This document shows positions 1 to 64,000 of a stretch of DNA of 64,000 bases, piece after piece. Source of the DNA: Crassostrea angulata. Its lineage: Eukaryota. Below the pieces are notes generated by a model, which saw only the letters and a list, made by a program, of their open reading frames with translations, ran no database searches and was not told where the DNA came from. Position 1 is the first letter of the stretch; every line of letters begins with the position of its first letter. The DNA is taken from NCBI RefSeq assembly GCF_025612915.1, contig NC_069116.1, forward strand, positions 6,090,123 to 6,154,122, written 5' to 3'. The position numbers and the translations under genes were made by a program.

Positions 1-576
1 CTAGAACACAACATGGAAGATCTAATGCACAACACAGAAAGTAGGTACACAGAACAGGAAACAAAAGACACAACACGGAGAGTTGTCCGGGGGTCTACAA
101 CCCCAGAGAGAGGCCAGGAAACACCCTAAATTAAAGGAAACAACACCACAACATCTGAGAGGGCCTTCAGGACACACCCTGCTGGTCAGACTTCACATAA
201 TGACACGTATCCATAGTATTTTATCAAAATGTAAATACTAAAATTCAATAGTTTCATGATTTTTTGTCCTCCTTTAATTAGCTAATCATTGAGAAACACT
301 GAGATAAAAAATTATCTTTTACTTCTTTAAAAAAAACCCGAAATTCTGGCAAAACGTATGGAACTAAATTTTTAAGATAATTTTCTCCAAAACTGACTTC
401 ATAAAATATTTTGAATACATGAAACAAAACTGCAGAAATTTACAGTTCATGTACTTTGTTTGATTAAATTTATTTGTGTCATTATATCAGAGTGTTAAGA
501 CATTCTGACAAACAGTGGAATGCCTGAGGTCCCCGGGAATCAGTTCACTACAGACAACTTGTACTGGTCTCCTTAC

Positions 577-657
577 TTGCAGACTTTACACTTGTAGCCC
601 AAAAACATTTGTTTGTGACAGAAGTCACAAGTTGTGATCTTAAATGTGTTTGATATC
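577..657 (-). CDS. KSR: KSR-like exon, start of the C1 (cysteine-rich, CA3) domain
   Basis: ccttccccag acceptor and GTAAGG donor on the - strand. Encodes (K)ISNTFKITTCDFCHKQMFLGYKCKVC(K), against the KSR1 C1 domain CNVCQKSMIFGVKCKHCR. The gene continues leftward beyond the window edge; the kinase domain is not in the window. Confidence 0.6.
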
Positions 658-3130
658 CTGGGGAAGGCCGAATAGAGAGAAAAAAAATTAATTCACATCA
701 GTTTATAAATATCTCTTCTTTCAAACAATAATTATGAAAAAAATTATCATATGATTTATGCAAAAAAAAAAAAATTCAAAGTATTTTTGATAAAGTTTCA
801 AACCTGTGGACACACTTTGGAGACCGCCCGGGAGGAATACTGAGATTACCTGAAACACATAAAAAGATGATCAGTAGAGGTCGTCATTGAATGGCTTGGT
901 CAGACATACCTACTGTCAGGATGTGAGGGCAAATTATGTGATGGGTAGGAGACCTCATTAAATAACTTGGAATTCCCCACTTACTGTCCAGACAAGAGGG
1001 AGAAGTCTGTGAGGGTGAGGGGTAGGGGTCCTCATTGGATGGCCTTCGAACCACGTGTGTATTTTCCAGTGTCAAATCTGGTCGTTTTCTTCGCCTGTTC
1101 GGGAATGCATAAAATTTATCATATATTTGTTGTAGTAAATGATAAAACTATGTAAAAAAAATAATGATATTTTTGATTTATTTTACTATCAAGATATTCT
1201 ACTAAAACTTTATTTTTTATGTGGATATTCTCTGAACTTGAAAATATAAACAACATGCAAATCCAATATGCATATTTGTCATATCGTACTGACAATTTGG
1301 TATAGCTTGTACTGACAATTTATTGTAGCTTGTACTGACAATTTGGTGATGATGACTTAATACATGTATCCTTAAACTACAGTAATTTTGTTCTGAGTAT
1401 GTGTGACTATGAATGATACAAATGTACTGTAAAGCATGGGGTTTTTTTTGCTGGTCATAAATTTGGCAACTTTCAGGTTTACCAATCATTTCGATGTATA
1501 TTAACTTGAAGATTTAAAATTTTTCCTATTACAAGCATATTTATGGTGTAATTTTCAAATTTGATTATTTGGCATTAACCATCCAAATAGATGAAATGTA
1601 GCTCCACAGAAAAACAAAATGCTATACAGTATATGTTGTTGTGCAATGTAAAAATGAGAAATAGAAGTAATACAAACACTTCTGTTTTCTACAATCAGTG
1701 TCAAAGAAACAGTTAAGTAAGGTTTCTACTCATAAAGCAATGTTAATACACATCATCATTATGTTAAAAACAAAAAGACTCATGAGCTTCAATTCTTTCT
1801 CATTAAGTTCTTAATGATTATGATGATATTTTATGGCCATTAAAAAATCAGAAACTTTGTTTGATCTTCTTATTAATATTAGTATACATAGAATACTGGT
1901 GCAATTTTTGAATAAAATTGAATCATTTCAAACCTCTGAACTTAAGACAATTAATATATTAATGATACAGGGTGAATGCCATGAACTTATAATGGCAATA
2001 ATTGAGACAGACACTGGGCTCTCTCAGTGATGTGATACAGAATACAAGGTGCTGTGTTTACTGTGATCAGCCCTCCTCTATTGTATTACACTGCAAGATG
2101 CCTCACTAGTGAATACACAGGTCTACTTATGCTAATTCTGACTTCTTATAGAGATATTAGTACCAGAGACGTTTTCTGATAGCTCACGTCTTCAGCAATG
2201 ATAGAAATAAAAACTCTCATTCAGTCATTCCACTTGCAACAGGCAGTAGACAGAACGACTAGAACTTGTTATCTCAAGCAAAACCAATATTATGGAGAGA
2301 AATTCTTAATTAAGTGAAACTTTTCAAGCAAAGTGTATTCAGGCAGCTTAAGTGCAGTTAACGTCCAAACAATAACCATTACAATCAATTTTGTAGAATC
2401 TAAAATCTGATCAAATTAAGCAGAAATGCTGACAATACATTTCTTCAGAGGTTAATTTGATTGAATCTAAATTTTAATTATCACAAAAAATGCAATAGTT
2501 CTATAGATCTAAAAAGCCAAACAGTTTAACAGAACAATCTGCGAGTTTTATGATTAATCAAGTAATATATATAAGAGAGTAGCAGAGGCAGCCATTCTTT
2601 GTTAGACACGCCTGTACTGGCAAAACACAGCACAGAAAACACTCACTCTTCCGAATAGGATTTAATCAGGGGTGGATGGGACGGTCTAGTAATTAAGTGT
2701 TTGTTAAATCTAAAAGACAAGAAAACACACCCAAATCAGCTCCGACGTGCAGCGCATTGTCGCAAAAATCATTTCTCCAGAAAACAAAAGTTTGATGTGC
2801 AATGATGAACAGTGGTCAAAATAAAATCATAAATAAACTATAGCGTCTTTGATAAAGAAACAAAAGCAAAAATATTTCTTTAATGTAGGCAACAATTTTG
2901 ACACCCTTTCACCATTAATATGTAAAAAAGAAATAAAAAAGCATGCAGGGATATAACTTTTACCAATCCAGACATAAGTATTATCATTGAAATTTTTTTC
3001 CCATTGCTTTGCTTTGACTACTACCTAAACTCCCCCAAAAATCTGTCAGCCTTAATTACAGTCTGACAAAAAACAAAACCCTGAATGTTGAGCAGAATTA
3101 GTGAGCAGTAGGCAGAGTAGAGGGTCGTAC

Positions 3131-3331
3131 TTGTTGATTCCGTCCACGTCGACCACTTTGATGTGGAGATTGGTGTGGAGGTTGGTGTAGGACTTGCTTG
3201 AGGTGATGGGGACCGCCGTAGAAGGGCTCTTGACCTTGATCCTACTGGGCGGGGGTGGGGTGCTTGGGATTCTGCTAGTCGTGTTGTGTTGTAAGGGTCG
3301 CGTTGTGGGAGGGGTGGCTGGAGGGGTGATT
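3131..3331 (-). CDS. KSR: KSR-like exon, CA2 proline-rich region
   Basis: ttttctttttcag acceptor. Encodes RITPPATPPTTRPLQHNTTSRIPSTPPPPSRIKVKSPSTAVPITSSKSYTNLHTNLHIKVVDVDGIN(K), against KSR1 [34 protein letters not shown] donor chosen because it gives phase 2, which is required by the next exon. The 3' boundary is the least certain. Confidence 0.55.
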
Positions 3332-3788
3332 CTGAAAAAGAAAACAACAGTAGCTATTGAATTCATCACAACATGACTTCATTTTATGGTCTTGTACATG
3401 GCAAGCTGTATCATTCACATTTTGATATAGACTAGACGGTCTGAAGAAACTACCACTCCTTGTGCCATTCAGTATGCATAATTCTTCACTTTTTGATATA
3501 GTATAAGGTGTTCCACATTATAGCAATTAATCATGAAAAGAAAAACTTGTATCTGACATGACTTATTTCATTTTCAGTTAATTTCCTTTTTTCAATTTGA
3601 AAAAAAACAACATCTCATTCTTATATTTTTGTTTTGTTTAATGTGAATGCAAAATATATGGTTCTTTTGACATAATCCTAGATTGGATGTCATTAGAAAT
3701 ACTGGTACATGATTCAGAAGTGAATATAAACCATGTCAATTTATTTTGTTAATCTTCTCATGGGAATTATTCTAGTTACATCATGAAT

Positions 3789-3816
3789 AATTATACAATT
3801 CAATTCAATTCAATTC
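3789..3816. repeat. (CAATT)n microsatellite, about 5 units
   Basis: caattcaattcaattcaattc read directly. Confidence 0.8.
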
Positions 3817-3924
3817 TTTATTTCTTTAAGCTTTACAGCTTATCAGTATAACATATGTATAACATGAGGTGGTAGTGTATTTACAGGAGAACTTGTGCAC
3901 ATACAGATAATAACATTTATACAT

Positions 3925-4282
3925 ATATATTTTACATTTGCAAATATGCTTCCTAATATGAACCTATAGTATAGCAAGACGTTGAATTCTGAGTGAACTT
4001 TTTCATGACGTCACAATGATTACCCCACACCCTTATCGCTTGTCAGTTGCATTATTGTAAACATTCAAAATACCATTATTTAAATAATTCTGAATCGTTT
4101 TCCTTTTTCAAACGTAAATATAAGTAATAAACAGTAATGTTAAAAGCTCGCTGGGATATGAACTTAGTTGGTACATGATCAAATCTTCTGAGAAGCCCTT
4201 CAAGCTTCACAGGATTTGATCATGTGACCAACAGAGTTCACATCCCTGTGAACTTTTTAACTTGCTGTTTATTTCTTATCAT
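3925..4282. repeat. Dispersed about 350 bp repeat, family B, copy 1
   Basis: About 80% identical to 46728-47060. Shared landmarks: ttgcaaatatgcttcc...atgaacc..., the CRE-like tgacgtcacaatgat, caaacgtaaatataagtaataaacag and caggatttgatcatgtgaccaac...gctgtttatttct. Confidence 0.7.
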
Positions 4283-4638
4283 AATAAATACTGTAGAAGC
4301 AGAAATATTCGTTGAGGATTTAATTTCGTTATTTTCGTTGGCAATATAAATCAACGAAATTAAATCCATGACGAATTTTTAACCCTGGTATTAATGAATA
4401 CAAAAAGATTACGATATGACGAAATTAAATGCCAACGAAATCTTGTTTGGTTTAAAAACAACGAAATTTTGACCCAACGAAAATATATGTTTCTACAGTA
4501 TATATTTTCTTAAATGAGGATTTTTTTTCATGATCTACAAGTGTGATGTCAAAAGATCATACCAGTGATCAATAGAGACAATTTCAAACATGCCTGTACA
4601 ACTTTAATGCATGAGGTCAGAGGAAACCAAGGACTCAC

Positions 4639-4849
4639 CTGTTTTGTCTTTCCTGGTGGACCGGTGATGGAGATGAGGGGGTGCTGTGTGGAGGGGTGGG
4701 GAGGAGCTGAGAGGTCTCCGATGACGTGGAGGGACGGCCTGATGAAGGGTTGTTGGGGGAGCTGTTGTAGGGACTACTGGAAGGTGACCGGTAGCGCGTC
4801 CAGTGAAGCTCAATGTCACTCTCCCCCAGACCACCATGCAGCTCTCTCC
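4639..4849 (-). CDS. KSR: KSR-like exon, Ser/Pro-rich linker
   Basis: ctttgaccttcag acceptor and GTGAGT donor on the - strand. In the frame forced by phase it encodes (G)RELHGGLGESDIELHWTRYRSPSSSPYNSSPNNPSSGRPSTSSETSQLLPTPPHSTPSSPSPVHQERQN, against KSR1 KVTGLGGEHKMDSGWSS... GC-rich block. Confidence 0.6.
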
Positions 4850-5550
4850 CTGAAGGTCAAAGCACAGAGAACCAAATCATTTCATCATATTACATGGATT
4901 CAGTACAGTAAAACACAGCTATAGTGAACGCTTATAATGAATTTACACTTACAATAAAGTCAGTTTCATTCCAAAAATTTTAAAAGGCATTTTAATATTT
5001 CGATATCATAAAGAATGAAGTAAAATTGATTGTTGCTGGCTTCTTGCTAAAAGCATTTTTCAAAGTTTGATTCAAACTCAAATCATAAAGCCATTAAAAT
5101 TATTTTGGCATTGGTGATTCTTTTCCCTGCATGCTTAATTAATCTGTACCATTTGGTTGTGTACAGTGGATTCTTTCATCGTCCAATGAAAATTATATCC
5201 TTGAAAACTAATCATTCACCTGCTTTAAAAAGCATTTGTGTGCCTCTGATTCAAATCATACACTAATTTCAAACCCGAAAAGATTTTTTGACCACAATGG
5301 CCTCCAAATTGGCTATGTAACAAACCAAGAATTTTTTTTTAGAAAAAGAGGTTGGCGGGAGACAGAGTCAAAAAGCGGTAGACTTTCACGCAAATCAGTA
5401 GTGTTAACATGTATGAATTCTGCTTATAGTCATAAATCACTTACATTTTCCCCGAATTTTTCATAATACATGTACCATATTAAAATTTTTTGGACAGTCC
5501 ATATTTTAGTTTTTAAAAGATCTTATTAGCGACTGGACAAAAGAAGTTAC

Positions 5551-5695
5551 CGGTCCATATTTTGAGGTTCCGTAGGGCGGTGTTTAGTTTGGTGATGTCA
5601 TCTTCTGCAGTGTTTAATCGCTGGAGAAGACTCTGCACCTCTTCCTCTGTCATCTCCAGCAGTGTCCCTAACTTGATATCTCGCTTCAGGATCTC
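5551..5695 (-). CDS. KSR: KSR-like exon, SAM part 2
   Basis: ctgtttag acceptor. Encodes EILKRDIKLGTLLEMTEEEVQSLLQRLNTAEDDITKLNTALRNLKIWT(G), against KSR1 [25 protein letters not shown]...RLQYALTCLRKVTG. GTAACT donor, phase 1. Confidence 0.65.
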
Positions 5696-7362
5696 CTAAA
5701 CAGGTCAATGACACAGTTATTCTTATGCTTCCCAAATCACAGAAATAAAACATGTGGAAACAAGGAAATACAGGCCTACCTATCACAATGATATTAGATC
5801 CTATAGCATTTTATATTTAGTCTAAACATGTACGCTGAATACCCATCACCTATCATTAACATTACAAATCATATTATAACTGACAAGGATTTGGGGGATT
5901 TCAATAATCTTCATATCATGCATTGTCAGAAATATATGGCCATTCTCCAACCATCTTTGATTACATGTGCCCTATATTGGATCTTTTCTAATTTCTGCTA
6001 TGACCACTAGTTGTATTACTGTAGTTACTTGAATTATAGAAATATAGAGGACATCCATCAAATTAACAACAGGCAGACATAGACTTAGGAAGGAGTCAAG
6101 ATATGGAAGTTCCTTATAGAAAAAAATCAAACAACAAAAAACTGAGGGGAAATCCCTGGACCTCTACAATAAATGTCCTGATGATGTAATTTTTTGTTAT
6201 TCCTTTGAAGTTTTGATAAAAAAAATCCCCAGCAACAGGAGACACTTGAGAGTAGCTCTACATACTCCCACTTTACTCAGCAATGTGAGGATACGGCAGT
6301 CTCAGAAACCTAATCTCACTCTCAGGTCCAAATTCTCTTCCTGATTTTGCTAAGAGGAAACTACTTTTATCAGTCTCTATATGTAGTAAAATGGGTATCG
6401 GGACTAATAGATTAGGTACACCCCCTCCCATGTACAAACATGTTCAGAGGGATAAACCTGTCCGCAGTGAATTACTAATCAATAAAAAAATAAAGACTTT
6501 TGTGATATTTTTGACATTTAGTGGAATATGGTACAAAAGTAAAATTGGGGCAAGAATCTAAAATATAAATTAGAAAATCACAAAGATATTCCCTGTTACT
6601 AATTTAATTGTATGTATTGCATAAAAATACAGAGGTTTTATTACATCCAGAGAGATCCAGACTTATTTTATAGTGCAAGGGATCCCTAACATGTGAAAAT
6701 AGTGTTTATTTATAGTCCCATGTTGTGTTCATAAATTATGACATCAAAGTAAGAAATATTAATCACCCAATCATTAACTACAGACGTGTTGGTGAGTCAT
6801 TGGGGGATTCCCCTGCCGTCAAGGTAAGCATGTCTTCTCCATAAATGATGCAATCTATTGCATAACCATTGTGTCAAAGACAATCAAGGATCACTCACAC
6901 AGGTGGAGTCTATGTCACAAAACAAAAAAACGCAGGGGCCAGAAAAAGAATCATGTGTGTAAACACAAGAATCATTTCTTGGGTCTTTTTTGTGTAAATA
7001 TTAATGTGTTTGATTGTAAGGGGGTGGAGGAGTGGGTGGAGAGGTTAATTGTGCTATGTCTACTAGCTTCTTTGATAATAAAGATACATTTACAGTGTTT
7101 TACAGTTTATCTACTTATATATAAATTATCATTATTAACAGCCTCCCACATACTGATTATTGTCATATCAGTTAAATCAGTAAACACTCCTAAGAAAAGT
7201 AAGCACCATTTCTTCAATGGTAGAAAAGTTTTTATTACGTGTTTATGATATCAAATGCTATGTCAACAATTTTATTTGAAATGATTTGATGCACAAAATG
7301 TTTTTAGTTTCTAAAAATCTCTGAAACAACTCATTTTTTCATATCATTTCATAAAGTTTTAA

Positions 7363-7387
7363 CCCCCTCCCCCCCCCCCCCCCCCCC
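7363..7387. repeat. Poly-C homopolymer tract, (C)5 T (C)19
   Basis: Direct reading of the sequence. Confidence 0.95.
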
Positions 7388-7454
7388 TTAAAGAGAGATG
7401 ACTTAATCGGGTTTCACATAAAGATATCAGTGTATAGGAATATTCCACACATAG

Positions 7455-8292
7455 GTATCAGCTTCTCTTAAGCATCCTAACATAGATATCTGTTTACAGA
7501 ATGATTCCTGACATAGATATAAGTTTATAGGAAGATTCCTAACATAGATATAAGTTTACAGGAAGATTCCTAAAATAGATATGTTTAGGCTAACATAGAC
7601 ATCAGTTTATAGGAAGATTCCTAACATAGATATAAGTTTATAGGAAGATTCCTAAAATAGATTTAAGTTTATAGTTTAAATAGTTTATAGTAAGATTCCT
7701 AACATATGGTACATAAATACCAGTAAGTTTATAGGAAGATTCCTAACATAGATATAAGTTTATACTAGAAAGCTTCCTAATATAAATGACAGTTTATAGG
7801 AAGATTCCTAACATAGATATAAGTTTATACTAGGAAGATTCCTAACATAGATATAAGTTTATACTAGAAAGCTTCCTAATATAAATATCAGTTTATAGGA
7901 AGATTCCTAACATAGATATAAGTTTATACTAGGAAGATTCCTAACATAGATATAAGTTTATACTAGGAAGATTCCTAACATAGATATAAGTTTATACTAG
8001 GAAGATTCCTAACATAGATATAAGTTTATACTAGGAAGATTCCTAACATAGATATAAGTTTATACTAGGAAGATTCCTAACATAGATATAAGTTTATACT
8101 AGAAAGCTTCCTAATATAAATATCAGTTTATAGGAAGATTCCTAACATAGATATAAGTTTATACTAGGAAGATTCCTTACATAGATATAAGTTTATACTA
8201 GGAAGATTCCTAACATAGATATAAGTTTATACTAGGAAGATTCCTAACATAGATATAAGTTTATACTAGGAAGATTCCTAACATATATATCA
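7455..8292. repeat. 37 bp minisatellite, about 22 units
   Basis: Unit ctaggaagattcctaacatagatataagtttata(ct) with variants (ctagaaagcttcctaatataaatatcagtttata), period 37 nt. Confidence 0.9.
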
Positions 8293-8336
8293 CTTTGGAC
8301 TAAATCTGTTAATGTGATGTGCTAGAGACCACAAAC

Positions 8337-8477
8337 CTGTACAGCATTCTCTGGTAGCCCGACCACGGTCAGCCATTGGTCAGTCTTGGGATAACCAGAT
8401 AGCTTCTCCTGAGTGTGCTGGGGGTCAGCTTTGGTGGTTTGAACCAACTGTTTACTGAACAATTTCAGCAGCTTACT
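8337..8477 (-). CDS. KSR: KSR-like exon, CA1 coiled-coil/SAM part 1
   Basis: tttaatttcag acceptor and GTTTGT donor on the - strand. Encodes SKLLKLFSKQLVQTTKADPQHTQEKLSGYPKTDQWLTVVGLPENAVQ, against KSR1 AKLVRYICKQ...[23 protein letters not shown]. Phase 0 to 0. Confidence 0.7.
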
Positions 8478-8635
8478 CTGAAATTAAAGAACACAGACAA
8501 TTTTTAATGTCAAATACAGGGGGTTTATCATTTAAAATACAACGTATAGGGTTGATGATTGTACATAGGACTGGTACTAAATGAGGTTTTCTTTAAATCT
8601 TGCCCACAAGCTTTTCTCTAAGTCAGCATACCAGA

Positions 8636-8800
8636 AATACATACAGAAATTCAAGCAGTATTATAGTAAACTCTCATGATTTTATTATTTGCATGAATTT
8701 TTGCAAAATTTTATATTAAAAAAAACCACTTAAATAGGTTGGAGTGATGAATAGGGCGAGGCCAGGAAAAAAAGTATCAACCTAATTTCCAAAAAATATG
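8636..8800. repeat. Dispersed repeat family C, copy 1
   Basis: gaattcaagcagtattatagtaaac...tttgcaaaattt...aagtatcaacctaatttccaaaaaatatggtactaatt is similar to 45723-45890. A short inverted fragment also lies at about 44860-44905. Confidence 0.6.
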
Positions 8801-10938
8801 GTACTAATTAACACATCAACAAACACATATTGATAGTTAGTGATGCTTTTTTATTTCTGAACAAATTGCTCTGGTTTTTTTATAGATGGCCTAAGAAGGA
8901 ATAAAGGGTGTGTTATGTTGAACGACTGCCCTGACTAAGTGTAAGAAATCCTGTTTTGTTTATTGTTCTTTCACAAAGAGAACTTTCTCCCTTTTGAAGT
9001 TCATCAGACCCCCGATCTTTTCCCCTCCTACGTTGTTCTAATTTTTTCTCTCCAACAAGTCGACTGATTTCTTCTATAATCACACTCAATAATCCCTCCT
9101 GTTGTACAATGTTATCACATATTCTGTGATGCTGTTATTTACACGAAAAACCAGAATACATGGAAACTCTCACACTGCAGAGTGTGAACAGCGTAAATTA
9201 ATTGACCACAAACAAAGAATCTGTGTTCTGATTTCTAAAACACTTCACACATTCTTCTGCTGACAAACTTGGCTTATTTGTTGTATGTTATAGAAACCAT
9301 TATAGGTTTTGTTGATTTTTACAAATCTGATTTTTTTTTCACCTAAGAAGTGTCATAGTGAATTATGCTGTTGTCACTATAAATAAAAAAAATATTGTTT
9401 TGCTTTTATTCCCCTGTATGAGTATGGTACATGTATAAATATTAAAATAATCATATCCAAAGTCTTATCACATGACAGGTAACAGAGAAATGTTAAATGG
9501 TTACTCATGTGTGCCATCTTTTGTTTATTTGGAATTCCTGTCTATGGAATGCGAAGAATGTGTCATTTAAATATCAGCTACAAAGTGAGCTGCCCTCAAA
9601 AGCCCACACAACTCAGGTGTTGTAATACCTGGGTCAAAATAACAATGCATGCAATTGGAGATCTCTTCTTCTTATATTTCTATAAGTTTAATTTGAAAAG
9701 ATCTAAGAAAGCATGTGAAATATTTCTAATTTCAAAATTATTAGCAAGATCCCTATTGAATGGTCATTTGGTGCATCAAGGGAATTTTACATTCAAATTT
9801 AACATTAATGAATTAAGCATTGATCTAATGGAATGCAATAAACAGGCTTTCAGAAAATAGATACATGTATTCTGATTTGAAAAAGTGGACATTAGAAGGT
9901 GGTATATCCCTTGGAACAGTTCAGTCTGCACACAACCACCTGCAGCCTGCACCTGCTATTGTGTGCTGGAATAGGCAGCATCAGCCGTATCACAGATTTG
10001 TTTTGGCAACTCTAGTGTGTTACCACTGTGCTACTATTGTTCCAAAAACAAAACTATTCAAAACATTAAAAAATTCTGAAATAAATCATCTGTGTCATAT
10101 ATACTGCCATTTCTTTCTATTAACCATTCATTGATAATGTAAAAAATGCGCGTATCAAATGTTCTCATCGCTGTTAAAATATTTCATTTTTAATTAATAA
10201 TTTGATTTATAGTTCTATTAATTTATATTTATCAATTAGCTGTGCTGCTCAAATTAAAGTTGTGAGACAAGCTAAACTTAATTAAACATATGGTTGCTAG
10301 TATCAATTTTCCAGGTAGATAACACTTCAATGCAATTAACACACATTAAAAACTTCTTAAATGATGAGAGACATTTAATACTATCATGTCAATTACACTG
10401 TTTTAATTTTTACAAAATAAAAATAAAAATTTTTGATTGTGTGAATCTTTTTAATACATGATTCAAACTTACCGAGATGGTTACAGGATTAAATGAAAAC
10501 AACTTATGTGGAAATGTTGTGACTAGGTCTTGTACTCATGCAGTCGACATAATGACATCATTACAGAAGGACTACATATATATAAGACTTACAAGTCCCT
10601 TAACCTTATGTCAATTAAGATAAGATTCTGTCAATATATCTAGCCTTGCATTTAATTTTGTGTTTGATATGACATATGATAATAATTAATACAACGTACT
10701 AGCTATAAAAGAAATTTACTAAGCCCCAAAACTGCATCTGCTTCTACATGCATATGTAATATTAATATTACATGCATGTGTAGTAAGCTTTTACATAAGG
10801 CCCCTCAATTGGCCATCCTCTGTAGAAGTTTAATACTCAAAGTTAATTTTATATCATTCATCATTACATTATTAAGAGTTATCTTAATACTATGCAATGG
10901 AATAAATGAAAATCATGAGTGTAAATGAAATGATCAAT

Positions 10939-11316
10939 AAATGAAAATGTTAACACAATTAATAATTGACTTTTGAGAAAACAATAGTATGTTACCTGAA
11001 TGTTTACAAAGTGGGTGTGCCAAAATTTTATTTTCTTTTTCATAAGGTTAAAATTTGGCACATTTTCTTTATCAATTCTTAAAACATCAATAAGTCAATA
11101 TGTAAATATGATTATTTAGGCAAATAGTAAGTAAGTAAATCATTTATGATAGTGACATGGGTTTCAATTGAGCATATACACATTGAAATATAACATATAT
11201 TGTCACACCCGGCCCATCAAACCTATATGTCACTGTTTTTAATTTTAATACAAATATTAAAGTCAGCATGAAAGTTTGGTTTGTCTTATCCTGAAAGCTT
11301 TAAATATGAATTGAGC
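10939..11316. repeat. 378 bp segment, copy 1 of a local direct duplication
   Basis: Near-identical (one mismatch seen) to 11539-11916. The copies are separated by about 220 bp that includes the (AT)35 run. Confidence 0.85.
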
Positions 11317-11466
11317 AAATAATAATAAGATCCTTTTCTTTAAACAATCCTCGTTCAGGCAACAATTTTATTGTTATGCAATATTTTAAACAAGAAAAAG
11401 TAAGAATATATATTAGTTATTCCATGAGAATTGAAAGAATTACATTTTCTTAAGTTTGTAAAATTG

Positions 11467-11468
<2 letters not shown>

Positions 11469-11538
<70 letters not shown>
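11469..11538. repeat. (AT)35 microsatellite
   Basis: Perfect AT dinucleotide run of about 70 nt. Confidence 0.95.
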
Positions 11539-11542
<4 letters not shown>

Positions 11543-11916
11543 GAAAATGTTAACACAATTAATAATTGACTTTTGAGAAAACAACAGTATGTTACCTGAA
11601 TGTTTACAAAGTGGGTGTGCCAAAATTTTATTTTCTTTTTCATAAGGTTAAAATTTGGCACATTTTCTTTATCAATTCTTAAAACATCAATAAGTCAATA
11701 TGTAAATATGATTATTTAGGCAAATAGTAAGTAAGTAAATCATTTATGATAGTGACATGGGTTTCAATTGAGCATATACACATTGAAATATAACATATAT
11801 TGTCACACCCGGCCCATCAAACCTATATGTCACTGTTTTTAATTTTAATACAAATATTAAAGTCAGCATGAAAGTTTGGTTTGTCTTATCCTGAAAGCTT
11901 TAAATATGAATTGAGC
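11539..11916. repeat. 378 bp segment, copy 2 of the local direct duplication
   Basis: See copy 1. Starts immediately after the (AT)n tract. Confidence 0.85.
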
Positions 11917-12187
11917 TTTTGCTTTTGTTATATATATATATTAGTTATTGCATCAAAATAAACCACCTGTCATGATACAGCAAAATACAGCAGTTTTAGA
12001 AATCTACATAAGAGATATTAATCTCGTTTGACTAGTTGTATCAACAATGTTATTAATGATAAAAGAATTAATAATTATGTCATACAACTACTTGTGCATT
12101 CACACTCCAAAACAGCACAATTTCTTATAATTTACACATAGTGCTACATCTATGCCTTGTTAGCTTACTGTAACTTTTATTGCTCAC

Positions 12188-12352
12188 CTCCTGTTCTCTA
12201 ATTTCATTCTGTGTCAAATCATTTGTTGCTGCACATTCATTTCGTAAACCTAGCAGTAGTTTCGCTGTGCTATCTATCATAGTTTGTATGAATTCCACAT
12301 TTTTCAGAGTTTTCTCGATGACTTCGTTCTCTGCGTCTGAAGAGTCGGACAT
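12188..12352 (-). CDS. KSR: Kinase suppressor of Ras (KSR)-like first coding exon, CA1 N-terminal helix
   Basis: ATG at 12352 (- strand) encodes MSDSSDAENEVIEKTLKNVEFIQTMIDSTAKLLLGLRNECAATNDLTQNEIREQE. The segment LRNECAATNDLTQNEIR matches the conserved KSR CA1 segment LRTKCAVSNDLTQQEIR. GTGAGC donor. Confidence 0.7.
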
Positions 12353-12565
12353 TTTGTCACCTGATTATCTATATATACTGTTTATGTACATGCTGTCCGA
12401 CAGATTGATGCAATTACATTTCAAGTCATGTTTCAGGTAAACATCAAACACCGTAGTCGGATGACAAACGACGGAAAATATCCAATGACTTTCGCCATCT
12501 TGAATCTTGTTTAAGTCTCGCCAATCACGTGATTTAAACGAGACTTTAAAAATTGCCGGGAAAAA
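12353..12565. promoter_or_regulatory. Shared divergent promoter region between the KSR-like (-) and RFC5-like (+) start codons
   Basis: 213 bp separate the two divergent ATGs. The region contains ccaatcacgtga (a CCAAT box overlapping a CACGTG E-box) followed by a tttaaa/ttaaaaa stretch. Confidence 0.45.
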
Positions 12566-12618
12566 AATGTCAACAAAAGAGTATCCAACAACTGATAGAA
12601 ATAACCCAAATTTGCCAT
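12566..12618 (+). CDS. RFC5: Replication factor C small subunit (RFC5-like), exon 1, beginning at the start codon
   Basis: ATG at 12566 encodes MSTKEYPTTDRNNPNLPW. The ending NLPW matches the N-terminus of human RFC5. GTAAAC donor at 12619, phase 2. Exon boundaries were recalled by eye, not computed. Confidence 0.7.
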
Positions 12619-12744
12619 GGTAAACACTTTGAGTTTCGTGTTTTTGAGTTTTTGTTGTTGTTCATGTCAATAAGTAGAATGCAAATCACCTATCAATATT
12701 CACGAGTAAGATTTCACACATGAATTTGAACATCAATATTATAG

Positions 12745-12809
12745 GGTTGAAAAGTACAGACCTAAGCAGTTGGATGAACTTATTTCTCACAAAGATATTA
12801 TCTCAACAA
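12745..12809 (+). CDS. RFC5: RFC5-like exon 2
   Basis: tattatag acceptor. Encodes (W)VEKYRPKQLDELISHKDIIST, matching RFC small-subunit VEKYRP. GTAAGT donor at 12810. Phase is consistent with exons 1 and 3. Confidence 0.8.
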
Positions 12810-13326
12810 GTAAGTATTTATTCTCCATTAAAATTTACTCAATGCATAAAGTTAACAGTTAGCTCTCTCCCTACTGGTTTCAGAACTAGCAGAGACGTAA
12901 ATATATATTATTAAATAATAATGTTTTCGTCCCTGACACTATACTCTGTCCCGAGTTTTTGCTTCCACCACTTTTTGCCTGATATTTCAATAATAGTAAA
13001 TACCTTAGTGCTCAAACTACGTTCATTCACTATAGTCTGTCCCAAGATATTTATGCAGCACATTTGGACGATTTTAAAAAAAAATACACATACCTGTGAA
13101 AGAAGTGCACTTGTAATAGTTGAAAGGGTTAATTTCCAAGATAATTTCATTGACACATTATCAACTGTCACTTAGAAAAAATCACAGGAACGAAAACAGA
13201 TTCCTTACTGAGATTTATAACGGGGAATGTTTACATCTTTACTCCATTCGGAATACATCGCGCAATTTTTCAACGTTATCATCCGGGCTTGCTGCAATAC
13301 AAAATCTCTGTAGACATCACATTTTT

Positions 13327-13852
13327 GGGAGTTGATTTTAATCAACTCTCCTATGCACTTACTCGGACAAAGCGAAAGTGAAACAGTGTTTGGACCTAAG
13401 CACAAATCAATACCGCTGACAGCACTTAGTTCTGGAAAATATTCGATAAATTTGATGCTCTGTATTCTGAAGCATTGTTTTTCAAGAAAACTTATTTATC
13501 AATACCATGAAAATAATAAGATTTTAAATTGTACAAACAGTTTAGTTATTTTGTAAAGTCGTATGTATTCCTACGCTAGAGTTCAATGTAGTCTCGTTCA
13601 ACCAGACGCTAGGCTGTCTCTGTCGATATCCGACAAAATATATCTTGCTTGTCGGAGATAAACGGAGACAGCCGAGTGTTTGGTTGAACAAGACAAGAGT
13701 TCAATCTTGCCTGGATCCATACAATTTCTCAGAAATATTTCGATTACTGATACTACTTGCCATGCAAAATCACATATTTATCATTTTGAATAAATGATAA
13801 TCGATAAAATCAACTCCCGTCAGTACTTCAGTACTTTGATTTAGCATTGTAT
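13327..13852 (+). mobile_element. Foldback/MITE-like non-autonomous element, copy 1 (in RFC5 intron 2)
   Basis: Starts with the palindrome GGAGTTGATTTTAATCAACTCTCC. The 3' end is ...TAAAATCAACTCCCGTCAGTACTTCAGTACTTTGATT, giving terminal inverted repeats (TIR) GGAGTTGATTTTA/TAAAATCAACTCC. A long internal inverted repeat (cgttcaaccagacgctaggctgtctc ... gagacagccgagtgtttggttgaacaa) is also present. Three copies share the same ends. Confidence 0.75.
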
Positions 13853-15883
13853 TGAAACCTGATACGCTAACAGGGGCGTTTCGACTGAGAAATCTTGGAA
13901 ATTTTTAATACTTTTGAATGAACATTGTTTGAACCCTGAGGTATTACAAATACCATTAAAAAAATTGTTTTTGTTCCTGTGAAATTTTATGAGTGAAAAG
14001 GGATAATTGTTCAATGAAGATATCTTGGATATATTCCCTTTCATCGATTTCAATTGTATTTTTTTCACAGGTATGTGTATTTTTATTAAAAATCATCAAA
14101 AATTGATGGAAGCAATAACTTGGGACAGACTGTAGGATTTATTAGGTACAGCACAATCTCTTGATTATATAATTGGATGGGAGAAATAGTGAACTGCGTT
14201 TTCCGAATCTCTAGTCAGGTGCTCTACCAGCTGAGCTTTCTGGTGCCATTATTCGAAATGGTTTGACCGGCACAATTATATTATATCCCAAATGGGCTAT
14301 TACTGTATTTTCCCGACGACTCGTCGATGCGGACGACTCGTCGAATTGCCCATTTTTAGCCAAAATTTTAACAAAATCCTACGATGCATAGATCTCAGAC
14401 CATACGTCGATCTTATCACTTCAAAATGGCCTATAAAACTGCAGTAACATTATCAGTGTATGATGCCACGATGTCACCGATATTGCTACCAATTGCAATT
14501 ATTATTAATGATTAACATTTAAACAATTACGCTTTATACTTATGCATCAAATTTTCAAATACCGGCAACTTCTACAAAGTCGCTTGCATTTTAAACAATT
14601 CCCGATATCGCGTGTTATGCAAAACTAAACTTACTTTGTCAGAAATATTTTATTCCCAAGCATTAAAATAAGTATCCACTCTGACTATCGCCAGTGTATT
14701 CGCCATTACGTAACCAGCCACCTGTTGACTCGGCGCGTGGTCAATGTTTGTTTAACAATTTCCGGTGTCATAGGCATGCACCTGTCTCGTGTCGGACTTC
14801 AAAGGGGGATCTCAAGTGCAGAAAGCTTAGCAATTACTATGATTTGATGAAACTTGTTTACTTTGTATCAAGTAATGCAGTTACACGCTATTGTTTTACA
14901 TAGACACTGTTAGAAATAGATCGATCATTTGTACGACTTGATAATGACGATATACGACATACATACGTTTCCTAAGAAAATTGTCTAACAATAATCAAAG
15001 AATTGGACAATAATTAATCAATGAACTATAATCACTCTTATAACGGTACTCTTTTTATACACAGGGAGTGAAATTGCCGTAAAGATCTCACCCTTAGGGC
15101 ATGATTATTAACACAACCGGTGTCAGCCTATTGTATAAACAATAGTATTGATAATTGCCGATTACGTATTTTAAGATTGAATTTGACCATTAAATATTTC
15201 TGATTTATACTTTCCACTAACAACTCTTTACAAATAAAATAATTAAATTTAAAAAACATCCCCCAGACCTACTGCAATATTTTCTTCCATTCAAACTTGG
15301 TTTCAATTTTACTGCGCAATGTTATCTTCCTATAAGTGATACATAGAACCATGTGACGATGTCACGGATGTGTTTATAAAAACGGAACGGTAAAACTTTT
15401 AATTGATTAAAGACAATGTAACATTTTTTAATAACTGTTGTTATTATTATGTATTTAAGTGTTGACAGATGAGTGAAAATGATAATTATTAAAGATGAAC
15501 AGTGAATTCAACAACGTAATTTTTAATCACACAGCCAACTCAAGATGATTAAAACCAAGATTTTTAATGCTATTTTTAATAAAAATTTTCTGACATCGAG
15601 CCTACGACAAGTCGATCAAGACGATAAGTCGGGTGCTCTGCTTCAGAGAAAAAAAATACCGACTAATCGTCGGAAAAATACGGTAGATTCCATTTGGGCA
15701 ATTGGTCCCAACCTGATGAAAATCAAGTTTTGATCCATACATTTCTGAATGGCCCAGGCTGTATGTAATGCAAACCATTTGATGCATTAGTTATTGTGAA
15801 CAATGAGTACATAGAACATTAGTTTTGCAATTTAAAGCATTAAAAAAGTAGTACTTTTGTTTTCTATATCTCTCTTTTTTTAG

Positions 15884-16020
15884 TTGATAAATTTGTTAAA
15901 GAAGACAGACTGCCCCATCTTTTGTTTTATGGACCTCCAGGAACAGGAAAAACCAGCACTATTCTTGCAGTAGCAAAGCAGATCTACTCTCCCAAGGAAT
16001 TTAACTCTATGGTGTTGGAG
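15884..16020 (+). CDS. RFC5: RFC5-like exon 3 (Walker A / P-loop)
   Basis: tttttag acceptor. Encodes [52 protein letters not shown] donor. Confidence 0.85.
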
Positions 16021-16936
16021 GTGACTTGTTGCTTCATTTTACCTGGTCATACATAAAAGTTTTATATGCAAGCCTTTTTTTTGAATGTTTATCATGTTTT
16101 TAGTCCCAAAACCAACATTAACGAATAATCAGGCAACATAGTTGTAATTTTATGTCCCATACGAGAAATAGAGTCTGCACAAGCTTTTACACAATATGTA
16201 TTATCAGTATTACTTGTTATAATGTCACAGAAAATCAACCAGAGGAATGACAATATTAACCATGTTAACAGAGAAATACTTAAATAATGTATGTTTGTTA
16301 TAAGAAATAATGTTTTGATATTTTATCATTTTGTTCATAGACTTTGAATTTACATGTATATGCAAAGTGTGCTTCATAAGATGTATTTGACTAAATTCAT
16401 GAAGCAAACAATTTTCTGAATTTGGCATTTTTGTATGACAAAAAACGGGTTAAAACTCAAACAACAGAATACATAGTTATCTAGGGTTGATAATAAAATA
16501 AAACTACAAATGCAACTGTTTGTATATTGATAAAACATTGCAAGAAAACGAACAGATTTCATACGACTTTCTTGTTTCTCTATCAGCAATGTTAACCTCA
16601 TGACGTCACAGTTCATTTTGCACCAAATTTGGCTTCATTAAAAAACTGTTCAAGTGTGAAATCGGGTTTCCCGAAACATCTTGAAAAGTAATTGCGCAAT
16701 CGCAGTAAAAATTTTAGGATGCTGGTTTTTATTTCACATAGATTTCCATTATATCAAAATTGACTGACATTGCAGGTACCCTTTAAATTTTATCAGTGTG
16801 TATCAGCATTTATTACTGATAATTTTTCTGGGTAATGCCTGCAGTAAAAATTTTTATCCTATCTGGAAGGAATTATAACATCATGATAAAAGAAAACAAT
16901 GTCCTTATTAATATTGAACTCTACTTTTATTTACAG

Positions 16937-17016
16937 TTGAATGCATCAGATGATCGAGGAATAGGTATAGTGCGGGGACAGATTCTCAGCTTTGCAAGTA
17001 CAAGAACTATATTTAA
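16937..17016 (+). CDS. RFC5: RFC5-like exon 4
   Basis: ttacag acceptor. Encodes LNASDDRGIGIVRGQILSFASTRTIFK, against human LNASDDRGIDIIRGPILSFASTRTIFK. GTATGC donor, phase 2. Confidence 0.85.
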
Positions 17017-17275
17017 GTATGCATCTGAATTTTCATTTCATTTTATTTTTCATCAATAATTTGAAAAACTGACACCTCTAAAAAATTTAATTTGCTATAC
17101 ATGTTATTGAATAAAATTAAATGTTGTAAAGTAATACATGTATATTTAATATCCTCTTACTCTTTTTAATAATCATTTTACAAAATCCTAAATTCTAGAA
17201 ATATCTAGGGATCTCTAATAGCAGAAAATTTATTTTTCAGCTTCAATGTTCATTACTGTTTTGTTACTTACTTAG

Positions 17276-17349
17276 ATCTGGTTATAAGATTGTGATACTA
17301 GACGAGGCTGATGCTATGACAAGAGATGCACAAAATGCTTTACGTAGAG
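17276..17349 (+). CDS. RFC5: RFC5-like exon 5 (DEAD-box-like Walker B)
   Basis: Encodes (K)SGYKIVILDEADAMTRDAQNALRR. GTGAGC donor, phase 1. Confidence 0.85.
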
Positions 17350-17546
17350 GTGAGCGTCCTCTGTAACAAATAAATACAACATCTGATTCATACTGTTCAA
17401 CCGTTATGTATCTGACATAATTATTGTAAAGAATGAGATTCAAAATTTCATCACAGGAATCATAAAATTTGATGGAAAAGTGATAAATTGAATGATATTG
17501 CTTAAAAATGTAGTGGTCTATTGTATGTAGTTTTTGAATTTTTTAG

Positions 17547-17706
17547 TCATTGAGAAGTTTACAGAGAACACACGTTTTTGCATCATCTGCAATTACCTTT
17601 CAAAGATCATCCCCGCTCTCCAGTCTCGGTGTACTCGCTTCAGGTTCGGACCTCTGGGTACTGACCAAATGGTGCCACGCCTTCAGCATGTCATACAACA
17701 AGAACA
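17547..17706 (+). CDS. RFC5: RFC5-like exon 6 (sensor region, SRC motif)
   Basis: ttttag acceptor. Encodes VIEKFTENTRFCIICNYLSKIIPALQSRCTRFRFGPLGTDQMVPRLQHVIQQEQ. GTAAAT donor, phase 2. Confidence 0.85.
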
Positions 17707-17918
17707 GTAAATATTTACATTTTATATGATTTAAGGCTAATGATTTTTGACATGGCAGCTACTGAAGTACCTTCTGTGAATCCTCAGTGCTAAGAAAAAT
17801 CATTTTGTACATGCATTATATACTGACAAAAAGCATTAGTTATTTAGCGCTTCCTGAATGATTTCTGCCAAAAAAAACTTGAATTTCAGATAATTGAGCA
17901 TTTTGTTATTTTTTTCAG

Positions 17919-18000
17919 ATGTAATGTCACAGAGGATGGCATGAAAGCCTTAGTTACTCTAGCCAATGGTGACATGAGGAAAGCTCTAAATATTCTCCAG
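17919..18000 (+). CDS. RFC5: RFC5-like exon 7
   Basis: tttttcag acceptor. Encodes CNVTEDGMKALVTLANGDMRKALNILQ. GTAACA donor, phase 0. Confidence 0.85.
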
Positions 18001-19127
18001 GTAACATTCCTAGGAAAATAGAGTGAAAGATTAATTTACATTAAAGTATAAACAGCATACTGTTCACACTTGCATATGATGTGAAGCATATTTCGTATGT
18101 ACAGAAATTTAATACAGTAAAACTCATTTAGTACGAACATGGATATAGCGAAATCTCGGATATATCTAAGTTTTTTTAGTCCTCAGTAAAATTATTAACA
18201 AATCTTTGCAAAATTTTACAGTATAACAAATTTGGATATAAAGAATTTACAGATATAGCGAACTGATTTTGAGTTCCGTAGAGGTGAATAATGATGAAAT
18301 TTAACACTTTTATTACAAATTTCTTTACAGTTTAAAATGTTTGCACTACCATTTCACATAATAGTTCAAATGAATTTATTTTCACATAAATTTTTCAATT
18401 TACAATCCGATTATTAAAGGTATCAAAGAATGAATTTTAATTCTAAGCCTCAATTAGCAAAAAATGTAGTCTGGTAAAAGAAAACATGTATAAAGTGAAT
18501 TCGCCATAGTTAATATAAGGAATTCGTTATACGGATATAATGAATTACGGATATAACGAAGTTAATCTATTGGCCCCTAGGACTTCGCTTTAACCGAGTT
18601 TTACTGTACAGCAAAATGAAATCTTTATGCACTCTTCATTTTGTAATTTATATGTTTGATGTACTCCGACCCATGGGTAGGTAGTAGCTCTTTTTTAAAT
18701 TTTCTTGCACATCGATAAACTATTTTTTCTTGTACTGAGAATGCTAAACAAATTCAAAATTCATTGACACAGAAACATAGTTTAAATGTGTTTTTAATAT
18801 GACATGGGCAATCAATTTTTTTAAAAATCAAATTTAAAATGGAGAATTTCAACGGGTTGGTTGAAGTACATCAAACAAATCATTTTTTTTAAATTTATTA
18901 TAGAAAACATAATTTTTCAGAGAGAGCATGTTATTGATTTTGATTATAAATCTCTCTTAGTAAATGATAAAATGTAAGTGGGAAAGATTGGCACTGGCTT
19001 ACAAAACACAGATAAATTTATGAATATTGAGTATGTTCAATGACTGGCAAATATTAACATGGTTTTCTAACTAAAATCTGCACTGGATGTGCATAACTTT
19101 TAATATAAATCAAATCACCGTTTGCAG

Positions 19128-19257
19128 AGCACACATATGGCTCATGATGTGGTGAATGAAGACAATGTTTATACATGTGTGGGCCATCCACTTAGAAGAG
19201 ACATAGAAAACATCATCAACTGGGTCCTGAATGAGAATTTCACCTCTGCGTACAACA
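19128..19257 (+). CDS. RFC5: RFC5-like exon 8
   Basis: tttgcag acceptor. Encodes STHMAHDVVNEDNVYTCVGHPLRRDIENIINWVLNENFTSAYN. GTATCC donor, phase 1. Confidence 0.8.
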
Positions 19258-19400
19258 GTATCCTTTAATGCTTTTGTTTTTTATTTGTTTAGCCCAATCT
19301 AGAATTTCACATAAACTATCCAAGCCAGGGTTTTTGATGTTATATGAGAGCAACTTATAATATCTCTTTTGCATTTTATTGATTCTTAAAGGCTGCTAAG

Positions 19401-19478
19401 ATATTTTAGAAATGAAGACAGAAAAAGGTCTGGCTCTTCAAGATATCCTGACAGAAGTTCATACATATGTACATAGAC
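19401..19478 (+). CDS. RFC5: RFC5-like exon 9
   Basis: Encodes (N)ILEMKTEKGLALQDILTEVHTYVHR, against human NITELKTLKGLALHDILTEIHLFVHR. GTGAGT donor. The acceptor is a weak AG after ctaag, so the exact 5' boundary is uncertain by a few nucleotides. Confidence 0.7.
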
Positions 19479-19704
19479 GTGAGTTGAGAATGCTATTATT
19501 TTAGATTTGGCTTGATATATAACTTTACATTTAACTGGGTTATATATATATATTTTATCTGCTGACAAATCATGAAAATTAATAATAGAAAATTTTGATA
19601 TGATGTACATGTAGCTCTGTATTTGAAGTGTCCTAAACCATGATAAATGAAACTATATTTCGGTCATTAGTCAAGCTTAACTTTTGTTATTTTTTCAATT
19701 TCAG

Positions 19705-19759
19705 TTGACTTACCAATTAATGTAAAAATTCATCTTCTGGACAAAATGGCAGAAGTAGA
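19705..19759 (+). CDS. RFC5: RFC5-like exon 10
   Basis: tttcag acceptor. Encodes LDLPINVKIHLLDKMAEVE. GTAAGT donor, phase 2. Confidence 0.8.
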
Positions 19760-21229
19760 GTAAGTAACTTACAATGTCTTTTACAATATATCTGTATACT
19801 AAATAAATGTGTATGCTTACTTAACATCATTAAATTGTTTTTTTAATGTACAATATAAAAATACTCATTATTCATGTAAATTAAAGTAAGTATAAAGCTA
19901 GTTTCCTAAGAAAATCTATATTATAAGTTGTATTAAAATGTATTGTTTGCTGTATAATTTTACATGTGTTTAAGATCTATATATTAATTGCACCTTTTAA
20001 GTTTAAACCTCCTAATAGTTGTAGAGAAAAAATTGTCATACCCAGACTCTTATTATAAACTCTTAAGCAAGTATTTGAACAGTAATATATGTAGCATTTG
20101 TCAGTAAAGAAAGATAAGTTTTGAAAATTCAAGGTCTCCAATCCCCAGATATTTTAAGTCAATTTGTAATAAAGTTTTTTTTTTAGCAAAATCCCTTTAT
20201 ATCTGGATATAAAGTAAAATATATTTATGCATGGTCATATGTATGATGAGCATAAAGGCTACTTTCAAAATTGATCCTTTGGTTTCAGAATGCTTAGATC
20301 TTGTAGCAAATGTGAATAACTAATTACAAATGCATACAAAGTTGACAATTCTAATCAATATAATCCTCTTTCAATCTTTCCTAAATGTGAATTAACACAC
20401 TGTCTTACTAACGCACCAACATATATCGAGATACCCATATCCCCTCAAAAATAAAATGCATGAGGGGATAACAATATATACAAATCCCTCCTGGACAATC
20501 AAAAACACACATCACCCTAACACAAACCTCCCACTTATTTTTCACAAATTTTACAGTCTTCTGGTTACGTTTTAGAGAACATCAGCCTATCCATGTATTT
20601 TTCTATTCATCATTAAATGTTTTTACATGAAAAAAAATATACATAAGGGCCTAAAATGCCCCCCTAAATTAAACATCATATATGTATTTTACTGTACTAA
20701 TATATGTTTTTGTTATGAATATGTCGTCTATCCTTTCCAGCCATTTTTCAATTTTTTTCAATGGCTTATATTAACGCAGTTTTTCTTTCAGAAAACATTG
20801 AGCACAGGCTTAAACAAAGAAAATATTTTCATCAAACTTTAATATTACAAGACTAATGAAAGACTAAGATTTTGCTTGTTCAAAACTTTATCCTATATTT
20901 CCCATCTGAAAAAGATAACGAAAATGCACATATTGGACTGATTTTTTTGAATTCTAAATATAGCTTCACTTATGACATCTGATACTGCCAGTTTATAAAA
21001 TTTATTGAGATGTATATATGAAAAATTACATCATATAACAATTCTCCTACAAAACAATAAAACAATTCATATGCCTAAAAAGTATTGAAAAAGTTGAAGT
21101 ATGGGGGCCAAATTTGACTCTTTTCATATATAGTTCTCAAATCTATTTTTGATGTTAATGACACATTCATGATTTATAGAAAAATATATGAAGAGAAACA
21201 AGAGGACCATGAGCCACAACAGTTTGTAA

Positions 21230-23950
21230 CAATCCATTTCGTAGCATATGCTATTTTTATTTTAAATTTTTAACCTTTTCTGGGGCCCAAGTATTGGTCT
21301 GGGGTTTATGGTTGGCTTTAACAATTTAAATTATACACTATTTGAGGATCCTTGCATATTAATCTCACAAACTTTAGCATTGTAGTTCTTGAGAAGAAAG
21401 TTTTTAAACATTTTTATTTCTATGTTAAACTTTGAACCCCTCTTGAGGCCCCAGTAGTAGTTGGGTGGTCACAGCCTTATTAATTTAGAATCTACATTAT
21501 TTAAGGATGCTTTCAACTTCACAAATTGAAGCATTGTAGTTCTTCAGATGAAGATTTTTAAACATATACCTCTATATTTTTATGTTAAACTTTTAAGCCC
21601 ATCTGGGGCCCCAGTATTAGATGGAGGCTTTTACAATTTAGAATCTACGCTATTTTAGGATGCTTACAAGTAATTTGACAAATTGAAGCATTGTAGTTCT
21701 CAAGAATCTTATTGTCCAAGGTTGCATTCATAGCAATCTCACAAATTATAGCATTTTAATTCTCGAGAAGAAGATTATGAAAATTTTTAACTTTGAACCC
21801 ATTTTAGGGCCCCAATATTAGTTCGGGGGGTCATGCTTTTACCAATTTAGAATCTACAATAGCCATGGATGTTTAGATAGTAATCCACAAACTGATGCAC
21901 TGATGTTCTTGAGATGTTCCCTATACATGTATATTTCTTATTAACTTTGAACCCTTCCTGGGGCCGAAATATTAGTCTAAAGGTAACGTCTTTAAAAATT
22001 TAGAATCTTCACAATATGAGGAATCTTTCATAGTAATCTCACAAACTGTAGCATTGTAGTTCTAAAGAAGATTTTTAAAACACTTTTCCTCTATACTTCT
22101 ATGCTAAACTTTGAACCCCTTCTGGGGCCCCAGTGTTGGTCTGGGGGTCACAGCTTTTACTATTTAGTCTAGGGGTAACCTCTACCAAAATTTAGAATCA
22201 TCACAAGTTGAGGATGCTTGTATAGTAATCTCACAAACTTTAACATTATAGATCTCGCAAAGAAGATGTTTAAATATTTATTTCTGTGTTAAACTTTGAA
22301 CACCCTTGGTGCCCCAGTATTACCGGTAGTCCGGAGGTCACGAATTTACTAATTTAGAATCTACAATAGCCAAGGATGTAGTAATATCCCAACTGTTGCC
22401 TTGTAGTTCTTGAGAAGAAGATTTTTAAACATTTTCTTAAATACCGGTATGTTAAACTTTGAAACCCGTCTGGGGCCCAGTTATTGTCCGAGGTCACGAT
22501 TTTTTGGAGTTGATTTTAATCAACTCTCCTATGCAGTTACCCGGACAAACCGAAAGTGAAACAGTGTTTGGACCTCAGCACAAATCATCGCTGCTGACAA
22601 GACTTAGTTCTTGAAAATAATTGATAAATTCGATGTAATGTATGCTAAAGCATTGTTTTTCAAGGAAACTTATTTGAAAATAGTCAGATTTTAAAAGATA
22701 CGAACAATTTAGATATTTTTTGTAGTCGTATGTATTCCTACGCCAGAGTTCAATATAGTCTCGTTCAACTCGACGCTCGGTTGTCTCCGTAAATCTCCGA
22801 CAAACAGAGAGTCTCTCTTGCTTGTTGCAGTTTACGGTGTCAGCCGAGCGTTTGGTTGAACGAGACTAGAGTTCAATATTGCTTGGATCCATACAATTTT
22901 CGAAAATATTTTTATTACTGATACATAGTTTGATTGAATTAAATTTATCTTTAAATATTATTTAACATGATTCATATGGGGGTTTCTCGACATTCTTGTC
23001 GAAAAAGTCCAAAAATTCATATTATAAAAATGTGCGTAATTCAAATACAAATTAGAAACTGCATGTACTTGTCATGCAAAATAACATATCATTGACTTTA
23101 AAATAAAATCAACTCCCGTCAGTTCTTCAGTACTTTGATTACAATTAAGAATCTTCAGTTTATATACAAGCTTCTGTATAAATATTGGCATTTCTGGTGA
23201 AGTGTTTCCGCATCTTGAGGAGAAGTATTTTTAAACTTTTCCCCTATGTGATTCAATGTTAAAATTTGAACCCCACCTGGGGCCCCAGTTTTGGCCCAGG
23301 GGTCACAATTTTTACAATAATGTTTACTATATATAAGCTTTTGTGTAATCATTTGCATTTCTAGTGCAGTGGCTCTTGAGAAAAAGATTTTAAATTTTTT
23401 TCTTTCATATTTCTATGTTAAACTTTGACCCCCGCCTGGGGCCCTAGCTTTAACCCAGAGGTCACAATTTTACAATTTAGAATTTTTAATATTTTTTCAG
23501 GCTTTTTTGTAAATATTTGGGTGGAGGTCACGGTTTTTACAATTTAGAATCGTCACTATATACAAGCTTTTGTGTAAATTTTGGCATTTTTGGTAAAGTT
23601 GTTCTTGAGAAGAAGATTTTCCCACAGATTTCTATGTTAAAATTTGAACCCCTCCTTAGGCCTCAGTTATGGCTCGAGGGTCACGATTATTACAATTAAG
23701 AATCTTCACTATATAGTAGTATTCAAGCTTGTATGTAAATATGGGCATTTATGGTGCCGTGGTTCTTGAAAAGAAGATTTTAAGACTTTTTTCTAGGTAT
23801 TTCTATGTCAATATTTGACCCCGCCTGGGGCCCCCGATTTAACCTAGGGTCACGAATCTTCACTGCATATACACATGTATATATTCAAGCTTTTGTGTAA
23901 ATATTGGCATTTTTTGTGCAGTTGTTCTTGAGAAGAAGCAATTGCCTCCT
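21230..23950. repeat. Satellite-like tandem array of about 150-200 bp units (about 14 units) inside the last RFC5 intron, interrupted by a nested element
   Basis: Recurring core aaactttgaaccccNcctggggccccagtattgg...atttagaatctacaat...attgtagttcttgagaagaagatttttaaa repeats about every 155-200 bp. The array is split by the insertion at 22506-23150. Confidence 0.8.
22506..23150 (+). mobile_element. Foldback/MITE-like element, copy 2, nested in the satellite array
   Basis: Same termini as copy 1. The flanking sequence on both sides continues the tandem-repeat unit (ggtcacgatttttt | element | acaattaagaatc), which shows a clean insertion without an obvious target-site duplication (TSD). Confidence 0.75.
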
Positions 23951-24339
23951 TTAAAAAGGGATTAGCACTTTGTTTTAACATTTAGACTCCCCTTCCCCTA
24001 AGGATACTTTGTACCAAGTTTGGTTAAATTTGGCCCAGTGATTTTAGAAAAGTTAAAAATGTGAAAAGTTTTTGGACGGACAGACGGGCGACGGACAAAA
24101 GGTGATCATAAAAACTCACTTGAATCTTCGGTAAAAGTGAGCTAAAGAGGGCGTTATTTTCTACACTGGGGCTCAGATTCCTTGTCAAGCCTTGGCAAAG
24201 TCTTCTCCAAGATCATGAATCCTTTTCCCTTGATGGAATTTTACTCTCAGATGAATTGTAAATGGAAGTTTATGATCACTCCTGGAGAATAGAACAAAGT
24301 AAAATACTGTAATCTGATTATTTTTTGTTTTACTTTCAG

Positions 24340-24436
24340 ACATAGGCTGGCCTCTGGCACCAATGAAAAGATCCAGCTTTCATCTCTGATAGCTGCATTC
24401 CAAGTAGCTCGAGATCTCATTGTTCAAGAAACATAA
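24340..24436 (+). CDS. RFC5: RFC5-like terminal exon with stop codon
   Basis: tactttcag acceptor. Encodes HRLASGTNEKIQLSSLIAAFQVARDLIVQET*, against human YRLSVGTNEKIQLSSLIAAFQVTRDLIVAEA*. TAA at 24434-24436. Confidence 0.85.
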
Positions 24437-24478
24437 TGATTTCTTATGAAACAAATCAAACTGTCTACCGCTATTATG

Positions 24479-24484
24479 AATAAA
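24479..24484 (+). terminator. Candidate polyadenylation signal (AATAAA) for the RFC5-like gene
   Basis: AATAAA lies 43 nt downstream of the stop codon. Confidence 0.4.
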
Positions 24485-25189
24485 TTTTCTTGAATAAGTG
24501 TTCCATCTTCTTTTTGGAGTTTTTTATGCTTTGTGCAAATCAAAAGGAACTGAAAAGTAGGCTTGTGGAATTGGACAAATCTGCCTTTAAGATTGCATCT
24601 ATACAAACATCATTTGTTTCTAAAGATTTTTTCATGAATAACTTGATATCTTCAATACTTACTTTTATTGTTTTCACAAATACGAAGAAGGAAATACTCG
24701 AGTTAGTGCAGGACACTGTCATATTTTTCTTTTCTTGCTACTTTTCTCAACAATTTCTAAATAAGCTGCAGACTTTTTTAGCAGTTCAAAGTATTTAGAT
24801 GTACAGGCCCCACTTTCGTTGAAATATCTAACACCGCTATTGATAATTGGTGGCTGTACTATAAATAGATTTTATACACTTATTCCAAGCGAGAAGAAAA
24901 GACCTTCAAATATACACGGCACTGCATTATAAACAAATAGAAAATGCACCAAAAAAAAAGAGAAAAGCGCAGAATCTAATGCAATAGTAATGCTACAAGT
25001 TGGTCATGATTCCAAGGTGTGCACTCAGATTAACAAATGCGAAGGGTTGATTTGCACGTGTTCTGGTGTCGGTGATGGAAAAACAAGAATGTCGTCTCTA
25101 TTTAAATGAGCCACGCTTAACTTTATAAGCGTCTTTTCACAATTTAAAAATCATAAGAAAACTACGCAGGTTTAAGATTGTAGGCATTA

Positions 25190-25470
25190 GAACCATTTTA
25201 CTAAAACCTTTGATTTTCAGTAGGGCGTAATTATCTATTCCTCGCGTCAAAACAAGTTAAAAATGACGCGGTTTCAAGCGAAAAATGCACCGATTGCGTA
25301 GACTTAGCGTAAAAGCCAGACAAATCTTGTTAATTTCAAAGAGCCGTGGCTGAGTGGCTTGCAATGAAATAGACAGGCCTACGTCACGTTGTTGTTTGAC
25401 AAAAACTACCCAAAATCCAAGCTCCTCTTAAAATGGTTCTAGTTGGACTCGAACTCATAACTTATTGCAA
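25190..25470. repeat. Dispersed repeat family D, copy 1
   Basis: cagtagggcgta...gcgtcaaaacaagttaaaaatgac..gtttcaagc..aaagccagacaaatcttgttaatttcaaagagcc...gagtggc..gcaatgaaatagacaggcctacgtcac is similar to 42690-42940. Confidence 0.7.
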
Positions 25471-28400
25471 TCACAAAATAGAGGTGTCTCGATTTAAGGA
25501 AATGATATTGTAATGTTGCGAATCAAATGTGTCCAAAATAAATAAACAGAATAAGCAAGTGATAAGACCATTTGTGAATCACTTGGTGCAGAGAAGAGAC
25601 AATTGGCCACTTAAGGCGTTTATGACTGGCATCATTATTGACACTCCCGAAAAATTCACCTCCGGTGTCAATTTCAACCGCTTATTTTATCATACTGAAT
25701 GTCTTAATTTTAAAGAAAACTTTACTGCTGATGCTAACTCTAAGGCGAACCGTACGCGCATGTAACAATTCGTCGTGTTATCCGTTGCCTTGTGTGTTGA
25801 TAACGCTGAGGGTAATAGAATGGATTATAAACTGTGTCTTAACTAATCAGACTTCACTATTTAATTTCAAAAATAATTATAAAAAAATACCCTAGTAAAG
25901 TTAAAATCTGATAGAAAAAAATCCAGAATATTACATTTTGCACATCCAACCTTCACGAAAACTGAACTGGGCACTGTTATCGGGTTTCTTTGTACGTATG
26001 TCGTGAAACTAGCCATCCAACTACGATGAATAGTACTTCCTAAGTGTCGAGGGTGTAAAAAAAATAAAAGTGACCTTATGTCTTGTCATCAAGCATAAAC
26101 TTTTCTTCCTTTTAGGAAGCGGTGCACACGAACATCCGAAACATAATCCAAAACAGCATTCTTTACAGATCCTTATCTAATGTGGCAAAATCTGGAGGGT
26201 CGATCTTGCATGTTTTAAATCGACCAAGCATATGTTTGCAAAAGGTTTATTGTCTGACGTCCATCTCATTGTCGAATAGGTTGTTGGATGATTCACAAAT
26301 TGCTTCAGCTATTTTTTATCGTTTCCCCGAGAAATGACGAATAACGTTGTGTGATTCATTGCATAAAGTATAACTTCTAAACTTGGGGACAAATATTATT
26401 TAAGATTTTTGGCTTGACATTCTTAACTTATAATATACATAAACTTATAATATACATGTATATCTGAATTTGTTCATAACAGTTTATAATTAGTCCAATT
26501 CTCAATTTACGATCTCGCAACTTTAATGTGAAGATGGTTGACCTCCGGTAAGACACTTATTGTTTAACAATTGACCACTGCAGTGAGAGCGCTTCCAAGT
26601 GTTACTTAACAATTGATGGTCTGCAGCCATAAATAACCTGGGGCTGATCTAAATATGTTTGCGTCGTGTGCACTAAAGCGACGCAAGATTTCCGGTTGCA
26701 CGTGGTGATTGAATGAACACAGAGTGACCGAATAAACAAACGGGTGGGAAGAAGAAACACAATAACGAGAAAAAATTTACACTTTAGGGGTAATCAGAAA
26801 TTGAGTTTTCGCAACATTTGGATATCATCTCGCCAATTTTAAAAAAAAATCGCCATTGCCAAGATTGGCGAAGCCCAGCTCGAGCACTGGTGTAGACCCT
26901 CTGGAACCGATTGATGGCGTTCATTTTGTCTGTGTAAGCTAACCCTACAAAGTCGATGACAAATCCTGACATCTTGGTTTTCACCCCAAACAGATATCGT
27001 GTTTCATGATTACTGTGTATTTGTCACAGATCTCACAAATTGAAAAAAAAAACCCACTAAAATGACAGCTATTATAACCAATCGAGTTTGCGTCACATTT
27101 TTAAAGAAATGTCAAAGCAGCTTGATCTGATTTTTTGGCAATGCAAGTCTGAAAATATTTCTCATCCAAAGAAATTTCTGGTAAAAAAAACCCACAAAAC
27201 AAATCATACTCCGCAATCTGTCTTTTGAGAAATATACAGCATGTACTTAAAAAAAAAGTAGAATCAACTTTACTGCGTCGAGTGTCGTACAGTTACATGC
27301 ATTGGTTAGAAAACGTCTTATCGCAAACATCATATATAAAATCAGTTGCATCGAAGCGTTAAAAAATATTTCATTATATTCCAGGGAAAACTACTTTTTT
27401 AAACGGACCCATGGAACTGAATTTGTATGAAACTCTTCTACATAGGTTTTGTTCAACTTAAAACATGTTTCACACCTCAAACAATGGATTTTTACTGATA
27501 TCAAATGATTTGTTACAGACCAGGTCCAAGCTCCATGGCTTGTTGACGTGTCGTTACATGACTTTTGACCTTCGAAGTTGGTCGTCAGCACTTCGGGTTG
27601 TATTGAATTTCCGTACAAACCTTTGAATGGTTTGGTGGTCTCTTTAAAAATCTAGCAATCTGTATTAAATATTATGAATTAAGATTAGCACTTTTATTGT
27701 TTTGGACAGCATTTTTATAGATAAATATAAGAAACAAACGTATCGTGAACCACACCCTGCTTGGACCATGCCAACTGCTTTTCCACATTCCCGGCAAGAC
27801 ATGCATGCGCCGCATTTTACTCAATTTGTTTCTTGTTTTTTGTTATAAGCAACTAGAGGCAGAGAACTGTTTTTAAATCACACCCAAAAATATTTAGATC
27901 CACGCTTTTCAACAAATACGTTCAGGGTCGACTCACTCAATTACAATATTTTGACATGGACAGTTGAGCATTTTAAAAAACAGACAATAGTCGCAACGTC
28001 TTTTAAACTGATGTTATGGTTTCTTTAATTATAAAATATTAAAAGTGGGGCGTCAGAATTTTTGGCTCGTATATAGAAAGCAAACAGATACCAGATGAGC
28101 CTGGAAATGATGCTTCTAAATGAATAAGATGTGCAACGTATTCCTGTGTATAGATTAATGGGGAAAACTATGACCATAATCTGAATAAAAAAACCCAGAA
28201 ATTGTTCTTAAAACGACACTGAATAGTTTTATATAAACATATAAAGAGAATGTCAATGATATTCACTTCAAAGACCAAATAACCCGGGTCTTTGAATCTT
28301 TACCAAAGACAAATGTACAATATTTAAAAAAACAAACTTGGATCGCCTCTGAATTCCTTATAATTATGAAGTGCATTAGCTGGTTCCCATCCCTTTCTCA

Positions 28401-30564
28401 AACATCATTGAAAAATATGAACGATTTTACTATTCAATGTCCCAAAAGACACGTCAACTTGAAAATTACCAAAATCTTCTTTAAACTTGAATACAACTCT
28501 CTTTTGTCAACTGCTTGATTCAGGCAAACATGCCAGAGGGAATAATTGTACAATTCCCATTACCAAAGTAAGCTGCGAAGAAAAGTGTCCCTCTTTTGAC
28601 GAAAAAAGGTGTAACCTACCGAGGATCTAGAGCTTTAGGGATGCTGAAAGGTTCGTCAACAGGTGAACGATTGGGGTCGCTCAAAGAATAGGGTGAAAGT
28701 TTTTGCGAGTTTCTGACCAATTTTGTAAGTAACAATCACGACGTCTAAAGAAAGCAACTTAACTGCAAAACCAATTCATCCGAACACTTCGTTTTCCAGG
28801 AATCTAGACTGAATTAAGAAATACTACTAGAGTAACTGTCTCATATCAATCAATAATGAAATATTTGCACACCAGTAAGCAACATTCAGGTGTTCACCAG
28901 TAAGGGTACATCTAACCAAACGTCACAGACGTCTCCAAATGATGCAGTGTAAATATGGCCGCTCTGGATAACTTTTTCTGATTCTTCTATGAAGGATCAT
29001 GGTCAAAACGACTATGATGTTTGCCGACATTTCTTACAACAGAAGGACTCAGCCTGGTGCTTCCGACAAAAATTAATTTTGACACATCAATGATGAAACT
29101 TGGAGGCAAGAGTTCTTCTGCTATTACCAAAGGCATGAAGTTAACGCCAAAATTACATATATCCCGGTATTTCAATATGAAATTGTCAGGAATTGGTATG
29201 AGGATTAGCAAAAAATGGTTCCTTAAATTCCAGATAATCTAGTCTAGATTCATTTTCTTAATATTAAGAATATTAATCACATGAGCGAAAAAGGAAGAGA
29301 TTCTACTCCCCTGCAAAACTCAAACTCATTATATCCACACATAAATAATAGACCTTGGGACATTCAACCCGGGCAAACAAAATTATCTCTTTGGCCCCAC
29401 CCTAAAAAAAGCTGGAGCCGTGCATGTTCGTGTGTTAACAAACAGAATGCGTCACACAAGTTCTATATTTTCCCAAATTAAAATAAGGCTTCAAGACGAA
29501 ATATGTTGGTAATACCGTTCAGACCTGTAAGTAGTAATTGAGTCTGTGCAATGAAACACAAATTAAAACCGACGATATGGAAAAAAAATACGAGAAAACT
29601 TACATGTTATAAAATTTGTGTCATTCTGATTAATGTTTGAAACACAGCATTAATGAAGCATTCGTTAGTGTTCAGTTCACTACTCTTAAAAATGCATACG
29701 CCATATATTATTTTCTCCTTTTCCCACAAGGATCTGGTCAAAGCTTTGTTACGCATAGTTGATCTTTGACCTGTGATATTGAAATGTCAAAGCATACAAA
29801 ATAAAATATGTGTCACAAAACTAGAAGACTGTAAACCATTCAAAACAAATGATCGCAAATAATATTTTCCTGTAACATTCATGAACAATCATATATCTCA
29901 CAAAATTCTCGGAAACCTCGGGTACTGTTTCAAAATAATTTAAATAAAAAAAGGTGCTGTTTTTTATCCACGGCTCTCTTTTGACATTCAGAACCTTTAA
30001 GAAAAGTATGCATGTGTGAAGTGATTATCCCTTTTACATAAAGAAAATAGACATCCAAGTCGATTAAGTAAGCATAAACAACGTCCACCTTGTCAATGCC
30101 AGAAAACTTTTGACAGATCCATATTGCTGAATTTTAAGTGAATCGATTTGCGTTTCCATCATTTCTAATAAGGTTGTATTTGTAGAGCGAAGGAGCAGTG
30201 TTCCATGACCTCCAACGAAGAACGTAAAGAAAGGGATTTCCATGATCTGCTCCTGTGGAAGCTTACAGTGTTTATACCAAAGATGGTAATTTGGAAATAC
30301 TATTAACCGAAGCTTCAACACAGTTTTATGTTCCCCAAAATGCAAAGGAATATCATTTCTTTACGGATAAAAAGAAACTTTTTTCTGTTTTACTTCCATA
30401 AATGGCACAAACAGTGTATACCGATACCAAATATTTTTTAGGATGGGTGGTCATGTTTGGCACATTTGAGAGGATTTAATATAGAAACAGGTTTTTCTCT
30501 TCTTGTAACAATCTTAGCTAAAGTTGCAATGATGAAATATCTAAAATTATACTTTTCAACTTTC

Positions 30565-31216
30565 GGAGTTGATTTTAATCAACTCTCCTATGCAGTTACT
30601 CTGGCAAACCGAAAGTGAAACAGTGTTTGGACCTAAGCACAAATCATCACCGCTGACAAGACTTAGTTCTCGGAAATTATCGACAAATTTGCTGTAATGA
30701 ATTCTGAAGCATTGTTTTTCAAGGAAACTTGTTTATTGATACCTTGAAAATAGTCAGATTTTAAATGGTAGGAAACAATTTAGACATTTTTTGTAGTGGT
30801 ACATGTATGTATTCTTACGCTAGAGTTTACTATAGTATCGTTCAACCAGACAATCAATGGTTTCCGTAAATCTTCGTCAGGCAGAGAATTTCAGAGAGTT
30901 TGTCGGAGATTAACGGAGACAGCAGAGCGTTTGGTTGAACGAAGCTAGAGTTCAATATTGCTTGGATCCATACAATTTTTCAGAAATATTTCGATTACTG
31001 ATACGTACGTTGATGGAATTAATAGTATCTTTAAATATTACACGACATGATTCATATGGGGTTTTCTACAAATTCCGAGAATTCATATTATAAAAAACGT
31101 GCGTAAATCAAATACATAACGGAAACCACTTGCCAAGCAAAATAACATTATCGTTGATTCTAAAATAAATAATAATCGATAAAATCAACTCCTGTCAGTA
31201 CTTCAGTACTTTGATT
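30565..31216 (+). mobile_element. Foldback/MITE-like element, copy 3
   Basis: Same terminal palindrome and the same 3' ...CTCCTGTCAGTACTTCAGTACTTTGATT. The internal region is closest to copy 2. Confidence 0.75.
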
Positions 31217-32289
31217 AATGCTAAGTTGCTTTATGATGCTTCTATTTTCCAGAGAGTCCCTTTATAAATAATGGGAAACACATAAAACGAGTTTGTAGGA
31301 TTGATACATCGTAGGAAGCATGACGTTAAGCATGGTTTGTTTGCTGGATGAGTCCTTCATTTTCCAGACTATTCAAGTGTTTTAGTCTTTGAAGTAGTTT
31401 AACTCCTATGTAGCTTTAAGTTTGCCTTCGTTTCAAAATTGCAGAGAAGATACTACTACTTCTGATGTTACATTCACACTTCAGAAACTTTATCTTTATA
31501 GTTTTCGTAAAGAGCAAAGGCTATACAATTCCGAGCTGAATCAATAAGAAATGACTTCGTGTCCTACTTAGACCATTTAGTGTTGAATATCACCTACCAG
31601 TTTTACCAAAAAGTAACTACAGTAGTATGTTGCATATACTTATATCTTTTACAACTTTAAAACGATAATTTTTTGCCCTTTTGTGAAACGGGCTCTTAAA
31701 AGGTTTTCTTTTATAAAGAAATACAAACTTCATCGCCTCCAAAGTAACTTTGGGTTTTTGCCTCCTATCTGGAGACATTACCTTTTACCACTGTTTTCGC
31801 GATCCACTTTAACAAACCTTTTTCTGATGTCTTTAGACTATCTGAACGTGCAATTTTGCTGCAACAATCAAGTATTTTTATGATGGATGGCCACGGCGGG
31901 CGTGTAGAAGCAGGTTAAATTCATATGCACGTGTCTTTTTATTTATAAACCTTTTTCAAAGATGCACTATCCAATGTAAGTAATGCTTAGATACATGGAC
32001 CTGTGGATGTATTAGACATTAACATTTAAATCATTTGTGTCCTACCTTGACAAACATTCTGAACGATGCATTTGATTGTGCAAGTCACCAACCATATTTT
32101 TTAATGAAGGGTGATCTTCCCTAAACTCTGTAACTTGATGGATTGAGCAATGTCTGCTTCTGTATGAAATTGAAATGTTGTGAGAACTGACATGAATTTG
32201 TAATATTAAAATGAAAGTATATTTTCTGAATCACACATAGGTATATAAATTTCACTCCGATAAATGTCGACCTTTACTGATTTTAAAAA

Positions 32290-33400
32290 ACCCACCTTTA
32301 TGACTACCTTTTCATTTTAAGGGTACGTTATCCTGCTCCAATGGATTCGGCGCCACAAGTTGTAGTTTTTTCAAGGGATATTTTTGAATAATCCTTAATT
32401 AGTTTGCGTTCTGTTCTCACAAAAGGTAAATAATGTTTGGATTTCTTCAGTAGATTGTCGTTAGGGACTGTTGTCATTTCCACCTTACAATTGTATTCCA
32501 AACATAATGATTAATCTATGGAGTAAAAGTCTTCGATACCATTCACAATTAGATGCTTTTGTTGCCTATATTTTCAGGAAAAATAAATGGGTTGGTGAAA
32601 CAGGGTCACTTCTAAGTATTTATGGACAAACAATGCGCCAAACCTGTGGTCGATGCATTTTTGGATAATTTTTGGATGCTGAAGGAACCTCAAATTTACC
32701 AGATATTGAAGTCTTTGAGGTACGCTCATTTCTAAGTAGCTCTGCTTCCTACTTTTCAAAAAATTAAGAGCTGATATACATGATGTACCAATTGTGCCCC
32801 ATTGTTGGAAGACCTATTTTTGTATTCTTATGAAGTAGAATTTATTCAAAAACTTGTGCGAGAAAAAAATAAATCACTCGCTGTGGCCTTCATCTCAACA
32901 TTCAGGTATATCGACGACACATTATCAATTAACAATTGTTATTTCCATACTTACGTCGACTCGATATATCCCAGTGAAATTGAAATAAAAGATACCACAG
33001 AGTCTGCGTCATCTGTTTCATATTTGGATATTTTACTGGACATGGGCATTGATGGTAACCTAACAACAAAACTTTATGATAAACGCGATGACTTCAATTT
33101 TTCCATAGTCAACTTTCCTTACTTATGTAGCAATATACCTTCATCACCTGCATATGGTGTTTTTGTCTCTCAGTTGATTCAATACGCAGGGGCATGCTCT
33201 TCGTACGAACAATTTTTAAGACGAAGCAAGCTACTGACAAACAAGTTGATAAAACAGGACTATCAACAGTCTCGCTTGAAGTCATCATTTCGTTAGTTCT
33301 ATGGTCGATACAAGGACCTTGTCAGCAAATACAATATTCCACTGGTTCGCATACCGAATGACTTTTTTCATACTAATTGTTAGACCATCATTAATCACCT
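32290..33400 (+). mobile_element. Degenerate retroelement reverse-transcriptase remnant (Penelope-like RT signature), frameshifted
   Basis: The 164 aa ORF at 32802-33296 contains FRYIDDTLSI (RT motif C, YxDD), followed by YLDILLDMGIDGNLTTKLYDKRDDFNFSIVNFPYL...SQLIQYAGACS. From memory this matches the FLDxxI...VYRKxTxTDxYLxFxSxHP...RA..xCS block found downstream of YxDD in Penelope-like RTs. Flanking frames carry frameshifted continuations. Confidence 0.4.
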
Positions 33401-34739
33401 AATTGTCTACAGACTTTTACGATTTTTTTCCCGATTTCGACAAAGAGCACACGGCGGTTGTGACCGGTCAGCAGAGGATGCTCACTCCTCCTATGCACCT
33501 GATCCTACCTATATTTATTTGGAGGTCCATGTTGCTCTGCTTTGAATTTGTATTTTGTTTTATGAATTTTTGAGATGGTTCACGGATTGTTTTTGTCATT
33601 TTTTCATACATGTAGTTTAAGATGAATACTTACATTCGCCTTTAGAGGCTATAAATATTTTTTTCAGAAATGTGTACTGGTAAAAGATCTCGAAGCAGAT
33701 TCAATTCTGAAAGAACGTTCAACCAAACCAAACATGAAGGAATGAAACATCTTCGAATAAATAAAACCATTTGTGTTCTGGAATTTTTTGGAACTGTGAC
33801 CCATTATGCTTTGGATCAAATCCACTCTTTCGCATATTTACCTTGCCCAAATTAGTACGGTTCATTCATAAATTACAAAAACCATACTTCAAAAGTTGAA
33901 TGTGTACAAAAAGTGTTGGTGGGTAAAAATATTTTTATAACGAAATCTTACATAAAAATTTCGAAAAATTTGACAATTAAGAAGGAACAGCTATCTTCTT
34001 AACGATATTAAGTCTATCGCGGCCTAGTTTGGACGAAGCCCAAAATACAAAATACTAATCCTTTCTCTTTTCTCTCTCTCCTGGCATTTACCAAACCTGC
34101 CCCCTGCACATGGTGAAACATTTAACCATTATGCTGGTGCAATATTTCCAAAAAAAAGAAACAATTTGTTTTAAACACTAATGTCGATCATCTACGAATT
34201 GCCTTACCCATGTAAATTAACTAAGATGCGGAAGTGCTGAGCGTCCAAGATAGTTTCTTTTCTTTTAATCAAATTGTTAATTACTTTTATTTCTTTATCT
34301 TTGATTTACATTTTCATACCTTAATTGGATTGTGAAAAAATGTGTTTCATAACGTTCTTCCATAATGAAACGCTTTTGAAAAAGGGATCGAGAGTCTTGT
34401 TCCAAACTTTTTTCCTATCCCCGTATATAACTATTCATACTGTATTGAATACTTATTTTCTTATATAAATGAATCCTACTTTGGGTATGCCACACATCAT
34501 GACAAGACAGTGTAATATCATAATATAACCAGTTTTTGATATGATTGATCGTGATTGCAATGACAATGCAAGATACACCTACTAGCACAGTTTCCATTAA
34601 TTATGGAATAGTTATCTAGCGAACATGCAAATCATTGTAAAGTAGGTGATAAGAGGTAGAACGTCGGTGAAATCGAGTGATGTCCTTTAACAAATATATT
34701 TCCCCGAAAAGGCTTAGAAGAAACTGGTACAGCTCAAAT

Positions 34740-34946
34740 CTTCTAGTATTCACATCGTTCTAATGTAACACCCATTTCATCAGTGCGTCTTTACATATTC
34801 TGTTCTAAGCATATTCTTATCTTTATTGATCAATATGCTCATTCATACGTGGCAATGTCTGTGTAACAGAAATGGAGGATGTCAACAACTAGGCTCGAAT
34901 CCAGGACCCTAGCTTCAGTTTAAAAACCAACGCTCTACCGACTGAG
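34740..34946 (-). mobile_element. tRNA-Lys-derived SINE-like element, copy A (tandem to copy B)
   Basis: The - strand reads GACCATTTGGCTCAGTCGGTAGAGCGTTGGTTTTTAAACTGAAGCTAGGGTCCTGGATTCGAGCCTAG. The D-arm GCTCAGTCGGTAGAGC and T-loop GGATTCGAG are conserved. The anticodon stem is degenerate, so this is not a functional tRNA. Confidence 0.55.
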
Positions 34947-34950
34947 CCAA

Positions 34951-35200
34951 ATGGTCAATCCACTAGTTGGTGCTAAAAGCAGAATGGTAGTACTGAGCCT
35001 ATTATACACATTAGCACACGCTTCGCCTATTCTTTTGAGATTTCCATCCCTTAGAAATCTCATTACGAGACTCTTCAATCAACTCCACGTGGGTTATATT
35101 GTTTGGGCACCGATGTACCAGAAAGTGGAGATGTCCACAGCTAGGCCAAAACCCAAGACCCTTCAGTTTAAAAACCAACGCTTTACCGACTGAGTTTAAG
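34951..35200 (-). mobile_element. tRNA-Lys-derived SINE-like element, copy B
   Basis: The - strand head reads ...CTCAGTCGGTAAAGCGTTGGTTTTTAAACTGAAGGGTCTTGGGTTTTGGCC, a degenerate tRNA-Lys(TTT)-like D-arm, anticodon arm and T-arm. The body is shared with the adjacent copy. Confidence 0.55.
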
Positions 35201-37090
35201 TGTTATTCCTCTAGCTCGTGCTAGAAGAAGTGTGACAATACCTATTATTCAAAAAATCATGTCTGTTTATCCGTTCACTTAGGTAATTACATGCAAACTT
35301 TGGAAGGCATTGATATGGGGTTAGATATTTATAATGAATATTGTTTTTTCTTTCATATTATAGATCGATTTTTCCCTGTTTTGTATGTTTGATTACATAA
35401 GAAGTCCACATCGTAAGAAATTGCTTGGTGAATATTAGAAACATCTAGAGGGGTTCATATCCAAGAGATTATATATAATACTTTGTTTAATTTATCAGAG
35501 TCTCGACTATTTTTCTACTTAGAAGCCAAACATAAATATATCTGGAATTTCGAGAAACATTTGGTTTCAATGTGGAAATTTCCGTTTAATTACCCATGAC
35601 TATGACTTTAAGCAATGCTATAAAAGTTAATTTCGCCAAAATCGTTTCAAATGATTAGGTATATCCGGATTTATATCCCATTATTTGCAAACCAAAATTA
35701 CAGAAACAGTGCTGTTATTTCGAAAAAATAATATTAACTTAACAACCACAGATTCTTTTTCTTTATACTCACTAATCTCTCTTCCAACACAACTGATTAC
35801 TAGTATATTCCACTGGTACTGTACATACGTGACGAAACGAAATGAAACCAAAAAGGACGCCAAACAGCAATCAATAAATCATTTTTGTGTGTATGTAATT
35901 TTCGTTTTCATGTAAATAGTTCAAATGTAGTACCGAAAAAAAAAATGTTGTTAAAATTTACTCATTCTATAAAGTAATGAACATTTGATTTGAACCAAAA
36001 AAAACCCGAAACTTAATGTTAAAAGTATGTTTTAATTTTTAACTAAAATGAAAAAAAATCGTGACCATTTAGATAATTAGTCGAATCAAAGGAACTATAT
36101 TAAAGACAACTCAAAATTTATGTAAAAATGTAACGACCAGCTCGATCGTAACAATTACATTCCGTTACGACTATTAAAGTAGATACAGGATTTGGAGTAT
36201 GTCGATTCGCATTGTGAAGAACATCAAGATCCTCGAGGCGTTAGATGTGTGTACCAATTGAGATTAACTTTGGCCGTCCTACATTAACAAAATCGACGGA
36301 GCGTATGATCGCCAACTCTAAAAATAGGCTTCATCGGTAAACATTTGTTTACAACAGCTTCAAGGTGTAGAGTGTGGGTCAGCCGGAGATAGCATTGCCG
36401 ACTCGAGAATTGTCGTCTGCATCGATCAATGAAAGGGCGGCCTTTTACTCCACACACAGTCACTCCATACACTATCGCTACAAGCGAGCCTTCTGATTGA
36501 TCTACTCAGGGTTTTTTTTATATATTTCATTCCAATATTAACCCACGTACATGTAGAAGGCACTGAAATTTAGACTGCAAAATATTCCTACATATGTAAG
36601 TACAAATTATATATAATGCCACTATATACGCCGTTTATTACAATTCATGTAAATAAATGTTATTCATTTCACTTCCTTCTACCCCAGCGCACTGGATAAG
36701 AGATTGTGACGTAAGTATCACGTGACTAACTATTATCGGGAAATTAAAACGAGGCTGTGTTCATCTGATTCCGCAATGGCGTCGAAAAGTAGTTGGAGTT
36801 GTGGACAGGGTTTTATTGATTAGCTTTTAGAGGGTAAGTTGTTTTTATTTGAATATCGTCACATAATATTTTTCGAGATGGGAAGGGCTGATTCATAATT
36901 GATATATTTAAAGTGTATGAGGATGACTGACGAGTTATTCTTGTTTCGAAAACATCATTGTCAACACGAGGTAAAATGGCGGTCCGGATTCATCGAAGAT
37001 AAATTAACCAGACATTGTACCATCGGGAGAATAGTTCATTTTGAGATTAAACTCGATTATGGCTTTAAGATTCCTTGAATGGTACATATA

Positions 37091-38084
37091 CAGTAGTTGG
37101 CCATAAGTATGTTCCCAAAATGGTCGACGTTAACGTAGATCTCGTCATCGCCTGAAGTTTTTTGACTAACTACTTTTAACAACAAAGTAAAATGACTAAG
37201 CAAACATATACATTACTTTGTATTATATCCTAGGATATGAAATATTCTTGCAATTTTCCTCGTTTAACGATGTAAAGGCTCGCAATCAATATAAAGTGAG
37301 ACTACTCGAAATGTCAACTACAACATTTTCTAGGTCACGGAAAATTCGGATTTCGTTTTTTGACCTTTGTAACCGTATTAGCATTTTTCACATAATTTCA
37401 ATGATAATAATGTCTTAACAGAACGTAAGCCAAAGTATGTGTTGATGCTGTCAGTCTGCTCTGTTTAATTGGGCCTAGAAGTCTGGTTATCTTTTTTAAA
37501 TAAACTTTTGGCGATTTGTGAAGTGACGAACAATTACATATGAGAAGAAGTCTACTTACAATTTTATTCATCCCATTATACTTTGGTCTTGCTGTAAATC
37601 AAGCAGTTTGATTTTTGAAAGCATGTTTTTGGTTGGTTCTGGGGACTTTGAAATGGAATTCAGTCATCTCGTGAGTACCTAATCTTACAACTTTCAGATC
37701 GAGTTACGATTTTACCATTATTCCGGTCTTCCGTATTTTTAAACTTTACATAACAGTTTCGGCTGTTTATTCCGTTGATCCTTCCAGTTTTATTTATGTA
37801 TCAATCCCATATCTGACATCTGTATTACGACTTGTTTCTGTCTTCCCATACGTTTTTAGTCATTCGTCGCCATGTTGTTGTGCAGACGATAAATGTTTAC
37901 CAAAGGGGAATAACTCCAAAATTAAACTCAGCAAAAGAAGAAAAAAAGTCGGAGAATCATAGGGCACATTTTTAAAATCTGGCCATCAAAGAAAAATATG
38001 CTTTATTTCCTTTTAAAATCTGCCCTACAGAAAAAAAAAATGTTATGGCTGCCATTTTGGGAACATACTTATGGCCAACTACTG
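37091..38084. mobile_element. Tc1/mariner-type MITE (994 bp) with a TA target-site duplication
   Basis: About 33 bp perfect TIR CAGTAGTTGGCCATAAGTATGTTCCCAAAATGG at 37091-37123, with its reverse complement at 38052-38084. Flanked by TA on both sides. The interior is AT-rich and non-coding. Confidence 0.7.
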
Positions 38085-39339
38085 TACTTCAGTTACTTAT
38101 TCGTCGGCCTCGTTTTCGACGTGACTAATCACGTGACTAGATCTATTACTATATATGTATATATATAATGTGACATGCGCATTTGATAAAATCGGTTGTT
38201 TATAATTCTAACAATTAAGTCTACATCCTGATGAAGTGTTTGTTTACAGTGTGTCTAATTTTTAATGCAGAAATGTAAATTAAGGTGGAATAACACACTT
38301 CGAAATAGTTTGTAAACTATTTGATTATGAAAGATATAATGTTAAATAAACAGTTCATATGTCAAATAAGTGAAAAATATGCAATTTGGGAAGAAAAAAA
38401 AATGAATATCTAAAAATTTCAATTTTTATCAACTTCGCAAAAAAGTAAGTCACATGTTGCCGTTGGTAAAATCCTTTTAACAAAAATGAATTGTCGTTTC
38501 GATCAGAGGTCAGCCATTTTGTGATGATGTGTTATTCCACATTAAAGGCTGTCTTGCTCAGTATGTCAGGGCTCTACATTAACTTTTTTTCCTACCTGTC
38601 CATTCGGACAATTGACCAAGATATTTACTTGTCCGAACTTCAACTTCACTTGTCCAAAAAAATTTCAGTATTAAAGATCAAATATTGTCAACTTGAAAAC
38701 TACAGTTCTGTATTACTAAAATAAAGTCATTTATTGATTATTCTTGCCATAATTAATAACCTGACTTCTTAAATGGAAACTAAAAGTGTCTTTCCTAAAT
38801 GTATTGGTTCCATATAACATTAAACATGATTTGTCAGCTGTAGCTTTGTCATGGCAAATTACAAGACATTTTAAATTTAGCATCGGGTTTTAAAATACAT
38901 GTAACTCTTAAAATTGATTTCTCATCTGTTTTTTAAACTAAACATGGAAAGTCATCATAGTCTATCAATGATGAATGAAACCTAATATAAATTACATTTC
39001 TTTCCATAATCCTTTAAGGTTATCTTTGCTACCTGTTCTTCCTTTCTTTTTGATAACGTGTGTTTGGTACTGTGTAAGAACTAAGATCCACACCTTTACA
39101 GTTCAATATTGAAAGTTGTTTGTAATTAGTGAACTTCAATCCCGATCAAGAGTAACTCAATTGCATTTCAATTTGAAGTCGGGATCGAAATTCAAAATAA
39201 CTAATCGATAAACTTATAACGGGACTACGGATAAACTTATCACAAAACTTTCTTTACTTTTTAAAATGTTGGAGATTTCTTTACATAAAAATGCACTTGT
39301 CCAGTTGGACAAGTGGCAAGCAATATTCACTTGTCCGTA

Positions 39340-39862
39340 CATTTTTAGTCCCCTACCGGTTTCACCGGAGGGGACTATAGCTTACCTCTGCGTCAGTCAA
39401 TCCGTCCGTCCGTCCGTCTGTCTGTCTGTCCCACTTCAGTTTTCCACTGTTTTTTTCTTTATGCGTTGGACGAATGATATGAAACTTGCTGAGCAGCTTC
39501 AAAATATCAAACTACAGATCAAGTTTACACTTTTGTAGCGTCTGGTTGACATATTTTCAAGAAAATTAATTTTTTATTTTCCAATTTTTTAATGTTCGGG
39601 TTCGTTATCGGGCTCGGTGTGTATCAAATAAACAAGGAAAGTATGTTGTCAGTAATAATATCGTGCATTACTTGGACCATTCCTTTTATTGTTTCTAACA
39701 AACAAATAAGTTCTGTAAAATAGTATCAAGCATTGTGTTGTAAATTTAATCGACAGGTTTTTTGTATTATTACAATCGGGTTCGTTATCGGGTTGGTCTG
39801 TTGAGACGGTAAGAATAACAGTGCATTGTTTTCACAAATTTCTACAAACCGGTAGGGGACGT
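39340..39862. repeat. Palindrome-bounded composite repeat carrying (CCGT/CTGT)n microsatellites
   Basis: agtcccctaccggtttcaccggaggggact is a hairpin, and the end aaaccggtaggggacg at about 39846 is inverted relative to it. Internal (ccgt)3(ctgt)3 and a duplicated cgggttcgttatcggg(c/t)t segment at 39591 and 39776. A similar (GTCY)n tract occurs at 45966-45990. Confidence 0.4.
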
Positions 39863-41252
39863 GTATTGCTTATGCAATACTCTTAGAATGCTTGTTTTAA
39901 CTGGTACCGGACAAGCGTTAATGTCGAGCCCTATATGTTGTTCAATTTTATTTCAATACTTTGTCCCAAGTTTCTGATTCCATCATGTTTTGCTTAAAGA
40001 CCAAGAAAATAAGCACCCCCTTTAAATTAACCTGGCCAGTGTAACCCTGTCAATCAACTGAATTTAGGCCCGAGATTGGATGTTAGAAAATGATTAACAT
40101 TTGTTTACTCGCCCTTTGTCTAGCGCTTGCGACGATCGTGCAATTAACTTTTGTCTTCTGATGCATACCATGATGAAAATGCTATGTCTTTTAGCACTAT
40201 GAAAAAAAGAAAAAGACAGAGATTAAATTTTCTGCTTTTGAAAATTGAAAGATAGGAATTAAAAATTGACTCGAACTTGGTTTATGCACCACACCAAATG
40301 CCCTGATTTATACCTGCAGTTTATCAAATTTATGTGGCGCCAATCATCCAAAAAAACTTCTTTTATTAATAAAGATGTTTGTGAAAAATTGAGTATTTAG
40401 AAATAAATTAAATCAAATATTGCGTCCACAATATATAACGTTAGTTATCATATTTCTTTGAGAAATTTCATCACGAGCTGAAACTGGAAAGGGAACAAGT
40501 ACAAACAACTGTTGCACATCTGGTGCTCTTTAGCAGCTGATCTGAGAAGTAATACAAATGTAATATGTTGTATAAATGCATTAGTATTTGAGTACGGTAC
40601 AATGGTCACATATTGTTGAGAGCATTTTATAACCTCGTGTATATAGACATATATACACAAGCGAGCGTGTTTCCCTCGGAGCTCCACACCTCTTTCAATA
40701 GAGGCTCCACCCCCACCTGAACTTACCTGAGGTAAACTGACCTGTTAAAAACCTCGGCCTTTAATATTTTGATACTCATAAATACCTTTGCGTCCTAACA
40801 ACTTTCATCTACTAGAATGAAAAAAGTCTGCATTTCTGTGTTGAAATGCCTTCTCTACCACTTTTTATTTCAATACCCAACCAAAAATAGAAAGTGTTCA
40901 AGAATGCGTTGTAAATGACAATAATAGTACCTGGATAATAATGTTGAAAAATTGTGTTAGGTTCACGAGTATTTCATAATGGAGAGAAAATGTGAACCTT
41001 TCCAATTATATATCTTCATAAGAGATTTGTTAATTAATTGTTAAAGGTATAAATAGATAAAATGTCAATGAAAAAATCTTGGGCTTTTCCCTTTGTATCG
41101 ATTTCAGAGTTTTTGAAGAAAAAAAAATTCACTGATCAAGTGGACTGATGATTAAAAAATATTTACTGGTCTAAACAAATATTCACAGGTTCATATTTGG
41201 CTTATATAATAGTAAAAAAACAAAAATACTTTAAAAAATGACAAATTTACAG

Positions 41253-42217
41253 CAGGGTTGGCAAAAAATCGGGAAATACTCATATTTCCCAGGACGGTTG
41301 GAAATACTGGTAATTCCCGGGAATTACTGGTATTTCCAGGGAAATACTGGGAAATAAAGTACAACTACATATTATAGTACTTCATACTTAAGACATAAGT
41401 CTTAATTAAATCTGTAGGGATGTAGACAATAGTACACCTTGTCAGCAATGACATTCTATAATGTTCTTTGATTTTAACAAGTTTTGACTGGTCAGTAATG
41501 CATTGGTTATATCTTATGAATACTCAAAACATGGTTCATTCATATACCATTGTAATTTGTTTTTAAGGCTTTAATCAGGTATAGATGCATCTACACAGTT
41601 ATCATAAACATGATATCAAAGGTTCCATTTTCTGGTTATTTGGTGAATATTAAAATGGGGCAAGAAAATTGTGAAAAATAAAGTGTGACTGTGTCACTAC
41701 CTCAGTATGCAACACACCTAAGAAGAAGCCAATTAGCCCCACTCATAGTATATATCTCCCCAAAACAGGAGCACAAAACTGTCAAGTGTAATTATTTATT
41801 AAACAACATGTGTGATTATTGAATTTTTACTTGCAACACCTACACTAATTATAACAGTTTATTTTGTGCTTTGAATTATAAATCTGTAAAACACAAAACT
41901 TGAAGTTAAAAAACTGGACTAAAATTTGTACATTAGCAGCTATAGAAATCTTTTGGAATATGTAATCTGGTGAATTTAAGATTTATAAACTGACAGTGAA
42001 ATGGGGAAGTATAATAAATTGGTTTTTGATGCTTACTGTTAATATCTTTTATCATAAACATAAGTTTTACATTGAACAAACTAAAGAAATAAAGATTATA
42101 AATTTGTATTTCCCAGTATTTCCCAGTTAAGTGGAAAACAGTAGTATTAACCGGGACGGGAAATACCGGTATTTACCAACGGTAATTCCCAGCACTGGTA
42201 TTTCCCGGCCAAACCTG
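41253..42217. mobile_element. hAT-superfamily-like MITE (965 bp) with an 8 bp target-site duplication
   Basis: TIR CAGGGTTGGC... against reverse complement CAGGTTTGGC..., extended by about 100 bp of subrepeats (GGAAATACTGG-like) at both ends. Flanked by the direct duplication ATTTACAG at 41245-41252 and 42218-42225. No ORF inside. Confidence 0.7.
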
Positions 42218-42684
42218 ATTTACAGTAAACCAACTTTAATTTGTAACAACATTATTCTGTGATTTACTGACACACACTGGTTTGCCACGACTAATTTTCC
42301 AAGTAAGCCTAATAAAGACTTGTGTTGTTATAACAGCCATACGACAAGGGCTGGTTTGGGGCAAGAAATATTCGCGACGACGATGCTCTCGCGAACCTCG
42401 CAAAAAATTCTCACTTGTGAATAAAAGTTGGTTTGCAATATATCGATATTTTATGCATACTAGAGAAAATTTTCCTGAATGTCTGCCCATTACTTTTAAT
42501 TTCTTTAATTTGTAAATGTAAGGCTATAGCCAAGTTGTATTTTATTTAGTATTTTGTTCCGCAGAATGTTTGATCAAGTTAATTGCTGTATAAAAAGTTT
42601 TTATAAATCAAATTAAAAAAAAGTTCTTCATTGAAGAATAAATTGGAAATCATAGCTGTCGTTGAATATCTAGAGCCATTTTAA

Positions 42685-42945
42685 CAAGACTTTAGACTTT
42701 CAGTAGGGCGTACCTATCTATTGGTTGCGCCAAAACAAGTAAAAAATGACATGGTTTCAAGCAAAATATACACAGATTGCGTAGTCTTAGCTCAAAAGCC
42801 AGAGAAATCTTGTTGATTTCAAAGAGCCTGACTGAGTGGCCAGCAATGAAATAGACAGGCCTACGTCACATTGCTGTTTGACACAACTACACAAAGTTTA
42901 AGCTCTTGTTAAAATGGTTCTATCTGAGACCTTACCGCAAGTATC
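42685..42945. repeat. Dispersed repeat family D, copy 2
   Basis: See copy 1. Confidence 0.7.
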
Positions 42946-43892
42946 TTTGATTTTTTTGTTTATTATCCTACCCTTACAATATGTTAACTAAGATCTTGTC
43001 GAGTGTGAATTGCTTTGTTAAATTAAATTAACGTAGCTCGAGGGTTTGCTGATGTCACAATAGGAATCGACGTATAGAGTTGACCGTCCTAGTTAACTCA
43101 TACATATTTTTTAAAATGACAAATGAGATATTCAGAAGCATGAAAGAAAATTTTTCAAAAAGCTTAAATTACTGTTTATACAAACATTTATAATTATCAG
43201 GTGCTGAAAACTTAAAGATGTCACATACATTCAATGTCACATTTTGTTCTATAAAGTATGAGTGTGCGTTGGAACTCTTCCATTTAAAATCATGTTTTAA
43301 AATAGACAAGTAAATTAACTGAACCGTATATGCATTAACTTTTCTTTTTTTTACAATTATAACTTCCTTAATTTTAACTACCAATAAAATTTTTAAAATT
43401 CTTTTGGCTTGAGCTAATTTTTTTTTATGATTACAAACTTATTATGTCAGAAGTTGTCTGGCAATTATTTTTTTTTTGCATTGATTCAGAGAGTCATAAA
43501 AACAAATATAGCAATTTTCTATATCTTTGCAGCCTCACATTATTCATTTTGCATTTGTGCATTTGATAACATTCACAATATTGTCTAACTAGTATTTACA
43601 TGCTCTAAAATGTGTTTGTCACCTAGTCATGTCAATAGATGCATTTCAAATTTTGGGTTCTCTGACGTGAAGAAAAGATGACGTCAGGCTAACGTCTAGT
43701 GAAAATATAAGGGTTTGAGTTTGAGAAATCTTTAAAGTTGTTTTGCCAAAAATTGGCCGATGACACATACTGATTACATTTTATGAATTGATTCATAATT
43801 ATCTCCTCTGTTATTGTGTTAAGTATTATTAATTTCGTCTGAATCGTTTAAAAGTTTGGAGCAGGCAGAATTTATAATTTTTCTACTCCAGA

Positions 43893-44012
43893 ATGAAACC
43901 TAATTAAATGCATATATGAGACTCCTCGACAAGTTTGTGTATGGGTTATATGCCACTCAGGTGACCGTTAAGGCCAATTGACCTCTTGTTTGGAGAAATT
44001 GACACAAATAAA
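43893..44012. repeat. Local direct repeat, family E, copy 1
   Basis: ...gactcctcgacaa(g/t)tttgtgtatggg(t/c)tat...caggtgacc(g/c)ttaaggcc(a/t)attg(a/g)cctcttgttt... repeated about 415 bp downstream. Confidence 0.65.
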
Positions 44013-44305
44013 AAAAGAAAAAATATCTTATGGCGATTTATCTAAAGCAGTAGATGCAGATTGGGGGAGGATTTTTATTAATGCACCTTTTTTGGTTGTA
44101 AGATTATGTATGTTGAATCTCTGTTGGGGGGACGAAGTAATTAAATGATATAAATAAAATAATTTTACAGATGAGTTTTAATTAAAGATTTCACCTGTGA
44201 CAGATTGAAATAAATCCAAGATGCACACATTTTGGTCACTTTCACAAAACTCTCGGTACTTATTAAGTGATCAAAAGTTACAGGAGATGGGTTATTGATA
44301 CTCCA

Positions 44306-44432
44306 TAATAAAACTCAATTAAACACATTTATGCGACTCCTCGACAATTTTGTGTATGGGCTATGGTTTTCAGGTGACCCTTAAGGCCTATTGGCCTCTT
44401 GTTTGAGCATGAAAGCTGACACAAATCATTAT
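44306..44432. repeat. Local direct repeat, family E, copy 2
   Basis: See copy 1. Confidence 0.65.
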
Positions 44433-45722
44433 TTTTAAAAGCCTAAACCAATATATCTGCTGCATTGTAAATAAACATGTATTGCAGTTTGATTACTTGA
44501 AGCACAGATGGGCTTGGACAAAAGTTCACAGTTTGCAGAGAATGATCCATAACATTCACACAAGTCCTGCACAATGATGCATTCCCAATGTCCATATTTT
44601 GACACTCTCAAGTCTAGTGCACGCTCTGATTTCACACATAAACATTTATACAGTTGCCTATTGGAAAATATATCACAACAATATCTGCATTGGCACGACC
44701 AGACTTGGCACTGCCAGTCTTGTTTTTTAATATTCCTGTCCATATTCTTATACAAATAATGTATTCATTCTTCTTTTTGATGTATCATTCATTATGTTAG
44801 TTAATTTACAGCTTTTTTAGTGGATTTCTTCTGATCTATGTAACCCAGGGCAGACTACCATATTTTTCGAAAATTAAGTCGATACGGTTTAATGGGTGAA
44901 GGAGGCCGTTTTTTGGCAAAAAAATATAAAAAAGTATAAATAGGTCGACTTCGAAGAATTGGACGAAAAATTACCGCTAGTTTAAATGAATAAATGGTTT
45001 AAACTAATAACATTATCATATAGTAGCCTTTAAATCTTATTTCAGTTTTAAACAAAAGGGAAATAAAATGCATTTCTTAAAAACATCATAAGAACATTTC
45101 TGAAATTGCATGAACATTTTCAAACCAATTAATTCAGTAAGGCCGGGATAATTTAAGATCGTTTTTATGACTTCCTTGCTGGTGTTAACCGGGAGATAGT
45201 AACCTAGCCTGGAGGCATGACTACGGTAGCACATGCAACCCTGTGTCTCGGTGTGACTTTTTACTGTGTATATACACACGAGTCAACCCCTGATCTAATC
45301 GAACCCTTTGGGCATGAATAGCACGTGCCGAGAGTTCAACTGTGTATAAACAAAGAAAGCGCTACCCAGACTGATTTCAGAGACACCTGGCTAAGATTTC
45401 ATCTAGAGTTTTATTTTGAATATACAGAAAAAACTTGAACATGTATTCTATTATAAAAACAAATCATTTTTTTTTTATTTCTACCCGACGATATTTCCCC
45501 CCGTAATTAACCTTTGTACGGTTCTCATTTTACTTTTACCACACGAAATCAATTTCCCGTTTATCTTAAGCACACGATCAAAATGCATGACAGCATGGAA
45601 TAATGTTTGAAAGATGATTCAGTCAGCGATCTAAGTAAGAAATGTAAGAAGAAATAAATTTTTTCACATTTAATTTGTTTAAATGACAAATTACTACATT
45701 ATATTGATTAAAATCCAGACGA

Positions 45723-45890
45723 TTTTACACAGAATTCAAGCAGTATTATAGTAAACACTCAAGATTTTATTGGAGGGTTGTATAAATCTTTGCAAAATTT
45801 CATATCAAATTTTCCAAAAAAAAACAACGAAGGTCCAAAAAGTATCGACCTAATTTCCGAAAAATACGGTAATTGGGAGGATAAATGGAT
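45723..45890. repeat. Dispersed repeat family C, copy 2
   Basis: See copy 1. Confidence 0.6.
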
Positions 45891-46727
45891 TTTATATAAG
45901 CACAACTGTATCATATTTTAAGCGGTTTATAAAAAAAATAAGTTTTTTTATTTTTTGTCTGGTGTCCATCCATCTGTCTGTCTGTCTGTGTAAACTTTTT
46001 ACATTTTCAACTTCTTCTCCAAAACCACTGGGCCAATTAATAAAGGCCCATGCTCTCTTTTAAAGGGAATTACTGAATACAGGGAATATTCGCCCCTGGT
46101 TTATTGTCGCCTCTTTCGCCCTCGTTGTCAGAGGGCGAATTGAAGACTGGGCAAATTCAATGTTGCAAAGAAAATCTCTGTTAACACAACTGCATCTGGG
46201 TAAATCAAGACGGGGTGAAAAAGCTTGCAAGTGTAAATGAATACAGTAAGGTGTAAAAATTCACTGAATGTTATTTAAGTTTATTGTTTACAGAAAATTT
46301 CAGCTTGACGCCTTTGTGGTTGTACAGGCCTTTGAATTTTTGAATCAAGAATTTTTGGATGAGGTTGGCCCTCCCCACTTGGAAAACAATGCTACATACC
46401 TGAGAGCTAATTTTTTGAACAAGAAACAATTTGATATTTTCTGTGTAAAGATAGTACCATTTTTGTCATTTGAAAATTGTTGTAGTGTGGGCGACAAGAC
46501 AAATTTACGGTAATCATTAAACAACCAAGTATATTAATCTGTGTATTCACATTATCTGTGTAGGGTTGGCATAACAGATGTTATTAATGGATGTGTGCAT
46601 GATCGGGGCCTTAGATCACACCTGCTTATCAAAATCAAAGTGTTTTTAATGTCAGTTAAAAATGAAAAGTATGAATATTATGTATGATTTAATACTATTC
46701 ATTATATATTAGGATTTGTTTCATCTT

Positions 46728-47060
46728 TTAATATATACAATTGCAAATATGCTACCATATATGAACCTTTAGAATAGCAAAAACTTTCAATTCTGTATGA
46801 ACATTTTCGTGATGTCACAATGATAACCGCATGCACTTATTGCTTGTCGCTTCAATTATTGTAAACATAAAATTTTTGAACGATTTGTCTTTTTCAAACG
46901 TAAATATAAGTAATAAACAATAATGTTAAAAAGTTTACCAGGATATCAAGTTGGATCAAATCTATTGAGAAGCTTTTTGGCTTCACAGGATTTGATCATG
47001 TGACCAACCAACTTCATATCCCGGTGACCTTTTAAATTGCTGTTTATTTCTTTAATACTA
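46728..47060. repeat. Dispersed repeat family B, copy 2 (about 350 bp upstream of the zinc-finger gene)
   Basis: See copy 1. Confidence 0.7.
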
Positions 47061-47410
47061 GTACCCCTCTGCGACCCTACCAAAGCTACTAAACATGTAA
47101 ACACATGCATTAATTTTTAATCGGTGCATAAAGTGGTAAGAGTTTTAAAACTTAGTAAAAGGTACTAACACAGATACTATAGCAAGACACATAGAATTAA
47201 AGACATTTACAGTATTTACAACAGAAGGTTTTTAATGAAGATTATTCACATTATAACTATTAGAAGAAAAAATGCTAGTGAAAGTTTAATTTTGCGAGTA
47301 AAAAAAATCCGCTTGCTAAAATTTGCGAGCGAAAAAAAAGAAGTTAATTTCAATCCGTGTTACTGTTATAATAATATATATATTTATTGTTTGTCCTTAC
47401 ATTAATTAAG

Positions 47411-48470
47411 ATGGTGTCATTTTTCAGATTGATGATGGAAGCCTCTCAAGATGAAGTGGATGGACAAAATTTTGTCCAAATTAATGAAACAAATGCTAAC
47501 TCAAATTCAGTAGAGAATTCTACTCATAATTATATGGATGATGACAACAATGTTCCAAGCATGCATCCTCCCTCACCAAAAGAAAATAGCTTTGGAAAAT
47601 TGGAGAGAATAAATTCAAGAAACATATTTGAAGACTTGCTAGTAGAAAGTTCAACCAGTGGTGAAGAGGTTCAACATCAGACTTGTCCAATCAATGAAGA
47701 TTCCAAAAAAGTGAATGATAAATCAATTTCACAACAAAGTGTGTTAAGTCTGAAAAAAGTCTGTACTTTAGGGGCCAGACAGTGTTCAAAAGAAAGCAAC
47801 CAGAAGTTTAAGAATACCAAAGACAACACCAATTTATCTGATGAAGACCTACCTTCTGATGTAGTCAACAAACATGATGATTTGATTCATGTTACAAATG
47901 AGACAGACAACCCAGTACTAGTAACAAATGAGGAAGGAACCACAGAAGCAATAGACAAAGAAGTTGAAAAGGAGGATAGAACAAATGAAGAGATTGGCAG
48001 CAAAGAAAAGGAAAAGGAAGGAGTAATTAAAGTAACTGATAGCCAAGAAAAAATGGAGGATGGGACTACAATGGAAACAGACAACCAAGAAAGAAAAGAG
48101 GGAGAAACTTTAGACAGTACAAATAACTTACAGGAGAGGGAGGAAGGAACATCAGAAAATTCAAATGATCTAGAAGAAGAGAAGGAAGGTAGTAAAGAAG
48201 AAACAGAGATCCAAGTTAGGATGTTGGATGAAGCTTCTTCAGAGACAATGAACCAAGTTGGGAAGGAAAATGGATCTACCAAAGAGAGAGACAAGCAAGA
48301 AGTGAAGGAAGAAGAAACTGTAGAGACTAGCAAGATACTTTCTGCTTCTGAGGAAACATCAAATGAGACACCTAAAAAGTCTTCCTCTAAACAAGTCAAT
48401 AATGACAATACTGAAGTAGATTTAGAAAAACAGGATAAATTACCAGAAGATACTGACAATGAGGATAAAA
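47411..48470 (+). CDS. Giant C2H2 zinc-finger protein gene, first recovered coding exon (acidic, disordered N-terminal region)
   Basis: ORF in frame from ATG 47411, with a good Kozak context aagATGG. In-frame ATGs at 47432 and 47435 are alternatives. A tttttcag at 47420-47427 could instead be an acceptor from an unseen upstream exon. E/K/T/S-rich sequence. GTAAGT donor at 48471, phase 1. Confidence 0.55.
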
Positions 48471-49089
48471 GTAAGTAATTAAATCCATATGAAATTTATC
48501 ATATAAAAAATATATTTGGAAATATCAGTTTTATGTCAAATAAAAGTTGGCAATCTCAACCACTGCTTCTATATGATTAAGCCTTTCTATATTAAATCCT
48601 TGCATCTCTCAATGTTATTTTATTCATTTGCATTTTAATAAAAATATTTGGTTGTAAGTGCCATTTATAAACATTCATGTTTTCATAAATGAATTACAAT
48701 CAACTATAAATAAACCCTGACAGTTTAAGTAAGTGTGCAAGGTTAAAAATATTTGTTTATGGTAGATTTTCAACAGTATATGCAGACAAGTGTTATGTTT
48801 GACCTGAATGGTACCGTATAATTTCCTTATCTATTTTAATAGAAAATTAATCTGACACTGGAATTGATCTCTTTTGATGTTGATATATGTTGTTTGTGAA
48901 AAACTTAAATATTTCTTGTTAATGTTGATGGTTTTATACATCTATGTGGTCCCCCACACATGTAGCCTTCCATCAAGGACTCTCTTATCATGAAGATGTC
49001 ACCAATATTTTTTGAATAGTAAATCTTCAGGAAATTGAATGTTATGTTTATCTTTAAGGGACGTTATAGTAACCTTATCTACTTAATAG

Positions 49090-49160
49090 GAAACCAATCT
49101 GACACCATTGAAAATGAAACAACACATTCAGTTGGGGACAAAATAAAATTACTTGAGCAG
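49090..49160 (+). CDS. Zinc-finger gene micro-exon (71 nt)
   Basis: cttaatag acceptor and GTATGT donor. Encodes (R)NQSDTIENETTHSVGDKIKLLEQ. It restores phase exactly between the exon ending at 48470 (phase 1) and the exon starting at 50129 (phase 0). Confidence 0.55.
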
Positions 49161-50128
49161 GTATGTCACTTTAAACTATTGTTTAGTATACAACTAAATC
49201 TTTTTTCATATCTTAAATGCATAGGTTTTTTTCAAAACCTATTTTCTTTACTAGAGTAAGTATGTCAGAATAAGCCAAAACCTGGAGTGAAATAGTGAGA
49301 ATTTGAAATATTTAAAGAATCTTTCCTTGCAGGTAACTGTCCAATTTTTCGTAAACACATTGTGTCTATTTTAAACAATTGTTTCAAGGTTATCAATAGT
49401 TTGAAGAAGACTGAAATCTTATTAGAATGAATTTGATTGTTGAATATGCTGCATATTATAACAATCTCCAATCCTCAGAATGTTTAATAACTCCAAATTA
49501 TCCAGAATTTTTTTATCCTTACCATAAATTGGCCTTTAATGTAGACAAATTTAATTAATCTTAAGTGATTATATTATGTTAAGCCCTGCAACAAAGTTGT
49601 TGGCTTAGTTGCTCCACGGAGACCTATTACCTAGAGGTAAATGGGTTCGAGCCAACATTGCAACAGTTCAACCTTTTTTTCTAATTCGATCTCATATTAT
49701 TTATTCCATTATATTCAGCATGGCCAAAATTGCTATAATTTTGTAAAATGAATAGATACCCTCAAAAAATTTCTTTTTAATCTGGTTCATTCTTAAATTT
49801 GAAAGAATAAGTAACATTTTTAGAATAAAAAAATACTTTGAGGCTGATGATCGGATAGAACCTTAAGCAGATTTAAATAAGTTTGAGATTCTAGCTTGTT
49901 ATGGCAGTGTACTTGACAAAACTTGTGAAATCTTTACACAAATTCTATTATGTCATGTGTGAATCTTTTGCATTTTAATCTTTAGATTATATATAAATTA
50001 TCAAAGATAGATCTTATAGGAAAGATTTGTACAGTTTCATATTATAACTGATGTGTTGGATAACTTACCAAGTATAGTGAAGGTTTGTGTGATGAATATT
50101 ACATGTTTTTTGTTTGTTTATGCTTTAG

Positions 50129-53100
50129 ATTGAAGATAAAACTACAAAACCAGAAAGTCAAAATGATACTGTAGATCTAGATTGTGAGGAATCAGAAAAC
50201 CTAGTGATTGATATCCAAGAGAATAGTTATGAATCAAATGTAGAAAATAGTGTAGGAAAAAAGAATGTCGATCTAAGTTCTGCAGAGGCAAAGGAAGAAA
50301 AATATAATCAATTAGGGAAATTGATAGAGGAATCTAAGGAACAAAAATTGCCTGAAGCTGTAGATATACAGGAGAATACTGATTCTATACATGGAGAAAA
50401 TCTTGTTCGGAATTCTAATGATGTCAATACTGATGCTGTTAAGCAGAAAGAACCTGAGCGAAGGGATAACCAAAGTGTTTTTGAGGATGGTGTTGAAGAA
50501 ATACAAACTCTATTACAAGAATTTGTGAATTCATCAAGTAAACCTGTAGTCATATCAGACAATAGCAAGGCATCATTGGCTGGAACTGAATCACAGATAG
50601 ATTCATCACAAAAAGGATCAACAACGGAAGCAGCCTGGTCTACAGTTGGATTAGATAGATGTTCTTATTGTCTGTTCACAACTGATCAGAAGGAATTGCT
50701 TGAAACCCATATGTCATCTTGCTCAAGAAAAAATACCAAAAAAGAAGAAATTTTCCTGGTGTATTCAAGTAACAACAAATATGGATGCAAAAATTGTCTT
50801 TTCATGTCAGCTCAAAAAAAGAAATTCGAAGAGCATGTTGCCTTTCATATTCTTTCAGACCCTTACATTTGTCTCACTTGTATGGTCACATATGATTCAA
50901 AGAAGGAAATAGAAAAACATGTTAAACAAGTACATTCCAACAAAGTGGTGAAGTGTGGCTTAAGAGGATCAAAGAAAATTAACAAAATTATTGAAGAGCT
51001 GCATAGTAAAAAGGAAGTAACCTTTATTGGAAGAAAGGTTGAAAAGAAAGCATTGTTGCCCATGATTGATCAGAAGGAAAAACCTGCTCAAAACTTTTCC
51101 ATTACAACAGTAGGATCTGAAGGGTCATTACCAGTTACTGTTGAAGCATATAATTCCAAAATTGCAAAGAACAGACAGTTTAAATTTGGACAGGATAATG
51201 GATCTCAGATAACCACTAAGCCCAACACAACTACCATTTTATCAGTTCCAAGTATTCCTAAATTTACACAGAGTGTAAGTTCAATTCAACCAAAAACATT
51301 TTCAGCACGTGCAAATGCTCCTATATTTTCACTTGCAGGATCAGTTTCCAGTTCAAGCATGCCAGTAATAGCGTCTTCAGTCCACCAAGCAGTTCTTGCT
51401 CAGCCACTAACATTTCCTGGACAAGCAGCTGTCCAAGGTCCAGTCCTATGTACTGTTAGTAGTCAGTCACAGCCAATGATTCTTGTTCCAGTTCAGCAAA
51501 TTCAAACAAGGGGCGTCCTTGCTGGACCATTTCAGATAAAAGCAGGACAAGCAGGGTCCCAAATTTTGCCAGTCTCAAAGTCGCAGTTTGTTAATATCAG
51601 CCCAGCACCCCCAAAACCAATTTCTGCAACTGCAGGCACCCAAGCTCAAAGAGTAATTGTTGTTAATACTGGAAGTTCATTAACAACAAGTACTGCCCAA
51701 ATCAATAGCAATAACCAATTAAGCCAAACCAGGAATACCATTCCAACAACCGTTAACATGATTGGCATGCAACCTGTCAGTTTAAAATTGAAGCAGCAAG
51801 TGGATTCTTCAGCTGGGGATGCTAATGGAAAATCTGCTATTATAAAACTTACAGTTAACCATGGTGAGAGTGCAACAAAACCTGAAAATCAGCTGATCTT
51901 CAAAAAAACTGGATCTGTATATTTTTGTCATACATGCAGTTACAAATCAGATTTTGAGGAAAACTTTGTAAAGCACATATGGGAGCATATGCACATAAAA
52001 AATATGTGTGCAGTTCAAGAACATCAAATATACAAGCAAAACGTGCAATGCAATATTGTTACAAAAATAATGGATAATTTAAAATGTGCAGCTGCTGAGG
52101 CCGAGAAAAAACAGAAAACACCATTAGAATCCAAAAATACCATACCAGAGCAGATTGTCCTCAGTTCTGATGAAGAGGAAGATGTTTCAAAGCAACAGCC
52201 AGCTTCAGCAAGTAATGAAGAATTGGATTTGAATGCCAGTGCAAATGATCTTCAAATTAGAATAACAAGTACATTCAGTTTGAGAGAATCTGATAATTTT
52301 TCAGACTTTACAGCTACAGAAACAAAGGATACAAATGAGAGTGCAAAATACATTGATGATATGAATCCTGTAATTGAAGGAAAAGAAAATGAAATGATTC
52401 CAGAGAAAGAAATGTTTAGGGAGCTATCGCCTGATAGAGAGAGCAATGTAGGAGAAGTAGAAGAAATTAATGATTTGGTAGCAGAAAATAAAAAAGGCAC
52501 TGAATCTGAAATTGCAGGCAATATTGCATCTAGTGAGGATAGCAACAGTAGATTTGAAAAATATCCACAATCTGTTTCTGAAAATACTGAATTGGACCTT
52601 AATTTCTCTGAGGGATCCACTTCTTCAAATTTGAGAGAAAACAGTGATTCATCAAATAAAATAGATGAACAGAGTGATTCATCTAATGGAAAAGATAAAG
52701 AATCACCAAAGACTGAAGAAAACAAAGGAATTTCTTTGAAATTTTACCAGTGTGGATTTGAGAGCTGTGGATTTGCAGTGTCCACTTCAACTGAATTTAG
52801 GGAGCATATTTCTCATATACATTCAGGAGCAAAAGAATTCAAATGTGCACATTGTGGTCATAAAAGCTTCACGGAAGAATGCCATTTTCGACACATATCT
52901 TGCCATGCAAAAAACCAATCAGGATTGTTGTTTAAATGTGCAGACGGTTGCAAATTTGCGTCAAATATCTTGAAACATTTTAATGAACACTTGGAAACGG
53001 TACATCCAGCGTTGAATTCATATAAGTGTTCCTCATGTCAAGAGGTGTTTGAAAAAATAAATGGACTTATTAACCACTGTGAAACTAACAAATTGCAATT

Positions 53101-56100
53101 TGTATTGTGTCCTTATTGTACCATGCGTGATCCAAATAGAAGGGTTATTTTGAAACATATTTCAACATCTCATCCAGGGAAACCAAGACAGATAACTGTC
53201 ACAGCACAACTTGTATGCCAAGAAAGAGAAATGAATTCATTCTTGGCCCCAAAAGCCAAAGCTGTCTCTCCTGGGCCATTATCAGAAGAGAGAAAGGGAT
53301 TACTGAATAGAGTGGATGACTTACCAGTTGAATTGGACAATATTAAAGTTGAAAAGAACGACAGTATTGAAGAGGAAAATGTAACAAATCAACAAAACGA
53401 ATCAGAATATCATTGCTCAGAAAGAGATAGTCCATATTTAGATGTCGTTTCCATTGCTGGAGACGGACAGACTAATGAAAAAACGGGTTACAAACTTGGA
53501 ATTGGAGCATTAATACGATGTAACAGGTGTTCTTATCTTGCTGGAAGTAATTTACTTTTAAAGAAACATAGAGTCCAACATGCCAGGGGGAATGACAGAA
53601 GTAGGCCTTTCTGTTGTCCTGTCTGTCCTACTTCAAGTGATTCAATTATGAAATTTGAAAAACATATCAATCTTCATGAAGGTGACCATGAAATTAAAAT
53701 GTTTATGTGTGAGCTGTGTAATTACCAAACTAATGTCTCTGACAAGATCAAATTTCATCTTCAAAAAAGTCACAAAGGATTTGACCCGAGACAAGGTTAC
53801 AGAACTAGAATGTTGAGAGTTTCGGTAACAGTGTACGCCTGTGAAATTTGCCAGAACTTGTACAAGTCTAGAAAGGAATATGTAGCACACATGTCAAAGC
53901 ATGGGGTGAAAGTGAAACCTCTTTCAATTGACAAACATCATTGTGATTGCTGTTCCTTTAGTTGTGACAATTTGGCTAGCTTGATTGAACACACAAGAAT
54001 ACATTTACTAGTTACAAATTCATCACCAGCTGATGAAGTGAAACAACAGAAAGTCAAACAATACTCTGGTCCAAAAAAACCATTTTACATTCCTCCAGGA
54101 AATGTTTTCAAAGACTTCATATCATGTAGCGAGTGTCCGTTTAAAACCAAAACAAGGCTTGACCTGTTGCGTCATATTAAAAGTCACCAACATTTGGAGC
54201 CAAAAATGAAAAAAATGCAGAAAAAAGATGCAAATCCTCAAGAAAGAACAACAAGAGAACTTGTAAAATTTCAGTTTGGAAAAAGAAAACATTCCTCTGA
54301 CAACGAAAGTAGTAAACGCAAAAGGGAGATTAATTCTGAAAGTGAAGAAGAAACTTATGATGACCATGATTTCCCAGTTCCAAAAAGAAAACAGGTGGCC
54401 ATGAAGTCTACAAGTGGAGCTAAAAGTATTAAACAGTCACATTCATACTTTCTGGGTGGTGACATTCTTCACAAAAAATTACAACCTTGCTTTACAAAGG
54501 AGGAAGATGAGCCGATGTTCCAATGTGTGATGTGTAAAGATGTGTTTGAGGACAAATATAGTCTTCACAAGCACATTTTGGACCACATGGATGTTTCTTT
54601 TTACAAGTGCAGCTATTGTGAAAATGGAGAACTTGAAATATCTTCAATGGTTTCACACATACAGAAAATGCATCGCAAACCAATAAAGCACACACGTGTT
54701 ACAATGGAAATCATAGAAGATGATATCAATAGAGCGATTCATGCATTGAAAGCGAAGCAACATTGGGGAGAACCTGACTCTTCTCTTCCGGATATAAAAC
54801 CTAATGTACTTGACCAGAAAGCTTTTTCTCCTTACGTTGAGCAGAACATCAACTCTCCTACTGTCTTGACAAATATACAAAGTTCAATCATTCTGAATCA
54901 ACCAAAATTGACATCAACTCCAGAGAAAAACAAACTACCAGAGTGTGTCATTCCTTTTGGTTCTAGCTACAAGTGCATTGTTTGCAATCAACAAGCTATC
55001 CAGTCCTACATTTTGGTCAGGCATGCCATGACACATTGTTCCTTAAAAAGGTTTGTGTGTCCATACTGTGACAAGCGGTCTCACTACAAATCTGACGTAT
55101 GCAAGCACATTCATATGAAACACAAAGGTAACAAAGTTTTTGTGGCATACGACAAAACCAATCTGGAAGTAGATGCTCAGTATATTGCCCCTCCTATTAA
55201 GGAACAAATTTTGAATGCCCCTGATAATGACTTGCAGAATAAGTCTACAATAAGAGATGACGTTGAAGAAAATGTTGATGATGTTATAGTGAAAAGGGAA
55301 CCTGAGACAGACACTCAAGTAATTGAAGGTAGTGACAAAAAAGGGAAGAAGGTAGTTGTTGGATTTAGATCAGTATACAAATGTCTTCTTTGCAAAACAA
55401 CGTTTAAAGGAAAAGGTAAAATTTATAAACACATACGGGAAACAAAATGTAAACGTCCTTTATGGCGTTGTTCTGCTTGCAAAACAAGGAAGTTTAGAAG
55501 CGACAAAGAAAAAGTAATCAAAGACCATGTTAAGGAAGTACATCAACTTGCCAAAGATGCCAAACCTGTGCTTTGTGCTATAAATGGAAAAGTTCGAAAA
55601 CATACCTATCCAATAACAGTTCTTAAGAATGCAGGAACAAATGACACAAGGAACACTACTGAATTCGGTAGTGAAGAGACAATCAAAGAAAGAGAATTGA
55701 GTGGGGCCATTGCAACGGTTTTAAAAAAGGGTGATTTATGGAAATGTTCAAACTGTCCATACTTAACGAATTCCCGAGCAAACTGCGTTCGCCATACATT
55801 CACCCATTCTATTTTTAAAAAATTCGGTTGTCCAGTTTGTTCATTTAGGGCAAAATGTAGTCGAAGTATCAAAAACCACTTGAGAAACTGTCATCCACGG
55901 GAGAGAATAAGATTTAAGATATACACAGAAGTAAATAACTCTCCCAAGAAACCTCTTGAAAGTCAGAAAGTCAAGGAGGAAAAAGTTGCCATGACGCCTG
56001 AACAGTCTGTGTCTTTCCAGTGCTTTGATTGTGGATTGGTTTCTGAAAGGAAATCAAGCATGTCTAAGCATATAAATGCTAAGTGCTGTACACCTCTGAA

Positions 56101-57252
56101 AGGTTGTTCTGAATGTGAATATATGACCATTAAAAAGGATGAAATAGCAGATCATTTAAAACAATGTCACAAATCAGCAACATCAACTGATTTGCCTTTA
56201 AGTGAAAAAATAATAACAGTTAATCCAAATGATGAACCAAAGTCACCGGTGAAGGCTGAGAAAAAGTCAAAACTATTTTCGTTGAAAGTTAAGCCACTAA
56301 TCAAATCCCCGATATCAAAACCCCTATCAAATGAAATGAAAATGTGGAGCGAGGAAAATGAAGAACAAAGTATAGACTGCCCTGAGTGCAATGAAACTTT
56401 CTTTGAGTTAAGAACATTTAGAGACCATTTTGTAAACAAACACCATGGCAAGAAGATGTTATGTGGGGAGTGCGAAGAATATGCTGCACATCTTCCTTCT
56501 CTGATATTTAGGCATGCAAGACTCTTTCACAACCAAACAAAATTGGAAGATATCAAGATCAAAGCTGTTTCACAGAAAACAATTGAAGAAAAAGGACTTG
56601 ATCAGCGTTTAGTTATTTTGTATAGATGTCCAAAATGTGGGAAAATCTCAAGAAGATGTTCGCTTAAAAAACACATTTACACCCATTACAATTACAAGCC
56701 GTATCAGTGCAACCACTGTGTTTTCAAATGCAGGATACCAAAGAATATCAAAAGCCACATTTCAAAAATTCACCCAGGTAAACCTATGACTGATTTTACG
56801 TTTCGCAAGAACCTAAAACTGGAAAAAGAAATATCAGACATTTTGGAGTCGAGCAGATATCAAACACTGTCAAGGAAATCACAGCTGAATGCATCTTTGG
56901 GAAAGAATCAAACATCTACATCTGAGAGAATCGTACCAAGCAGGAAAATGAAAAAAGAAGGACATGAATCGGATGAAGATGAGGAAGAAGAAAAGGATGA
57001 TGAAGAGGAAGAGCCAGAAGAAGAAGAAGAATCTGAGGAGGAAGATGGAGAACCTCGGGGTGATTTGAAGAATATGTTTAGTCCATGTCACAATTACAAG
57101 GTGGAATTCGACGACCGTCGACAGAAAACTATCTACAAATGCAGCATCTGTCCTTACCAAAGCACTGTGAACAAAACTATGGTTACTCACTTTTATCATC
57201 ATGTACCACATGTTTTCAAGTGTCCTTATTGTGATTTCCAAGGCTATCCTAG
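50129..57252 (+). CDS. Zinc-finger gene giant exon (7124 nt), encoding about 2375 aa with most of the C2H2 fingers
   Basis: tgctttag acceptor. Uninterrupted ORF to a GTAAGT donor at 57253. Contains a Q/S/P/V-rich low-complexity block, acidic tracts, KRKRE NLS-like motifs and more than 25 C-x2-C...H-x3-5-H fingers, many followed by H-P-G-K. Confidence 0.85.
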
Positions 57253-57342
57253 GTAAGTTTACAATATATATTGTATATTTAGAGGAAATCAATTTCATAT
57301 TTCCCGAAAACATGTAGATTTTCAAATATTTTTACTTGACAG

Positions 57343-57578
57343 ATCAAAAATTGCAAACCATATAGTGAAGCTTCATCCAGGCAAAGCTGTTCATGTTGTT
57401 GATTTAAGGCAACGTATGGGAAATTTGAAGTTTCGAAATTATGAAATTAGGACACATTCATCTAAATCCAAGCAGAAACCTAAGAAAAATATGCCTAACA
57501 TGGCAAGGGAAACACGTTGCTTAAATGAAAGTCGGGCAACAGTTTTTCGCAAAAGAAAAAGAGATCAAGAAGGAACAG
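57343..57578 (+). CDS. Zinc-finger gene exon 4
   Basis: ttgacag acceptor. Completes the finger ...CPYCDFQGYPR|SKIANHIVKLHPGKAV, then a basic KRKRDQEG segment. GTATGT donor, phase 1. Confidence 0.7.
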
Positions 57579-57671
57579 GTATGTATAAAATGTAAATTCA
57601 TAAAAACGAGATCTTGTGATATTTACCATCAAAAGTTCTATTTGATTATCATTGATACTCTTTTTTTCCAG

Positions 57672-58393
57672 AAGCATCAAAAGAATCAGGTAAACTTGTG
57701 TACAGCTGTAACTACTGTAATCACAAGGCTAATGGGCTGTATCACTATCGACAACATTTGGCAAGCCATAATGGCTTCAAACATCTTGTTCCAGGAACAC
57801 AGATAGAGTCGAGATTGAAATGCGGCTATTGCTCTTATCTTGCTGTCGATGATGATGACTTCAAATCTCACATGGAATATCATTTTGCAACACGCCCATT
57901 TTCCTGTCCGTACTGCAACTTTTCACAGTATAGGGCAAGTGGGATAACAAATCACATCAAACGCTCTCATCCAGGAAAAGCAGTTGACGTGGTTAAAGAA
58001 AGTGACAGTAGTTGTCATATCGGTCATGAATTTGATGCTAAAGCAATGATTGTGGATTTCGAACCAAACGTGAAACTTATGGACATTTTTGCAATGGATC
58101 CGGAGGACTTTGAAAAATTGTTGAATAAATGCGAGGTGTGTGTAATTGATTTAAATTACATACCAGACGAAAAGTTCGATGCAGTATCAAAAACACTTGG
58201 GTTGGAAAACGAAGAAAGAAATGTTGATGATGAACTTGAACCAAGTGCTAAAAAAGTGAAGAGAGAAAATGTATGTGAAGATAAACAACAATTAGACGAG
58301 TCTGAAGATTTGGAAACCATGATAGCTAATGGCGAACTGAAAATAGAAGAAAACCAAAAATATGATGATGTGAGTGACGATGACCTTGATTGA
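57672..58393 (+). CDS. Zinc-finger gene terminal exon (3 more fingers and an acidic C-terminal tail)
   Basis: tttttttccag acceptor. Encodes EASKESGKLVYSCNYCNHKANGLYHYRQHLASH...ITNHIKRSHPGKAV...DVSDDDLD*. Stop at 58391-58393. Confidence 0.75.
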
Positions 58394-58467
58394 TCTAGAA
58401 CTATAATGAACTTTCATAGTTGTAGTAAATTTGAGGTATCAGTTACATGGTGAGAACAGGTTGACGT

Positions 58468-58473
58468 AATAAA
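58468..58473 (+). terminator. Candidate polyadenylation signal (AATAAA) for the zinc-finger gene
   Basis: AATAAA lies about 75 nt after the stop codon. A second AATAAA occurs near 58835. Confidence 0.35.
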
Positions 58474-60283
58474 CTGCTTAAGTAAAAGGTGCCTCTAAAG
58501 CTCCAATTCATATAAATTGTGCTACGAAAATGAGCTACAGTAGGTGATTCTTTTTTATACCAGTAGATGTGTTATTGTTGACCATGGTGTCCACAAACAA
58601 CTGTTCATATTCAATATCAATTTGGTGCTGTAAACCTCAATGTAGTATTAGTAATGTTGTTTTGTTTTTTAAATAATTAGTTGTAATTGAATGTAACATT
58701 TAAATGTATGTCCATTTTTATCTTCTTCAATATATTTGATTAAACGAACTTATCTGCTGTTAAACATATTTCACAGAAAGCAATCGAAGTAATTTAGCCT
58801 AGAATGCATATAGGGTTGAAACTCATTTTAGTAAATAAAACTGCCGTTTCAATCTTCAAAAATCTCGGAATTCAAGTCAAAGTATCGATTATATGTACAA
58901 TATTTTACAAACTTTATTACATGCATATGTATCGTGCAACTGATCTTTTAATTGACAGCGATGTTGAATGTCATAAAATTGCTTGGTTCTATATTGCGTT
59001 GTGGTTTTTCCTTCGTTTATTCTAGTCTAGGTTTGTGTGCTAAATATTTTTTTTCTCCTTGCTATCCATGGTATCCAAAGTATAATTGGGGGAAAAAGAA
59101 GTCTAACATGCAATCGAATTTTGAAAATTTCGAGGGTATTCAGGTGCGAAGTCCTAGATCAGTATTCGATATAATCGTGTCAGAAGCTAATATGTTTGAA
59201 ATTTTACTGTTTTAAAAAATGTGAAGGAGTCCTCTGAATCTCCAATGAACGTCAATCCTTTCAAATCATTTCAACTCGATGTGCAATATTTTCGAGTTAA
59301 ATAGAATTAAGAATACTATTGCACATCTATTTCCTTATTTAATCTTATTCCTAATAGAGGTATTTAAAAGAAGGTACGTAATGCCCAATGTTCGTCGGTG
59401 CTTGGAATTTCTAATAACCATTTGGACAATTTTTGTCGGGCACTGAATTTTCGGATTAAGGTCTATAAGGTAAACCAATGAGTCTCTGTGAAAACATATC
59501 CCTTCGTCAAAGTCAAGTGAACAGTTAATTTTAACAGCAGAAACGTTATCAGATACCAGAAGTCGCCATTACGAAGCGGTAAAATTTGATGTTTCATTTG
59601 ACTACACAGTTCAGGTTTTTCATTATAAAAATGGAAATGTATATTTAAAATATTATATCCATTACCTTATTATCAAGCATTAGTTATACCCCCGCAAACG
59701 TTTTTGTTTGGTGGTTTTTTTTTTGGAGGGGGAGGGGGGCCTATATATGAATCACCTTGTTCGTTCGTCTTTTCGTCTGTCTGCTATTTCGTGTCAGGTC
59801 CATATCTTTTTTATCATATGTAGAAACATTAGAAGTTCTTCACACAAAGATAGCTTATGACCTGAGGATGTTCCATGATTTGCCCCAAGGTAAATTGGGC
59901 AGAGTGAAGGTCACTATTTGGAAAAGGAGGTTATTATTTCACACAGAGATTGCTTATGACCTGAGTGTGCCGTGACCTTGGCGTTTTAAAATCTTTTTTA
60001 ATTAAACTTAAACATTTCGACCCAGAAAATGTGGAAATAGGGAACCGGATAATCTTGCACATGCTTAAAAATTTGGTTGACCCTTTTCTCTAAATAATAC
60101 AAACTATTATGCTCTGCATTTTCTGATTTAGAATAAAAGGTCAAAATTGGGATTTTTAAGTTAATATTTCAATAGCAACTAAACAGATCTTCTTAATTTT
60201 TAAAAATATAATACATAAACAAAATTGAAGAATCATTGTTATTTACAAGCCAATGCCAACTGGAGGTACACGGAAATTTGCGT

Positions 60284-60299
60284 CCCCCCCCCCCCCCCC
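60284..60299. repeat. Poly-C tract (C)16
   Basis: Direct reading. A G-rich tract ggagggggagggggg lies at 59727-59742. Confidence 0.9.
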
Positions 60300-63200
60300 A
60301 CCATCCCTTATAATGAAAATCTGCTTTTAATGTCTTTCATATTTTCATTTTCTCCAAAATTGCTTTTTTAAAGAACGGGTTTAATAAATGACGTCGTATT
60401 GATGACGTCAAATGCGGAAATTTTATGTACATAGGGGTTGTAGGGATAGCGGCGATGAAAGAAAAAAATGGCGAACAATGCCTTTAACGAATTGTGTTCA
60501 GCTTAAATCAACGTTTTGTATAAATGGACCATGGACTCAAAACTGTACAGGAGGATGAGATATGTTAAAAGTGTAAATCTCCAATATGATGAAGGTTTAA
60601 GTTAACATATTTATTCTATTCCTGAAACGGTTTGGGTATACTAAGTAAGTTAAAGTTTTAGAAGATATTCAAGTATCTGCTACAAGGATTATAACAGGTC
60701 TAAGAATTCACTCACCCAGTTCTGCGTTACTAGTATATGATAAATAGGGAATTGATCAGATAGAAGAAAGGTTTACAAACTCGCTCTATCTAAAAATGGT
60801 CTAATGGTATATCTTGCCCCAGATATCTACCGGATTTAATTATACCTCAAAACAATTACTAAGACAGTATGATTTTAAATTTGTTTTATCTCAGATAAAA
60901 AAAAACTGCCTACATGAACAGTTTTTACCTTCAACCATAAAATTATGGAAATAATTATCTCTTAAAATTGAATTTCAAAAACTGTGTTTTCATTTAAAAA
61001 AAACAAACCAAGCATATCTTTATAAAGCCAAACTTTTGAAACAGAAAAGATACTATACATTGTCAGTTTATAAATAATGCAAGCAATGCTGACCTATTCA
61101 ACCATTATTTGCGTGAAAATTCCATTTGTTATATGTGTGGTTGTGTATCTAAAATGTTTATCATTATTTCTTTGTTTGTCTGCATTATGATTTTTATACA
61201 GCCAATAAGCAACTTACAATTGAATATCCCCATTCCTTTGACTTGACATATAGAGACTGAAGTTCCTCTTATAACAAAAATGTAGCTAAATTCAAGATTG
61301 TACATGATTGCATATGAGCTACTTTTTTTTAGTTTAAATATATTTTTCATAGTGCCATTCAAACAGCTGAACTGTTTAACTGCAACAGTTTATCGTTTTT
61401 GTACATAAATAATATCCGGTACCAAATTTTGATTCCATTTATTCCATTATTCCATTTATTTTTCGTTTGTTCTCACTTATATTTTGTTGTTTGCTGTTTG
61501 TCAAATTGACTGTTTAAAGCTGACATGAATTCATAAATACGCATCATTTCCCTTTTATCTCCGGCTACCGCCATATTAGTTGTCGATTTCTATTGTTCTG
61601 ATCAATGTACTATTCATGCTTCACCGCATTCAGGTATTTCATACACCCGAACACGTCACCTTGGACCAAAAGACGTGTAGAAACGCGTTTTGAACAAAAA
61701 ATATGACAACCACTGCACTGGCAAGGAATATCCAATAAATGACGAAACAAGACAGACTGAAATCCAGGCACAGATAATTAAAAAATTCTTCGATAATTGT
61801 AGACAGTTTTCCTGTGTATGTTATAACATCGCACATGCGCAAACCACACACTGTGACAGATCGAGCAATGTCAATGATCGCATGGATTTTAGAAACTGAG
61901 CGTTTTTGTTGAAACGGATGGAAACAATATTACGTTGTTACTTTCTTGGATTTATTATCATTTTGCTACTGTGTATGATGTAGTGCCGCCGGGGTTTTCA
62001 AAAAGATGGGGACGTTATGCACTCTGTATGAACGACACACGTGTTCGATGTGCATGCGAAGTAAGGCAGCTCTGTCTGTGCAAAATAATACGGATACCTT
62101 AGAAATTTTTTCAAAGAATAAATACTTTGTATTTCATTAATTGTTGTTTACTTTATTCTTTATTACAAACATTTTACCACAATGTGTTGTTCATGCATTT
62201 AGGAGTACGTGCAACCTGAATGCCTCGATCGGAAAGCAACCGACCGTAACTTTCTCAACCGGTATATACACCCCTGCGAATGTTATTGTCATTTAAATTT
62301 TAGACCACGTGTTTTTATTTGACCCTTTCAGTTTCGCAATAAAAATATTGCCTCGTGTTAATAGTCTATTTCAGAGAATCTAGGTACTTGTAGTGAAATA
62401 TAAAATCTACAGGTTTATTGATTTTAAACTTTATCTTCATTATTAGTGGAGAAAATGCATTCTAGAAGTAAATGTGAAAATACAAAAAAAATATGTTTTT
62501 CCTGCTGTTGCAACAATTAACATGCTTAGTAGAGATCCCCCCCCTAGGAGTTTATTTTCGATCCGCGCCTGATCTAGTAATAGCATCAATAGTGAAATAG
62601 ACTATACTATTTTATGCAGAATGTTGAAAATGGCTCGATAAACTAAGTTTTTATGCAAAACAGACACCCATTAATTTTTTTAAAAACATGCTAAAACACC
62701 ACAACAAGTATCAAACATGGCTATGGTTTTATTTAGCAACCCAATGTTTATATTTTCAACCACTCTACACGTGGCTGAACACGAACGATAACTCTGTTCT
62801 GAATATCATCGTTTAATTTAAATAACTGCTAGATGGTGAAATAAATCATACATCTTAAAAGATTTCCATGTTTTAATATAAATCAAAGTAGGATATGATA
62901 TGAAAAAGACCAGTGCTTACGTATTTTGAGAATATTATCCGAACACATATACTTCCGCTCAAAATTTCACAGGAACTAAACAAATCTCGGTGAAGTCTCG
63001 TGAACTTTCATTCGAGCACCTCTGGATTTATTATATACTTATCAACGAAAAAGAAAACATTCCGAACACATTCGCAGGGGTGATATATACCCAGTGGCAG
63101 TTAAGGAGCGACCCAAACTAATATAGCGACCAGATGCTTTTATGAGTTCATGTCAGCTTTAAGGAGAGGGCTCAAATAGACACACGGACGTATACTCGCT

Positions 63201-64000
63201 TACTTGGTACGTCGTCAACGGTAGCTAAGATGTTCATAGTATGATAAAGTTGAAAATCTCTGGTTGATAGGAGGGAGAAAGATACAATGTAGGTATTCCC
63301 ACGGCAGTAGTTAGGATATTTAAGACCTTGTTGGCGGCTGTTTTGTGACTTTTCTATTTCAGTCATAACCTCTCACTCCATATATCTTGGAGGATACTCT
63401 GTAATATGTTAGGTGTTTACTTTTCTTCTGTTTTCAACATTTCAACCAGATTCTGTGATCATTCTTCCAACCTCCTCTTTTCTGTATTTATTTGTATAGA
63501 AATTTCTTGATTCAAAGAAAGAATACTTTATCCATTAAAAACTTAAGACCACGGTCATCTTCAATTTTCGCCATCTTTATTTATAAGATCATTTTGAGTT
63601 TATTAGTCACAATGTCAATGCTGGCATTTTATGATAAACACAAAAATTTGTTACCAGCATTTCAGCCTGGTTGGATGATGTTTCTTTAAGCTTGATCTGT
63701 TGATGTTTCTTTGTCCTTTATTAAAACCATCAATTACCATGGTCATCAAAGATACTAGTGTGGCTAAAGCGAGCCGAAAATCGGTCTCATTTTGTTCAAT
63801 CGATCTCCCCTTCTATATTTATCTATAGAGAGAGACAAAAACTATGAAGTTTTTGTGGTTTCATTAAATGTAAAGATTCTAATAGAATTTTTCTAACAAC
63901 CCTCGTTCATGTACATTGTATAAATTATGAAAATGCTTGACTCTGTTTTGCATTGTTTTCTTCCGTTTTATTTTATGAATTTGGGGGTAGGTGCTCTACA

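Follow-up and report, generated by a model that had tools for sequence, protein, structure and literature searches.

A probable compact divergent promoter region between the KSR and RFC5 genes of the oyster Crassostrea angulata, and conservation of the gene pair in distant animals

Conserved ancestral microsyntenic pairs (CAMPs) include a class of genes that are joined 5′ to 5′, and HSPD1–HSPE1, which has a bidirectional promoter, is an example (PMC3514665). Co-regulation, or constraint in cis, has been proposed as the reason for conservation of the 5′–5′ pairs (PMC3514665). A second system of relevance is the bidirectional promoter, where enrichment of YY1, MYC/E-box, E2F and NF-Y sites has been reported (PMC4730256). 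The mammalian bidirectional promoters that are CpG islands have less than 1 kb between starts, are poor in TATA boxes and are enriched in NRF1 and GABPA sites in addition to the four types of site above.

The KSR and RFC5 genes of Crassostrea angulata are divergent neighbors in a 64,000 nt stretch of AT-rich, intron-bearing animal DNA (assembly GCF_025612915.1, contig NC_069116.1, positions 6,090,123–6,154,122). This stretch is referred to as the window, and all positions given below are those of the window. KSR–RFC5 is similar to CAMPs such as HSPD1–HSPE1 in that the two genes are non-paralogous, divergent, adjacent across distant phyla and separated by a very short spacer. Shared or interleaved cis-elements have been proposed for CAMPs (PMC3514665) and are proposed here for KSR–RFC5. 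There are also differences. No functional link is known between KSR and RFC5, while HSPD1 and HSPE1 are functional partners with strong co-expression. In addition, KSR–RFC5 differs from the CAMP class in displaying specific promoter motifs that are conserved across phyla besides the gene order.

The oyster spacer resembles the mammalian bidirectional promoters in its length of less than 1 kb, in its YY1-type, E-box, E2F-like and CCAAT sequences, in the lack of a conserved TATA box, and in that one partner is a replication or housekeeping gene. Unlike them, the spacer has a G+C content of 36%, does not qualify as a CpG island, and shows no ETS, NRF1 or Sp1 sites; yet CpG is not depleted (observed/expected ratio 1.42, versus 0.62 for the window).

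The literature searched contains no paper that names KSR–RFC5 as a microsyntenic or bidirectional-promoter pair; the search did not cover the supplement of about 600 CAMPs (Irimia et al. 2012), where the pair may already be listed. The adjacency of KSR and RFC5 is itself plain in annotated genomes and is not peculiar to this oyster. The promoter class is already well described, and KSR–RFC5 adds a well-supported case but no new kind of mechanism. Less usual is that promoter motifs, and the spacing of these, have been kept across molluscs, a brachiopod and a hemichordate.

The two genes and the spacer have the following parts.

800–849, 981–1099, 3131–3334, 4639–4850, 5550–5697 and 8336–8479, minus strand: KSR exons downstream of exon 1, from spliced RNA contigs L002 and L003
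2643–2709, minus strand: alternative KSR exon, from spliced RNA contigs L002 and L003
12188–12352, minus strand: KSR coding exon 1 (MSDSSDAENEV...NEIREQE), start of the CC-SAM (CA1) domain, donor GTGAGC
12353–12566: KSR–RFC5 spacer of 214 bp, probable shared divergent promoter region and both 5′ leaders
12567–12619, plus strand: RFC5 coding exon 1 (MSTKEYPTTDRNNPNLP and two bases of a W codon), donor GTAAAC at 12620
12745, 15884, 16935, 17266, 17545, 17919, 19125, 19401, 19705 and 24340, plus strand: starts of RFC5 coding exons 2–11

The minus strand gene is firmly assigned to the KSR family (kinase suppressor of Ras), as the N-terminal CC-SAM (CA1) domain, the C1 domain and the C-terminal kinase-like domain are all present. 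The N-terminal sequence encoded by exons 12352–12188, 8479–8336 and 5697–5550 matches Pfam SAM_KSR1_N (3.1e-14) and SAM_KSR1 above the curated cut-offs, and also matches the solved structure of the KSR1 CC-SAM domain, PDB 2lpe (1.6e-16). The gene extends past the left end of the window and its kinase part is outside. The full-length KSR in GCA_963853765.1, a public oyster assembly that is 95%–99% identical to the window, is 864 aa long with C1 and kinase domains, and C1_1 and Pkinase are found in full KSR products of 840–864 aa from annotation and RNA contigs. The KSR introns are GT–AG on the minus strand.

The plus strand gene belongs, also firmly, to the RFC5 orthogroup (human RFC5, yeast Rfc3) and not to the other small clamp-loader subunits. 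The exons were located by tblastn and by alignment of RNA contigs; the introns are GT–AG on the plus strand and the stop codon ends at position 24436 of the same strand. The assembled product matches human RFC5 (PDB) with an E-value of 6.8e-166 and yeast Rfc3 with 1.9e-99, versus about 1e-67 for RFC2 and RFC4. AAA+ motifs including SRC are visible in the translation, and the product is 99% identical to the 336 aa NCBI protein “replication factor C subunit 5-like [Crassostrea angulata]”. Thus Pfam, PDB and RNA contigs bear out the head-to-head KSR and RFC5 genes that an initial annotation, made from the sequence alone, had called.

The 5′ ends of the two genes face each other on opposite strands, and the NCBI models agree with this. 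The KSR ATG is at position 12352 on the minus strand (CAT at 12350–12352), where it had been placed initially; an in-frame TAA is present at 12367, four codons 5′ of the ATG, and the RNA contigs and the NCBI model concur. The RFC5 ATG is at 12567–12569 on the plus strand with an in-frame TGA 5′ of it at 12501. The initial annotation had the RFC5 start codon at 12566, which is one base off, and hence counted 213 bp between the start codons where 214 bp (12353–12566) are measured. Its outer limits were 12188, which is the final base of KSR coding exon 1, and 12618, which is one base before the end of RFC5 coding exon 1 at 12619. Among ten haplotypes there are no substitutions in the spacer, and the sole variant is a length difference (A7/A6) at position 12561; the same haplotypes have four variable sites in the short flanking coding exons.

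Transcript evidence comes from nine Logan RNA-seq assemblies (L002–L010) of at least six projects, whose contigs were found by exact-protein look-up and aligned to the window. Each contig carries spliced KSR, the whole spacer and spliced RFC5, with a KSR frame of 789–861 aa on one strand, the 336 aa RFC5 frame on the other and 213–214 nt between them. All introns of both genes are removed, yet the contigs form an unbroken block over positions 12188–12619. Since GT–AG introns of opposite strands occur in one contig, no single transcript can account for it, and two mRNAs must have been merged. The two divergent mRNAs overlap at their 5′ ends inside the spacer. The contigs are unstranded de Bruijn-graph assemblies and do not map single 5′ ends; with start codons 214 bp apart and nine spliced contigs unbroken, the transcription start sites are taken to be less than 1 kb apart. 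The contigs bear on the far-upstream non-coding KSR exon that the initial annotation had named as a finding that would count against it: the spacer is transcribed over its full length, and a distant KSR 5′ exon is not needed.

The initial annotation also suggested a comparison with orthologues in other genomes. RFC5 orthologues and their called neighbors were surveyed, and the head-to-head pair was found with a gap of less than 1 kb in six further species. Gaps are counted between the two start codons.

Oyster (bivalve): KSR minus, RFC5 plus, head to head, gap 214 bp
Pecten maximus (scallop, bivalve): KSR minus, RFC5 plus, head to head, gap 225 bp
Lottia gigantea (limpet, gastropod): KSR minus, RFC5 plus, head to head, gap 296 bp
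Lingula anatina (brachiopod): KSR minus, RFC5 plus, head to head, gap 416 bp
Saccoglossus kowalevskii (acorn worm, hemichordate): KSR minus, RFC5 plus, head to head, gap 186 bp
Asterias rubens (starfish, echinoderm): KSR minus, RFC5 plus, head to head, gap 524 bp
Dunckerocampus dactyliophorus (pipefish, teleost): KSR minus, RFC5 plus, head to head, gap 974 bp

The orientation is the same in all seven linked loci. The neighbor was identified as KSR by tblastn with oyster KSR exon 1 in five of the non-oyster loci, and in Asterias by reading of the N-terminus; the KSR N-terminus and the exon-1 boundary are kept beside RFC5 in the six other species. NCBI gene models have the same KSR and RFC5 start codons in the oyster, Pecten, Lingula, Lottia, Saccoglossus and Asterias. 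The linkage is altered in Capitella, where KSR is 5 kb from RFC5 on the same strand with one gene between them (an inversion and an inserted gene). KSR and RFC5 are not adjacent in Branchiostoma belcheri (amphioxus) or Acropora (coral), and in Strongylocentrotus (sea urchin) no gene is called within 10 kb upstream of RFC5. In amphioxus, coral and sea urchin, tblastn of the 10 kb preceding RFC5 gave no KSR exon 1.

Human KSR2 and RFC5 are, we presume, also head to head, with a gap of tens of kb in mammals, where KSR2 is tissue-restricted. The human gene order at 12q24 is NOS1, KSR2, RFC5, WSB2 (PMC12713192) and the order on mouse chromosome 5 is the same (PMC2688241), i.e. the same orthologues are immediate neighbors, and the teleost pair has the head-to-head orientation of the oyster. 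The pipefish has a WD40 gene after RFC5, probably WSB2, which fits the mammalian order; a WSB2-like gene 3′ of RFC5 was not found in the oyster window. KSR–RFC5 is non-paralogous, adjacent in distant lineages and kept in one orientation, and is thus a conserved ancestral microsyntenic pair. [quoted passage not shown]

The spacer contains the following sequence elements; a strand is given where one was assigned.

12370–12377: TATA-like run TATATATA, 18–25 nt from the KSR ATG
12433–12498, minus strand (the KSR direction): upstream ORF of 21 codons (MAKVIGYFPSFVIRLRCLMFT and a stop), opening at the ATG within the YY1-type motif
12482–12486: second CCAAT, oyster only
12494–12502, minus strand: YY1-type motif, GCCATCTTG on the plus strand and CAAGATGGC in the KSR direction, core GCCATNTTG
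12515–12520 and 12539–12544: inverted pair GTCTCG/CGAGAC, flanking the E-box
12521–12525, plus strand: CCAAT abutting the E-box, oyster only
12525–12532: T-flanked palindromic E-box TCACGTGA, conserved in other spacers
12553–12563: E2F-like site TTGCCGGGAAA, 4 nt upstream of the RFC5 ATG, identical in scallop

Comparison of whole spacers by pairwise alignment against shuffles gives z = 8.6 for oyster and scallop and z = 6.1 for oyster and limpet. Above-chance alignment of the whole spacer is limited to the molluscs, and farther out it is the motifs and their spacing that are conserved. When five spacers were aligned globally with MAFFT, the limpet and acorn worm motifs were misplaced; motif-anchored comparison and shuffled pairwise alignments were used.

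The core GCCATNTTG is on the same strand in five of the six invertebrate spacers, at similar distances from the KSR ATG: 142 nt in oyster, 145 in scallop, 146 in limpet, 143 in the brachiopod and 129 in the acorn worm. The starfish spacer does not have the motif. The chance of finding the core in a shuffled spacer is 0.002–0.007. The sequence GCCATNTTG is a catalogued YY1 motif whose occurrence in mouse promoters peaks at about +26 from start sites (PMC2249607). The assignment as a YY1 site in the oyster is putative and is by match to the consensus.

Limpet, acorn worm and starfish share the E-box TCACGTGA, which in starfish is 68 nt away from the RFC5 ATG; scallop has TCATGTGA at the equivalent place. 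Thus TCAYGTGA is present in five of the six invertebrate spacers. The E-box of the brachiopod is displaced and is without the T flanks. The E-box is 173–175 nt from the KSR ATG in the three molluscs, and 15–23 nt separate it from the YY1-type motif in oyster, limpet and acorn worm. The distance of the YY1/E-box module to the RFC5 ATG is variable, 35–123 nt; for the E-box of the three molluscs it is 42–123 nt. The probability of a T-flanked E-box is 0.007–0.02 per shuffled spacer; of the dinucleotide shuffles of the oyster spacer, about 2% contain TCAYGTGA and about 6% contain CACGTG. A CCAAT is unremarkable by chance in 214 bp. The weight therefore rests on conservation across species and not on the single occurrence. 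The composite GCCATNTTG-N(10–40)-TCAYGTGA occurs once per locus, in the spacer only, in oyster, scallop, limpet and acorn worm (25–38 kb analyzed, both strands), and is present in none of 20,000 shuffles of each spacer. By consensus match the E-box is a putative USF/MiT-TFE/Myc site.

Other elements of the oyster spacer are not conserved. The initial annotation described a CCAAT box fused to a CACGTG E-box. The fused sequence, CCAATCACGTGA, does exist at 12521–12532 and has a single occurrence in the window, but only the E-box portion is kept in other species: CCAAT boxes were rejected as conserved elements, as they are missing in the scallop, limpet, brachiopod, acorn worm and starfish spacers. 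No obvious TATA box had been seen initially. A run, TATATATA, is in fact present, but it is unlikely to be a functional TATA box, being unconserved in scallop and too near the KSR ATG to serve KSR. The inverted pair flanking the E-box belongs to a longer oyster palindrome (12505–12520 and 12528–12543); ATCTCG/CGAGAT is found in scallop and TCTCG/CGAGA in the brachiopod. A hairpin around the E-box is significant in oyster (z = −3.69). It was rejected as a conserved structure, since it is not significant in scallop, limpet, acorn worm and brachiopod and is marginal in starfish. RNA structure in the KSR leader (12353–12500) is not significant either, z = 0.14.

The E2F-like site is a putative assignment by consensus match; the bivalve sequence is one base off what we take to be the core consensus, GGCGGGAAA. 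In the brachiopod, annelid, amphioxus, coral, sea urchin, starfish and pipefish, canonical E2F sites precede the RFC5 ATG by 17–127 nt. An E2F-type site is thus near the RFC5 ATG in every species examined, including those where KSR is unlinked. The 600 bp preceding RFC5 contain no CACGTG in pipefish or in any of the four unlinked species. The presence of E2F without CACGTG at RFC5 in unlinked species suggests that the E2F site travels with RFC5, and the E-box and YY1-type motif with KSR or with the pairing. The pipefish spacer displays CRE, Sp1, CCAAT, ETS and E2F sites on the RFC5 side and is without the YY1-type motif and the E-box.

We consider it probable that the spacer is a compact divergent promoter region common to RFC5 and the single KSR gene of the oyster, inherited from an ancestor at least as old as that of protostomes and deuterostomes. 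A compact bidirectional promoter was the reading given initially, and the bridging RNA contigs together with conservation of the pair and of the motifs across species support it. Low-level read-through or upstream antisense RNA, however, could also bridge the spacer in unstranded assemblies. A further point against a shared promoter is that the pair is broken without obvious harm in Capitella and is missing, or at least not seen, in amphioxus, a coral and a sea urchin.

The promoter would be divergent and independent of TATA, with two initiation zones that cross. If the YY1-type motif lies about 10–30 nt downstream of the start, as it does in mammals, KSR would start near the E-box, at approximately 12510–12535, with the YY1-type motif just downstream of the start. 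The KSR leader would then be about 150–180 nt long and would carry the short upstream ORF. Upstream ATGs on the plus strand reach position 12485 and there are none beyond, which suggests that most RFC5 starts are in the last 80–100 bp, beside the E2F-like site. RFC5 transcription may accordingly be placed in the last ~100 bp of the spacer and may be driven mainly by the E2F-type site. Contigs merge only where they overlap by at least 31 nt, and crossed starts of this kind would provide such an overlap in every RNA-seq assembly. The control elements would be interleaved within about 70 bp, where a breakpoint between them would damage a gene, and it is proposed that this inseparability accounts for the long-lasting linkage. 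In vertebrates the spacer may have expanded and drawn the two promoters apart; the much larger vertebrate spacer indicates that the KSR–RFC5 coupling is not obligatory.

The core GCCATNTTG can also be read as mainly the start codon, with its Kozak context (CAAGATGGC), of a conserved upstream ORF that throttles KSR translation. In each of five species (oyster, scallop, limpet, brachiopod and acorn worm) this conserved ATG opens an upstream ORF and is flanked by A at −3 and G at +4. The ORFs are 13–21 codons long and end before the KSR ATG (the peptides begin MAKVI, MAEVI, MADIE, MADVL and MALGG), the length from the motif ATG to the KSR ATG is kept at 129–146 nt, and the RNA contigs show that this part of the spacer is transcribed. 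The peptide, however, is not conserved past about four residues and the starfish lacks the motif. In addition, the conserved bases beyond the ATG fit the YY1 consensus, which contains ATGGCG and sits downstream of start sites (PMC2249607). As the main role of the motif, translational control is rather unlikely, with a fair amount in its favor nonetheless. The upstream ORF and YY1 readings are mutually compatible.

Another explanation is that two independent promoters abut, with the YY1-type motif and E-box belonging to KSR and the E2F site to RFC5, and that the linkage is passive because a spacer of some 200 bp presents breakpoints with a very small target. Molluscs show little change in the spacing of the module and the KSR ATG (142–146 and 173–175 nt), the spacing to the RFC5 ATG varies, and E2F stays at RFC5 where KSR is unlinked while the E-box does not. 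The break in Capitella and the expansion of the vertebrate spacer are also as expected for separable promoters. Against this, the elements interleave over a stretch of about 70 bp, and because the mRNAs overlap the initiation zones are not physically separate. The orientation and closeness have moreover been kept in six distant lineages, which is beyond usual neutral persistence (PMC3514665). Passive linkage of two separate promoters is thus judged unlikely.

It is very improbable that the merged contigs are an artefact of genomic DNA, unspliced RNA or weak antisense RNA, with KSR starting at a distant 5′ non-coding exon and no promoter shared: rare bridging reads could join two transcripts in unstranded de Bruijn-graph contigs, but the same merger is found in nine runs from at least six projects, removal of all introns on both sides argues against DNA contamination, an in-frame stop precedes the KSR ATG by four codons, six other species keep the KSR N-terminus and exon-1 boundary beside RFC5, and the NCBI gene models share the start codons.

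On the probable divergent promoter, we tentatively put forward a stronger proposal, for which the odds are somewhat less than even. The promoter may be urbilaterian, and its core, i.e. a YY1-type motif that doubles as the start of an upstream ORF, with a T-flanked E-box about 20–30 nt away, each of the two keeping its spacing to the KSR ATG, may have persisted in the protostome and the deuterostome lines for over 500 million years. If true, this would be among the very few cases where promoter sequence and geometry are conserved across phyla, and crossed start sites would couple the dosage of a RAS-MAPK scaffold to a replication gene driven by E2F.

In animals, gene order is under selection at few places, and deeply conserved head-to-head pairs are some of these. 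KSR–RFC5 offers a small test case, with about 200 bp, three candidate elements, natural breaks in Capitella and amphioxus, and stretching in the vertebrates. KSR2 is a gene of obesity and metabolism. The position of human KSR2 beside RFC5 is probably a relic of the ancestral promoter, and this may aid in the reading of regulatory variants that lie between the two genes.

The spacer E-box of the oyster lies within a palindrome at positions 12505–12552 whose centre is the CCAAT/E-box. The arms are found at 12505–12520 and 12528–12543 and are 81% complementary. Taken as RNA, the plus strand at positions 12490–12566 displays a fold of -20.4 kcal/mol (z = -3.69); in none of the other species tested does the fold of the E-box palindrome region reach significance. 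In scallop and brachiopod the short inverted pair TCTCG...CGAGA alone is retained, and in the scallop pair the outer G-C has changed to A-T.

A second patch, at positions 37869–38521, displays the same motif vocabulary as the spacer between KSR and RFC5:

37869, GCCATGTTG
38051 and 38513, GCCATTTTG
38129–38136, TCACGTGA

The CpG observed/expected ratio is locally high in this patch (1.52 at position 38101). No gene was identified at the patch, which may represent another promoter.

The KSR gene has an alternative exon at positions 2643–2709 of the minus strand, which is present in one spliced RNA-seq contig (L003, 861 aa product) and skipped in another (L002, 840 aa product). Within intron 1 of KSR, a segment of about 600 bp is tandemly duplicated (positions 10880–11900). 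This duplication gives rise to identical open reading frame strings at 11147–11299 and 11747–11899, and a (TA)n run is found inside it near positions 11450–11550. A short-period tandem array with many offset matches is located near positions 7420–8300.

Two segments of the window are missing from the haplotype of the public oyster assembly GCA_963853765.1, i.e. roughly 1.4 kb within the second intron of RFC5 (positions 14302–15684) and about 2.5 kb on the 3′ side of RFC5 (positions 29016–31565). Both are probably mobile-element insertion polymorphisms.

Open reading frames elsewhere in the window include:

32784–33293, plus strand, 170 aa, containing ...RYIDDTLS...
47375–48475, plus strand, very long, 367 aa
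50129–57253, plus strand, very long, 2375 aa
57656–58390, plus strand, very long, 245 aa

The 170 aa translated sequence resembles a reverse-transcriptase remnant; a Pfam search with it gave no match at E ≤ 0.01. The long open reading frames across positions 47375–58390 show weak matches to C2H2/ZNF462-type zinc fingers, which are under the Pfam cut-offs, and the region is probably a single large zinc-finger gene.

In the coral Acropora, two YY1-type motifs, CAAGATGGC(G/C), precede the RFC5 ATG by 197 and 107 nt (locus L017, positions 9800–9900). Both face away from RFC5 and one is within a local palindrome. There is no KSR gene within 10 kb upstream of RFC5. Downstream of RFC5, a Haspin-like kinase gene is common to Lingula and Capitella, and a PP2C gene is common to Asterias and Strongylocentrotus. 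Because these genes recur, other parts of the RFC5 neighbourhood may also be conserved within clades.

Follow-up and report, generated by a model that had tools for sequence, protein, structure and literature searches.

Helitron-like elements of the canonical type (HLE1) are characterized by a 5' TC, a 3' CTRR, an A|T target and the absence of terminal inverted repeats, with a hairpin located approximately 11 nt from the 3' end (PMC4067079, PMC11417382). Canonical HLE2 elements possess terminal inverted repeats of 12–16 nt, carry a stem-loop beyond the right repeat and insert at T|T (PMC11417382). What distinguishes their two kinds is the endonuclease domain of the transposase, absent from Helitron2 and present in Helentron. 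In Crassostrea gigas, the non-autonomous Cg_HINE elements (Vojvoda Zeljko et al. 2020, PMC7492417), referenced in Repbase as Helitron-N*_CGi, contain at the 5' end a subTIR of 11–12 bp and a complementary IR of 7–12 bp located 1–12 bp away, and at the 3' end a subTIR followed by a palindrome able to form a stem-loop; they occupy oligo-T/TT insertion sites without target-site duplication (TSD). The repeatome of C. gigas is dominated by Helitron-type elements, HINEs included, and Helentron proteins have been reported in molluscs; a survey of C. gigas, however, detected no autonomous Helitron.

Analysis of the window (the whole stretch of 64,000 nucleotides from Crassostrea angulata) reveals three copies of a repeat, all on the + strand and spaced by 9.2 and 8.1 kb (Table 1), with a pairwise identity of about 84–86% (divergence 14–17%). 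The three repeats very probably belong to a single family of HLE2-type rolling-circle transposons that are non-autonomous (Helentron-associated interspersed elements, HINEs) in this Crassostrea/Magallana oyster genome. The 21-mer GGAGTTGATTTTAATCAACTC occurs exactly three times vs. 0.01 expected by chance, and the 36-mer of the 3' end three times vs. 0 expected, copy 2 carrying one mismatch (AGTTCT for AGTACT). Similarity drops sharply at two boundaries that all copies have in common. Conservation is highest at the termini, 90–95% of the first 80 nt and 94% of the last 32 nt being invariant among the window copies, and the body of the element is non-coding and approximately 450–600 nt in length. 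With 14–17% pairwise divergence, the copies are old, and presumably now immobile. The existence of the three copies had been recognized in an earlier note on this DNA, the 3' ends of which (13852 for copy 1 and 23150 for copy 2) lie 10–11 nt too far; the wobble it described at the first base of the 5' end is real, as five copies have G, G, G, T and C, respectively, directly after the T run.

Table 1. Coordinates of the three copies and of their structural features (positions within the window; energies are those of predicted folds)
Feature	Position	Strand	Description
Copy 1	13327..13841 (start 13327/8)	+	short subfamily, 514–515 nt; 92.6% identical to metagenome copy L003
Copy 1, 5' subTIR	13327..13340	+	GGGAGTTGATTTTA; 14 nt, 100% complementary to 13805–13818
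Copy 1, IR complementary to 5' subTIR	13340..13351	+	AATCAACTCTCC; forms the 5' hairpin with the subTIR; -6.9 kcal/mol, z -4.45
Copy 1, best-conserved block inside the left end	13374..13397	+	GAAAGTGAAACAGTGTTTGGACCT; identical in 6/6 copies covering the block
Copy 1, internal hairpin	13578..13707	+	arms ~13590–13636 and 13649–13695; -35.7 kcal/mol, z -7.3
Copy 1, direct repeat around hairpin	13578–13587 and 13696–13705	+	AGAGTTCAAT
Copy 1, 3' subTIR	13805..13818	+	TAAAATCAACTCCC; pairs with 5' subTIR
Copy 1, 3' tail	13819..13841	+	GTCAGTACTTCAGTACTTTGATT; stem-loop AGTAC-TTCA-GTACT at 13822–13835; -5.1 kcal/mol, z -3.3
Copy 2	22506..23140	+	long subfamily, 635 nt; nested in degenerate ~170-bp tandem array
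Copy 2, 5' subTIR and IR	22506..22529	+	subTIR 22506–22518, 13 nt, 100% complementary to 23104–23116; IR 22518–22529
Copy 2, internal hairpin	22745..22879	+	arms 22756–22793 and 22831–22868; -36.9 kcal/mol, z -8.4
Copy 2, direct repeat around hairpin	within 22745..22879	+	AGAGTTCAATAT; perfect, 12 nt
Copy 2, 3' subTIR and tail	23104..23140	+	subTIR 23104–23116; stem-loop degenerate (AGTTCT), -1.6 kcal/mol, no better than shuffles
Copy 3	30565..31216	+	long subfamily, 652 nt
Copy 3, 5' subTIR and IR	30565..30588	+	subTIR 30565–30577, 13 nt, 100% complementary to 31180–31192
Copy 3, internal hairpin	30822..30958	+	arms 30829–30879 and 30901–30951, 73% complementary; -22.9 kcal/mol, z -6.4; most decayed of the three
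Copy 3, 3' subTIR and tail	31180..31216	+	subTIR 31180–31192; stem-loop 31197–31210, -4.1 kcal/mol, z -2.2

HLE2 elements are expected to carry inverted repeats of approximately 11–16 nt, of which the 5' one is at or close to the terminus and the 3' one subterminal. Here the repeat measures 14 nt in copy 1 and 13 nt in the others, with a terminal 5' arm and a subterminal 3' arm that are 100% complementary in all three copies; that the 5' end recurs in reverse complement as the 3' AAAATCAACTCC is a point absent from the earlier note. Beyond the 3' arm comes a tail of 23 nt, conserved in each copy, with which the element ends; in the copies compared, no conservation extends upstream of the 5' arm. 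At the left end, the IR directly adjoins the 5' subTIR, matching the criterion of the DINE-1/Cg_HINE subtype, and it is because this short repeat is complementary to the 5' arm that a palindrome appears there. This palindrome had been called perfect; the 5' hairpin, which folds as single-stranded DNA with a z of -4.5, consists of a 10-bp stem and a 4-nt loop with one bulged T. At the right end, the AGTAC-TTCA-GTACT stem-loop lies 4 nt past the 3' arm and its stem is extended by AATCAA/TTGATT (in copy 1, TTGATT at the end of the tail, 13836–13841, pairs with AATCAA inside the 3' subTIR, 13808–13813). The stem-loop that follows the 3' repeat in HLE2 elements is present in copies 1 and 3; its stem is short (5 bp) and weak, only marginally more stable than shuffled sequence, and in copy 2 it has been lost by mutation. 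When the 3' and 5' ends are joined in simulation, the predicted fold reaches -11 to -14.6 kcal/mol (z -4.5 to -6.8): in this joined form the two arms pair across the junction in a stem of 13–14 bp, with the 3' stem-loop as cap and the joining point at the base, a predicted fold that offers a rationale for the asymmetric design of the ends.

The insertion sites were analyzed in the five copies with a 5' flank, all of which have TT directly upstream, the flank ending in a run of 2–6 T; the chance of this is estimated at approximately 2e-5 for a T content of 34%. The three copies with a 3' end all terminate in TT. Insertion therefore took place in T runs, as in the T|T insertion of HLE2 elements, the cut being resolvable only to within the run. 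In copy 2 the joined flanks are collinear across the junction with neighbouring monomers of the ~170-bp array, with 6 T at the junction vs. 4–5 T in the monomers and nothing else duplicated (a single paralogous empty site, 70–79% diverged). A duplication longer than one or two T is therefore excluded for this copy; around copies 1 and 3, too, nothing but T's could have been duplicated, judging from the flanks. The claim that there is no TSD can accordingly be retained beyond a length of one or two T, a TT duplication being indistinguishable from the element's own T's, since T runs are both the landing sites and the last bases of the element. The 2-kb flanks of the different copies share no similarity and the host sequence differs for each (an inverted-repeat element, the tandem array and unique DNA). 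Since the flanks are unrelated, the copies result from independent insertions.

The long internal inverted repeat noted earlier is likewise present, with arms of 38–62 nt that are 73–84% complementary and fold at -23 to -37 kcal/mol (z -6.4 to -8.4). Comparison of four copies reveals compensatory changes in none of the 42 hairpin pairs, and the centre of the hairpin is only 51–57% invariant, compared with 90–95% at the termini. One family member, L001, has no left arm. Because a direct repeat of 10–12 nt is found on both sides, the hairpin looks, from its sequence, like the relic of a nested MITE.

Further copies (L001–L003) were recovered from ENA metagenome assemblies, on unrelated contigs, and the M. 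gigas “uncharacterized protein” A0A8W8JQ71_MAGGI of UniProt is a spurious translation of another. The family is dispersed and comprises two subfamilies, with 91–93% identity within and 83–88% between them. It has no coding capacity. Apart from a zinc-finger gene, no long ORF occurs in the window, no Rep or helicase domain is found in the scanned ORFs, and no autonomous Helentron with the same termini lies within the window. As the window offers no partner transposase to separate Helitron2 from Helentron, the element is placeable at the HLE2 level only. The neighbouring gene matches a Magallana gigas protein at 97% identity, the alignment covering 24% of the query, and its Ostrea edulis homologue at 59%.

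With Cg_HINE the present family shares the host genus, the 5' subTIR with its adjacent IR, the 3' subTIR with its stem-loop palindrome, the oligo-T/TT sites, the lack of coding capacity and the nesting in other repeats, which is frequent in Cg_HINE. On the other hand, the eleven described families contain a microsatellite and central tandem repeats, whereas here neither the (GTCY)n-type microsatellite nor tandem repeats occur, Tandem Repeats Finder detecting nothing inside the three copies, and the body carries instead the long hairpin bracketed by a direct repeat. Such repeats are described in “some copies” of HINEs (PMC4067079), and their absence is compatible with HINE membership because the literature treats them as frequent but optional. 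The end sequences of the present family have no match in a part of the supplementary data of PMC7492417 that lies outside its subTIR sequence table. Two further relatives in architecture, Drosophila DINE-1/INE-1 and, from the mite Metaseiulus occidentalis, HINE-Mo (Thomas et al. 2014, PMC4067079), are similar in their subTIRs (12–15 bp), 3' stem-loop, TT/T-rich target and variable number of terminal T's, and DINE-1 also in the short IR adjoining its 5' subTIR; they insert without target-site modification (PMC4067079); there is however no sequence relationship, neither the DINE-1 core nor a microsatellite is found here, and in the mite families the 3' subTIR is located 38–60 nt from the end (PMC4067079) instead of 23 nt. 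Helitron2, with its asymmetric terminal inverted repeats, and HLE2 as defined for HELIANO correspond in the short repeats, the stem-loop after the right repeat and the T|T site (PMC11417382). The bivalve tandem-repeat MITE-like elements pearl, CvA and DTC84 are DINE-1-like and now regarded as HINEs, but their tandem-repeat cores are missing from the present family.

The earlier note had considered a rolling-circle, Helitron-like mechanism. This reading is supported, more exactly in its HLE2 (Helentron/Helitron2, HINE) form, the architecture of which is that of the ends described above. It is very unlikely that the copies are non-autonomous elements of the canonical HLE1 type, with which they share a presumed rolling-circle mechanism, a 3' termination hairpin, the absence of a clear target duplication and the lack of coding capacity, and of which Helitron-like sequences have been reported in C. 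gigas: the ends read (T)n-GGGAGTTG... and ...CTTTGATT, without 5' TC or 3' CTRR (the last bases being TTTGATT), T runs instead of A|T flank the element, and terminal inverted repeats are present. A more serious alternative, although still an improbable one, is an ordinary MITE mobilized by a DDE transposase through cut-and-paste at the inverted repeats of 13–14 nt with a 2-bp TT TSD. Indeed, if the ends are drawn as N-GGAG...TTTGA, TT stands on both sides of all three full copies, and the T count at the empty site of copy 2 fits a TT duplication or element-owned T's alike; the same T-run ambiguity led DINE-1 to be called a MITE before 2014 (PMC2374699, as discussed in PMC4067079). However, the conserved tail, with its own stem-loop beyond a 3' arm that is not terminal, creates an asymmetry that is a signature of HLE2 (PMC11417382) and unexpected for DDE substrates, and empty sites of related oyster, mite and mosquito families show no duplication (PMC7492417, PMC4067079). 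A cut-and-paste MITE would have both inverted repeats at its termini and a TSD of fixed length around it; here the tail follows the 3' repeat, and a possible TT is the sole duplication seen.

As to the initial “foldback-type” label, it would imply a mobility or instability dependent on extensive inverted-repeat structure. The strong internal hairpin and the hairpins at both ends go in this direction. Foldback elements, however, consist for the most part of terminal inverted repeats, which are long and usually sub-repeated, whereas here the terminal repeat is short (13–14 nt) and asymmetric and the long one is internal, represents approximately 20% of the element, is bracketed like a nested insertion, shows no compensatory maintenance and lacks its left arm in L001. 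The label is abandoned, as there is very little likelihood that it applies. Finally, the three copies lie in the same orientation within 18 kb, as would be the case for non-mobile parts of one larger segmental or tandem duplication, a possible refutation mentioned from the outset. The unrelated 2-kb flanks, the two boundaries at which similarity ends in each copy, the different host sequences and the additional copies on unrelated contigs rule this out for practical purposes.

The most likely mechanism for the HLE2-type element can be sketched from established knowledge of Helitron-like elements. An autonomous Helentron located elsewhere would supply a Rep/helicase(-endonuclease) transposase, which would recognize the left end, nick one strand in the T run, then unwind and displace that strand, and halt on reaching the right end, the subterminal repeat and the stem-loop acting as termination mark. 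The two ends would then be joined to give a circular intermediate, and the element would enter a T-rich target with a T on either side and no duplication. The enzyme, the strand-displacement steps, the circle and the role of each hairpin are thus put forward by analogy.

Elements of this kind are already known and very abundant in oyster genomes, and the finding is of little import beyond annotation: such elements should be masked as Helitron/Helentron-type repeats, one copy of the family having already been mistranslated as UniProt A0A8W8JQ71_MAGGI. It is conceivable, though rather doubtful, that they represent an undescribed oyster HINE lineage without satellite-like repeats, in which a captured MITE-like hairpin was carried through amplification, and that the almost invariant 37-nt block adjoining the 5' hairpin together with the fold-across-junction ends might define the cis recognition/cleavage site of a Helentron transposase, an enzyme for which, to our knowledge, no biochemistry exists. 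In any case, the family illustrates the HLE2 end architecture in a clean and compact form, within a genome whose main repeat class consists of such elements, and shows that oyster HINEs exist without satellite-like cores too. Should an autonomous partner with the same ends be found, it may serve as a substrate for defining the cis requirements of Helentrons.

Analysis of the window for stretches resembling one another reveals that the family proposed in the earlier note is present in three similar copies, all on the + strand (see the table below). In this AT-rich eukaryotic DNA (about 33% G+C) there are exactly three occurrences of the 5′-terminal 21-mer, GGAGTTGATTTTAATCAACTC, where chance would give 0.01, and three of the 36-mer at the 3′ end, where none would be expected; copy 2 carries one mismatch in the latter. 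The similarity breaks off at the same two points in each copy. For copies 1 and 2, the earlier note had placed the 3′ coordinates 10–11 nt too far downstream. The copies align with 84–86% identity, gaps excluded, and no similarity is seen when the 2-kb flanks of one copy are compared with those of another; the copies are thus independent insertions rather than parts of a segmental duplication, the alternative that the earlier note had named as refuting its proposal. No additional copies or fragments of the family were found elsewhere in the window.

The anatomy of the element is defined by its ends. Every copy starts with (G)GGAGTTGATTTTA directly downstream of a T run, and the adjoining AATCAACTCTCC is complementary to this start, which is the origin of the 5′ palindrome first noticed: a hairpin of 10 bp that has one bulge and a loop of 4 nt and folds, as DNA, at -6.9 kcal/mol (z -4.5). 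Near the 3′ end, the arm TAAAATCAACTCC(C) repeats the 5′ start exactly in reverse complement; the two form an inverted repeat of 13 nt, or 14 nt in copy 1, whose arms are 100% complementary in each of the three copies. The 3′ arm is not terminal: beyond it lies a conserved 23-nt tail, GTCAGTACTTCAGTACTTTGATT, containing the stem-loop AGTAC-TTCA-GTACT, whose 5-bp stem is lengthened by AATCAA/TTGATT pairing. This structure folds with -5.1 kcal/mol in copy 1 and -4.1 kcal/mol in copy 3, and in copy 2 a point mutation has destroyed it. Conservation is highest at the ends: among the three copies, 90–95% of positions are invariant within the first 80 nt and 94% within the final 32 nt, against 51–57% in mid-element; in addition, a 24-nt block is identical across all six known copies. 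The copies have no meaningful coding capacity (longest frames of 30–74 codons, unconserved), and no tandem repeats were found within the three. Neither Rfam, at gathering thresholds, nor ARAGORN gave matches over the window, so that a reading as an RNA gene or SINE is unsupported.

The 5′ flank terminates in a run of 2–6 T in all five copies having a 5′ boundary, for which we estimate a chance probability of about 2e-5 at 34% T. The first base of the element is variable (three of these copies have G, one has T and one C), which accounts for the uncertainty of the 5′ boundary in the earlier note. The 3′ end reads ...TTTGATT in 3/3 copies. When the flanks of copy 2 are joined, they align collinearly over the junction with four neighbouring monomers of a repeat of about 170 bp, the sole difference being 6 T versus 4–5 T. 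The proposed absence of a target-site duplication (TSD) therefore holds at this site for anything beyond one or two T; a duplication of TT may have occurred, since the element inserts in runs of T and has T's at its own end. The same ambiguity has been described for DINE-1 and other non-autonomous Helentron-associated elements (HINEs) (PMC4067079).

Among the transposon superfamilies of C. gigas, Helitron-type elements rank first in abundance, and many of them carry subterminal inverted repeats (PMC7992393). The HINEs of this oyster (Cg_HINE) have a 5′ inverted-repeat arm (subTIR) of 11–12 bp, a complementary repeat of 7–12 bp at a distance of 1–12 bp, and a 3′ subTIR followed by a stem-loop palindrome; they target oligo-T or TT and produce no TSD (PMC7492417). 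Mite, mosquito and Drosophila HINEs combine subTIRs of 12–15 bp and a 3′ palindrome of 5–10 bp with T-rich targets, variable terminal T's and an unmodified target (PMC4067079), and canonical members of the Helentron/Helitron2 group (HLE2) show terminal inverted repeats of 12–16 nt, a stem-loop past the right repeat and T/T insertion (PMC11417382). Our family agrees with these definitions feature by feature; the hallmarks of canonical Helitrons (5′ TC, 3′ CTRR, an A|T target and no inverted repeats) are absent from it. The asymmetry of the ends speaks against a cut-and-paste MITE, the tail conserved past the 3′ repeat having nothing comparable past the 5′ repeat. Of the two mechanisms suggested in the earlier note, the foldback element is ruled out by a terminal repeat of no more than 13–14 nt, and the rolling-circle part is retained and sharpened: we classify the family among the non-autonomous HLE2 elements (HINEs). 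It is placed at the HLE2 level, since the choice between Helentron proper (with endonuclease) and Helitron2 depends on the autonomous partner. No such partner lies within the window, where a Pfam scan of ten ORFs returned zinc fingers only. The ends of the family were not found in the accessible part of the supplementary material of PMC7492417; the family may well be catalogued already as one of the Helitron-N*_CGi entries.

Going by what is known of Helitron transposition and by the literature on HLE2, we would expect a trans-acting Rep/helicase transposase to nick the T run at the left end and to displace the nicked strand, with termination at the subTIR and stem-loop of the right end; the displaced strand would then be circularised and the element would integrate between T's without duplication. 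In a simulated head-to-tail junction the two repeat arms, 3′ and 5′, are predicted to form a stem of 13–14 bp, which has the joining point at the base and the 3′ stem-loop on top (-11 to -14.6 kcal/mol, z -4.5 to -6.8). Judging from this model, arm pairing at the junction would be a plausible reason for the asymmetric layout of the ends.

The long internal inverted repeat noticed earlier corresponds in each copy to a hairpin of 110–125 nt, with arms of 38–62 nt that are 73–84% complementary (-23 to -37 kcal/mol, z -6.4 to -8.4). The possibility that it is a maintained functional structure was dropped, as the covariation test showed no sign of it: among 42 predicted pairs in four copies there is no compensatory double change, all changes being one-sided or pair-breaking, and the complementarity of the arms is about that expected for two arms decaying neutrally at the divergence of the family. 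A direct repeat of 10–12 nt, AGAGTTCAAT (AGAGTTCAAT[AT]), is found on both sides of the hairpin; in copy 2 it is perfect over 12 nt, AGAGTTCAATAT, and borders directly on perfect inverted ends of 13 nt. The left arm is missing from L001, a copy from outside the window. The simplest reading of these sequences would be that a small MITE entered the progenitor of the family, duplicated its target and was then carried along; we only infer this nesting, because no independent copy of the hairpin was seen in the window. A target duplication of 10–12 nt would fit a Mutator-like element.

Features of the window and defining sequences of the family
Feature	Position	Strand	Description
Copy 1	13327/8-13841	+	
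Copy 2	22506-23140	+	
Copy 3	30565-31216	+	
Family termini			5′ start (T)nGGGAGTTGATTTTAATCAACTCTCC; 3′ end TAAAATCAACTCCC-GTCAGTACTTCAGTACTTTGATT
Conserved block (copy 1)	13374-13397		24 nt
Internal hairpin with flanking direct repeats	13578-13707, 22745-22879, 30822-30958		
Internal hairpin unit			TIR AGTCTCGTTCAAC...
Inverted arms around copy 1	13030-13220 / 13944-14135		~190 nt, 76% identical
tRNA-like stretch	~14190-14250	-	GCTCAGCTGGTAGAGCACCTGACT...
Repeat region hosting copy 2	~21250-23950 and 24075-24145	-	~15 degenerate ~170-bp monomers
Tandem array	7422-8290		34-nt unit, 16.7 copies, 89% matches; higher-order periods 68 and 235 nt
ORF	32802-33296	+	164 codons, RYIDD motif
Large zinc-finger gene	47435-58390	+	C2H2 fingers, weak ZNF462-like matches; REST per a UniProt source

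Two of the copies sit in other repeats. Copy 1 is flanked by inverted arms, which identifies its host as a long-inverted-repeat (MITE- or foldback-like) element of about 600 nt; this host is more foldback-like than the family originally flagged. A tRNA-like stretch adjoins it, in which ARAGORN called no tRNA; it is possibly the head of a SINE or the remnant of a tRNA. The monomers of the array hosting copy 2, missed by Tandem Repeats Finder, are 70–79% identical to each other and resemble oyster Cg170/HindIII-type satellite-like repeats. Upstream of them on the minus strand lie a hairpin (AGCTCACTT...AAGTGAGTT) as well as a (GTCY)n microsatellite; published Cg_HINE have their left flanks arranged in this way. 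Copy 2 and its host array thus look like a HINE nested in an older HINE; a right-end repeat of the hosting element was looked for and not found.

Elsewhere, the window contains a tandem array of 34-nt units and an ORF whose RYIDD motif is reminiscent of a reverse transcriptase, probably a decayed retroelement fragment, with no Pfam match at E<=0.01. The zinc-finger gene, with an exon of about 8.2 kb and a longest uninterrupted ORF of 2350 codons, is the cause of the strong A-over-T skew at 50–58 kb. Its protein is 100% and 89% identical to proteins from two public sequencing-run assemblies, 97% to Magallana (Crassostrea) gigas K1R039 over an aligned part of only 24% of the query, and 58–59% to Ostrea edulis and Saccostrea homologues; on these grounds the window can be assigned to a Crassostrea/Magallana oyster.

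Using short spurious ORFs as queries, we recovered three further copies from ENA metagenome assemblies: L003, nearly full-length; L002, the 5′ half of the element; and L001, which is 5′-truncated. UniProt A0A8W8JQ71_MAGGI, an M. gigas "uncharacterized protein" with no genomic locus on record, is a translated family copy, and the ENA gene calls P0011-P0013 are likewise translations of this non-coding transposon; these short database proteins are annotation artefacts. Exact-pattern scans gave no match for the 5′ hairpin in metagenome and viral collections, the 3′ end in a prokaryotic genome collection or the conserved internal block in metagenome and genome collections, as expected for a eukaryotic repeat, and a full-text literature search with the 12-mer end returned unrelated primer or sequence matches only. 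At L002 186–260, the copy is inserted directly after a (GACR)n microsatellite of a type known from Cg_HINE left flanks, and is another HINE landing in or beside a HINE. The six copies fall into two subfamilies, a short one (copy 1, L001 and L003) without a block of about 125–140 nt, and a long one (copies 2 and 3 and L002) differing in diagnostic substitutions, in which the block is visible in copies 2 and 3 only, the L002 contig stopping before it. Identities are 91–93% within the short subfamily, 86–91% within the long one and 83–86% between them. Such a distribution indicates that different source copies were amplified in several rounds and that neutral decay then went on for long, in what is an ordinary member of a well-known and very abundant class of oyster repeats.

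Follow-up and report, generated by a model that had tools for sequence, protein, structure and literature searches.

The closest described relatives of the locus analyzed here are the Cg_HINE elements of oysters, which belong to the non-autonomous Helentrons (HINEs). Their left flank consists of a subTIR, an IR and a microsatellite of the GTCY/GTCC type, and their right flank of a subTIR and a palindrome; they use T-rich targets, produce no TSD and have copies in gene introns (PMC7492417). The family Cg_HINE_10_13 contains two consecutive arrays of related repeats, and the orientation of the repeats is fixed relative to the flanks (PMC7492417). This family is covered by Vojvoda Zeljko et al. 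2020 (PMC7492417) and Tunjic-Cvitanic et al. 2021 (PMC8268682), and in the literature the monomer CgiSat09 is assigned to Helitron-N2C_CGi / Cg_HINE_10_13. Repeats of the BIV160 type are carried by Cg_HINE_1/2 and by the pearl elements (CvA, CvE) of C. virginica. A more distant counterpart are the Drosophila DINE-1/HINEs (Thomas et al. 2014, cited in PMC7492417). As far as they are summarized in the citing paper, they have the same subTIRs, 5' hairpin, microsatellite, central repeats and 3' stem-loop and also show T-T insertion without a TSD, but they come from a different host phylum and have no sequence relationship to the element described below.

The array is located in the last intron of RFC5. 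Using tblastn of RFC5 proteins against the window (the whole 64 kb stretch of DNA that was analyzed), the end of the penultimate coding exon was mapped to position 19759 and the last exon, with the TAA stop included, to 24340-24436. Direct reading revealed a GTAAGT donor and a cag acceptor, and the encoded RFC5 shares 99% identity with the C. gigas/C. angulata protein. The intron length determined in this way agrees with the 4.6 kb given in an earlier note on this DNA. A comparison of the window with the oyster chromosome OY970747.1 (GCA_963853765.1) showed 98.3% identity across the whole intron, and both the carrier of the array and the element nested in it are also present in that intron. 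A search of region 19500-24600 against Rfam identified no RNA family. Analysis of the large ORFs of the window with Pfam gave no match except weak zinc-finger matches in one ORF. Elsewhere in the window, an ORF of 2,350 aa (50204-57256) matches an oyster transcript protein at 100% identity and a Magallana gigas protein, which covers 24% of the ORF, at 97%. These matches identify the host as the Pacific oyster, Magallana/Crassostrea gigas, or its sister M. angulata. The intron and the parts of the carrier are:

19760 to 24339, plus strand: last intron of RFC5, 4,580 bp.
21198 to 24144, minus strand: whole carrier, assigned to the Helitron-N2C_CGi / Cg_HINE_10_13 type of HINE from the order of the boxes and from alignments to oyster relatives.
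24102 to 24144, minus strand: Box 1, 5' end TAGCTCAC..., hairpin of 5' subTIR and complementary IR, identical to the published Box 1 at 36 of 43 positions.
24074 to 24096, minus strand: (GTCY)n microsatellite of the left arm, GTCCGTCGCCCGTCTGTCCGTCC, as read from the minus strand.
23939 to 24071, minus strand: Box 3, local alignment score 130 (best score in shuffled windows 28).
22458 to 23938, plus strand: array B, five CgiSat09-type monomers, split by the nested element and adjoining the left arm of the carrier.
21247 to 22457, plus strand: array A, seven monomers and the partial duplication 21719-21787, adjoining the right arm of the carrier.
21198 to 21246, minus strand: right arm (Box 2 region), 3' subTIR largely deleted, terminus ...CCTCTTGT.

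We interpret the array as the probable tandem-repeat cargo of a single non-autonomous Helentron, Cg_HINE_10_13 / Helitron-N2C_CGi with the monomer CgiSat09, and assign a probability of about 93% to this reading. The family assignment is based on the published boxes and the CgiSat09 monomer. Read 5' to 3' on the minus strand, the element would run from 24144 to 21198 and comprise Box 1, (GTCY)n, Box 3, array B, array A and the right arm with the end ...TGTGGCTCATGGTCCTCTTGT. The published boxes bracket the array in the correct order and orientation on this strand. In the earlier note the array was taken to be either old or delivered by a mobile element, and bivalve carriers of the Helitron family were mentioned. 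Both ideas agree with the data, as CgiSat09 monomers are flanked by boxes of Helitron-N2_CGi/N2C_CGi in the right order. The element extends beyond the coordinates given there, to 21198-24144, and runs antisense to RFC5 on the minus strand. The carrier is 2,947 bp long, or ~2,312 bp without the nested element, and together with its passenger it accounts for 64% of the 4,580 bp of the intron. Its 5' end is located 195 nt before the 3' splice site, and the splicing of RFC5 is not expected to be affected by the antisense element.

The left arm has the layout of a HINE. In HINEs a complementary IR follows the 5' subTIR within 1-12 nt; this arrangement is found here inside the Box 1 match, and the resulting hairpin, AGCTCAC...AAGTGAG(T)T, has a folding energy of -4.5 kcal/mol (z = -3.15). 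The short microsatellite of the left flank is of the GTCY type, and the Box 3 region itself resembles the monomers. The right arm could be located solely via the published Box 2 and the alignment to relatives. Positions 19-39 of Box 2 match 21218-21198 with a modest score of 32 compared with 24 for shuffles; for these last 21 nt of Box 2 only, the terminus TGTGGCTCATGGTCCTCTTGT is identical to the Box 2 end TGTGGCCCATGGGCCTCTTGT at 18 of 21 positions. A search for the 3' subTIR by complementarity to the 5' end revealed no match of at least 10 nt with at most one mismatch, so that a 3' subTIR complementary to the 5' subTIR is missing in this copy. In an alignment of the right arm with copies from Ostrea and C. 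virginica, an 8-nt gap and substitutions are found where the relatives have CTCAGGTGAGCG. The 3' palindrome is decayed as well (GGCTCATGGTCC versus the canonical GGCCCATGGGCC) and gave no significant fold (z = +0.65). We read the missing 3' subTIR as a sign of decay of an old copy and not as counter-evidence to a common origin. With most of its 3' subTIR gone and a 3' palindrome unable to fold, the copy has the structure of an old element that can probably not move any more. On the minus strand the element is preceded by ...CCCTCTT and followed by TTCTCTTC, which is compatible with a T-rich T^T insertion and no TSD; the putative exact ends of the carrier and its putative lack of a TSD were deduced from the positions of the boxes.

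Alignment of the units and a profile scan demonstrated that the array (21247-23985) contains 12 complete units of ~160 bp, which span 21268-23985, and two partial ones, and the previous estimate of about 14 units was a fair one. A repeat search recovered a family of 12 copies with a start-to-start spacing of 154-219 bp, and a single spacing of 807 bp corresponds to one unit plus the nested element. The core motif TTTGAACCCCNCCTGGGGCCCCAG was found six times between 21431 and 23666 with at most three mismatches, always on the plus strand, and had no match in shuffled sequence. The units fall into two subtypes, A (n=7) and B (n=5), with identities of 63-80% within A, 62-78% within B and 48-68% between A and B. 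This divergence is larger than the 10-25% stated in the earlier note. As a check, Tandem Repeats Finder was run on 20000-25500, and even with a minimum score of 30 the array was not reported because the units are too diverged.

To identify the monomers, the units were compared with the CgiSat09 consensus from Data S1 of PMC8268682. The B units are 82-91% identical to it, with scores of 136-199 and a maximum of 31 for shuffled sequence; the match is near full length in four of them and covers ~97 nt in the B unit at 23424. The A units show ~68-76% identity to CgiSat09 and ~70% to CgiSat01a/b, and by analogy subtype A may represent the second, related monomer subtype of the Cg_HINE_10_13 double array. 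The CgiSat09 consensus lies on the plus strand and the boxes on the minus strand, and the small complete copies of Ostrea edulis have the same relative orientation. Taken together, the locus contains Box 1, Box 3 and Box 2, CgiSat09 (CL10/CL13) monomers and two consecutive arrays, the combination that defines Helitron-N2C_CGi / Cg_HINE_10_13.

With this family the carrier shares the host genus, the layout of the left arm, the monomer, the fixed orientation of the repeats, the intronic location and the size of ~2.3 kb, and its terminus resembles that of Box 2 at 18 of 21 positions. It differs from it by its decay (36/43 identity in Box 1, 8 nt deleted from the 3' subTIR and a broken palindrome), by 12 monomers compared with a family average of ~3-4 and by the interruption by another element. 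The monomers of Cg170/HindIII (CgiSat01a/b) and of the BIV160-type repeats have a length of ~165 bp and have the blocks GGGTCA..ATTTT.ACAA.TT.GAATCT.CAC and TTCTTGAGAAGAAGATTTT in common with the array; the CgiSat01a/b and CgiSat09 kinds of monomer both occur inside non-autonomous Helentrons. Cg170 is additionally organized in long centromeric arrays, whereas the array described here belongs to the CgiSat09 branch and is a single short interspersed one. A classical satellite DNA, i.e. a long, homogenised and typically heterochromatic or centromeric array, was rejected for a stretch of 12 units that are 62-80% identical within the subtypes and lie in a gene intron.

The double array could in principle also originate from two carriers, one with array A and the right arm and one with array B and the left arm, which were joined by insertion or recombination near 22458. 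The identity of just 48-68% between A and B is in line with such a junction, as is the subtype switch within ~50 bp of the nested insertion, and recombination was proposed as one origin of double arrays by the authors of PMC7492417. On the other hand, only a single left and a single right arm are present, Box 1, 2 and 3 have no further match between 21218 and 23939, the phase of the units is continuous across the A/B boundary, and Cg_HINE_10_13 normally carries two arrays of related monomers directly one after the other. We consider an origin from two carriers to be very unlikely; the position of the A-to-B switch close to the nested insertion could be a hint of a more complex history. The insertion at 22506 was separately considered as the left arm of a second carrier that brought array B, and this candidate was rejected because the sequences on both sides are of the B type and rejoin to CgiSat09 sequence, and because the nested element has two independent copies elsewhere. 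Amplification of a true satellite-type array in place by unequal crossing-over or replication slippage, beside transposon debris by chance, is highly improbable: the partial internal duplications 21719-21787 and ~23474-23540 show some local rearrangement of units and the units are not homogenised, but Box 1, the microsatellite, Box 3 and Box 2 of the monomer's own Helitron family bracket the array with the expected strand and order, no units were found elsewhere in the 64 kb window, and the length without the nested element fits the 2,310-2,633 bp of the Repbase relatives.

For a single Cg_HINE_10_13 carrier, knowledge of Helentrons in general suggests that a rolling-circle Rep/helicase, provided in trans by an autonomous element, would have placed a copy of it at a T-rich site of the intron. 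Its repeats would have arrived ready-made, without amplification in place. One B monomer subsequently received, at its T-run, a small element with HINE-type ends that is oriented opposite to the carrier. The copies of this element in the window are:

22506 to 23140 (give or take 2 nt), plus strand: nested element with HINE-type ends, 635 bp, ends set by an alignment of the three copies.
30565 to 31216, plus strand: second copy, 78% identity over the full length.
13328 to 13841, plus strand: third copy, internally deleted and located in an RFC5 intron further upstream, 82% identity, absent from the allelic sequence L002.

In the earlier note this element was described as a foldback/MITE-like insertion of 645 bp (22506-23150) inside one unit. 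Its position inside one B unit could be verified, and its extent was corrected to 22506-23140 by the three-copy alignment and direct reading. Excision in silico restored CgiSat09 sequence, with CACGATTTTT joined to ACAATT. The 5' end forms the hairpin GGAGTTGATT-TT-AATCAACTCTCC (z = -4.74), and the 3' end consists of the subTIR AAAATCAACTCC, the palindrome CAGTACTTCAGTACT and TTGATT. Between the ends, a palindrome with 38-nt arms is located at 22756-22868. The 3' end was predicted to fold in the copies 30565-31216 (z = -2.45) and 13328-13841 (z = -2.12); for the copy at 22506-23140, which carries a substitution, no fold of the 3' end was obtained. Hence, the 5' subTIR with its IR, the 3' subTIR and the 3' palindrome of a HINE are all present. 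Tandem repeats inside the element and a microsatellite after the IR were not found, and the left-flank microsatellite and the central tandem repeats of a HINE are missing. We file the nested element as HINE-like in its ends only.

The empty site of the third copy in L002 is ACATTTTTT followed by AGCATTG, and the filled site reads ACATTTTT, the element (GGGAG...TTTGATT) and TAGCATTG. The insertion took place in a T-run, and there is no duplication beyond what this T-run could hide. T^T junctions are compatible with all three copies, and their flanks have no common duplication other than T. This corresponds to the T-rich target without a TSD that is typical of HINEs, with the restriction that a TT duplication could be concealed in the T-run. 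The latter leaves room for a cut-and-paste TIR-MITE or foldback element with a hidden 2-bp TT target duplication. Like such elements, the nested one is short and non-coding, has interspersed copies and an internal palindrome, and contains a perfect 12-nt inverted repeat near both ends, AAAATCAACTCC being the exact reverse complement of GGAGTTGATTTT. However, the two ends differ in layout: the 5' repeat stands at the very terminus with its own complement directly after it, whereas the 3' repeat is subterminal and followed by ~20 nt of palindrome and tail that all three copies have conserved. Such a layout is described for HINEs in PMC7492417, and the flanks of the three copies have just T in common. 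A TIR-MITE is thus unlikely, and the former foldback/MITE label was not retained.

A search of metagenome contigs with a 30-mer and a 21-mer of the 5' end gave no match, and none of the 52 satellite consensuses of PMC8268682 contains the motifs of the nested element. The nested element may tentatively represent an undescribed M. gigas HINE family without tandem repeats and microsatellite, which would be transposing still or have done so very recently and would perhaps favour the T-run in CgiSat09-type monomers, a possibility we regard with some doubt. The suggestion of present or recent transposition comes from the three copies in the window, one of which the allelic chromosome lacks; insertions of the family are still polymorphic in this species. 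A transposon family with a duplicated TA target likewise differs in presence or absence between two sequences of this species.

In C. virginica the orthologous RFC5 intron has a length of 151 bp, compared with 4,580 bp here, and contains no element; it is too diverged and too short to serve as an empty site of the carrier. In Ostrea edulis, a member of the same superfamily has inserted independently into this RFC5 intron, in opposite orientation. As a weaker corollary, the RFC5 introns would be recurrent landing sites of this superfamily across oysters, since independent insertions occurred in M. gigas and Ostrea edulis.

The locus is already known in kind from the publications of 2020-2021 and ordinary for this genome, and its significance beyond annotation is little. 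The two polymorphic families, one with HINE-type ends and one with a TA target, illustrate how very polymorphic the introns of oysters are in structure. The locus itself is a textbook case of how non-autonomous Helentrons scatter short satellite-like arrays through the euchromatin of oysters.

By tblastn with RFC5 proteins, ten coding exons were mapped on the plus strand from 12567 on. Of these, the penultimate one ends at 19759, followed by a GTAAGT donor, and the last covers 24340-24436, so that the last intron (19760-24339) is 4,580 bp long, in agreement with the earlier note, which had located a satellite-like array in a last RFC5 intron of 4.6 kb. The encoded protein shares 99% identity with the RFC5 entry that NCBI gives for Crassostrea gigas and C. 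angulata. A second oyster sequence of this locus (L002; GCA_963853765.1, chromosome OY970747.1), fetched for the matching RFC5 protein, aligns as a single block (98.3% identity) with window positions 16739-25532 and also carries both the array and the nested element. On these matches the host is the Pacific oyster or its sister taxon.

A scan of the window revealed six matches to the core motif at three or fewer mismatches, all on the plus strand (21431-23666), compared with no match in any shuffle. A repeat search identified a direct-repeat family of 12 members spaced 154-219 bp from start to start, with a single spacing of 807 bp corresponding to one unit plus the inserted element; these two results establish the array. 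When the region was divided at the core motif and the pieces were aligned, 12 complete units emerged (21268-23985), and a profile scan detected two partial internal duplications (21719-21787 and ~23474-23540), which makes the earlier count of about 14 units a fair one. The units form two subtypes, A and B, which are consecutive in unit phase. Their divergence had been understated at 10-25%: unit alignment gave mutual identities of 63-80% within A, 62-78% within B and 48-68% between A and B. Tandem Repeats Finder, proposed earlier as a check, reported no array in this region because the units are strongly diverged.

The 166-bp consensus of CgiSat09 is printed in Data S1 of the C. gigas satellitome paper and maps to Helitron-N2C_CGi and clusters CL10 and CL13 of Vojvoda Zeljko et al. 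(PMC8268682). The B units are 82-91% identical to CgiSat09, near full length in four units and over ~97 nt in the remaining one; they score 136-199, compared with at most 31 in shuffles. The A units show ~68-76% identity to CgiSat09 and ~70% to CgiSat01a/b (Cg170/HindIII family). Five Helitron boxes are given in the satellitome paper as well (PMC8268682), and the published boxes were aligned locally against the whole window.

Features of the carrier, the array and the nested-element family
24144-21198, minus strand (antisense to RFC5): carrier, 2,947 bp, ~2,312 bp without the nested element
24144-24102, minus strand: Box 1, 36/43 identical
Between Box 1 and Box 3, minus strand: (GTCY)-type microsatellite GTCCGTCGCCCGTCTGTCCGTCC
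24071-23939, minus strand: Box 3, local score 130 versus 28 in shuffled windows
From 22458 on: array B, 5 units, adjoining the left arm
21247-22457: array A, 7 units, adjoining the right arm
21218-21198, minus strand: last 21 nt only of Box 2, score 32 versus 24 in shuffles
22506-23140, plus strand: nested element, 635 bp, interrupting one B monomer
30565-31216: second copy of the nested-element family, full length, 78% identity
13328-13841: third copy, with internal deletion, 82% identity, in an upstream RFC5 intron

Because Box 1, Box 3 and Box 2 match in this way, the arms of the literature-assigned family bracket the array in the right order on one strand. Together with the identity of the B units as CgiSat09, this bears out the proposal that the array was delivered by a mobile Helitron-family carrier, a non-autonomous Helentron (HINE). 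The intronic location of the array had been given correctly; the strand and extent of the carrier had to be revised. Without the nested element its length falls within the range of the Repbase relatives (2,310-2,633 bp).

In published Cg_HINE elements the left flank consists of a 5' subTIR, an adjacent complementary inverted repeat and a microsatellite, for which the GTCY type is a known feature; the centre contains satellite-like repeats in fixed orientation, in the right flank a palindrome comes after the 3' subTIR, and the targets are T-rich without target duplication (PMC7492417). The 5' hairpin is present in our carrier and folds better than every shuffle (z = -3.15). Alignment of the right arm with complete small Ostrea edulis copies and a C. 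virginica fragment revealed an 8-nt deletion at the position of the subTIR CTCAGGTGAGCG of these copies; TGTGGCTCATGGTCCTCTTGT is retained versus the canonical TGTGGCCCATGGGCCTCTTGT, and in a folding test the 3' palindrome no longer folds. Judged from its sequence, the carrier has damaged 3' signals, from which we infer that this copy is no longer mobilisable. By analogy with what is known of Helentrons, it would have been inserted by rolling-circle copying with Rep/helicase supplied in trans. With its array, the carrier adds a further decayed copy to a family already known.

The insertion of the nested element inside one unit was confirmed by in silico excision, after which CACGATTTTT rejoins ACAATT, the CgiSat09 sequence at this position. 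The start was correct in the earlier note, and a three-way alignment of the copies shortened the element from 645 bp (ending at 23150) to 635 bp, with the ends GGAGTTGATTTTAATCAACTCTCC... and ...AAAATCAACTCCCGTCAGTACTTCAGTACTTTGATT. At the 5' end a subTIR and the complement that follows it form a hairpin (z = -4.74); close to the 3' end, AAAATCAACTCC equals the reverse complement of the 5' 12-mer exactly and precedes a small palindrome and then a tail that is conserved. The 3' end folds in both other copies of the family (z = -2.45 and -2.12). Copy 13328-13841 is absent from L002 (~2753), which has a clean T-run as its empty site: ACATTTTTT|AGCATTG versus the filled site ACATTTTT[GGGAG...TTTGATT]TAGCATTG in the window, with no duplication except what the T-run could hide. 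T^T junctions are compatible with all three copies. The HINE layout of the ends and the T-run empty site speak against the earlier assignment as a foldback element or TIR-MITE; the resemblance of the element to HINEs is confined to its ends. Within the species, the insertion at 13328-13841 is polymorphic, and its presence in one sequence but not in the other suggests that the family was active recently. An internal palindrome (22756-22868; 38-nt arms, 84% complementary, 37-nt spacer) is kept in all three copies. The switch from A to B units (window 22400-22510) lies ~50 bp or less from the insertion point, which may be a coincidence (roughly 1 in 12) or the trace of a more complex history.

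The whole RFC5 gene extends over 11.9 kb here versus 5.7 kb in C. virginica, where the last intron (L010, the RFC5 locus of this species, 6949-7099) is 151 bp long and contains no such element. In the Ostrea edulis locus (L012) the last intron of ~940 bp harbors Box 3 (14684-14781, plus strand) followed by CgiSat01b-like units (14811-15357). This HINE fragment belongs to the same superfamily as the carrier but has the opposite orientation and a different monomer branch, and for these reasons is an independent insertion. From the C. virginica intron without the element and the independent Ostrea insertion it follows that the carrier insertion in M. gigas post-dates the split from C. virginica. 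Other O. edulis RFC5 introns contain two complete miniature HINEs (L012 11743-12192 and 4456-4698), which run from Box 1 through an optional Box 3 and roughly one monomer to Box 2; in C. virginica, an intron holds a remnant made up of Box 3 and Box 2 (L010 2285-2480).

Further traces of mobile elements were found in the window. Two presence/absence differences, one in each direction (window 14302-15684; L002 4736-6235, empty site at window ~16740), involve elements of ~1.4-1.5 kb each with inverted-repeat ends TACYGTATTTTYCCG...CGGAAAAATACGGTA flanked by a TA duplication; they have the appearance of a TIR transposon family with TA targets and polymorphic insertions in introns of RFC5. At 45950-46038 (plus strand) a (GTCY)n microsatellite precedes the initial 47 nt of Box 3 (44/47 identical), after which there is a break; here another Helitron-N2-type HINE has left a truncated left arm. 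Right-arm ends with weak similarity to Box 2 occur twice (43956-43989 and 44370-44402, plus strand, ~79% identical, 414 bp apart) and may terminate other HINE variants. An uninterrupted ORF of 2,350 aa (50204-57256, plus strand) shows 97% identity to a Magallana gigas protein over 24% of the ORF and 58-59% to Ostrea and Saccostrea proteins; a Pfam search gave no match. It is part of a ~3,084-aa protein kept in oysters and, more distantly, in scallops, which one UniProt entry names RE1-silencing transcription factor.

Taken as a whole, the earlier description and interpretation hold with corrections of strand, extent, divergence and nested-element class, and all essentials are already published for the same species (PMC7492417, PMC8268682). 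Two points alone are mildly new: a small element with HINE-type ends that is polymorphic, and an RFC5 intron that was colonised repeatedly, in two genera of oysters. Box 3, when reverse-complemented, shows a colinear alignment of ~105 nt to the CgiSat01a monomer (score 29 versus at most 21 in shuffles), and Box 3, both at 23939-24071 and as published, has an exact 20-mer in common with CgiSat09. By these similarities, the so-called conserved box resembles a first monomer that has decayed; if it is one, this would favour the view that the repeats arose from sequence of the element itself.

Follow-up and report, generated by a model that had tools for sequence, protein, structure and literature searches.

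Does the long open reading frame found in this stretch of the Crassostrea angulata genome (the window, 64,000 nucleotides) belong to a real gene, and is its product related to the very large vertebrate chromatin zinc-finger proteins that it resembles in layout? The first-pass annotation, made from the letters of the sequence alone, had proposed a C2H2 zinc-finger protein of about 3070 residues encoded largely by a single 7.1-kb exon, and had likened it to ZNF462, ZNF407 and RLF. We are confident that the locus is a six-exon gene for a 3063-residue protein with dispersed C2H2 fingers, that this protein belongs to a mollusc family, and that it would most likely serve as a nuclear, chromatin-associated scaffold. 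The features of the gene are collected in Table 1.

Gene structure and expression

The open reading frame on the forward strand (50204–57256; 7053 nt) runs for 2350 codons, a stop-free length expected by chance with a probability of about 1e-79 given the base composition of the window. As had been proposed, it forms the body of a 7124-nt exon, and this exon is joined to its neighbours in an independent transcript contig (L001; Logan SRR8551091_2442) of 9872 nt that is 99% identical to the window. The contig aligns at 98–100% identity to each of the five coding exons in Table 1 and crosses every one of the four splice junctions between them, among them those of the 71-nt micro-exon, for which the first-pass annotation had sought RNA evidence. 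Because it carries no introns, it is a transcript and not genomic contamination. Window and transcript differ by a 66-nt in-frame repeat indel near 48315–48324, in the first coding exon. In public read assemblies, 757 member sequences fall into the 90%-identity cluster of the protein that this contig encodes. The region is thus a real, expressed protein-coding gene with one non-coding 5' exon and five coding exons. Scans of the window for tRNAs and Rfam families found nothing.

The five exons originally drawn (47411–48470, 49090–49160, 50129–57252, 57343–57578 and 57672–58393) do join in phase, giving 9213 nt or 3070 codons, the only stop being the last, and they are bounded by good splice sites (AG acceptors, GTAAGT or GTATGT donors). 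The ATG at 47411 that had been taken as the start, however, sits in intron 1 and is absent from the mRNA. What the transcript supports is the alternative also raised at the time, an upstream exon (36793–36833) spliced onto the acceptor at 47427/47428 (...tttttcag/ATTGATGATGG). Translation therefore begins at ATG 47432, the first after an in-frame TGA that lies within the 5'UTR exon, and the protein is 3063 rather than 3070 residues long, still mostly the product of the one giant exon. The 5' end of the non-coding exon and the 3' end of the last exon are open, because the transcript contig begins and stops there. The outcome is a transcript-verified model in which this very large zinc-finger gene has gained a distant 5' exon and its start has been corrected.

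Table 1. Exons, conserved blocks and motifs of the gene, in window coordinates.
Feature	Position	Strand	Remarks
5'UTR exon	36793..36833	+	Transcript nt 1-41 align at 100% identity; donor GTAAGT at 36834
Intron 1	36834..47427	+	10.6 kb; gap in transcript-to-window alignment between 36833 and 47427/47428
First coding exon	47428..48470	+	Start ATG 47432 (MMEASQ...); disordered N-terminus, rich in E/K/T/D/N
71-nt micro-exon (RNQSDTIENETTHSVGDKIKLLEQ)	49090..49160	+	Transcript nt 1151-1221, 100% identity; splice sites read directly
Giant exon, 7124 nt	50129..57252	+	aa 371-2745 of the 3063-aa protein
N-terminal three-finger block	50615..51067	+	aa 533-683; regex fingers at aa 548, 590 and 618
Low-complexity block	51086..51898	+	aa 690-960; S/Q/T/A/V/P-rich by composition
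SUMO-interaction-like motif EQIVLSSDEEED	52148..52183	+	Hydrophobic core, then Ser/acidic tail; from family alignment columns
Linear motif LQIRITSTFSL (I-x-I-x-ST-[FY]-SL)	52250..52282	+	Conserved in family alignment columns
Block A	52715..53257	+	aa 1233-1413; four fingers, ends in CPYCTMRDPNRRVILKHISTSHPGKPRQITVTAQLVC
Block b	54380..54802	+	aa 1788-1928; PKRKQVAMKSTSG...YFLGGDILHKKLQPCF, then a finger pair; diagnostic for the family
Polyacidic run ESDEDEEEEKDDEEEEPEEEEESEEEDGE	56966..57052	+	29 residues
236-nt exon	57343..57578	+	Completes intron-split finger (…FQGYPR/SKIANHIVKLHPGK); basic cluster RKRKRDQE
Last exon	57672..58961	+	Stop codon 58391-58393; 3'UTR of at least 568 nt

Architecture of the predicted protein

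By general sequence criteria this is a C2H2 zinc-finger protein. A regular-expression scan found 33 non-overlapping C2H2-like units, in line with the earlier count of at least 30, most of them with exact C-x2-C-x12-H-x3/4-H spacing; at 10 junctions adjoining fingers lie 5–9 residues apart. The recurrent arrangement is a two-finger module in which a C-x2-C-x12-H-x3-H finger is followed by a linker of 5–9 residues and a C-x2-C-x12-H-x4-H finger, often then by PGK, and the four finger ends quoted in the first-pass annotation (HISTSHPGKP, HISKIHPGKP, HIVKLHPGKAV and HIKRSHPGKAV) are all found in the translation. The canonical TGEKP linker is missing from these fingers, many of which are isolated, and the ligand of some may be protein or RNA rather than DNA. 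A PDB profile search returned two-finger stretches of DNA-binding C2H2 proteins (Aart, at 4.6e-11, as well as ZBTB7A, CTCF, Gfi-1 and MBP-1). Pfam finger matches to the 3063-residue protein were all sub-threshold (the best, PF23225, reached 20 bits where the cut-off is 27), and two orthologues (P0004 and P0006) passed the cut-off of zf-H2C2_5; over the protein and its orthologues Pfam gave only sub-threshold or generic finger matches, so that no family was assignable.

Most fingers are encoded by the giant exon, as are the low-complexity blocks and the acidic run, and the last exon contributes a conserved C-terminal module and an acidic tail. Low-complexity sequence makes up about a third of the protein, and the compositional regions described earlier are borne out by the translation: the N-terminal exon is E/K/T-rich (E 23%, T 11% and K 11% over residues 150–346), residues 690–960 form the low-complexity block, and the polyacidic stretch is present. 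Between this block and block A lies the SUMO-interaction-like motif IVLSSDEEED. SUMO-interaction motifs have a core of [VIL][VIL]x[VIL] flanked by Ser or acidic residues, and the oyster motif is kept across bivalve orders in forms such as VIEVDSDD, LITISDDE and IIDITDDE; SUMO binding would be its predicted function, although so short a motif in an acidic region could also arise from composition. Two basic clusters (KRKREINS and RKRKRDQE) resemble nuclear localization signals. The C-terminal module consists of three fingers and a short helical segment (…KFDAVSKTLGL); an AlphaFold2 model of it, of low confidence (pLDDT 64, pTM 0.30), contains three finger-like units, each of strand plus helix.

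A family of giant zinc-finger proteins in molluscs

A deep HMMER search followed by clustering placed the protein in a cluster of 48 members, of which all those that carry names are from molluscs. (With the full protein as query, a word-indexed homologue search was overwhelmed by low-complexity words and gave three matches; a query restricted to the finger region worked better.) Across the members, seven blocks follow one order: the N-terminal three fingers, a mid finger with the SUMO-interaction-like motif, and blocks A, b, c, d and e. The N-terminal block scores 41–253 bits in orthologues, its order kept in all members, and block A is the best conserved, at 88–330 bits in mollusc and Lingula orthologues versus about 20 in non-family proteins. 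When a family HMM was applied, members scored 1000–3000 bits in 1–7 pieces, while non-members reached at most 800 bits in 10–26 scrambled pieces.

Unchanged block order is seen in orthologues from across the bivalves and gastropods, among them those of Saccostrea echinata (XP_061188786.1, LOC133196960), Pinctada imbricata (FSP39_010256), Argopecten irradians (XP_069136052.1), Pecten maximus (LOC117340553), Mytilus californianus (LOC127712072), Mercenaria mercenaria (LOC123534235), Mya arenaria (LOC128230593), Haliotis rufescens (LOC124131628) and Biomphalaria glabrata (LOC106068084). Like the oyster protein, they are giants with dispersed finger pairs and an acidic run ahead of the C-terminal module. 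They differ in length, from about 2900 to 5200 residues, because their low-complexity linkers expand, as in Pecten, and overall identity to the oyster protein falls from about 57% in Saccostrea to 25–45% in other orders. The C-terminal helical segment was recognizable by phmmer only in the oyster, scallop and pearl-oyster orthologues and in Solemya, and a C-terminal alignment revealed it in Mytilus as well. On these comparisons the family is single-copy-looking and collinear throughout molluscs, and uncharacterized; nearly all of its database labels are generic ('uncharacterized'), the exception being one Mya arenaria entry. Its diagnostic non-finger blocks would offer a basis for naming and annotating it.

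The family is probably present in brachiopods too. The N-terminal half of a 4758-residue Lingula anatina protein (LOC106171239) aligns collinearly to the family HMM (203 bits over HMM positions 476–1264 and 88 bits over 1310–1571), and hhalign finds one unique best register for it, at 631 versus 442 for the second. Its C-terminal half differs, being a long expansion of repeated fingers, and in block and C-terminal comparisons block b and the C-terminal module were not clearly recognizable in it. What databases list as 'uncharacterized' is a conserved family of molluscs and probably brachiopods.

Closer to the oyster, the giant open reading frame is kept in genomic contigs of two related species (L003 and L002), where it ends in ...FQGYPR and is followed by separate reading frames for the last exons; judged from these two close relatives, a giant central exon with two short 3' exons appears common to the orthogroup. 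The gene is under purifying selection, which is strong in the fingers and weaker in the linkers: in these two species, overall dN/dS values of 0.22 and 0.16 break down into 0.09 and 0.05 for the fingers and 0.30 and 0.25 for the rest. Against the closest named orthologue, that of Saccostrea echinata, the fingers are 77.5% identical with 0.1% gaps, and the remainder is 47% identical.

Alternative interpretations

Could the reading frame instead be a pseudogene, a transposable-element frame or an assembly chimera, held open by chance or by its low-complexity composition? The surroundings are rich in repeats (a reverse transcriptase-like fragment at 32802–33296, satellites at 7.4–8.3 kb of the window), and the low-complexity third of the protein could be read in the same way. 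Against this stand the minute chance of such a frame together with a matching spliced transcript, orthologues of equal exon layout in two related species with dN/dS well below 1, especially in the fingers, and collinear orthologues across molluscs; Pfam found no transposase or reverse transcriptase domains in the protein. The spliced transcript, the dN/dS values and the orthologues effectively refute this reading, to which we give next to no weight. A classical sequence-specific transcription factor of the REST or ZNF236 kind, in place of a scaffold, also seems very unlikely. The Mya arenaria orthologue bears its depositors' label 'REST-like protein', ZNF236 supplied the first named vertebrate matches in the word-indexed search (E = 1e-9 to 1e-4), and Pfam zf-C2H2_REST weakly matches the Saccostrea orthologue and a protein of the annelid Owenia, which clusters with the ZNF236-like group. 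Yet these Pfam scores (18 and 17 bits, respectively) are below the cut-off of 27 bits, and the oyster protein itself has no zf-C2H2_REST match at E <= 1. REST has eight or nine tandem fingers in a cluster, plus Sin3 and CoREST interaction regions. The ZNF236-like proteins occupy a separate cluster of 90 representatives, their matches are repeated finger-level alignments in many registers, and in the phmmer block scan the non-finger blocks of the mollusc family (block b and the C-terminal helical segment) were not seen outside the family. Whereas the oyster fingers are mostly dispersed pairs, ZNF236 has long tandem arrays linked by TGEKP. The ZNF236/Xfin-like giants, the next-best cluster in the deep search (bilaterian, about 1800–2700 residues and 30 fingers), differ in having classical tandem arrays with strong Pfam zf-H2C2_2 and zf-C2H2 matches. 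The REST-like and ZNF236-like labels were rejected, the similarity being at the level of repeats only.

We consider it equally improbable that vertebrate ZNF462 has a diverged invertebrate orthologue in this gene, although the two are alike in several respects. Both proteins are giants of 2500–3000 residues with roughly 27–33 dispersed fingers, many of them C-x2-C-x12-H-x4-H-P and in pairs, separated by long disordered linkers, and ZNF462, like the oyster protein, is encoded mostly by one giant exon. Moreover, hhalign gives 99.9% probability over 1434 columns, and the Pfam models of ZNF462 fingers weakly match the oyster protein or its orthologues (PF23225 at 20–27 bits, plus PF23075 and PF23224). 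However, ZNF462 reaches 328 in hhalign, where many shifted registers do almost as well (301, 295, 267 and so on), and this is lower than the controls ZNF236 (477), a protein of the annelid Owenia (446), one of the brittle star Amphiura (507) and a poly-finger protein of Nothobranchius (537). By blastp the similarity is at most 58 bits at 20% identity, and every part of the mollusc protein matches one C-terminal finger cluster of ZNF462 (1970–2370). The family HMM breaks ZNF462 into 10–13 short pieces in scrambled order, totalling 320–350 bits, and places it no higher than 75th, amid the ZNF236-like background. To the extent that clustering and naming could show, ZNF462 is absent from the best 150 matches of the deep search. 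All six ZNF462-specific Pfam finger families (PF23077, PF23223, PF23075, PF27047, PF23224 and PF23225) are present in genuine ZNF462 proteins, whereas the oyster protein matches only two, both under the cut-off of 27: PF23225 at 20 bits and PF23075 at 14. In orthologue P0006 such matches are out of ZNF462 order (11th, 2nd, 7th), and PF23225 scores higher, at 35 bits, on a ZNF142-like protein. The two proteins share no non-finger blocks. With no collinear full-length similarity by blastp, family HMM or hhalign, and with scores under those of unrelated multi-finger controls, ZNF462 orthology was rejected; the matches being weak, non-collinear and outscored by ZNF236 and other controls, the likeness to the vertebrate protein is one of architecture only. 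The names ZNF407, RLF and ZNF292 were not among the matches that could be named in our searches and cluster look-ups. Of the likeness first proposed, the architecture therefore stands, and for ZNF462, which was compared directly, a specific sequence relationship does not; this sharpens the first-pass annotation more than it contradicts it, as no orthology had been claimed there. A giant single-exon multi-finger architecture with H-x4-H-P fingers should thus be cautiously interpreted, as it is not evidence of ZNF462 orthology.

Putative role

We infer that the most likely role of the oyster protein is that of a nuclear, chromatin-associated scaffold that would bind both DNA and proteins. Its dispersed two-finger modules may make many separate contacts with DNA or with partner proteins, while the long disordered linkers, acidic and Ser/Gln-rich, would recruit cofactors together with the SUMO-interaction-like motif. 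Vertebrate giant zinc-finger regulators act in this general way. Hints of a nuclear scaffold are the basic clusters, the 29-residue acidic run and the IVLSSDEEED-type motif, whose conservation supports the scaffold role insofar as the motif is correctly predicted. A nuclear location, binding to DNA and to SUMO, and any regulatory role are all put forward here as predictions.

ZNF462 is a heterochromatin targeting factor that recruits G9A/GLP and HP1 via its fingers 15–27 and also interacts with WIZ, and ZFP462 has been described as vertebrate-specific in a preprint (10.1101/2021.06.28.449463). More speculatively, the mollusc family could be a lophotrochozoan-specific chromatin scaffold that uses dispersed finger pairs and a SUMO-dependent hub to bring silencing machinery to many places in the genome, as a convergent functional counterpart of ZNF462, or else a ZNF462 orthologue diverged beyond recognition; we regard this as unlikely. 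Were the gene a true ZNF462 orthologue, a gene implicated in neurodevelopmental disease would lose its 'vertebrate-specific' label.

Gene structure and 5' end

The giant C2H2 zinc-finger gene lies in AT-rich sequence (~33% GC) of eukaryotic character, and its core is a single ORF on the forward strand (50204-57256), whose 2350 codons would be free of stops by chance with a probability of ~1e-79, as computed from the base composition of the window. The first-pass annotation had placed five coding exons here (see table), with AG acceptors after pyrimidine-rich tracts and GTAAGT or GTATGT donors. Joined, these give 9213 nt with one stop, at the end only, and encode 3070 aa; all of the peptides quoted at that stage are found in the translated exons. 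A homologue search recovered a 3084-aa protein (P0001), 99% identical across the entire query, which is encoded on a 9872-nt contig (L001) assembled from the public run SRR8551091. This contig aligns to the window at 98-100% identity, with breaks that coincide exactly with the predicted exon junctions, and since it is free of introns it is a transcript. The five-exon structure with its giant exon is thus borne out at all four coding junctions, including those of the 71-nt micro-exon; gene structure and expression are established, and the gene call is correct and well supported once its 5' end is corrected.

The start proposed in that annotation, ATG 47411, has to be given up. The first 41 nt of L001 match an exon 10.6 kb upstream, directly followed by a GTAAGT donor and joined by splicing to the acceptor at 47427/47428, an arrangement that had been flagged as the alternative. 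ATG 47411 is therefore intronic, and because the upstream exon contains an in-frame TGA and no ATG, translation starts at ATG 47432 (MMEASQ...), giving a protein of 3063 aa. The 3'UTR extends over 568 nt or more. Within the E/K-rich exon, L001 (nt 938-995, against window 48315-48324) carries a 66-nt (22-aa) in-frame insertion, KQNSKEEKEKELSKDTTNKIVE; the transcript comes from another individual, and a degenerate repeat is polymorphic in length here. Transcript support begins at base 36793; ~70-90 bp further upstream, at ~36706-36725, TGACGTAAGTATCACGTGAC consists of a CRE-like TGACGTAA adjoining an E-box CACGTG and may serve the gene as a core promoter element.

Exons of the zinc-finger gene and regions of its protein (3063-aa numbering)
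Feature	Position	Strand	Aligned block of L001	Basis
5'UTR exon	36793-36833	+	36793-36833	L001 alignment
Exon 1, as first annotated	47411-48470	+	47428-48470	donor/acceptor check
Exon 2 (71-nt micro-exon)	49090-49160	+	49090-49160	splice sites, L001 alignment
Exon 3 (giant)	50129-57252	+	50129-57252	splice sites, L001 alignment
Exon 4	57343-57578	+	57343-57578	splice sites, L001 alignment
Exon 5	57672-58393	+	57672-58961	acceptor, terminal stop
Disordered, acidic and polar, E 17-23%	aa 1-530			composition
Three fingers	aa 533-683			
S/Q/T/A/V/P-rich block	aa 690-960			composition
Isolated finger	aa 968-992			
Second E/S/N-rich region	aa 1040-1240			
Conserved motif EQIVLSSDEEED	aa 1044-1055			family alignment
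Conserved motif LQIRITSTFSL	aa 1078-1088			family alignment
~29 further fingers, mainly dispersed pairs	from aa 1233			
Polyacidic run, 29 residues	aa 2650-2678			
Three fingers and short helical segment, then acidic tail	C-terminus			

A mollusc zinc-finger family and its comparison with ZNF462

A profile built from aa 1788-2987 and three orthologues, run against 1.84 billion representative proteins, yielded 99 matches at E <= 1e-30. When the retrieved proteins were clustered, the zinc-finger protein fell into a 48-member group (lengths 2000-5200 aa) with seven blocks in common, in identical order, and a full-length family HMM scored the members at 1000-3000 bits in 1-7 pieces. Every named member comes from a mollusc: oysters (Saccostrea echinata being nearest), pearl oyster (Pinctada), scallops (Argopecten, Pecten), mussels (Mytilus), other bivalves (Sinanodonta, Mercenaria, Mactra, Mya, Solemya) and gastropods (Haliotis, Pomacea, Nucella, Biomphalaria, Arion). 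Their database labels are nearly all generic ('uncharacterized', 'hypothetical', 'unnamed protein product', 'C2H2-type domain-containing protein'), the exception being one Mya entry, 'REST-like protein'. The brachiopod Lingula anatina encodes a protein (LOC106171239) whose N-terminal half is collinear with the family and for which one register stands out in profile-profile alignment (631, vs 442 for the next), so that it is probably a divergent orthologue. The oyster protein is a new member of this already catalogued, uncharacterised lophotrochozoan zinc-finger family. Judged by its nearest family members, the source of the window is a pteriomorph bivalve with oysters as close kin.

Family members vary in length. 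Three scallop orthologues (P0003, P0123 and P0066, from Pecten maximus and two other representatives) reach 5000-5200 aa, ~2000 aa beyond the oyster protein, while that of Argopecten, at 3216 aa, is without such extra length. In the Pecten maximus sequence, part of this surplus consists of large tandem-repeat expansions between conserved blocks, for example 'TDTDPPQDEGRQLSA' and 'GQQSQVRGPSPV...'.

The first-pass annotation had also likened the architecture of the protein to that of very large vertebrate chromatin zinc-finger proteins (ZNF462-, ZNF407- or RLF-like). For ZNF462, we retrieved real sequences and compared them in four ways, none of which supports orthology. By blastp, the mollusc protein matched mouse ZNF462 at <= 58 bits and ~20% identity, with nearly all query regions falling on one C-terminal finger cluster (residues 1970-2370). 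The family HMM matched ZNF462 in 10-13 short pieces of scrambled order, totalling 320-350 bits, the level of ZNF236-like background. Alignment of the two family alignments with hhalign gave a top score of 328 and many shifted registers at 301, 295, 267 and so on, such near-equal registers being the signature of repeat-level similarity. In the fourth comparison, unrelated multi-finger proteins used as controls all scored higher (ZNF236 477, Owenia 446, Amphiura 507, Nothobranchius 537). ZNF462-specific Pfam finger models gave sub-threshold, out-of-order matches only, and matched a ZNF142-like protein more strongly. Scores this low, non-collinear and below those of controls leave ZNF462 orthology unsupported, in agreement with the description of ZFP462 as vertebrate-specific (10.1101/2021.06.28.449463). 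On these ZNF462 comparisons, the resemblance to ZNF462-type proteins is architectural only.

Protein architecture, constraint and possible role

The whole protein contains 33 non-overlapping C2H2-like units, and at 10 finger junctions only 5-9 residues separate the last zinc ligand from the first Cys of the next finger. In these linked pairs the first finger is typically H-x3-H and the second H-x4-H, with HPGK ending four of the second fingers. When the PDB was searched by profile and by sequence, the matches were to two-finger stretches from C2H2 proteins that bind DNA (Aart, ZBTB7A, CTCF, Gfi-1, Ikaros, MBP-1). An AlphaFold2 model of the C-terminal module, of low confidence (pLDDT 64, pTM 0.30), shows three strand-plus-helix units that resemble fingers, along with two short helices.

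The giant ORF and downstream exons are retained in genomic contigs of two related species, one (L003) with 91.6% nucleotide identity to the window, introns included, and the other (L002) with ~70% identity in coding sequence only. Purifying selection is established: Nei-Gojobori estimates of dN/dS were 0.22 overall against L003 (fingers 0.09, outside fingers 0.30) and 0.16 against L002 (fingers 0.05, outside fingers 0.25). Against the Saccostrea orthologue, finger residues were 77.5% identical with 0.1% gaps, versus 47% and 13% for the rest. By these measures the selected functional units are the fingers, and the linkers evolve faster yet still under constraint.

The basic clusters KRKREINS and RKRKRDQE look like classical nuclear localization signals. 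The consensus of SUMO-interaction motifs (SIMs) is hydrophobic plus acidic, and a conserved motif of this kind in the family alignment fits it. The ~33 constrained fingers in dispersed two-finger modules, the long disordered acidic/polar linkers, the NLS-like clusters and the SIM-like motif together point to a nuclear, chromatin-associated scaffold as the best inference, one that would make multivalent DNA and/or protein contacts and may recruit cofactors.

Other features of the window

Scans of the whole window gave neither tRNA genes nor, at gathering thresholds, any Rfam match, and the only other gene-like ORF of at least 110 aa was an RT-like fragment. This ORF of 164 aa (32802-33296, forward strand), from which the 5'UTR exon lies 3.5 kb downstream, contains 'FRYIDD', an RT-like motif, as well as 'KLYDKRDDFNFSIVNFP'. 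It is presumably a piece of one of the retroelement-type repeats that are common among marine invertebrates. The repeat content also includes a perfect (AT)35 microsatellite (11469-11539) and a satellite-like tandem array (7422-8290), in which a 34-bp unit repeated 16.7 times with 89% match (7732-8290) lies within another, more diverged array whose periods are 31/68 bp.
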